DNA of 31,317 bases, taken from Polyangiales bacterium. Lineage in GTDB: Bacteria; Myxococcota_A; Polyangia; Polyangiales; Polyangiaceae. Of the stretch, positions 1 to 31,317 are shown piece after piece. Numbering within the stretch: the first letter of the stretch is position 1; each line of letters begins with the position of its first letter. A program made the translations under genes and the position numbers. The stretch spans positions 1-31,317 of the forward strand of contig JBBRLQ010000052.1 of assembly GCA_038231275.1 (NCBI GenBank), written 5' to 3'. Under the pieces are notes generated by a model. The model saw only the letters and a list, made by a program, of their open reading frames with translations. It did no database searches and was not told the origin of the DNA.

Positions 1-2
1 CC

Positions 3-1043
3 TTCTTCGGTCCCGAGGCGGAGTTCTTCGTCTTCGACGACGTGCGCTTCGATCACTCGCAGCCGAACGCCGGCTATTACTTCTTGGACAGCGTCGAAGG
101 CGCCTGGAACAGCGGCCGCGAGGAGTTCCCGAACCTCGGGTACAAGACGCGCCACAAGGAAGGCTACTTCCCCGTCCCGCCGACCGACACGCTCGCCAAC
201 CTCCGCCAGGAGATGATGCTCGCGCTCGAGGCGAGCGGCATCGAGGTCGAGGTCGGCCACCACGAGGTCGCGAGCGGCGGCCAGTGCGAGATCGGAATGA
301 AGTTCAATCGGCTGCTCCCGTGCGCCGATCAGCTCATGTGGTTCAAGTACGTCATCAAGAACATCGCGCGAAAAAACGGCAAGACCGTCACGTTCATGCC
401 GAAGCCGCTCTTCGGCGATAACGGCTCGGGTATGCACTGCCATCAGTCGATCTGGAAGGAGGGCAAGCCCCTCTTCGGCGGCGACGGCTACGCGGGCCTC
501 AGCGAGATGGCGCTCCACTACATCGGCGGCATCATCAAGCACGCCAAATCGATCGCCGCGCTCACCAACCCGACGACGAACAGCTACCGGCGCCTGGTGC
601 CGGGCTTCGAGGCGCCGGTGAACCTCGCCTATTCGAGCCGCAACCGCTCGGCGTCCGTGCGCATCCCGATTACGGGCCCGTCGCCCAAGACGCGCCGCAT
701 CGAGGTGCGCTTCCCCGATCCGAGCTGCAACCCGTACCTGGCCTTCAGCGCGATGTTGATGGCGGGGCTCGACGGGATCCAGAACAAGATCGATCCGGGC
801 GATCCCCTCGACAAGGACATCTACGCGCTCAGCCCCGAGGAGCTGAAGGACGTCCCGCACATGCCGGCCAGCCTCGAGGAGGCGCTCGACGCGCTCGAGA
901 AGGATCACGAATACCTCCTGCGCGGCGACGTCTTCACGAAGGACGCCCTCCACGAGTGGGTCGACTACAAGAAGACGCGGGAGCTCAACCCGATCCGCAT
1001 GCGGCCCACGCCGCACGAGTTCTTCCTCTATTTCGACATCTGA
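3..1043 (+). CDS. glnA: Glutamine synthetase type I (5'-truncated by window edge)
   Basis: Frame is open from base 3 ([16 protein letters not shown]). GS motifs present: [79 protein letters not shown] carries the adenylylation-type Tyr of GSI-beta. Confidence 0.98.
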
Positions 1044-1070
1044 CGTCGGCAGCTCGGGCGCCGCGGTCCG

Positions 1071-2429
1071 TCACGCGCCGCGGCGCTTCACTTCGCTGGC
1101 GAGGGACGCCACCGACGCAGGCTCCGTCGGCGCGAAGGTCTGCTGCGCGCGCCTCAGGCCAGGCGCGACGGAGGACGCCTCAGGCGCGTGATCCTCGTCG
1201 CACGCCTCCGCGAGCGCGGCGGCGAGCTGTCCGGCCGAGTGGAAGCGCTCTTCTTGCGTGCGCGCGCAGGCACGGGCGAACCACCCGTCCACCGCGGGGC
1301 CGAGCTCGCGGTTCACCGTCGAGGGGACCGGAGGCGGCTCGTTGCAGACGCTCTTGACCACCTCGCCGAGCACGCCTCCTCCGAACGGGAGCACGCCCGT
1401 CATGGCGACGAACGCCGTCGCCGCGAGGGCCCAGAGATCCGACTGGCGGCTCGGGGCGCCCGCGCTCAACGACTCCGGGCTCATGAAGCTCGGGGTGCCT
1501 TGCACGAAGATCGGATCGGAGGCGGTCCCGAGCGACTTGGCGAGGCCGAAATCGACGAGCTTGACGTCGAACCTGTGCGGCGCGTCCGCGGCGTCGAGCA
1601 CCAGTACGTTCTCCGGTTTGACGTCGCGATGCACGATGCCCAGGCCGTGCAGCTCGTCGAGCGCGCGCGCGACGCGGTCGACGAGCGACGAGACGTCCCG
1701 GAGCGACATCGGCCCGAGCCTCTCGAGGCGCGCCGCCAGCGTCTCGCCCGCGATGTACTCCATGACGAGGTACGGGAGCCCCTCCTCCGTGACGCCGTGA
1801 TCGTAGATGCGCACCACGTTGGGGTTGCGGAGCTGCGCTGCCGCCCGCGCCTCGCGCTCGAAGCTCGCGTAGTCGGCGTGCTCGGCGAGCTTCGGCGCCA
1901 TGAATTTGATCGCCACGTTGATGCCGAGCGCCAGGTGGACGCCGAGCCACACCGTGGCCATCCCCCCCTCCGCGATCTTCTTCTCGAGGCGGTACTTGCC
2001 GCCGAGGATCGTCGCCGTCGGAGGGACGCTGAGCACCTTGTCCTTCGACGGCGCGTTGCGCGCGGCGTCGCGAACGCCCTTGGCGAGGCGGAGCTGGAGC
2101 TCGCGCAGGTCGAACGGCTTCGACAAGAAGTCGTCGGCGCCGGCCTCGAGCGCCTCGATCAAATCCTCTTGCTGCTGGCGCGCCGTGAGCATGAGCACGT
2201 ACGCGTGCTTGCCGTGCGGCGTCGTGCGGAGCAAGCGGCAGACCTCCAGCCCGCTCAGGCCGGGCATGTCCCAATCGAGGACGACGATGCGCGGCGAGTC
2301 CTCCTGCTTCAGTAGCTGCCACGCGGCGTGGCCGTCACATGCGATGACCGGCTCGTAGCCCCAGCGGGTGAGGCAACGCTGGAGAGCACGCGCGACCCCC
2401 TCGTCGTCGTCTGCTGCGAGCGCACGCAT
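1071..2429 (-). CDS. Response-regulator receiver domain fused to Ser/Thr protein kinase (452 aa)
   Basis: REC domain: ADDD, VVLDWDMPGLSG (phospho-Asp), MLTAR, GADDFLSKPFD. Kinase domain: EGGMATVW, VAIK, HRDVKPEN, DFG, GTPSFMSPE, DLWAL. No TM segment. Confidence 0.92.
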   Translation of the reverse strand: MRALAADDDEGVARALQRCLTRWGYEPVIACDGHAAWQLLKQEDSPRIVVLDWDMPGLSGLEVCRLLRTTPHGKHAYVLMLTARQQQEDLIEALEAGADDFLSKPFDLRELQLRLAKGVRDAARNAPSKDKVLSVPPTATILGGKYRLEKKIAEGGMATVWLGVHLALGINVAIKFMAPKLAEHADYASFEREARAAAQLRNPNVVRIYDHGVTEEGLPYLVMEYIAGETLAARLERLGPMSLRDVSSLVDRVARALDELHGLGIVHRDVKPENVLVLDAADAPHRFDVKLVDFGLAKSLGTASDPIFVQGTPSFMSPESLSAGAPSRQSDLWALAATAFVAMTGVLPFGGGVLGEVVKSVCNEPPPVPSTVNRELGPAVDGWFARACARTQEERFHSAGQLAAALAEACDEDHAPEASSVAPGLRRAQQTFAPTEPASVASLASEVKRRGA

Positions 2430-2492
2430 GAGGGGGAGCGTAGACCCGGGCCGGGGCGCCGTGAAAACAAAGCGGCGCCCCGATGCCGGGCG

Positions 2493-2987
2493 TCAGTGCT
2501 TCTTGCCCGAGGCCGCGGGCTTGGGCGCCGCCGCGGGTTTGGAGGGCGCGGTCGCGGCGGCCGCCGCGGTCGACGTCGCGGCCGTTGCGGGCTTGGCGAT
2601 CGCCGTGAATTTTCCCTCGTTGATGATTTCGCACGAGCTCTTCGCCGAGTCGAGATCGCGCGGCGCGTCGCCGTCGGCGTAGTAGTAGGTCGTGCTCCCG
2701 TCCTTGTCGGCGCAGGTTCCGACGAGGGCGTCCTGCGGGCATTTCCCCTCGCTCCACACGCCCTTCAGCGCCGAGCAGAGGCTCTTGGAGAGACCCATCG
2801 GATCGCTCTTTTCGGTGTCCTCGGAGCAGGTGCTCGCCTCCTTTCGGACGTTGCAGCTGCCGATCACGCCCCCTGGCGCCTTCGCGGCGGCAGCGGTGGT
2901 GGTCGCCGAGTCCGTTTTGTCGGATTTGCCGCAGGCGACGAGGGTGAAGACGACGAGGGTGGTGGCGACGCGACGAACGATGGTCAT
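2493..2987 (-). CDS. Cys-rich lipoprotein, unknown function (164 aa)
   Basis: Start re-called at ATG 2987, with AGGAG RBS upstream. Signal MTIVRRVATTLVVFTLVA-C ends in a lipobox. Cys-patterned core; Ala/Pro/Lys-rich tail. Confidence 0.8.
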   Translation of the reverse strand: MTIVRRVATTLVVFTLVACGKSDKTDSATTTAAAAKAPGGVIGSCNVRKEASTCSEDTEKSDPMGLSKSLCSALKGVWSEGKCPQDALVGTCADKDGSTTYYYADGDAPRDLDSAKSSCEIINEGKFTAIAKPATAATSTAAAAATAPSKPAAAPKPAASGKKH

Positions 2988-3031
2988 GGTCCTGGCTCCT
3001 TGTTGAAGGCAGCGGTCGGACGGAGCCACCG

Positions 3032-3060
3032 CGTCAACGAGCCATCAAAGAGGCGTCAAA
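3032..3060 (-). promoter_or_regulatory. Triple direct repeat with 11-bp period upstream of lipoprotein gene
   Basis: CGTCAA (3032), CATCAA (3043) and CGTCAA (3054) are exactly 11 bp apart; on the gene's sense strand this reads TTGAYG x3. Confidence 0.5.
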
Positions 3061-3097
3061 CGTTCGGGCCGCCCAGGACCTCGCGCACGTGGAGAGC

Positions 3098-5185
3098 TCA
3101 GGGCAACGTCGCCATCGCGTGGGCGCTGCGGCCGGAGGGGCCGGCGCCGCCAACCGACGTCCAGCTCGCGCCGTCGAACGACCAGGTATCGGCGAGACCA
3201 CCGCCGCCGCCGAAGAGGAGAACGATGTTCCCCTGCGTCGCCATCGCGCTGTCGATGCGACCTCCCGGACCGCTCGCGCCCGACTGGGTCCACGTCGCGC
3301 CGTCGAAGGTCCACGTGTCCGTGAGCAGCGAGCCGTTGGAGCCGCCGAAGAGGACGACGGTCGACGCGCGCGCCGCCATCGCCGGTGCGTAGCGACCCGG
3401 CGGGCCGGCGCCGAGCACCTGCGTCCACGTCGCGCCGTCGTAGGTCCACGTGTCGCCGGCGGGAGTCCCGCTCGTGTCGAGCTGGCCGCCGAAGAGGACC
3501 ACCTTGTTGCCGAGCGGCGCCATGACGCAGCTGTAGCGAGCGGCTGGCCCCGTCGATCCTTTCGACGTCCACTTCGCGCCGTCGAACGTCCACGTGTCGC
3601 GGACGGGCTTCTGCCCGTCGTACCCGCCGAACATGACGACGACGCCGCCGAGCGACGCCATGCAGTGGCCGCCGCGCCCAGATGGACCGGCGCCGGAGAC
3701 CTGCGACCACGTGCTGCCGTCGAACGTCCACGTGTCGCTCCGGATGATGCCGCCGAGGTCGTGGCCGCCGAAGAGGACGACCGTGGAGCCGAGCCGCGCC
3801 ATCGCGCTGACCCCGCGGCTCGGGGGGCCGGCGGGTGCAGAAACCCATCCGGCGCCGGAGCTCGTCCACGTGTCGCCGAGGCCGGCGCCGCCGCCGAGCC
3901 CGCCGAAGAGGACCACCTTCGTGCCGCCCGCGCCGCCGTCGCCGCCGCCGCCCTCGCTCACACCACCATCTCCGGCCACGCACGCGCCGGCGACGCACGA
4001 GGTTCCGCTGCCGCACGTGAGGCAGCCGAGCCCGCCGGTTCCGCATGCGCTGGTGGCGGTTCCACCGAGGCACTGGCCCGCCGAGCAGCACCCCGTGCAT
4101 GACGTCGCGTCGCACACGCACGCGGCCGACGCGCAACGGAGACCACTCCCGCACGTGCCCACCGCGCAGACGCCGCCGCACCCGTCGTCGCCGCCGCACG
4201 TCTTGCCGGCGCAGCTCGGCGTGCACCCGCACACGTTGGGCGGACCGCCGCCGCCGCACGAGAGCGGGCTCGAGCACGCGCCGCCCGGACAGCACGCCTG
4301 CCCCTTACCGCCGCACGCCCCGCAGCTCGCGGTGCCGCACGCGACGCCGCTCGCGCACGCGGTGCACACGGTTCCCCCGGCGCCGCACGCCGTGTCGCTC
4401 GTGCCCGACTGGCACGTGGAGACGTCACAGCAGCCCGTGCACGAGGTCCCGTCGCAGACGCAAAGACCGGTCACGCAGCGCTGGCCGCTCCCGCACGCGC
4501 CGGTCTCGCACACGCCGCCGCAGCCGTCGCTCGCGCCGCACGCCTTACCGCCGCAGCTCGGCGTGCACCCGCAGACGCCGGGGCGCCCGCCGCCGCCGCA
4601 CTCGAGCGGGCTCGCGCACGCGCCGGCGCAGCACGGCTGACCGTTGCCGCCGCAGATGCCGCAGTCGACGCCGCACGTCTGACCCGATTGGCACGCCGCG
4701 CACACCGCGCCGCCTGTGCCACACGACGCGTTGTCACCGCCGCTCGCGCACGTCGTCCCGTTGCAGCATCCGGCGCACGACGTCCCGTCGCATTTGCAAA
4801 CGCCGGCGACGCAGCGTTGCCCTTGCCCGCATGCGCCGAGGGTGCAAACGCCGTCGCAGCCGTTGCTCGCGCCGCACGCCTTGCCGGTGCAGCTCGGGAC
4901 GCACGCGCCGGCGCCGCAGACGTTCGGGTGGCCGCCGCCTCCGCCGCAGTCGAGGCCGATGGTGCAGCCGCCGCAGTCGATCAGCGTGCCGCACGCGTCG
5001 AGCATCTCGCCGCACTTGCCCTTGCACGTGTCGGCGCGCGAGGGGCAGCTCGGGGCGCCGTCGGCGAGCGTGCCTTCGTCACCGGCGTCGGTCGCGACGG
5101 GGCCGCCGTCGTTGCGGAAGGAAGCGCAGGCCGCCACGATCGTCGCGACGACGGAGAGCCAGAGGAAGAACGCGAAGATTCTCAA
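3098..5185 (-). CDS. Surface lipoprotein with Cys-rich tandem repeats and C-terminal six-bladed Kelch-like propeller (695 aa)
   Basis: TTG start; hydrophobic signal ending IVAA-C; three long Cys/Gly-rich repeats; six copies of (V/I)(V/L)(L/M)FGG...DTW(T/S)xxGxxW. Confidence 0.85.
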   Translation of the reverse strand: MRIFAFFLWLSVVATIVAACASFRNDGGPVATDAGDEGTLADGAPSCPSRADTCKGKCGEMLDACGTLIDCGGCTIGLDCGGGGGHPNVCGAGACVPSCTGKACGASNGCDGVCTLGACGQGQRCVAGVCKCDGTSCAGCCNGTTCASGGDNASCGTGGAVCAACQSGQTCGVDCGICGGNGQPCCAGACASPLECGGGGRPGVCGCTPSCGGKACGASDGCGGVCETGACGSGQRCVTGLCVCDGTSCTGCCDVSTCQSGTSDTACGAGGTVCTACASGVACGTASCGACGGKGQACCPGGACSSPLSCGGGGPPNVCGCTPSCAGKTCGGDDGCGGVCAVGTCGSGLRCASAACVCDATSCTGCCSAGQCLGGTATSACGTGGLGCLTCGSGTSCVAGACVAGDGGVSEGGGGDGGAGGTKVVLFGGLGGGAGLGDTWTSSGAGWVSAPAGPPSRGVSAMARLGSTVVLFGGHDLGGIIRSDTWTFDGSTWSQVSGAGPSGRGGHCMASLGGVVVMFGGYDGQKPVRDTWTFDGAKWTSKGSTGPAARYSCVMAPLGNKVVLFGGQLDTSGTPAGDTWTYDGATWTQVLGAGPPGRYAPAMAARASTVVLFGGSNGSLLTDTWTFDGATWTQSGASGPGGRIDSAMATQGNIVLLFGGGGGLADTWSFDGASWTSVGGAGPSGRSAHAMATLP
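3975..4903 (-). repeat. Three intragenic Cys-rich repeats (~112-114 aa period; third is partial)
   Basis: Units begin CVPSCTGKACG (4903), CTPSCGGKACG (4567) and CTPSCAGKTCG (4225), i.e. 336 and 342 bp apart. Each contains CxCDxTSCxGCC. Confidence 0.85.
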
Positions 5186-5389
5186 AGCGAAGGGGGGAGT
5201 CTACTTCGCCGATCCGGGCGGGACCACCGCGGGCACGTCGCGTGTGTCGAAGAGACGCGAGGCGCGCCCGGGCCCGGGTGTGAAGCCGGGTTGGCGTCCG
5301 ATGGTGCACGGTCCTCCACACGACAATCGTCGACCGCTCGTCCGGCCCGGGATCATGGGCAATTTCGCCTGCGGACGGCGCCGCACATC

Positions 5390-5406
5390 CGGGCACATCC
5401 GTTGCT
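5390..5406 (+). promoter_or_regulatory. Putative sigma54 -24/-12 promoter
   Basis: CGGGCACATCCGTTGCT = GGCAC-N5-TTGCT, exact GG-N10-GC spacing, 47 bp upstream of ATG 5454. Confidence 0.65.
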
Positions 5407-5453
5407 TTTAGCCACCGGGCGCCCCCCCGACCACTCTCAGGAGACACGAACCC

Positions 5454-6173
5454 ATGATCGCTCGCCCCCACGCCGCCGCGTTCTTCGCCACCCTCGGTTG
5501 CCTCGTCGCCGTCGCGTGCACGTCGTCCAACGGAGGAGGAGGGATCGATTGCGCGACCGCATCGCCGTGCCGCGCGGACGCGCCGGCGATGCAGGCCGAG
5601 ATCGACCAGTGCAACCGCCTGCGAACGGACACGACGTGCGGCGTGAAATACAGCGATCTGGGGCGATGCGTCCTCACGAACACCAAATGCGGCGCCGACA
5701 ACAAGACCGACACGGCGGCCACGAGCTCCGCGGTCAAGGCGAGCTGCTCACCGCAAATCTCCGCCTACCAGACGTGTCAGCCCAGCGGCAGCGGCGACGG
5801 CGGCGCCTCCAGCAGTGGCGGAAGCAGCAGCTCGGGCGCGAGCAGCAGTGGAAGCTCCGGAACCAGCAGCAGCGGAACCTCCGGCGCGAACAGCAGCGGG
5901 AGCTCGGGAAGCAGCAGCGGCGGGGCTGGCGCGTGCGGCTCCATCACGTGGAAGACCTCCACGTGCTCGACCTGCATGGACTCCAAGTGTTGCACGCAGC
6001 AGAAGACGTGCACCGACGACGCCGCGTGCGCGACGCTCCTCTCCTGCCTCATCGGATGCGCGGGCAACACGACGTGCAGCAACGACTGCGCCGCGAAAAG
6101 CCCCGGCGGCGTCTCCGACTACAACGCGCTCTCGAGCTGCTTCTCCGGGAGCTGCTCCGCCGACTGCCAGTGA
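5454..6173 (+). CDS. Cys-rich lipoprotein: two disulfide-rich domains joined by a Ser/Gly linker (239 aa)
   Basis: AGGAG RBS; lipobox VAVA-C; SSSG-repeat linker; C-terminal CxxCxxxxCC...C module of a kind common in myxobacterial lipoproteins. Confidence 0.85.
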   Translation: MIARPHAAAFFATLGCLVAVACTSSNGGGGIDCATASPCRADAPAMQAEIDQCNRLRTDTTCGVKYSDLGRCVLTNTKCGADNKTDTAATSSAVKASCSPQISAYQTCQPSGSGDGGASSSGGSSSSGASSSGSSGTSSSGTSGANSSGSSGSSSGGAGACGSITWKTSTCSTCMDSKCCTQQKTCTDDAACATLLSCLIGCAGNTTCSNDCAAKSPGGVSDYNALSSCFSGSCSADCQ

Positions 6174-6203
6174 CGCCCTCGCCGGCGAGGCGAGCGCACG
6201 CGA

Positions 6204-7184
6204 TCAGAACGCGTAGCTGACGTTCGCCTGGAGCCCGAGCATCTCGTCGAGTGCGCCTCCGGCGGCGAACGCGTCGCCGGGGGAAGCGTGCATCGCGTAG
6301 GAGAACCGCCGGTAGCTCGCGGTCGCGCCGATCTCCCACGCGCGCGAGATCGCGAAGCTCGGACCGAGCGACGCTTCGACGCCTCCGACCTTCGCGTTCG
6401 GGAACCGATCGGCCACAGACCCCGCCGAGACGACGACGTCGTACCCGGCACTCGCCGCGACGGAGAACGGACCGAGAAAAACGCGCGCGTCGATCGAAGG
6501 CCGCACGAAGCGATAGGCGACCGCCGGCACTTGCGCGTCGATCGACGACGACGAAAACCCGAACGACTCGCCGCCGTACACTGCGCCCACGCCGAGAACG
6601 AGCCTCCCGCCGATGCGCGCACGCCCGCGGAGTCCCGCATGGAATCTCCACCAGCTCGTCGCGACGGGATCGCCGCCGTCGGTCTGCGACGCGAGGGCGA
6701 TCGCTTGCGCCGCGTACGCTCCGACGAGGCCGACGTCGACGGGGCTGGCGAGATCGGCGAGCGGATACACGCCAACGTTGGCGCCCACGAGCGGAGCTGC
6801 GCCGAGATCGTACCGCCGCAGGTTCGGCGTGACGGCGTCCGTATACCGAAAGTGCCGCGCGCCGAGCTCGGGACCTGCCTGGAGAAAGAGGAGCTCGTGA
6901 CCGCGGTCGCGCGGGGAGGAGACGGGGCTCGCGACGGAGTCACGGGCGATCGGAGCCAGCGTCGGAGTCGGAGTCGGAGTCGGAGTCGGAGTCGGAGTCG
7001 GAGTCGGAGTCGGGCTCGGAGTCGGGGTCGGAGTCGGGGTCTCGGTCGAAGTCGCGGTCGGGGTCGGGGTCGGGGTCGCGGTTGCCGCCGGGCGTGGCTT
7101 GCGGCGCTTGGGGGCGGCGGCCGCGGCGGTGGACGCGGACAAGACGAGGCACGCGAGGATCGTCACGACACGCGTTCCGTTCAC
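6204..7184 (-). CDS. Putative outer-membrane beta-barrel protein with N-terminal Pro-Thr linker (326 aa)
   Basis: GTG start overlaps the upstream stop (GTGA, 7184-7181). Signal peptide, (TP)n linker, alternating amphipathic strands, and a C-terminus GLQANVSYAF matching the BAM beta-signal pattern. Confidence 0.75.
   Translation of the reverse strand: MNGTRVVTILACLVLSASTAAAAAPKRRKPRPAATATPTPTPTATSTETPTPTPTPSPTPTPTPTPTPTPTPTPTLAPIARDSVASPVSSPRDRGHELLFLQAGPELGARHFRYTDAVTPNLRRYDLGAAPLVGANVGVYPLADLASPVDVGLVGAYAAQAIALASQTDGGDPVATSWWRFHAGLRGRARIGGRLVLGVGAVYGGESFGFSSSSIDAQVPAVAYRFVRPSIDARVFLGPFSVAASAGYDVVVSAGSVADRFPNAKVGGVEASLGPSFAISRAWEIGATASYRRFSYAMHASPGDAFAAGGALDEMLGLQANVSYAF
6961..7080. repeat. 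Hexamer microsatellite (GTCGGR)n encoding Pro-Thr linker
   Basis: 20 hexamer units; the first 8 are perfect GTCGGA. Confidence 0.95.
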
Positions 7185-8059
7185 GGCAAGCACCCAATCC
7201 GCGCGGCGTCGAGCGCCACGTCATCGAAGTACACGTCATCCGCCGAGGTGTTCGTCGAGTGCGTCTCGACGCCCAGCTTGATCGCTGCGAACGCGGGGAC
7301 GGTCAGCGCGCCCGAGTACGCGTACGACGCGAGCGATGCGCCGTCGGCGAAGAGCTCGATCTGCGGGGACGCCGTCGACATGTGCCATTCCATGCACGTC
7401 CACTTCGACAGCGGAATCGACGTCGCATACCCGACGGGGTTCTCGCCGCTCGGCGGATAGAACGTGAGCTGCACCTTCGCCTGCGACTGACCGATCTCGA
7501 GGACCTGCCCGGCGCCGCTCTCCATCTTCACGAGCGCGTTGTGGCCGACCGTCGCGTCGACCGTCTGGAAAATGTAGGCGCGGCCCCACAGACCGTTCGC
7601 GAGCGCGGGAAACGGCGATTTTGCGCGCGCAAACGCGAAGCCTCCGCCCGCGTTCGCGATGTGCGCGTGCGCCGCATGGGTCCCGTGCGCGGCCTCGCCG
7701 GTCTGAACGACGACGACGTTCGCGGGATCGTACCCAACGTCGAGCTCCCAGCGCTGCGCGTCGAGCTTCCCGCTCTCGAAGTCGTCGCAGAAGAGCGCCT
7801 TGCACGCCTGCGCCGCCGCGTCGGTCCCCGCGTCGGCGACGTGCGCGTCGGCACCGCTCGAGGGGTCGGGCGGCGGAGTGGGCGACGAGGTGTCCGGCGC
7901 GCCAGCACCACCGTCCGCGGGCACGCTTCCGTCGAGCGGAGCCGGCGCCGCGTCGCTCCCCTGCCCCGATGCATCCGACGCGCTCACGTCGCACGCCCCG
8001 AGCGCGAGCAACGGAAGAAGAGGAGGAAGCGACGCGAGGGAGAGGAGCGTTCTCGTCAT
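7181..8059 (-). CDS. Lipoprotein with Cip1-like / ConA-type beta-sandwich domain (292 aa)
   Basis: Start re-called at ATG 8059, 8 bp after the DUF1552 stop. Lipobox LALGA-C and Asp/Ala/Pro linker. LFCDDFESG, LWGRAYIF, KWTCMEW and DVYFDDVALDAARIGC resemble Cip1-core / polysaccharide-lyase-like domains. Confidence 0.7.
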   Translation of the reverse strand: MTRTLLSLASLPPLLPLLALGACDVSASDASGQGSDAAPAPLDGSVPADGGAGAPDTSSPTPPPDPSSGADAHVADAGTDAAAQACKALFCDDFESGKLDAQRWELDVGYDPANVVVVQTGEAAHGTHAAHAHIANAGGGFAFARAKSPFPALANGLWGRAYIFQTVDATVGHNALVKMESGAGQVLEIGQSQAKVQLTFYPPSGENPVGYATSIPLSKWTCMEWHMSTASPQIELFADGASLASYAYSGALTVPAFAAIKLGVETHSTNTSADDVYFDDVALDAARIGCLP

Positions 8060-8067
8060 GGCATCCC

Positions 8068-9516
8068 TCAGCGAAGGTTCGCGAGCGGTCCCTTGCAGAC
8101 CGCCGGGTTGCCGAAGGTCGAGATGCCGACGCCCATCGCGTTCGCGAGCGACACGAACAGATCGTTGTGCCCCGTCCCCTTCGCGTACTGGAGAAATCGG
8201 CCGGTCCGGAAATACCCGTTCGCGTTTCCCGCGACGATCCACGGCAAATCGTCGGTGTCGTGGTACCCGTTCGCGATCTGCCCGCAGTACACGACGACGG
8301 TCGAGTCGAGCAGCGTCCCGCCGTCGCCGCGCGGCACCGCCTTCAAGTACCCGAGCAGCTGCGCGAGCATGTCCGCCTGCGCGGTGTCGAGCTTCCGCAT
8401 CAAGTCGACGGCCTGCGGGATGTCCCACAGCGGACCGCCGTTGCCGTACTGGTTGATGCCCGAGCACTGGTGCGCCAAATCGTGCGTGTTCGCGTGCGCC
8501 TTGCCGTTGCCGTAGTCGGCGGGCTGGTACCCGATGACGTCGTCGATCGCGCCGTAGCCGGGGAGGTGCAGGATCTGGACGCGCGTGAGATCGCACGCGA
8601 GCGCCGAGACCGCGAGGCGCGCCTGCACGTCCCACCCCAGCTTCGTCCACGCGCCGCGCTCCGCCTGCGAGGCGCCGCTCGCCGGGTGCACGTCGAACTT
8701 CGCGATGTCCCCTTGCAGCGCGGCGTCGGGAGGCTGGCACGTGAGGCTCGTTCCGATCTGCATCTGCGCGCGAAGATCCCGAATCGTCTGCGCGTGCTGG
8801 TCGAGCTTCGCCTTGTCTTCCTTCGACAGGCGCGACTTCACGCCGGAGTACTCGCCGAGCGCGAGATCGATCGACGCCTGCTGCCTCGCGAGCTTCGCCG
8901 CCGCCGCCTTCTTTTGCGCGTCGGTCTGCTGGCCCAAGTCGGCTGGGAATTGCTTCAGGACCCCCGACGGCCCGTACTGCCTATCGTTGGTCTGTCCCGC
9001 GGAGAGGTACGACGTGCCGCCCTCCATATCGGGTGCGTTCAAGAAATCGAGCTCCCACGACGGGTAGCGCGTGACCGGCGCTGGCGTGTTGATCGCCTTC
9101 GCGATGACCTGATCGATCGACGGCCCGCCGGCCAGCGACTGCGTCATGCGATTGGCCGCGGTCAGCGCGTGCGTTCCTCCGCGCACGTGCGAGTTCGCGA
9201 ACGCCGAGGTGTCGGCGTCCTGGCTTGCCATCGAGATCCCTCGGGTCAGGAGCAGCTGGCTCTTGAACGGCGCGAGCGACGCGTGGATGGGCGCCAGATC
9301 GAAGCTCGTCTCGGTCGGCTTCGGACTCCCGCCTGCGCCGAGCGGCTGGTAGAGCTCGCGGACGGTGCCCATATTGTAGACGAACAGGATGCGCGGCGGC
9401 AGGATCGGCGCGTCGGCGCGCGCGCGGCGCGTGAAGAGGCTCGGCAGCATGGCGCTCGTCGTGCCCGCCATGGCCAGCTGCAAGAGTAGCCGACGCGAGA
9501 GTCCCTGGATCTTCAT
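8068..9516 (-). CDS. DUF1552 (HXXSHH family) protein with twin-arginine signal (482 aa)
   Basis: ATG overlaps the upstream stop (ATGA, 9516-9513). Tat motif LSRRLLL..ARADA. Family-like segments: LAPIHASLAPFK, GPSIDQVIA, KLDQHAQTIRDL, ALACDLTRV, GGTLLDSTVV, HDTDDLPWIVAG, HNDLFVSLANAMG. Confidence 0.88.
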   Translation of the reverse strand: MKIQGLSRRLLLQLAMAGTTSAMLPSLFTRRARADAPILPPRILFVYNMGTVRELYQPLGAGGSPKPTETSFDLAPIHASLAPFKSQLLLTRGISMASQDADTSAFANSHVRGGTHALTAANRMTQSLAGGPSIDQVIAKAINTPAPVTRYPSWELDFLNAPDMEGGTSYLSAGQTNDRQYGPSGVLKQFPADLGQQTDAQKKAAAAKLARQQASIDLALGEYSGVKSRLSKEDKAKLDQHAQTIRDLRAQMQIGTSLTCQPPDAALQGDIAKFDVHPASGASQAERGAWTKLGWDVQARLAVSALACDLTRVQILHLPGYGAIDDVIGYQPADYGNGKAHANTHDLAHQCSGINQYGNGGPLWDIPQAVDLMRKLDTAQADMLAQLLGYLKAVPRGDGGTLLDSTVVVYCGQIANGYHDTDDLPWIVAGNANGYFRTGRFLQYAKGTGHNDLFVSLANAMGVGISTFGNPAVCKGPLANLR

Positions 9517-11177
9517 GGGGTCACCGTCCGGTAGCGGAACGCCGCGCTCTTCACGACCTGGAGAACGAGCTCGCGGAACGTCGGCGCGCCGCCGAGCCCG
9601 GCGCGTACGGGGGCGACGAGATCGTCGGTGGCGATCTCCTGATCGATCCCGAGGCCGTACTGGAGCCAGTTCTTGGTGATGCAGCGCGCGGCGCGATCGC
9701 TCGTGGCGAGCTTCTTGTTGAGGGCGACGATGCCGTCGAAGGGACCGTCGATCTCCTGCGTCCCGAGGATGGCGCCGGTCGCGTCCACAGGCTTGCCGCC
9801 TTCGCTGTCCCGCCACGCGCCGACCGCGTCGTAGTGCTCGAAGCCGAAGCCGACGCCGTCGATGAGCTTGTGGCATCCCGCACAGTCGCCGAGCTCGTGC
9901 AGGCTCTGGAAGCGATCGCGGGTGGTCGACGTGTCACCGCCCGCCGCGGCGGGGGGCGTGTTCTTGACGTTGGGCGGCGGCGGCGGCGGCGCGGAGCAGA
10001 GGATGCGATCGAGCACGAACACGCCGCGGAGCACCGGCGACTCCATCCGCTCGTGACCGAACGCGGCGAGGAGCCCGACCTGCGTCAGGATTCCGCCGCG
10101 TTGCGCGGAGTCGGTGGTCACCTGTGTGAGCCCGGAGCCCCCGACGGCCGGGAGCCCATAGTAGGGCGACAGCGTGTCGTCGACGAACGCGTGCGTGTCC
10201 GTGAAGAGCGACGCGAACGTCCCCTCCTCCCAAAAGACGTGGTCGACGAAGCGCACCGTCGAGTCGCGCATGGCTTTCGCCGTCGCGTCGGACCACGTCG
10301 GAAACATCGTCGGGTCCTTCTTGAGCTGCTCGAGCAACCCGAAGCGCAGCCACTGGTACTGCATGTGCGCGACCGACGCGTGCGCGCGCGGATCGTCGAG
10401 CAGCCTCTTCACCTGGGCGTCGAGGACCTCGGGCTGGAGGAGCCGATCGTCGTCGGCGACCGCGCGGAGGGCCGCGTCGGGGAGGCTCGCCCAGAGGAAC
10501 GTCGCGAGGCGCGCGGCCAGCTCGTTGCCGGTGAGCCGCGCGAGCTCGGGCTTTCCCGCCACCGGCGTGCCCTCTTCGATTTGGTAGAGGAACGCCGGCG
10601 CCTGCAAAATTCCCTCGATCACGACGCCGATCGACGACGCGATGTCGTTCGACGCGCGGAGCGTCTGCCACGCCGCCCCGAGGCGCGCGCTCTCTTCGGG
10701 ACGGAGCGGATGGCGGTACGCGCGCGACGACAGATCGGCGAGGTACGCGAGCGCGCACGTATCGTCGACCGAGGCGACCGCGCACGCGAGAACGACCCCG
10801 AGGTTCGCGGAGACGAGCGCGGCGATCGCGTTTGCGTTGGCCTGATATGCCTCGATGAGCGTCGCGGTCGGCGCTTGCACCACCGCGTCGTTGTCGTAGA
10901 CGACCGCGGTGGACGGAGACGGCAGCGTCAGCGCCGGGAGCACGAAATCCGGGAAGAGCGCGTGGACGCTGTTGGTGTACGCGAGGTTCGTCAGGCGGAG
11001 GACCTGCGGCGAGACGACGAGCTGCCCGTCGACGGCGCGCGGCGAGGTCGCGCCGTCGGCTCCCGCGTCGGCGCCGGATACGATGGTGTCGTCGGTTCCC
11101 CCACCAATGACGCCGGTGCACGCCGCCACGGCGAGCGGGACCGCCAGCGGGAGGAGGCGTGCGAGGGTCGAACGCAT
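9513..11177 (-). CDS. DUF1592/DUF1588 (PSD/PSCyt3) domain lipoprotein with one CxxCH heme-c motif (554 aa)
   Basis: Lipobox AVAA-C. Motifs RLTNLAYTNSV, RAYRHPL, LQAPAFLY, ELAARLATFLWASLPD, RGGILTQ, SPVLRGVFVLDRILC, TTRDRF, CAGCH, GFGFEHYDAVGAWR. Translationally coupled to DUF1552, the usual partner. Confidence 0.9.
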   Translation of the reverse strand: MRSTLARLLPLAVPLAVAACTGVIGGGTDDTIVSGADAGADGATSPRAVDGQLVVSPQVLRLTNLAYTNSVHALFPDFVLPALTLPSPSTAVVYDNDAVVQAPTATLIEAYQANANAIAALVSANLGVVLACAVASVDDTCALAYLADLSSRAYRHPLRPEESARLGAAWQTLRASNDIASSIGVVIEGILQAPAFLYQIEEGTPVAGKPELARLTGNELAARLATFLWASLPDAALRAVADDDRLLQPEVLDAQVKRLLDDPRAHASVAHMQYQWLRFGLLEQLKKDPTMFPTWSDATAKAMRDSTVRFVDHVFWEEGTFASLFTDTHAFVDDTLSPYYGLPAVGGSGLTQVTTDSAQRGGILTQVGLLAAFGHERMESPVLRGVFVLDRILCSAPPPPPPNVKNTPPAAAGGDTSTTRDRFQSLHELGDCAGCHKLIDGVGFGFEHYDAVGAWRDSEGGKPVDATGAILGTQEIDGPFDGIVALNKKLATSDRAARCITKNWLQYGLGIDQEIATDDLVAPVRAGLGGAPTFRELVLQVVKSAAFRYRTVTP

Positions 11178-11190
11178 TCGGGTACCTGTC

Positions 11191-11219
11191 AGAGCGCACG
11201 ACGAGCCCCGACCGGCTCA
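11191..11219 (-). promoter_or_regulatory. Putative ECF sigma promoter, copy 1 (TGAGCCG-N15-GCGCTCT)
   Basis: Minus strand reads TGAGCCG gtcggggctcgtcgt GCGCTCT and ends 13 bp before ATG 11177. Both boxes and the spacing are identical to the copy at 12344-12372. Confidence 0.7.
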
Positions 11220-11248
11220 CGAAATCGACCGACAGGCCAGGAGCGGTG

Positions 11249-12262
11249 TTATTTCGGCTCTTTGCGGTCGTCGTGGTCCGCGCGAACGTCGGTCACCTCA
11301 CGCGGCGGACGCGAGCTGCGCGACGAGCCCGGCGCGTTCGACTTGGGCGGCGCGACGGACTTTGGCGGCGCGACGGACTTTGGCGGCGCGATGGAGGTGC
11401 GCTGCGGCCGATGGACCGCCATGAACGCCTCTGCCATCTCCTTCGCGGTCTGGAAGCGGCGATCGGGATCGCGGTGAAGCGCGCGCTCGAACCAGGCGTC
11501 GATGGATGCGCCGAGCTCGCTCTTCACGTGGCGCAGCTGCGAAGGGGGCGTCGGCCTGCTCCGCGTGTGCTCGAGCAGCATCTCCCCAACGGTCTCCGCG
11601 TCGAGCGGGACCTTCCCGGTGAAGCACTCGTACGCGACGACGGCGAGGCCGTACAGATCGCTGCGCGCGTCGGCCGGCCGACCGTCGAGTAGGACCTCGG
11701 GGCTCATGTACTTGAGCGTGCCGCCGAGCTGGTGCCGCATCGACTCGCCGCTCGCGCGTCGCCTGAGCCGCGCGATGCCGAAGTCGAGGACCTTCACGAG
11801 CGGGCGATCAGGATCGCCGCAGAGGAAGATGTTCTCCGGCTTGATATCCATGTGGATCACGCCGACCGAGTGCGCGCGTCCGAGCGCGCGGCACGTTTGG
11901 ACGACGAGCTCCGCGCAGAGGGCCAACGACAACCGACCCTCGCGCTCGAGGCGGGCGCCCAGCTCGTCGCCCGTCAAGAGCTCGTAGGCGATGTACGGCG
12001 CGCCACCTTCGTCGACGCCGCGATCGAGCACGCGCACGACGTTCGGGCTAAGCATTCGCGCCGACAGCTCGGCCTCTTCGGCGAAGCGCTGGAGGACGAC
12101 CTCGCGATCGGCGGCCTGCCCACGCTGGAGCTTGATCGCGACGTCGATGGCGAGGTGCTGGTCGTGCGCGCGCCAGACGGTCCCCATGCCGCCGTCGCCG
12201 ATTGGCGCGATCAGCCGGTACCGTCCCGCCAAAAAGGCGCCTGCCGCGATCGCCGTCGTCAC
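11249..12262 (-). CDS. Cytoplasmic Ser/Thr protein kinase, non-RD (HMD) (~337 aa)
   Basis: GDGGMGTVW, VAIK, HMDIKPEN, DFG, GTLKYMSPE, SDLYGL. Start chosen at GTG 12262 after GGGAGG; ATG 12316 is an alternative. No TM segment. Confidence 0.88.
   Translation of the reverse strand: MTTAIAAGAFLAGRYRLIAPIGDGGMGTVWRAHDQHLAIDVAIKLQRGQAADREVVLQRFAEEAELSARMLSPNVVRVLDRGVDEGGAPYIAYELLTGDELGARLEREGRLSLALCAELVVQTCRALGRAHSVGVIHMDIKPENIFLCGDPDRPLVKVLDFGIARLRRRASGESMRHQLGGTLKYMSPEVLLDGRPADARSDLYGLAVVAYECFTGKVPLDAETVGEMLLEHTRSRPTPPSQLRHVKSELGASIDAWFERALHRDPDRRFQTAKEMAEAFMAVHRPQRTSIAPPKSVAPPKSVAPPKSNAPGSSRSSRPPREVTDVRADHDDRKEPK
11346..11390. repeat. 18-bp tandem repeat (2.5 copies) encoding APPKS(V) in kinase tail
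   Basis: GGCGGCGCGACGGACTTT repeated; protein reads IAPPKSVAPPKSVAPPKSN. Confidence 0.85.
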
Positions 12263-12343
12263 TGCTTCCCCCTCCCGACCTCGTAACAGTGAGGGGAGGT
12301 GTGCCGCAGGTTGCATGTTTTGTCGAGGTGAGCCGCGAAAGTT

Positions 12344-12372
12344 TGAGCCGCTTCCCATCTGCGGCGCGCTCT
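12344..12372 (+). promoter_or_regulatory. Putative ECF sigma promoter, copy 2 (TGAGCCG-N15-GCGCTCT)
   Basis: TGAGCCG cttcccatctgcggc GCGCTCT ends 12 bp before ATG 12385, the first gene of the operon that contains the ECF sigma factor. Confidence 0.7.
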
Positions 12373-12384
12373 CATGGGTGGAAG

Positions 12385-14169
12385 ATGCAACTCCGCGGAA
12401 ATCCTCGTACGGCGCTCGCTACCGGCCTCTTCGCGCTCGTTCTTGCGGGCGCGTGCGGGGGCAGCGGCGACGGGGCGGGCGCGGGCGGAGCGAGCGGAAG
12501 CAGTGGCAGCGGAACCAGCGGAAGCAGTGGCAGCGGAACCAGCGGCGGCTCATCCTCGGGCGATGCGGGTGGCGCGGGGCCAGACGGTAGCGGCGGGGGC
12601 GACGCGGCGAGACCCCCGGACGTCGACGCGAGCGCGATCCCTCCGCCGAGCGCCACGTGCACGGCGCCGATCGCGGCCGTCGACACGTCGACCCCCACCA
12701 CCATCGTCGGCACCGGCACAGCGGCGTCGTGCACCGAGGCCGCGCTCGTCGCCGCGCTCGCGAAGGGCGGCAAGATCACGTTCGCGTGCGGCGCCGCTCC
12801 CGCCACCCTGGTGGTCACCAAGACCCTCGCGCTGCCCACCGACGTCGACACCGTCATCGACGGCGGCGGCAAGGTCACGATCGACGGCGGCGGCAAGGTC
12901 CGCATCCTCGACTACGCGCACGCGGACTACCGCAAGAACACGCACGTCCTCACGCTCCAGCACATCACCTTCGCACACGGCCACGCGACCGGCACCGACG
13001 CCTTCGCCCCCGCGCCGCTGCCGTGCTCGAGCGGCTTTTACGACGGCGCAGGCGGGGCGATCCAGATGCGCGACGGCGTGCTCCACGTCATCGACGCGAC
13101 GTTCCTCAACAACGAAGCGGAGTCTCTCGGTCCGGACATCGGCGGCGGCGCGATCTACTTGAGTGGCGCGCTCAACGCCGTCGTCGTCGGCTCGACCTTC
13201 GTGGGCAACTCGGGGGCCAACGGTGGCGCGATCGGCGCCCTCAACTCCGATCTCGACGTGTACAATACACGCTTCGAGGGAAACACCGCGCTGGGCTTCG
13301 GCGCCAACGGCGACGACGCCGGCAAGTGCGCAGTGGTCGCGAAGACCGGCCAACACCAAGTGGGCAGCGGCGGCAACGGCGGCGCCGTGTGCATCGACGG
13401 GGGCAGCGACGGCACGCACGCGTTCTGCGGCGTGGTCTTCAAGGGGAACCGCGGCGGCAAGCAGGCGCTCGGGGGCGCGCTCTTCCGCACGCCCGACGGC
13501 GCCAAGCAGACGACCACGATCGATCGCTGCCTCTTCGACGGCAACTCCGGCGAGGGCGGCGGCGCGGCGTACTTCCACAACTCGACGCTCACGATCACCG
13601 CGTCGACGTTCGCGGCGAACAAGGGCGCGGGCATCGGGACGATCCAGGCCGACGGGACGACGTTCGATTTCACCAACGTCACGTTCGCGGGCAACCACTC
13701 GACGGCCGGCGTCGGCGCGACGCTCGCGCTCTTCGGCGGGGACGGCAAGCTGCTCAACTGCACGTTCGCGGGCAACGCGTGCGACGCGCCGAACATGTTC
13801 GCGGCGGCGATCTTCGGGTCACCGAACCTCACCGTCCAAAATACGATCTTCGACGGGAACACCGCGCAGAACGGCGGCGCGCCGATGCAGTGCCAGGTCG
13901 GGACGATCACGGGCGGCGGCGACATGCAGTGGCCGAAGAACCACGCGAATGGCGGCGGCGCAGACGCGCTTTGTGTGCCCGGCATCTACGAGGACGCGGA
14001 TCCGGCGCTCGGGGCGATCGGCGAGCACGGCGGGCCGGTGCCGACGATGCTTCCGGCGGCCGGCAGCCCCGCGCTCGCGCGTGGAACCGCCTGCCCTGCG
14101 ACCGATGCGCGCGGTCACGCCCGGAGCGGGGCGTCGTGCACCGCCGGTGCGGTCGAAGGCGCGCAATGA
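12385..14169 (+). CDS. Lipoprotein with right-handed beta-helix (Pmp-like FxxN/GGA repeats) and choice-of-anchor-Q-like C-terminus (594 aa)
   Basis: Start re-called at ATG 12385; lipobox LAGA-C; SG linker. Repeats FLNN..GGGAIY, FVGN..NGGAI, FKGN..GGALF, FDGN..GGGAAY. Tail DPALGAIGEHGGPVPTMLPAAGSPA..CPATDARG..GAVE. Confidence 0.8.
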   Translation: MQLRGNPRTALATGLFALVLAGACGGSGDGAGAGGASGSSGSGTSGSSGSGTSGGSSSGDAGGAGPDGSGGGDAARPPDVDASAIPPPSATCTAPIAAVDTSTPTTIVGTGTAASCTEAALVAALAKGGKITFACGAAPATLVVTKTLALPTDVDTVIDGGGKVTIDGGGKVRILDYAHADYRKNTHVLTLQHITFAHGHATGTDAFAPAPLPCSSGFYDGAGGAIQMRDGVLHVIDATFLNNEAESLGPDIGGGAIYLSGALNAVVVGSTFVGNSGANGGAIGALNSDLDVYNTRFEGNTALGFGANGDDAGKCAVVAKTGQHQVGSGGNGGAVCIDGGSDGTHAFCGVVFKGNRGGKQALGGALFRTPDGAKQTTTIDRCLFDGNSGEGGGAAYFHNSTLTITASTFAANKGAGIGTIQADGTTFDFTNVTFAGNHSTAGVGATLALFGGDGKLLNCTFAGNACDAPNMFAAAIFGSPNLTVQNTIFDGNTAQNGGAPMQCQVGTITGGGDMQWPKNHANGGGADALCVPGIYEDADPALGAIGEHGGPVPTMLPAAGSPALARGTACPATDARGHARSGASCTAGAVEGAQ

Positions 14170-14801
14170 CGACGCTCGCCGCACCGCTCGCGTTCGATTG
14201 GCGCTCCGCGTGGGCGCGCGGGCGGCTACCATCCATGGTCGTGCCGACCGTTCCCGCGCGCGCCCCTCTGCTGCACGAGGTCGCCCCCGACGACGCCGCG
14301 CTCGTCGCGCAGGCGATCGCGGGGAGCGAGCGTGCCTTCAGCGCCCTCTACCGGCGCCACGCGCGGTACGTGGCGGGCGTCGTGTACCGGCTCCTCGGCG
14401 GCGACGCGGAGCTCGACGACGTCGTGCAAGAGACCTTCTGCGACGCCAGCGCGGCGCTCGCGAGCCTGAAGGATCCGGGCGGCCTCCGCGCCTGGCTCGC
14501 GCGCATCGCGGTTCGACGCGTGCACAAGCGGCTGGCCAAGCGCCGGCGATGGCGCTGGCTCGTGGGAGAGGCAGCCCAGGGCGCGCCGCTCGTCTCCGAT
14601 CCCGCCGAACGGCAACGGGTCGACGCGCTGTACGAGGCGCTCGGCACGCTCCCCGTCGAGCTGCGAATTCCGTGGATCCTCCACCACGTCGAAGGCGAGA
14701 CGCTCCCCGACGTCGCGGGAATGTGCGCGGTCTCGCTCGCGACCGCGAAGCGCCGCATCGCCGAGGCCGCCGAGCGGCTGGAGAGGAAGCTCCAGGCATG
14801 A
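14166..14801 (+). CDS. ECF-type RNA polymerase sigma-70 factor (211 aa)
   Basis: ATGA overlap with upstream gene. Region 2: AFSALYRRH, DDVVQETF, AWLARIAVR. Region 4: LPVELRIPWILHHVEGETLPDVAGMCAVSLATAKRRIAEA. Confidence 0.93.
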   Translation: MTTLAAPLAFDWRSAWARGRLPSMVVPTVPARAPLLHEVAPDDAALVAQAIAGSERAFSALYRRHARYVAGVVYRLLGGDAELDDVVQETFCDASAALASLKDPGGLRAWLARIAVRRVHKRLAKRRRWRWLVGEAAQGAPLVSDPAERQRVDALYEALGTLPVELRIPWILHHVEGETLPDVAGMCAVSLATAKRRIAEAAERLERKLQA

Positions 14802-15823
14802 AGCCCGATCCCGGCGACCTGAAGGGCTCGCTCGAGCCGCCGTGGGACGACGTGCGAGAGCAGCGCGTCCTCGCGCGCGTGATGGAGGCGCGCGGCGCAG
14901 CGCAACCAACGACCTCACGCACGCGCGTTCGCGTGCTCGCGACGACGGCCGCGGTGGCGACGATCGCGGCGGCGGCGGCGTTCCTCGTCGTCGCGCGTCG
15001 TCACCACGACGTGCCCTCGCCGGCGCCCGTCGCGAGCGCACGTGCGACGACCTCGAGCGCTGCGCCCGAGCAGACGATGGCGCTCGCCGACGGGTCGCAA
15101 GCGACGCTCGTGTCCGACGCAGGGCTCCAAGTCGAAGAGCAGCGCGCCGACCGTGTTCGTATCGTGCAGAAGCGCGGCGTGGTCCGGTACGACGTCCGCG
15201 CCGATCCGACGCGTGATTTTCGGGTCCGCGCGGGCGGGACGTCCATCAAAGTGAACGGCACGATCGTGGCCGTCAGCATCCTCGCGGAGTATGTAGAGGT
15301 GCACGTCGAGCGCGGCAAGGCGGAGGTCGATGACGGCGCCCGCACGCGCGAGCTCGTCGACGGCGAGTCGCTGCGCGTGCCGATCCACGTCGACGCGCCG
15401 GCCGCAGACGCCGGCGCGCCCGATCCGGAGCCGAGCGCGCGCGCGCCGCAGACGCCGAGCGCGTCGTCGCTCCAAGCGGACGCCGACGCCGCGCGCGTGG
15501 CCGGCAACAACGGCGAGGCGGCGACCGCGCTCCGCAAGCTCATCGCCGTCTATCCCAAGGACGGGCGCGTGCCGGGCGCGCTCTTCACGCTCGGGCGCGT
15601 CGAGCGCTCCCGCGGACGCGACGACGAGTCGGCACGCGCGTTCGAGCGCTGCGTCGCGGCCGCGCCGAAGGGTCCCCTCGCGGGCGAAGCACTCGCGGAG
15701 GCCGCAGTCTCCTGGTCCAACGGCGGCGCGCGCGCCGCAGCGATGACCGACGCCGCGAAATACTTGTCGCGCTATCCTGACGGTCCGAGCGCCGCACGCA
15801 TGCGCGCGCTCGCGACCCCGTGA
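14798..15823 (+). CDS. FecR-domain anti-sigma factor with C-terminal TPR domain (341 aa)
   Basis: ATGA overlap; single TM segment (ATTAAVATIAAAAAFLVVA). FecR-like LADGSQATL, FRVRAGGTSIKVNGT, VHVERGKAEV. TPR helices ALFTLGRV..., YLSRYPDGP. Confidence 0.88.
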   Translation: MKPDPGDLKGSLEPPWDDVREQRVLARVMEARGAAQPTTSRTRVRVLATTAAVATIAAAAAFLVVARRHHDVPSPAPVASARATTSSAAPEQTMALADGSQATLVSDAGLQVEEQRADRVRIVQKRGVVRYDVRADPTRDFRVRAGGTSIKVNGTIVAVSILAEYVEVHVERGKAEVDDGARTRELVDGESLRVPIHVDAPAADAGAPDPEPSARAPQTPSASSLQADADAARVAGNNGEAATALRKLIAVYPKDGRVPGALFTLGRVERSRGRDDESARAFERCVAAAPKGPLAGEALAEAAVSWSNGGARAAAMTDAAKYLSRYPDGPSAARMRALATP

Positions 15824-16815
15824 ATCGACGCCACCTCGTCCACCTCCTCGCCCTCGTCCTCGCCGCTTCGTCGGTCGCGTCACGTGCGCGCGCCGAGCCG
15901 GCCCCCGCGGCCTCGCTGAGCGTCACCACCGAGGGCTGCGACGATCTGCGCGCCGCCGAGATCGAGCGCATCCTCCGCATCGAGCTCGCGGGGGTCGCGG
16001 AGCAATGGGGCGGCGCGGAGCCGCTGCGCGTCGAGCTCTCGTGTGAGGCGTCGCGCGTGCGCGTCCTCGCGATCGATCCGCTCACCGACAAGCGCCTCTC
16101 GCGCGAGGTTTCTCTGCGACGCACGAAGGATCGCGATCGCACCGTCGCGCTCCTCGTGTCGCAGTTGTTCCTCACGTCGTGGTCCGAGCTCCTGATGCGG
16201 CCACCGAGCGACGCCGCGCTTCCACCGCCTCCGCCCCCACCGCCGGCCGTCGCCCGCGCCGCCGAGGGGCTCGCGCGCGAGGCGATTGCGCCGTCATCGC
16301 GGCGCTGGCTCGTCGCGGCCGTCGCGGGTCCGCGCGTGCGTGACACTTCGAGCCCCACGCTCTCCGGACGCCTCGCGCTGCGGCCGTCGCTCCTCCTTGG
16401 GACGCATTGGTCGCTTGCCCTCGAGCTCGGCTACGAGCGCGGATCGGCGAAGCGCGCGAGCGGGAGCGTCGGCTTCGGCGCCGTGTCCGCGCTAATCGGC
16501 GGCGGTCTGCGCACGTCGCCCATCGGGCCTCTCGTCCTCGAAGCGAACGCGCGCGCCGGCGCCGCGTATTTCGATGTCCGTGGTGACGCCAACGCGCCCG
16601 TCATCGGAACCTCGGCGTCCGGCGTCGTCGCCGAGCTCGCCCTCGGCGCAGGTCCGACGCTTCACCTCGGCGCAGCGCGTGTCGGCCTCGAGCTCGGCGT
16701 GGGTCTCACCGCTCCGCGCGCGACCGCCCACGTCGCCCGCGACGCCGACGTCGCGCTCGGCGGTGCGTGGGCTGGGCTCAGCCTCGTCGTCGGCGTGGCG
16801 GAGGGCGGGCCGTGA
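15820..16815 (+). CDS. Exported protein: periplasmic N-domain, Pro linker, putative outer-membrane beta-barrel (331 aa)
   Basis: GTGA overlap; signal peptide ending ARA-E; poly-Pro linker; C-terminal half of Gly-rich alternating amphipathic strands. Confidence 0.68.
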   Translation: MNRRHLVHLLALVLAASSVASRARAEPAPAASLSVTTEGCDDLRAAEIERILRIELAGVAEQWGGAEPLRVELSCEASRVRVLAIDPLTDKRLSREVSLRRTKDRDRTVALLVSQLFLTSWSELLMRPPSDAALPPPPPPPPAVARAAEGLAREAIAPSSRRWLVAAVAGPRVRDTSSPTLSGRLALRPSLLLGTHWSLALELGYERGSAKRASGSVGFGAVSALIGGGLRTSPIGPLVLEANARAGAAYFDVRGDANAPVIGTSASGVVAELALGAGPTLHLGAARVGLELGVGLTAPRATAHVARDADVALGGAWAGLSLVVGVAEGGP

Positions 16816-18059
16816 AGCGCGTCGTCGCGAGCGGGTCGCTGGTCGTCCTCGGTCTCGTCGCCGCCGCCGCGTGCGGCTTCGACGACACGGTCCTCCGCGA
16901 CGCGCCCGACGCCGCCGCGCCCGTCCCCGACGCGCCGCCCGGTGACTCCCCCATCGCTCCCTTCGACGTCGCGCCGGTACCCGACGCGCACGGCGTCTTC
17001 GCCGGCCAATACTTCACGTGCGCCATCGTCGCAGGCCGCACCTTTTGCTGGGGGAGCAACGTCGCCGGCACGCTCGGCACCGGCGATCTCGGCAGCCACC
17101 TCGCGCCCACGCCCGTCTCGATCGGCGTCGCGTTCCGAGCGATCGCGCCCGGCGAGTCGCACGCGTGCGGCCTCGAAGAGTCGGCGGGGCGCGTCCTCTG
17201 CTGGGGGCTCGGCGACAAAGGCCGACTCGGCCTCGGCGACACCGCGTCGCGCGCCGTCCCCGACGTCGTGCAGGGCCTCCCTTCCGTCGTCCAGCTCTCG
17301 GCCGGGTACACGAACACGTGCGCGGTCACGAGCGACGGCGCGCTCTTCGGTTGGGGCACCAACGACGAGGGCCAGCTCGGCCTCGGCGACGCGCAAGGCA
17401 ACGCCCCTGTCGTGCGGCCCACCCAGCTCGGCACCGACGTCGACTGGATCATGGCATCCGGCGGCCAAGGTCACACGTGCGGAATCCGAAAGCCCGGCAC
17501 GATGTGGTGCTGGGGCCGCAACACCGCCGGCGAGCTCGGCCTCGGCGACGGCATGCCCAACCAAATCCGCGCGCCCGTGCAGGTCGGCACCTTCGACGAC
17601 TACGTGAGCGTCGACCTCGGTCAAGACAACGCGTGCGCGATCCGAAAAGATGGCTCGCTTTTTTGCTGGGGCTCCGGCGAGTTCGTCGGCGCCGCCTCGC
17701 CGGACGGAGGGCAGTACCTCGTGTCGCCGACGCAAATCGGCACCGACACCGACTGGGCAACGGTGAGCGTCGACGTGTTCTCGGCATGCGCGATCAAGAC
17801 GAACGGTTCCCTCCACTGCTGGGGACGCAACGCCGAGGGCCAGCTCGGCGCGGGAGATCTCGCCTACCGCCCGTCACCCACTCCGGTCGCGACGACGACG
17901 TCGTGGGCCGGCGTCTCGGTCGGACGCTTTCACACATGCGCCGAGAGCACCGCGCGCGAAGTCTTCTGCGCGGGCGCCGACGAGAGCGGCGAGCTCGGGC
18001 TGGGCGACACCGCCCGGCGCAGCGTGTTTACGGCGGTCGTCTTTCCCGGCACGCACTGA
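16812..18059 (+). CDS. RCC1/BLIP-II repeat lipoprotein (415 aa)
   Basis: GTGA overlap; lipobox AAAA-C; seven RCC1-like repeats (CWGSNVAGTLG, CWGLGDKGRLG, GWGTNDEGQLG, CWGRNTAGELG, CWGSG, CWGRNAEGQLG, CAGADESGELG). Confidence 0.92.
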   Translation: MKRVVASGSLVVLGLVAAAACGFDDTVLRDAPDAAAPVPDAPPGDSPIAPFDVAPVPDAHGVFAGQYFTCAIVAGRTFCWGSNVAGTLGTGDLGSHLAPTPVSIGVAFRAIAPGESHACGLEESAGRVLCWGLGDKGRLGLGDTASRAVPDVVQGLPSVVQLSAGYTNTCAVTSDGALFGWGTNDEGQLGLGDAQGNAPVVRPTQLGTDVDWIMASGGQGHTCGIRKPGTMWCWGRNTAGELGLGDGMPNQIRAPVQVGTFDDYVSVDLGQDNACAIRKDGSLFCWGSGEFVGAASPDGGQYLVSPTQIGTDTDWATVSVDVFSACAIKTNGSLHCWGRNAEGQLGAGDLAYRPSPTPVATTTSWAGVSVGRFHTCAESTAREVFCAGADESGELGLGDTARRSVFTAVVFPGTH

Positions 18060-18141
18060 GGTCCCACCCCCCGTGGCACGCTGTCACGGACGAAGAACGG
18101 CCCACTCCACGAAGATCATGGAGTTTTTGCTCATGCGTGGT

Positions 18142-18158
18142 CCGGAACGGGAGATGCA
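18142..18158 (+). promoter_or_regulatory. Possible sigma54 promoter
   Basis: CCGGAACGGGAGATGCA has GG-N10-GC spacing but a degenerate consensus. Predicted +1 falls just before the GGAGG RBS at 18173. Confidence 0.4.
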
Positions 18159-18186
18159 AAGTCTTGGGTGTCGGAGGACATTGTCG

Positions 18187-18408
18187 ATGACGGCAGAGGT
18201 GCTCGTGTTGATGCGTCGCCTGGTGGTGGGCGCGCTCGTGCTCGTCGGCGCGGCGGTGCTGACGTTCGAGGTGACGGCCTTCGCGAAGCCGATCTCGACC
18301 CTTCCCGCGCCGATGGCCCATCCGCCCATCACGACGGAAGAGACGTGCGCGCACGCGCTCGCGCCGGTGGTCTCTCACCCCGATCGACCGCCCGCGTCGC
18401 ATCTCTGA
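18187..18408 (+). CDS. Small exported/membrane protein (73 aa)
   Basis: GGAGG RBS 9 bp before ATG 18187 (ATG 18211 is an alternative). MRRLVVGALVLVGAAVLTFEVTAFA resembles a signal peptide. Confidence 0.55.
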   Translation: MTAEVLVLMRRLVVGALVLVGAAVLTFEVTAFAKPISTLPAPMAHPPITTEETCAHALAPVVSHPDRPPASHL

Positions 18409-18445
18409 ACGCGCCCCCTCTGCCGAGCAACAAAGTGCGCTGAGT

Positions 18446-18462
18446 CTGGAAATTTGCGTGCA
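18446..18462 (+). promoter_or_regulatory. Possible sigma54 promoter
   Basis: CTGGAAATTTGCGTGCA has GG-N10-GC spacing, 31 bp upstream of ATG 18494. Confidence 0.4.
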
Positions 18463-18493
18463 AGGCGTACGCAGCTTGACTAATGGAGCGGCC

Positions 18494-18700
18494 ATGACCC
18501 AGTCGTTGGAGCCGTCTGCTCGCTTGTCGGGAGTTGACCCGTTCCGCGCCCCGGAGTTTCCGGTCGGCGAGGAACACGTCGAAAAGGTGTGGTTCGATCA
18601 GCCGCCGTCGTCGCGGCGGGTCTCGGTTCGCCCGAGCGCGCCGCCGGCGTCGACCGCGACGCCTATCGGCGATCGCGACGCGGACGCTTGGTTTCGCTGA
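18494..18700 (+). CDS. Small hypothetical protein (68 aa)
   Basis: GGAG RBS 5 bp before ATG; GC-rich third codon positions; fills the gap up to the convergent gene; ends PIGDRDADAWFR. Confidence 0.65.
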   Translation: MTQSLEPSARLSGVDPFRAPEFPVGEEHVEKVWFDQPPSSRRVSVRPSAPPASTATPIGDRDADAWFR

Positions 18701-18709
18701 CGTCGTGAG

Positions 18710-19705
18710 TCACGGGGGCGCAGGCCCGTCCGCGCCGCGCCGCCCTCGGAGCGGCGGATCCTGTCCGGTCAAGCCATCCACGAACGCGTTGTAGCGCGTC
18801 GTGATCGGCAGCGCCTCGCCCAGCTCTCGCGGCTCCAGCGCCTTTTGCACGAACGACGTCCCGACGGGGAACGCCGTGACGAGCCGCGGTCCATCGACGC
18901 TCGAATCCGCCACCGAGTAGACCAGCAGGTGCGTGCTCGCGCCGCTGGTCACGGCGCGCGGAAACGGCACGAAATCCGTGCGAAGGAGGACCGTGCGTCC
19001 CGAGATGACGAGCGTCTCGGTGAGCTGAGTGACGGCGAGCTGATCGTACGCGACGCCGGCGATCGAAGGATCGACCGCCCCCGCGTGGCGCTCGAGCGTC
19101 GCGCGCGCGCGGGCGTCGCGACGAAACGCGATCCGCCCGGCAAAATACGTGGCATTGGCGAGGAGCGTGCCCGTGGCGGGCCGCGGCCCGAGCGCGCCCT
19201 TCGTCAGCGAGAACGCGAGCTCGAGGTCCGTCTTCACCCAGCGCGCGCGCTTGTACCCGAACGGCGTGCGCAGCGTGCTCAGCAGGTACCCGTACGTGTG
19301 CGCGATGCCCGCGTGCATCTTCATTCCGTCGCGGGCCGGCGCGTGCGCGCGCGAGAGGAGCGCGTCGAGGACGGCCGGCGGGACGATCTCCGCGTGATCG
19401 AGCTCGTCCACGTCGAGGCTCGTCCCCCAGAGCGCGAGGAGCTCGGGGCGGCTCGCGTCGTCCTCGGCGGCCGCCGCGAGCTCGGGCGCGTACGTGGAGA
19501 GCGCGCTGGATACGTCTCCTCCCGCCGCCGCCTCCTTCGCGAGCGCACGTCCGATCGCGCCCCACGGACAGTCCTCGACCGTCTCCTGCCCCAGGGGACA
19601 CGTCCCCGCCGGGCGACCGCCGCGCGCCGCTGCGCACCCGCCGATCGCGAGAGAGAGCAGCACCGCCGAGGCGCAGCGCGTGTCCGAGAGACCCACGCCG
19701 GCCAT
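18710..19705 (-). CDS. Hypothetical lipoprotein with enzyme-like His/Tyr motif (~330 aa)
   Basis: Start is either ATG 19705 (GGAG upstream) or GTG 19696. Lipobox LAIGG-C; globular region containing HAGIAHTYGYLLSTLRTPFGYKRARW. Confidence 0.75.
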   Translation of the reverse strand: MAGVGLSDTRCASAVLLSLAIGGCAAARGGRPAGTCPLGQETVEDCPWGAIGRALAKEAAAGGDVSSALSTYAPELAAAAEDDASRPELLALWGTSLDVDELDHAEIVPPAVLDALLSRAHAPARDGMKMHAGIAHTYGYLLSTLRTPFGYKRARWVKTDLELAFSLTKGALGPRPATGTLLANATYFAGRIAFRRDARARATLERHAGAVDPSIAGVAYDQLAVTQLTETLVISGRTVLLRTDFVPFPRAVTSGASTHLLVYSVADSSVDGPRLVTAFPVGTSFVQKALEPRELGEALPITTRYNAFVDGLTGQDPPLRGRRGADGPAPP

Positions 19706-19818
19706 CCTACGCTCCACCGTGGAAGCCCGCTCGGCAATGGCCCACGTTTCCACACAAAGGTGACAAATTCGCCGAAGCCGGCCCGCGCGAGTGTACGAAA
19801 AATCGGACAACGCCCATT

Positions 19819-19865
19819 CATTGGTTTGATTTCATTCATAAATATTACTTGGCAAAGAGGTTGCT
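19819..19865 (+). promoter_or_regulatory. Sigma54 promoter with upstream IHF-like site
   Basis: TTGGCAAAGAGGTTGCT (19849-19865) has GG-N10-GC spacing. Minus-strand AATCAAACCAATG (19831-19819) is one mismatch from WATCAANNNNTTR and is flanked by the most AT-rich tract I saw in the window. Confidence 0.72.
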
Positions 19866-19892
19866 CTAGGGCCGGCACGAGGTGCTTCTGCC

Positions 19893-20991
<1,099 letters not shown>

Positions 20992-21020
<29 letters not shown>

Positions 21021-21633
21021 CACCGACGAGGCGCACGCTGATGCGCGCGAGATCGGCGGTCCAGGTGACGTTCGCTCCAGCGGCGACCTGCTCGAGCCGG
21101 GCGACGGCGCGGAAGCCGCGACGAACGAAGCGCACGCGATGGGCGCCGGGGTCCACGAAGACCGGCGCCGCGAACGGGGTCGTCCCCACGCGCTCTTCGT
21201 CGACCATCACGTCGACGCCCGCGAGCGCTCCGGTGACGGTGACGGTGGCGACGGACTTCTCGAGGATCGCACGCCAACGCGCCGCCTCGTCGCGATCGAC
21301 CTTGGTGAGGAGCGCGCCGCCCGACGCGACATACGCATCGATGAGCGTGAGCGCCTTCGCCGCGTGCCCGAGCTTTCTCTCGCACGCGGCCATGTTCCAC
21401 TGAAGGCGCGGATCGCGCGAGCCCTCGAACGCGCGTCCGAACGCGTCGCGCGCGGCCGTGAAGTCGCCCGCCGAATACGCCGCGCGCCCGCGATCGTACG
21501 CGGCGCGCGCGTCCCCGCTGAGGGCCTCCGCGAGGGGTAGAGGAACCACGGCGTCACCCCGCGCAGGGGTCGCGAGAACGAGCGCGCACAGACAAAACGC
21601 GAGGACGAGGAAGGAACGGCGGGAGTGCTTCAC
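20992..21633 (-). CDS. TPR + PEGA domain exported protein, possibly C-terminally truncated (213 aa)
   Basis: GTGA overlap with kinase stop; signal peptide ending ARG-D. TPR: ARAAYDRGRAAYSAGDFTAA..WNMAACERKLG. PEGA: VMVDEERVGTTP..VDPGAHRVRFVRRGF. The 3' end overlaps the convergent gene by 29 bp. Confidence 0.82.
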
Positions 21634-22982
21634 TTGAGATCCATGTCACCCGGTGGCTTCGCCGACCGCGGCCGCGGAGGTGCCACCGGGCGCGCGCTCG
21701 TCCCCGCGTCGACCGCGACCGGAGTCGGAGTCGGAGTCGGAGTCGGAGTCGGAGTCGGGGTCGGAGTCGGGGTCGGAATCGGGGTCGGAGTCGGGGTCGG
21801 AGTCGCGGTCGACGTCGCGGTCGACGTCGAGGTCCCGGTCGACGTCGTTCGCCACGCGAAAAACAGGATGACGACCGCCGCGATGACGAGCGGCGCGATG
21901 CGGCGAAGCTTCGACGGCGCAGGCTGCGCGGGCGGCGGCGGACTTGGCGGCGGCGTCGAGAGGGCGACCGGCTTGTCCAGCGTCGCCGCGGCTTCCATCG
22001 ACATCGACATCGTCCGCGGCTCGTCGGCGCGCAGAGGAGCCGCGATCGGCTGCCGGCCCGACGATGGGCGCGACGCGAAGAGGACGTTTTTCACGCGCTC
22101 GGCGATCGCCTCACCGCCCGGCGCGAACGGCGCGAGGGCCAGCGCGAGGTCGGCGACGTTCGCGTACCTCTTCGCAGGATCCTTCTCGAGGCAGCGCTGC
22201 ACGATCGCCTCGAGCGCCGTCGGAGCATCCGCGCGCGCGACGGTGAGCGGCGTCGGCGGCTCGGTCGCGATCCGCGCGCCGAGGGCCGTCGCGCTGTCCG
22301 CGTCGAACGGCATCGCGCCGGTCACCAGCTCGTGCAGTACCACGCCGAGCGACCACACGTCGGTCCGTGCATCGACGTCACGCGACGACTTCAGCTGCTC
22401 GGGTGACATGTACGACGGCGACCCGAGCGCCCTCTCCGCGCCTGTCACGCCGAGCGCGTCGTCCGCAGCATCGCGCGGCGCCTTCGAGATCCCGAAGTCG
22501 AGCACCTTCACGATCCCCGGCGTACCCGGCCGGCTCGCGAGGAAGAGGTTCGCGGGCTTCAGATCGCGGTGCACGATCCCGACGGCGTGCGCTTCGGCGA
22601 GGCCCATGCACGCCTGGAGCACGACGTCGACGGCGCGCGCCACGTCGAGCGGGCCATCTCCCGCGAGCACCGCCGACAGATCGCGCCCCTCCAGGTACTC
22701 CATCACCAGGAACGGCGTCCCCGTCTCGCTCTCGTCGACGTCGAGGATGCGCACGACATGATCGCTCTGGATCTTCGCCGCCGCGCGGGCCTCGCGGGCG
22801 AACCTCGCCACCGCGCCGGCCTTCGCCGCGGTCTCGGGCGCGAGCATCTTGAGCGCGACGTTCTGCTCGAGCCGCAAGTGCCGCGCGAGCACGACGACGC
22901 CCATGCCGCCGGTGCCGAGCACGCGCTTCACGCGGTATTTGCCGCGGAGGATCTCCCCTTCCTGGAACCGGCTCGTCGTCAT
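21630..22982 (-). CDS. Membrane-anchored Ser/Thr protein kinase (450 aa)
   Basis: GTGGMGVV, VALK, HRDLKPAN, DFG, GSPSYMSPE, DVWSLG. TM segment IAPLVIAAVVILFFAW, then a Pro/Thr-rich external tail. GGAG RBS. Confidence 0.95.
   Translation of the reverse strand: MTTSRFQEGEILRGKYRVKRVLGTGGMGVVVLARHLRLEQNVALKMLAPETAAKAGAVARFAREARAAAKIQSDHVVRILDVDESETGTPFLVMEYLEGRDLSAVLAGDGPLDVARAVDVVLQACMGLAEAHAVGIVHRDLKPANLFLASRPGTPGIVKVLDFGISKAPRDAADDALGVTGAERALGSPSYMSPEQLKSSRDVDARTDVWSLGVVLHELVTGAMPFDADSATALGARIATEPPTPLTVARADAPTALEAIVQRCLEKDPAKRYANVADLALALAPFAPGGEAIAERVKNVLFASRPSSGRQPIAAPLRADEPRTMSMSMEAAATLDKPVALSTPPPSPPPPAQPAPSKLRRIAPLVIAAVVILFFAWRTTSTGTSTSTATSTATPTPTPTPIPTPTPTPTPTPTPTPTPTPVAVDAGTSARPVAPPRPRSAKPPGDMDLK
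21721..21804. repeat. Hexamer microsatellite (GGRGTC)n encoding Pro-Thr linker
   Basis: 14 units, the first 6 perfect GGAGTC; degenerate units continue to about 21846. Confidence 0.95.
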
Positions 22983-23056
22983 GGGCTCCGTTTGCGGCCT
23001 ATTTCAGGATGGTAACCGATCGTGCACAACTCGGCCAAAGCCGGCAGAATGACCCC

Positions 23057-24460
23057 ATGGCCGGCGACAGCGGCGGAAAAGAGACGCAGGAGGTCGGCGC
23101 TGCCTTGGCGGCCGCGCCGGCGCCCGTCCACTTGAAGGCCGTCGTCGTCGCGGGGCCTGACGAAGGTCGCGAGGTGCCGCTCGAGGCCGCGCTCGAGATC
23201 GGCACGGGCGCGTCGTGCGGGCTCGTTTTGTCCGATGGCGCCGTGTCGCGCCGGCACGTTTCCATCTCGCAGCTCGCGGGCCGCGTCATCGTTCGCGATC
23301 TCGGCAGCCGCAACGGCACCTTCCTCGGCGGCGTTCGCCTCGTCGAGGCGGAGGTCCCCGTCGGCGCGGTCGTCACGCTCGGCCGCACCAGCGTCGCGAT
23401 CCAACCGCGCTGGTACACGCGCGAGGTGATGCCGTCGAGCAAGCGCAGCTTCGGCGAGCTCATCGGCGAATCGGTCGCGATGCGCGAGATCTTCGCCATC
23501 CTCGAGCGCATCGCCCCCACCGACGTGACCATGCTCGTCGAGGGCGAGAGCGGCACCGGCAAGGAGCTCGTCGCGCGCTCCATCCACCACGCCTCGCCGC
23601 GCGCGTCGCGTCCCTACGTCGTGTTCGACTGCGGCGCGGTCCCCGCCGAGCTCGCGGAGAGCGAGCTGTTCGGTCACAAGAAGGGCGCGTTCTCCGGCGC
23701 GCAGGCCGATCGCGAAGGCGCGTTCCAACGCGCGCACGGCGGCACCATCTGCCTCGACGAGATCGGCGAGCTCCCGCTCGATCTGCAGCCCAAGCTCCTC
23801 CGGGTGCTCGAGACCGGCGAGGTGCGCTCGGTCGGCTCCGACGTGCCGCGCAAGATCGACGTGCGCGTCGTCGCCGCGACGAACCGCGATCTCGAGGTCG
23901 AGGCGCGACGTGGCCGGTTCCGCAGCGATCTGCTCTACCGACTCGAGGTGGTGAAGATCCGCATCCCGCCCCTTCGCCTGCGCCCCGAGGACGTCCCCGG
24001 CCTCGCCGCGCGTCTCGTCGACGGGAAGCTCGCGCCCGGCGACACGATCGGCGGCGACAATCTCCGCAAGCTCGTCGGCTACGGATGGCCCGGCAACGTG
24101 CGCGAGCTCCGCAATGTCCTCACGCGCGCGGTCGCGCTCGCGCAGGTGCCGGGCAAGCCCCCGTCGACGTTCGCAGGCCTCGTCTTCAACCTCGGCCCCG
24201 CCTCGTCGCAGCCGGTGACGATCGGCACCGAGTTCCCGGGCGTGTCGTCGCCGCTCCCGTACCGCGACGCGAAGGACCAGCTGATGCTCGACTTTCACCG
24301 CGCGTACGTCGGCGCGCTACTCGAGCGCCACAAAGGGAACGTACAGCGCGCGGCGGCGGCGGCCGGCCTCAGCCGCAACCACCTCTACCAGCTGATGAAG
24401 AAGATCGACGACGGCGCGCCCTCCGAGGACGTCGACGACGACGGCGAGGGCAAGGCGTGA
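23057..24460 (+). CDS. FHA-domain sigma54-dependent enhancer-binding protein (467 aa)
   Basis: [19 protein letters not shown]+: [53 protein letters not shown]. Fis-type [21 protein letters not shown]. Start re-called at ATG 23057. Confidence 0.95.
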
Positions 24461-25182
24461 CGCGACTCGCGGCGATCTCCGCGCTCGCGATCCTCCTCGC
24501 CGCGACGGCCGCGCACGCCGACGGGGCGAGCAGCGCTCCGGTCGATCCGGCCGCCGATCGCGCCGAGGCGCTGGGCGAAGAGGCGTACCAGGCGAACGCC
24601 GCGGGCCGTCACCGTGACGCGATCGAGCTGTATTTGCGGGCATTCGACGCGGCGCCGGCCGCGCGGTTCTTGCTCAACATCGCGGATCTCTACGAAGTGC
24701 GCCTCCGCGATCACGAGCGCGCCGTGATCTTCTATCGCCGCTACGTCGAGTCTCCCGACGCGGAGCCGGACCTGGCACGCCGCGCGCTGGATCGTTTGTC
24801 GGCGCCGACGCCGATGGTCCCGAGCCCGCCCGGCGAAGAGCGTCCGGCGCCTCCGCCCCCGCCGAAGGGCTCACCGTCGTCGATGCGAACGTGGGGGTAC
24901 GTCGCGGGAGCCACCGGCGTCGGTGCGCTGGTGGCCGGCATCGTCCTCGCCCTCGTCGCGAAATCGAAGAACGACGACGCCGCGCGCTCGTGCGTCGGTC
25001 AAGCGTGTACCGATCCGCGCGCGCTGACGCTGAGCGATCAGGCCGCGGGGCTCGCGACGGCGGCCGACGTCGCGTTCGTGGCGGGCGGCGTCCTCGTCGC
25101 GGGAGGCCTCACGCTCGTCCTCCTCTCGCCGTCGCCGAACGCGCCGCCGCGCGGGCTCGCCGTGTCGGGGGTCTTCCGTTGA
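24457..25182 (+). CDS. TPR protein with signal peptide and C-terminal hydrophobic hairpin (241 aa)
   Basis: GTGA overlap; signal ending AHA-D. TPR: AYQANAAGRHRDAIELYLRAF..FLLNIA. Pro linker, then two hydrophobic helices flanking CVGQAC; ends GLAVSGVFR. Confidence 0.85.
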   Translation: MTRLAAISALAILLAATAAHADGASSAPVDPAADRAEALGEEAYQANAAGRHRDAIELYLRAFDAAPAARFLLNIADLYEVRLRDHERAVIFYRRYVESPDAEPDLARRALDRLSAPTPMVPSPPGEERPAPPPPPKGSPSSMRTWGYVAGATGVGALVAGIVLALVAKSKNDDAARSCVGQACTDPRALTLSDQAAGLATAADVAFVAGGVLVAGGLTLVLLSPSPNAPPRGLAVSGVFR

Positions 25183-26606
25183 GGCGAAACGGCCGTGCGC
25201 GTTTCGTGGTCACGGCCGTCGCGGCCCTCGCGCTGGGCTCGCTGGTCGTCGCCGACGTCGCGTGCAAGGGGGTCCTCGGCATCGACACCGGCCGCTACCT
25301 CGCGGACGGCGGCGCGGGCGCGTGCACCGGCACGATCCGCGTTCGCATCCTCTACGACATGACGGGGCCCACGCGCGACGTCGGAAACGACACCGGCAAG
25401 GGCATCTATGATCTCCTCCGCGCGACCAACGAGGCGGGCGGCGTCCGCGGCTGCCTGCTCGATCTCGACGTCGCCGACACCAAGTACGACGTGCCCACGA
25501 CGATCGCCGCCTACGACGCCTGGCGCGCGCGCCCCGAGTGGACCGACGTCTCCGCCGTCTTCGTTCAAGGCACGCCGATGACCCAAGCGATCGCGCCGCG
25601 CGCGGCGGGCGAGCAGAAGCTCGTCGTCACGAGCTCGTACGCCGGCGAGATCGGCAGCCCGGTGCCCTCGTCGCACGACGTCGGCGTGCCCTCTTTGAAC
25701 GGCTCGTTCACCGAGGCCGTCGTGCCCGTCACCAAGAAGTCGCCGGGCTACCCCTTCGTCTTCTTCCAGGCCACCGACTACACGACGAGCGCGCGCATCG
25801 CCGTCAATCACGCGTGGCAGAAGGGCGCCAAGCGCGTCGGCTTCTTCTACTGCTCGACGAGCGCGTTCTGCGCCGATCCGGTCGACGGCGCGAAGGTCTT
25901 CCTGAAAGGGCTCGGCGGAACGCAGATCGGCCGCGATCTCACGATCGAGCTCGCCGACGACGACGCGACCATCCAGAGCAAGGTCGTCCAGTTTTTCCAG
26001 CAGGAGCTCGCGCACAAAGGGGTCGATCCGACGTACGAGATCGTCGACTGGATCTGGTTCGGCAACACGCGCGCGTCGCTCGCGTCGGTGGGCAAGGCGT
26101 TGCGCGCGGCGGAGCAGCAGCTCGGCTTCCAGGCGTCGGTCATCACGAACACGTACGGCCTCGACGAGGCGCTCTACGCGGCGTGCGGCGACCCGTGCGT
26201 GGGGTTCCTCGGCGTGCAGGCGTTTCCCGCGTGGGGCGATCCGTCGGCCACCGGCATGCAGGCGCTTCAGACCGTGCACGCGAAGTACCGCGCGGTCGAC
26301 GGCGAAGATTCCGCGCTTCACCGCACCGTCGACTACGTGGCCGGCTACGTGACGGCCGCCGCGTGGCGCTTGGCGGTCGCGAGCGCGATCGACGCCGGGC
26401 AACCTGTGACCGGCGCGAGCGTCCGCGACGCGTTCGAACGATTTCGCGATCAGCCTGTCGATGGCTTCGCGGCGCTCAGCTACTCGAAGACCGATCATCG
26501 CCCGCAAGGCGCCGCGCGTGTCTACCGCCTCGGCGCGGCCGGCGCGCTCGAGGTCGTAGGCCAACCGATTTCGATCCAGCTCAGTCCCGACTGGCTAGGC
26601 TGGTGA
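25179..26606 (+). CDS. Periplasmic-binding-protein type I (Leu/Ile/Val-binding-like) lipoprotein (475 aa)
   Basis: TTGA overlap with upstream stop; lipobox-like DVA-C followed by KGVLGID. IRVRILYDMTGPT, NEAGGVRG, DTKYD, GAKRVGF, VTGASVRDAFE and LSYSKTDHRP match the LIV-BP family pattern. Confidence 0.85.
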   Translation: MRRNGRARFVVTAVAALALGSLVVADVACKGVLGIDTGRYLADGGAGACTGTIRVRILYDMTGPTRDVGNDTGKGIYDLLRATNEAGGVRGCLLDLDVADTKYDVPTTIAAYDAWRARPEWTDVSAVFVQGTPMTQAIAPRAAGEQKLVVTSSYAGEIGSPVPSSHDVGVPSLNGSFTEAVVPVTKKSPGYPFVFFQATDYTTSARIAVNHAWQKGAKRVGFFYCSTSAFCADPVDGAKVFLKGLGGTQIGRDLTIELADDDATIQSKVVQFFQQELAHKGVDPTYEIVDWIWFGNTRASLASVGKALRAAEQQLGFQASVITNTYGLDEALYAACGDPCVGFLGVQAFPAWGDPSATGMQALQTVHAKYRAVDGEDSALHRTVDYVAGYVTAAAWRLAVASAIDAGQPVTGASVRDAFERFRDQPVDGFAALSYSKTDHRPQGAARVYRLGAAGALEVVGQPISIQLSPDWLGW

Positions 26607-26612
26607 CCTGCC

Positions 26613-27500
26613 TCACTGCTCCACGCAGTAAATCGCAGCGCTTCCGCCGCACAACGCCCCGGAGCACCCCGATGTCCAGGTGGCGTCGATGCCCCGCGCG
26701 AGGCCCATGAGCGCGCCTCCCGCCGCCGACGTCCAGCTCGTGCACGTCTTGCCGGAGGCGATCGTTCCGTCGGGGTTCGTGCCGGTCCACACCGCGCGAT
26801 CGACGTTGCCGCCGCAGCCGGGCGAGGTCGGGATAATCGTCTTGTTCTCGTCGCGATCGATGGCGTGGCGATGGGGCGTGCTCGTGAGCTCCGCCCAGTT
26901 GCAGGCGACGAGGGTGGTGCCGTCCATCGTGTAGTACGTGTTCGTGGGGTCGTGCGTGATCCGCGATCCGGCGGACGTCGTCTCGTCGCTGAGCCACGCG
27001 CGGAAGTTCGGCTCGAAGACGCCGGCGTTGGCCGCGAGGGTCCCGCAGTTCATGTCGGCGTTCGTGAGGCTGCCGACGCCCGCGAGGGTGTACGTCGCGC
27101 TCGACACGAAGATGCGCTTCGACGTGGCGCCGGGCGTGCACGGCGGGAGCGCGCTGTCGGTGCCCGCGTCCTTGCCCGCGTCGATGCCGGTGTCGATCGG
27201 CGCGTCGATGCCGGTGTCGACGAGGGCGTCCTTGCCGGCGTCGGCGTCGCGCCCGCCGTCGATCGTGATCACGTCGTCGACCGGCGCGTCGGTGATCACG
27301 CCGCCCTCGGCGTCGTTGCCGACCGAGCCCTCCTGTCCGTCGGGTCCGGGCCCATCGTGCACCGTGACGTCGCTCGAGTCGCTGCCGTCGGCGCCAACGT
27401 CGCCGCCGCCGCCGTAGTCGCCGAGATCGAACCCGACCAGCGCGCAGCCGCTCGGCGCCGCGAGGGCCGCCGCGATCACGAAGAAGCGCGCGCCGCGCAT
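26613..27500 (-). CDS. Lipoprotein with Asp-rich linker and DUF1554/endostatin-like domain (295 aa)
   Basis: ATG shares a base with the upstream stop (TGATG); lipobox PSG-C. KRIFVSSATY, ADMNCGTLA, FRAWLSD, IDRDEN, VWTGTNPDG, CTSWTS, IYCVEQ. Confidence 0.85.
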   Translation of the reverse strand: MRGARFFVIAAALAAPSGCALVGFDLGDYGGGGDVGADGSDSSDVTVHDGPGPDGQEGSVGNDAEGGVITDAPVDDVITIDGGRDADAGKDALVDTGIDAPIDTGIDAGKDAGTDSALPPCTPGATSKRIFVSSATYTLAGVGSLTNADMNCGTLAANAGVFEPNFRAWLSDETTSAGSRITHDPTNTYYTMDGTTLVACNWAELTSTPHRHAIDRDENKTIIPTSPGCGGNVDRAVWTGTNPDGTIASGKTCTSWTSAAGGALMGLARGIDATWTSGCSGALCGGSAAIYCVEQ

Positions 27501-28462
27501 CAGAACGTCACCTGCGCCGACGCGCCGCCACCACCCGGAAGCAGCGTCGCCCCCACGCGCGCGGCCGGCGCGCCGTCCTTGCCGCTCGTGAGCACCAAGA
27601 AGGCGCCGACGCCGACGCCCGCGATGCCGACGATCCACGCGACCGTGTTGACCGGCAGCCAGGTCTTGTTTGCAGAGATGGCCGACTGCGCGTCGGCGTT
27701 GCAGTTGGTCTTGCCCTGACAGCCGCTGTCGACGGCGCTCTTCTCGCCGAGGAGCACGAGGCCCGAGACGCCAGCGAGCGCGAGCCCCGCGACGCCGACG
27801 CCTCCGACGATGAGGCCGATGGTTCGCTTCGAATTTCCGCCCGCCAGGATGGTGGGTGTCGGACGCGCGCCGGGACCCGGACCCGGCAGCGGATCACCGG
27901 GCGCGACCTCGAGGGTGCCCTGCCCCGCCTCCTTCAACGTGATGGTCTGCGGGCTCTCCGCGCGGCCCGCCGCCACCGCGACGCACGAGTGCTCGCCCGG
28001 ATCGGTCGGCACCGGAACACCGAGCTCCGCCTCGGCGAGCGCGCGGCCGTCGCACTTCACGACCGTCCCCGCCGGCGCCGACGACGCGAGCGTCACCGTC
28101 AGCTTCGGCATGCGCGGCTCGAGCACCTTGAGCCGCTCGCGCGCCTGCATGACGCGGGCGTCGCTCGGATCGAGCTTGATGATCGCGTCGCGGAAATACG
28201 CGCGCGCGACCACGAACTTTCCGAGGTGCTCCGAGCAGTCACCGAGGTTCAGTTGCGTGCCGATGGACGGATCGAGCGCCTGGCTGTCCGCGAATTTCGC
28301 GCACGCCGTCGCGTAGTCCCCCGCCTGCGACGCCGTGCGCCCGTCCTTGAAGAGCGCGTCGGCCTTCTCGCGGTTCGTCGGCTCCGCGTACGCCGTCGCC
28401 GGGGCGAGCGATGTCGCGAGGACCGCGAATGGAACGAGCCAGCGTGCGCGCATCACCACCAC
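27500..28462 (-). CDS. TPR + PEGA-like protein with C-terminal hydrophobic hairpin (~320 aa)
   Basis: Signal ending AYA-E. TPR: ADALFKDGR..GDYATACAKFADSQALDPSIGTQLNLGDC. PEGA-like DPGEH. Two hydrophobic helices flank CQGKTNC; ends GGASAQVTF. Start is uncertain between 28462 and 28453. Confidence 0.87.
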   Translation of the reverse strand: MVVMRARWLVPFAVLATSLAPATAYAEPTNREKADALFKDGRTASQAGDYATACAKFADSQALDPSIGTQLNLGDCSEHLGKFVVARAYFRDAIIKLDPSDARVMQARERLKVLEPRMPKLTVTLASSAPAGTVVKCDGRALAEAELGVPVPTDPGEHSCVAVAAGRAESPQTITLKEAGQGTLEVAPGDPLPGPGPGARPTPTILAGGNSKRTIGLIVGGVGVAGLALAGVSGLVLLGEKSAVDSGCQGKTNCNADAQSAISANKTWLPVNTVAWIVGIAGVGVGAFLVLTSGKDGAPAARVGATLLPGGGGASAQVTF

Positions 28463-28468
28463 GTTACC

Positions 28469-29824
28469 TCATCGCTGGTCGAGCCAGTTGCTCGACGAAG
28501 GCGGCGGATGCGGCGTGGGGCTCGTCATGCGGCTCGCCGACGGAGGAGGTTGCGGGCGCGTGATCACCACGTGGGAGGGCGCGCCGCTCGGGGCGGTCGG
28601 CGCGGTCGTCGACGTCGGAGGAGGCAGCGCGACCTCCGGGACGGTCTCGGGCGGCGGCGGGATCACGGCGATTGGCGGCGGCACGTTACGGCCTTTGCCG
28701 CCCGACGCGCCCGCGGTCTGGGCGACGACGGCGACGACGGCGATGACCGCCACCAGCGCCGCGGCCGCGATGTACAGCGGCGCACGCCGGCGGAGCGGCA
28801 GGCTCGGCGGCGACTCGACCTCGTTCGAGGCCGACGAGACCGATCCCGCCGTCGCGTGAAGCGTCCGCGCCGACGCGATCGCCGCGATCGACGGCGTCGA
28901 CGTCGGCGAGGACCCCGCGGCGTTCGGGTACGTCACCATCGACGCGATCTCGGCGGGAATGCGCGCGATCGCCTCCTGCATCGACCGCGCGCTCTGGAAG
29001 CGCGCCTCCCGCTCGAACGCGAGCGCGCGCGCGACGAGCTCGGCGACCGGCTTCGGCACCGTGGGCGCCACCTCCGAGAGAGACTTCGCCGGCTTCGTCG
29101 CGGCGAAGACGAGCTGCTCGTTCAGCGTCGACGCCTGGTGCACCGCCTGGCTGGTGAGCAGGTAATACATCGTCGCGCCGACCGCCCAGATGTCCGTCCG
29201 CGCGTCGACGAGCGCCGTCTTGCCCAGCGCTTGCTCGGGGGCCATGAACGCCGGTGTCCCCAGCATCGCCCCCGCGTGCGTGGCCAGCGACGCGAGCTCG
29301 GGCGCGTTGCGGATCTGCGCGACGCCGAAGTCGAGCAACTTCACGCAGCCGTCGCTCGCGAGGAAGATGTTCGCCGGCTTGATATCGCGATGGACGATGC
29401 CCTTCTCGTGCGCGGCGGAGAGGATGTCGAGCACCGCGTGCATCGTGGACAAGATCTCGGTCGCCTGGAACTTGTAGCCAATTCGCTTGGCGCGCCCTTC
29501 GAGCGACTCGCCCTCGAGCAGGTCCATCGTGAAGAAGACCGCGCCGTCGTCGGTCACGTCGTCGTCGTGCACGCGGACGACGCCGGGATGCGCGATGGCG
29601 TTCGACGCGTAGCCCTCGCGCAGGAAGCGCTTGCGTATCCCGCTGTCGAGCGACATCTCGCGGTGCAGGACCTTGACGGCGACGCGGTTGCCGTTGCGGT
29701 GGGTCGCCGCGTAGACCGAGGCCATCCCGCCGACGCCCAGGACGCCGTCGATCCGCCACCTTCCCTTGATGACGGTCCCGGGGGCCAGCGCAGCCCGAGC
29801 GAGGTCCTCGTCGTCGTCGGACAT
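28469..29824 (-). CDS. Membrane-anchored Ser/Thr protein kinase (451 aa)
   Basis: GVGGMASVY, VAVK, HRDIKPAN, DFG, GTPAFMAPE, DIWAVG. TM segment LYIAAAALVAVIAVVAVVA; Pro-rich tail ending NWLDQR. Confidence 0.95.
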   Translation of the reverse strand: MSDDDEDLARAALAPGTVIKGRWRIDGVLGVGGMASVYAATHRNGNRVAVKVLHREMSLDSGIRKRFLREGYASNAIAHPGVVRVHDDDVTDDGAVFFTMDLLEGESLEGRAKRIGYKFQATEILSTMHAVLDILSAAHEKGIVHRDIKPANIFLASDGCVKLLDFGVAQIRNAPELASLATHAGAMLGTPAFMAPEQALGKTALVDARTDIWAVGATMYYLLTSQAVHQASTLNEQLVFAATKPAKSLSEVAPTVPKPVAELVARALAFEREARFQSARSMQEAIARIPAEIASMVTYPNAAGSSPTSTPSIAAIASARTLHATAGSVSSASNEVESPPSLPLRRRAPLYIAAAALVAVIAVVAVVAQTAGASGGKGRNVPPPIAVIPPPPETVPEVALPPPTSTTAPTAPSGAPSHVVITRPQPPPSASRMTSPTPHPPPSSSNWLDQR

Positions 29825-30008
29825 CCGAACGTTAGACTACACCGAGGTCGAACCCACGCAGAGCGCCGCTTAACTGGGGAGTAATGGGTGGGAGATGACG
29901 CGACACGGCACCCGCGGCCGGTCGCTGCTCCTGGCGAGCCTTGAATAGACGCTTGACCTGCCCGTCTGACGAGGTTGTCGTGGGGCGATACCGCTCCGGA
30001 GGAGAAAC

Positions 30009-30503
30009 ATGCGATTTTCTCGGCTCGTCGCCATCATCGGGTTCTCGGGTTTTTCGCTCCTCTCGACCGCTTCGCCCGCCCTCGCCGGCGACAACAAGCC
30101 GGAGTCGGGCGAGCACCACCGCGACAAGGCGAAGGAGCTCATCCGGACCACCATCCGCATCCTCGAGGCGCGCGTCGCCGAGCTCGAGCGGACCATGAAC
30201 TTCGACACCCGTGAGGCCAAAGAGCTGGAGGCCCACGCTGCGATTCGCGATCGCTCCGCCGCCGCCTTCACCGCGAAGGCGAAGGAGTACCGCGAGCTCC
30301 TCGCGAAGATGCCCGCGAACGATCCGCTCCGCTCGCAGCTCGAGCTCATCGCGACGGCGCTCGAGAGCAGCGCATCGCACGACAAGGAGTTCGCGACCCA
30401 GCGCCGCGCCGCCGCGAAGGTGCTCGCCGATCAGGCGACCCAGGCGGCGGAGTTCATCCGGCTCGACAAGATCTCGATCGAGAAGTTCAAGGGGATGCTC
30501 TGA
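30009..30503 (+). CDS. Secreted alpha-helical (coiled-coil-like) protein (164 aa)
   Basis: Strong GGAGGAG RBS; signal peptide ending PALA-G; Ala/Glu/Lys/Arg-rich helical mature region; host-like codon usage. Confidence 0.82.
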   Translation: MRFSRLVAIIGFSGFSLLSTASPALAGDNKPESGEHHRDKAKELIRTTIRILEARVAELERTMNFDTREAKELEAHAAIRDRSAAAFTAKAKEYRELLAKMPANDPLRSQLELIATALESSASHDKEFATQRRAAAKVLADQATQAAEFIRLDKISIEKFKGML

Positions 30504-30588
30504 GTGGAGCGAAGCGCAGCGGAGCGAAACGCTCCTGGGGTGAAGGCGCGACCCGGTCGTTGACCGCGCCACGCGCCTCACGTCACTC
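30502..30588. terminator. Structured intergenic element between convergent genes (possible bidirectional terminator or REP-like)
   Basis: Hairpin GGAGCG-AAA-CGCTCC (30521-30535). Second stem GTGA(A)GGCGCG...CGCGCCTCAC (30540-30581) with inner CGGTC-GTT-GACCG. No U-tract. Confidence 0.4.
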
Positions 30589-30599
30589 CAAGAAACGGA

Positions 30600-31268
30600 T
30601 CACCAGGACGCGGAGAGGGACTTGTCCTTCTTCTTGTCCTTCTTGTCCTTCTTCTTGTCCTTCTTCTTCTCGCCGTGGCCGTTCTCGGACGCGAGGAGCT
30701 TGCCCTTCACCTTGCCGCCGAGGAGATCCGCCGCCATGACGGCCGCGCGGTTCGTCTTCTCCCAGGTGAACTCGGAGCGGCCGAAGTGGCCGTACGAGGC
30801 CGTCGCCTTGTACGTCGGCGTGAGGAGGTTGAGCTCGTCGATGAGCGCCTTGGGGCGCATGTCGAAGTGCTCGAGGATGTACTTTGCAAGCTTCTCGTCG
30901 GAGACCTTGCCAGTGCCGAACGTGTTGACGTGCACGCCGACGGGCTGCGCGACGCCGATCGCGTAGGCGACCTGGACCTCGCAGCGCTTGGCGATGCCGG
31001 CCGCGACGACGTTCTTGGCGACGAAGCGCGCGTAGTAGCAGGCGCTGCGGTCGACCTTGCTCGGGTCCTTGCCGCTGAACGCGCCGCCGCCGTGCCGGCC
31101 CATGCCGCCGTAGGTGTCGACGATGATCTTGCGGCCGGTGAGCCCGCAGTCGCCCATCGGGCCGCCGATGACGAAGCGGCCGGTGGGGTTCACGTGGAAC
31201 TTGGTGTTCTTGTCGATGAGCTTCTTCGGGATCACCTTCTCGATGACGAGCTCCATCACGGCTTCGCG
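30600..31268 (-). CDS. metK: S-adenosylmethionine synthetase, C-terminal part (5' end absent)
   Basis: [70 protein letters not shown]. Recognisable similarity begins at about REAVMEL. Lys-rich C-terminal extension. Confidence 0.97.
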
Positions 31269-31317
31269 GTCGACGAGACTCCGGAGCTCATGCCCGCTCC
31301 CATCCAGTACGCGCACG

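What the first reader, a model, noticed from the sequence alone, without database searches (positions are those of the whole stretch)
11191..12372. Identical bipartite motif TGAGCCG-N15-GCGCTCT in front of both operons
Seen: minus strand 11219-11191 and plus strand 12344-12372 share 14/14 identical box bases and identical 15-bp spacing, with largely different spacers. They end 13 and 12 bp before the respective ATGs. Established: ECF sigma factors commonly autoregulate through bipartite -35/-10 motifs of about this geometry. Inference: this is the target promoter of the ECF at 14166-14801 and ties the DUF1592/1552 operon to it. I do not recognise it as a described ECF motif.
Basis: partly seen in the sequence, partly recalled or inferred. 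Interest (0 to 1): 0.8.

Follow-up and report, generated by a model that had tools for sequence, protein, structure and literature searches.

The report
Shared ECF sigma promoter, two operons
Two neighbouring operons of an uncultured myxobacterium carry the same two-box promoter, most likely read by the alternative sigma factor encoded in one of them, which links that sigma factor to a widespread pair of secreted proteins of unknown function.

Summary
Confirmed. TGAGCCG-N15-GCGCTCT occurs exactly twice in the window (0.00 expected in shuffles). One copy lies 12 nt before the ATG of the lipoprotein / ECF sigma / FecR-TPR operon. The other lies 13 nt before the ATG of the DUF1592-DUF1552 operon.

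- **Sigma orthologs:** a TGAGCC-type -35 box precedes 24 of 26 inspected orthologs (52-86% identity), whatever the first gene is. The -10 is CTCT in 14 of them and CACT-like in 9. Spacers are unrelated.
- **Other targets:** the motif precedes 11 Pfam-confirmed DUF1592 genes in 7 genomes, plus other lipoprotein genes.
- **This genome:** a 42-site matrix finds four sites (scores 26-39; next 20; no control above 22). They are the two window sites, a second DUF1592-DUF1552 operon and one more lipoprotein gene.

Refined consensus: A/T-rich, TGAGCCG(A/G)TC, N12, G(G/C)(C/G)CTCT.

Start codons lie either 5-10 nt downstream without a Shine-Dalgarno or 17-26 nt downstream with one. This suggests a start site about 7 nt after CTCT and leaderless or short-leader mRNAs.

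By gene context the sigma resembles group ECF267, for which no conserved promoter is reported. There are no transcript data, so sigma dependence is inferred. Earlier notes of this scan describe similar ECF-DUF1592/DUF1552 modules in other genomes.

The parts
12344..12372 (+). Predicted ECF-dependent promoter of the lipoprotein-ECF operon. -35 is TGAGCCGCTT (12344-12353), -10 is GCGCTCT (12366-12372), with an A/T-rich flank aaagtt at 12338-12343. It ends 12 nt before ATG 12385.
   Evidence: Orthologous sites in G001 and G002 keep the boxes with different spacers. Matrix score 26.0.
11191..11219 (-). Predicted ECF-dependent promoter of the DUF1592-DUF1552 operon. -35 is TGAGCCGGTC (11219-11210), -10 is GCGCTCT (11197-11191), with the flank gatttcg 5' of it. 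It ends 13 nt before ATG 11177.
   Evidence: Exact-box orthologous sites in G001 and G002. Matrix score 33.4.
12385..14169 (+). First gene of the sigma operon: 594-aa lipoprotein-like protein with a right-handed beta-helix region and a choice-of-anchor Q domain. It is present in front of the sigma gene only in the window's genus.
14166..14801 (+). ECF sigma factor (sigma-70 regions 2 and 4). Its start overlaps the upstream stop (ATGA).
   Evidence: (TIGR02937 58.4 bits, cut-off 42.9)
14798..15823 (+). Single-pass membrane protein with a FecR domain and TPR repeats, the putative anti-sigma factor. It has a conserved cytoplasmic N-terminal motif EPPWDDVREQRVL. Its start overlaps the sigma stop.
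15820..16815 (+). Conserved 331-aa protein with no family hit, co-linear with the sigma gene in relatives.
16767..18059 (+). RCC1-repeat protein, the last conserved gene of the sigma operon. Its start is uncertain.
9513..11177 (-). 554-aa lipoprotein with DUF1595, DUF1592, DUF1588 and DUF1585 domains. First gene of the second operon.
8068..9516 (-). DUF1552 (HXXSHH) protein with a twin-arginine-like signal (SRRLLL). Its start overlaps the DUF1592 stop (ATGA).
7181..8059 (-). 292-aa lipoprotein-like gene 8 nt after the DUF1552 stop, probably a third operon member. It has only a sub-threshold Cip1-like / polysaccharide-lyase-like match (25.4 bits, cut-off 27).
11249..12262 (-). Ser/Thr protein kinase gene between the two promoters. 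It is not conserved there: G002 has the two promoters 55 bp apart and G001 has about 6 kb of other genes. Listed for orientation, not as part of the conserved module.

Best explanation
The two copies are -35/-10 target promoters of the ECF sigma factor encoded at 14166-14801. Region 4 of the sigma would read TGAGCCG(A/G)TC and region 2 would read G(G/C)(C/G)CTCT 12 nt further on. Transcription would start about 7 nt after CTCT. In the window this gives leaders of only about 5-6 nt. In many relatives it gives leaderless mRNAs. One promoter drives the sigma's own operon (beta-helix lipoprotein, sigma, FecR/TPR membrane protein, an unknown protein and an RCC1-repeat protein), which is positive autoregulation. 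The other drives DUF1592-DUF1552 plus a third lipoprotein gene. Two more promoters of the same type elsewhere in the genome drive a second DUF1592-DUF1552 operon (C3) and a 373-aa lipoprotein gene (C2). The FecR/TPR protein probably holds the sigma inactive at the membrane until an envelope signal releases it. Shown here: the motif, its conservation, its position and its co-occurrence with the sigma ortholog. Inferred: that this sigma reads it, the start site, and the anti-sigma role.
For: (1) Exact duplicate in the window: 2 against 0.00 expected.
(2) In G001 and G002 (sigma 86% and 82% identical) both promoters keep the boxes while the spacers differ.
(3) Where the lipoprotein gene is missing, the motif sits directly before the sigma gene. 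This holds for G003, G022, G034, G094, G072, G054, G080, G130 and record L119 (Pfam).
(4) Tally over the 26 orthologs inspected (52-86% identity): TGAGCC-N19-CTCT in 11, N18-CTCT in 3, and CACT, CACC or CTAC in 9 (two of these with a one-base -35 variant). One has the -35 box only, and 2 have nothing.
(5) The same motif precedes 11 Pfam-confirmed DUF1592 genes in 7 genomes. These include genes placed divergently next to the sigma gene in G072, G054 and G065. They fall into two well-supported clades (100/100 and 94/93).
(6) Strict pattern over 151 genomes of the order: G000 has 3 hits against 0 control. Family f11 has 28 hits in 9 genomes against 1 control. Most other genomes have 0-2 hits, like the control.
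(7) The same pattern with one extra spacer base gives 0 hits in G000 and 0 of 9 f11 genomes.
(8) At least 3 strict hits occur in 8 of 19 genomes with the sigma ortholog, against 2 of 132 without.
(9) A matrix from 42 sites finds 4 sites in G000 scoring 26.0-38.6. The next scores 20.2. In the reversed-genome control one site exceeds 20 and none exceeds 22.
(10) Columns that were not used to pick the sites carry information: A/T at -4 to -2, G7 in 40 of 42, T9 in 39 of 42.
(11) Start-codon distances, by a stated rule on 40 of 42 sites: 17 lie at 5-10 nt and 7 at 11-14 nt. Ten lie at 17-26 nt, and 9 of those 10 have a GGAG/GAGG/AGGA word, against 1 of the 29 sites at 14 nt or less. This fits one fixed start site a few nt after CTCT.
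(12) G000 has only one sigma matching the window's at E<=1e-20.
(13) No sigma-70-like promoter lies in 11000-12600.
(14) Established knowledge: ECF sigmas commonly autoregulate through group-specific -35/-10 motifs (PMC7826278, passages read). CTCT-type -10 boxes are described for ECF30, 274, 284 and 285.
Against: - No transcript, start-site or binding data exist for this organism.
- The 10-base core TGAGCC-N19-CTCT occurs at background frequency. G000 has 14 hits. Five relatives have 57 hits against 76 for the reversed control.
- My own context test in G000 was weak: 2 of 14 against about 2.4% in permuted controls. Its filter also missed two of the four good sites.
- The 42 sites were picked partly by eye (flank plus nearby start). 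The f11 sites were found with a pattern that already fixed positions 7-9 and 25, so the matrix is partly circular.
- The G028 ortholog (60%) has the -35 box but GCCACGA in place of the -10 box, and no strict hits in its genome.
- Records L117 (64%) and L120 (51%) show no motif in the DNA held.
- The window's leaders would be only about 5-6 nt, too short for a Shine-Dalgarno, so translation would need a non-canonical mode.
- Only 2 of 7 DUF1592-DUF1552 pairs in G000 carry the motif.
- The one published description that fits the gene context (ECF267) says promoter motifs are not conserved.
- Related genomes are not independent samples.
Confidence: 0.85

Rival explanations
1. The motif is a promoter, but it is read by a different ECF sigma of the genome. 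The sigma in the window is merely one of its targets.
For: The genome has many ECF-like candidates: 119 in the first look. Paralogs at 41-49% identity in other genomes also carry a TGAGCC box upstream (8 of 13 loci), so -35 specificity may be shared within the clade.
Against: In G000 only this sigma matches at E<=1e-20. The motif follows this sigma's orthologs across at least five families. Strict-pattern enrichment goes with presence of the ortholog. The paralogs' -10 boxes differ: CACT, ACTC, ACTA.
Confidence: 0.07
2. The boxes are the binding site of a non-sigma transcription factor, such as a response regulator or repressor, overlapping an unrecognised promoter.
For: The boxes contain a 3-4 base complementary core (GAGC / GCTC). 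The sites lie very close to the start codons, a place where repressors often bind.
Against: The site is asymmetric and always points at the downstream gene. C5 can pair with position 25 in only 12 of 42 sites, so there is no conserved inverted repeat. A one-base change in spacing abolishes the enrichment. The geometry equals that of -35/-10 promoters. No other promoter-like site lies in the region. The bimodal start distances fit a fixed start site.
Confidence: 0.05
3. The motif acts in the RNA, as a 5'-leader element such as a stem or a translation signal shared by these mRNAs.
For: The distance to the start codon is fixed and short in many sites.
Against: At most 3 invariant pairs plus a 21-nt loop could form, and there is no covariation. 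In the 10 sites whose start lies at 17-26 nt the Shine-Dalgarno begins only about 7 nt after the box, so the boxes would lie upstream of the transcript if the promoter model holds. The A/T-rich flank and the -35-like box have no RNA rationale.
Confidence: 0.02
4. Chance resemblance, or a remnant of a local duplication.
For: The sequence is GC-rich and the boxes are short. A third exact copy lies inside a gene.
Against: 0.00 expected in the window. The flanks and spacers are unrelated, so it is not a duplicated segment. The boxes are conserved, with varying spacers, in other genera and families.
Confidence: 0.01

Closest known systems
Autoregulated ECF sigma target promoters in general; closest in sequence and geometry is the RpoE(Rsp)/ChrR type, TGATCC-N16-CGTA
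   Same: A bipartite -35/-10 motif with fixed spacing, lying upstream of the sigma's own operon and of a small regulon. The -35 differs by one base, TGAGCC against TGATCC (PMC5507510, passages read). Using such motifs to predict regulons is standard practice (PMC7826278, passages).
   Different: The -10 is G(G/C)(C/G)CTCT, not CGTA. The -35 extends to TGAGCCG(A/G)TC. The partner is a FecR/TPR protein, not a ChrR-type zinc anti-sigma. The targets are lipoproteins of unknown function. Many targets appear leaderless (inferred).
ECF group ECF267 (Casas-Pastor et al. 2021)
   Same: The group is described as polyangial myxobacterial (Sorangium, Chondromyces), with a FecR-like anti-sigma fused to TPR at +1, 1-3 protein kinases nearby at non-conserved positions, and no TonB-dependent receptor (supplement text; main text). 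The window has all of these context features.
   Different: Membership could not be tested because no group model is available here. The nearest named records are MAGs labelled Labilithrix, Polyangiaceae and Myxococcales, not Sorangium or Chondromyces. [quoted passage not shown]
FecI/FecR/FecA cell-surface signalling
   Same: An ECF sigma followed by a single-pass membrane protein with a FecR domain.
   Different: Pfam found no TonB-dependent transducer among the 125 open frames of the window. The periplasmic part ends in TPR repeats. The published tree places ECF267 far from the FecI-like clade. The targets are not iron-uptake genes.
ECF-headed DUF1592/DUF1552 modules noted earlier in this scan (e1-1448365, e1-2250832, e1-4087260)
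   Same: AI notes describe ECF sigma/anti-sigma pairs next to DUF1592-DUF1552 pairs. Two of them, in myxobacterial genomes, report a shared promoter motif.
   Different: They concern other genomes. No stretch like this sigma was on record in the scan, and 'TGAGCC' occurs in none of the notes. I did not check their motifs.

Membership tests
ECF sigma-dependent promoter | Two short conserved boxes at fixed spacing (about 16-17 bp between hexamer-like elements), spacer sequence free | tested here: met
   TGAGCC-N17-(C/G)(G/C/T)CTCT. Spacer columns carry little information in 42 sites. Spacing +1 loses the signal (against 41).
ECF sigma-dependent promoter | Present upstream of the sigma's own operon (autoregulation), and conserved there in orthologs | tested here: met
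   24 of 26 inspected orthologs have the -35 box and 14 have CTCT at N18-19.
ECF sigma-dependent promoter | Oriented toward, and close upstream of, the target genes | tested here: met
   In the 40 of 42 sites where a start could be assigned it lies within 42 nt downstream on the same strand, in 39 of them within 26 nt. The 2 others gave no open frame by the rule.
ECF sigma-dependent promoter | Transcription starts a few nt after the -10 box and depends on the cognate sigma | not testable with these tools
   Needs 5'-end mapping or a reporter assay.
ECF sigma factor (protein at 14166-14801) | Sigma-70 regions 2 and 4 only; passes the ECF superfamily model | tested here: met
   PF04542 and PF08281. 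TIGR02937 58.4 bits against a cut-off of 42.9.
ECF267 | FecR-like protein fused to TPR encoded at +1 | tested here: met
   14798-15823: FecR plus TPR_6/16/2/14 and one membrane helix. Conserved in 7 relatives.
ECF267 | Protein kinases in the neighbourhood at variable positions | tested here: met
   Four Pkinase genes in the 31-kb window, one adjacent. The adjacent one is not conserved in G001 or G002.
ECF267 | Assignment by the classification's own group models or tree; taxon Sorangium/Chondromyces | not testable with these tools
   No ECF Hub models are held. The nearest named records are Labilithrix-, Polyangiaceae- and Myxococcales-labelled MAGs.
FecI/FecR/FecA cell-surface signalling | TonB-dependent outer-membrane transducer encoded with the pair | tested here: not met
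   No TonB-dependent receptor family among the Pfam hits of the 125 frames of the window.
Housekeeping sigma-70 promoter | TTGACA-N16-18-TATAAT-like hexamers | tested here: not met
   0 sites in 11000-12600.

The most novel reading that the evidence does not exclude
An order-wide, previously undescribed ECF regulon of polyangial myxobacteria. An ECF267-like sigma, held by a FecR/TPR membrane sensor without any TonB transducer, switches on conserved DUF1592-DUF1552 pairs and other lipoproteins. It does so from promoters set so close to the start codons that much of the regulon is made as leaderless mRNA. If so, promoter and translation start are one compact module, and the sigma gives the first regulatory handle on the DUF1592/DUF1552 families.
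Probability: 0.35. Interest if true: 0.6.

Novelty: new member of a known kind. Interest (0 to 1): 0.45.

Why it matters
- It supplies a concrete, testable promoter consensus and a four-promoter regulon for an uncharacterised myxobacterial ECF sigma. The only published description fitting this sigma's gene context reports no conserved promoter.
- It links the sigma to DUF1592-DUF1552 gene pairs. These are common in Planctomycetes, Verrucomicrobia and Myxococcota and have no known function or regulator in the papers I could search.
- The sigma/promoter pair could serve as an orthogonal expression switch.
- The start-codon spacing predicts leaderless expression that is easy to check.
- It is nonetheless an ordinary kind of element, an autoregulated ECF promoter, not a new mechanism.

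Tried and rejected
- **RNA evidence:** The look-up of sequencing runs listed no RNA holder for window 9500-15900, so no reads were laid.
- **Sigma / anti-sigma binding:** a complex-prediction job (alignment A1 with residues 1-45 of A2) was never accepted. The queue was full, and the tool was declared unavailable. The anti-sigma role stays inferred.
- one search used a pattern with one N too many, by my mistake. It found only background and is used as a spacing control.
- **Weak context test:** the permuted-box context test in G000 was too strict and too small to decide anything.
- **Literature, motif:** a search for TGAGCC with ECF and sigma gave only primer-like or unrelated hits, apart from one RpoE(Rsp)-type promoter variant.
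- **Literature, leaderless mRNAs:** a search on leaderless mRNAs in Myxococcus (listing only) gave nothing useful.
- **Other readings rejected:** a sigma-54 promoter and a repeat or mobile element were considered and dropped, on reading the sequence only. There is no GG-N10-GC core and the flanks are unrelated.
- **G006:** its three strict hits are not promoter-like.
- **Not inspected:** the three hits each of G137 and G047, and 13 of the 57 hits.
- **NCBIfam:** it names none of the target proteins beyond a choice-of-anchor Q domain.
Full report
**Observation.** The + strand at 12344-12372 and the minus strand at 11219-11191 both read TGAGCCG-N15-GCGCTCT. They end 12 and 13 nt before ATG 12385 and ATG 11177. 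The spacers share 3 of 15 positions (my count). With no mismatch allowed the window has 2 matches, against 0.00 in 100 shuffles. With up to 2 mismatches the count is unremarkable, 3 against 1.47. The whole assembly (9.28 Mb, 164 contigs, 69% G+C; the window is the whole of contig C52) has 3 exact copies. About 0.25 are expected from base composition (my arithmetic). The third copy lies inside a 435-codon coding-like frame.

**Gene map.**
- Plus strand:
  - 12385-14169: beta-helix lipoprotein with a choice-of-anchor Q domain.
  - 14166-14801: ECF sigma (regions 2 and 4; TIGR02937 above cut-off).
  - 14798-15823: single-pass FecR + TPR protein.
  - 15820-16815: unknown protein.
  - 16767-18059: RCC1-repeat protein.
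  - The gene junctions overlap, which suggests one transcript.
- Minus strand:
  - 11177-9513: DUF1595/1592/1588/1585 lipoprotein.
  - 9516-8068: DUF1552 with a twin-arginine-like signal.
  - 8059-7181: lipoprotein with only a sub-threshold Cip1-like match.
- Between the two motif copies lies a Ser/Thr kinase gene (12262-11249, minus).
- No sigma-70-like promoter or intrinsic terminator was found in 11000-12600.

**Orthologous loci.**
- A search of 41 relatives with the sigma found clear orthologs in G001 (86%), G002 (82%), G003 (70%), G022 (71%, cut by a contig end), G034 (60%) and G028 (60%). G000 itself has only one match at E<=1e-20.
- The block sigma, FecR/TPR, unknown protein and RCC1 protein is co-linear in G001, G002, G003 and G034. 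G028 keeps the first three. The beta-helix lipoprotein precedes the sigma only in the window's genus.
- In G001 and G002 both promoters are present. All spacers differ.
- In G002 the two promoters are 55 bp apart. In G001 about 6 kb of unrelated genes lie between them: a Cu-monooxygenase-like gene, a TetR gene, DUF1501 and an 818-aa unknown. The kinase in the window is thus a lineage-specific insert.
- In G003, G022 and G034, which lack the lipoprotein gene, the motif lies directly before the sigma gene (Pfam).

**Wider sampling of sigma orthologs.**
- Five genomes of family f11 each have exactly one ortholog (59-62%). In four of them the motif lies directly upstream. In G065 the spacer is one base shorter.
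- Ten further orthologs (52-59%) from families f17, f22, f3 and f7 all have a TGAGC(C/T/G) box. At 18-19 nt follows either CTCT (f17) or CACT/CACC (f22, f3, f7).
- Tally over the 26 orthologs inspected:

| Upstream of the sigma operon | Orthologs |
|---|---|
| TGAGCC-N19-CTCT | 11 |
| TGAGCC-N18-CTCT | 3 |
| CACT, CACC or CTAC in place of CTCT | 9 |
| -35 box only (G028) | 1 |
| Nothing in the DNA held (L117, where the sigma follows another gene and only 882 nt upstream are held; L120) | 2 |

- Paralogs at 41-49% identity also show TGAGCC upstream in 8 of 13 loci, with other -10 boxes. Two of the 13 held too little upstream DNA, and the three without a box are at 39-43%.

**Regulon in this genome.**
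- The loose core TGAGCC-N19-CTCT has 14 hits in G000, which is about background.
- Four of these hits have an A/T-rich flank and a start codon 9-17 nt downstream:
  - the two window sites;
  - C3:213751-213779, before a second DUF1592 (583 aa) + DUF1552 (509 aa) operon;
  - C2:596302-596274, before a 373-aa lipoprotein gene.
- A matrix built from 42 sites scores these four at 26.0-38.6. The next site scores 20.2. In the reversed-genome control one site exceeds 20 and none exceeds 22.
- G000 has 7 DUF1592-DUF1552 pairs, and only 2 carry the motif. A third, on C27, has a degenerate version (GGAGCCG-N14-GCGCTCC) 32 nt before its GTG.

**Regulon in relatives.**
- In G001, G002, G003, G022 and G034 the loose core has 57 hits, against 76 for the reversed control. 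I examined 44 of them.
- I classed 23 as promoter-like, by flank, TGAGCC(G/A/T) and a nearby start. This was partly a judgement by eye.
- With the f11 sites, Pfam confirms DUF1592-family genes directly downstream in G000 (2), G001 (2), G002 (1, plus 2 cut open frames with the same N-terminus), G022 (1), G034 (3), G072 (1) and G065 (1). That is 11 genes in 7 genomes.
- In G072, G054 and G065 the DUF1592 gene is the divergent neighbour of the sigma gene. This is probably the ancestral layout.
- Other targets are BNR- or sortilin-like lipoproteins, a GH5-like lipoprotein and unknown lipoproteins.
- In a tree of 16 DUF1592 proteins the motif-bearing ones form two clades (100/100 and 94/93). The motif-bearing G034 protein L061 is sister to the G000 C27 protein (100/100).

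**Phyletic test.**
- Over one sample of 151 genomes of the order, the strict pattern TGAGCCGRT-N15-SCTCT gives these counts:

| Genomes | Hits | Control |
|---|---|---|
| G000 | 3 | 0 |
| Family f11 (9 genomes) | 28 | 1 |
| Most others | 0-2 each | similar to hits |

- The same pattern with N16 (my slip) gives 0 hits in G000 and in all 9 f11 genomes.
- The sigma ortholog (E<=1e-45) is found in 19 of the 151 genomes. This count includes G146, flagged unpublished, from which nothing else is used.
- At least 3 strict hits occur in 8 of 19 genomes with the ortholog and in 2 of 132 without. The two are G006, whose hits are not promoter-like, and G047, which is 54% complete and whose hits I did not inspect.
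- Related genomes are not independent, so this is descriptive only.

**Anatomy and inferred mechanism.**
- Among the 42 sites, several columns outside the core used to pick the sites carry information: A/T at -4 to -2, G7 (40 of 42), R8 (38), T9 (39), C10 (31), G24 (30) and C25 (29). For the f11 sites, positions 7-9 and 25 were part of the search pattern.
- The start codon was assigned by a stated rule: the first ATG in the frame of the long open frame, otherwise the first GTG. This was possible for 40 of the 42 sites:

| Distance from CTCT to start codon | Sites | Note |
|---|---|---|
| 1-2 nt | 5 | each has an alternative start at 7-13 nt |
| 5-10 nt | 17 | |
| 11-14 nt | 7 | |
| 17-26 nt | 10 | |
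| 42 nt | 1 | |

- Of the ten sites at 17-26 nt, nine contain GGAG, GAGG or AGGA beginning about 7 nt after the box. Only 1 of the 29 sites at 14 nt or less does.
- This bimodality fits one start site about 7 nt after CTCT. Many targets would then be leaderless, and the window's two mRNAs would have leaders of about 5-6 nt. This is inference.
- An inverted-repeat or RNA-stem reading fails. Only three invariant pairs could form, and C5 pairs with position 25 in 12 of 42 sites.

**Comparison with what is known.**
- ECF sigmas commonly autoregulate through group-specific -35/-10 motifs (PMC7826278, passages).
- That paper's group ECF267 is described in its supplement (held part read) as follows. 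It is found only in Sorangium and Chondromyces. A FecR-like protein fused to TPR lies at +1, with 1-3 kinases nearby at non-conserved positions and no TonB receptor. [quoted passage not shown]
- The main text says it is unclear whether the anti-sigma or the kinase regulates the group.
- The window matches these context features. Membership could not be tested, and the nearest named records are MAGs labelled Labilithrix, Polyangiaceae and Myxococcales.
- TGAGCC, GAGCC and TGAGC do not occur in the held part of that supplement, which was cut when stored. CTCT-type -10 boxes are listed there for ECF30, 274, 284 and 285.
- The closest described motif I met is TGATCC-N16-CGTA of the RpoE(Rsp) type (PMC5507510, passages).
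- A search for DUF1592, DUF1552 and 'sigma factor' found one paper (Rhodopirellula transcriptome; listing only).
- Earlier notes of this scan describe ECF-headed DUF1592/DUF1552 modules in two myxobacterial genomes and one verrucomicrobial genome. None is similar in sequence to this sigma.

**Verdict.** This is an ordinary kind of element with new specifics: a consensus, a four-promoter regulon, conservation across the order, and probably leaderless targets. Untested are sigma dependence, the start site and the role of the FecR/TPR protein.

Noticed in passing
window 12329-12336 (+): A second TGAGCCGC copy lies 15 nt upstream of the plus-strand -35 box. It has no matching -10 box at the right distance and no counterpart in G001 or G002. 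It is probably chance or a remnant.
   Followed up: partly
G000 C27, about 32 nt before the GTG of the DUF1592 gene near 99580-100300 (minus): A degenerate motif GGAGCCG-N14-GCGCTCC is followed by a strong Shine-Dalgarno. The orthologous G034 gene (L061) has a full motif. It may be a decayed or weak regulon member.
   Followed up: partly
window 11249-12262 (-); also 1071-2429, 21630-22982, 28469-29824: There are four protein kinase genes in 31 kb, one of them fused to a receiver domain. The one between the two promoters is a lineage-specific insert. Whether any of them phosphorylates the sigma is open.
   Followed up: no
window 7181-8059 (-): The third gene of the DUF1592-DUF1552 operon has a sub-threshold Cip1-like / polysaccharide-lyase-like match. 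Together with the beta-helix, GH5-like and BNR-like targets seen in relatives, this hints at polysaccharide or surface-glycan chemistry.
   Followed up: no
window 14166-14280 (+): The sigma of this genus has an N-terminal extension of about 38 residues that is missing in other orthologs. An internal ATG (Met24) would give the usual length.
   Followed up: no
window 22853-24457 (+): An FHA-domain sigma-54 activator lies next to another Ser/Thr kinase (21630-22982, minus). This is unrelated to the motif.
   Followed up: no
G034:C221:4536-4628 (minus): Three tandem copies of one 29-nt core match lie 31-33 nt apart. It looks like a tandem repeat, not a promoter.
   Followed up: no
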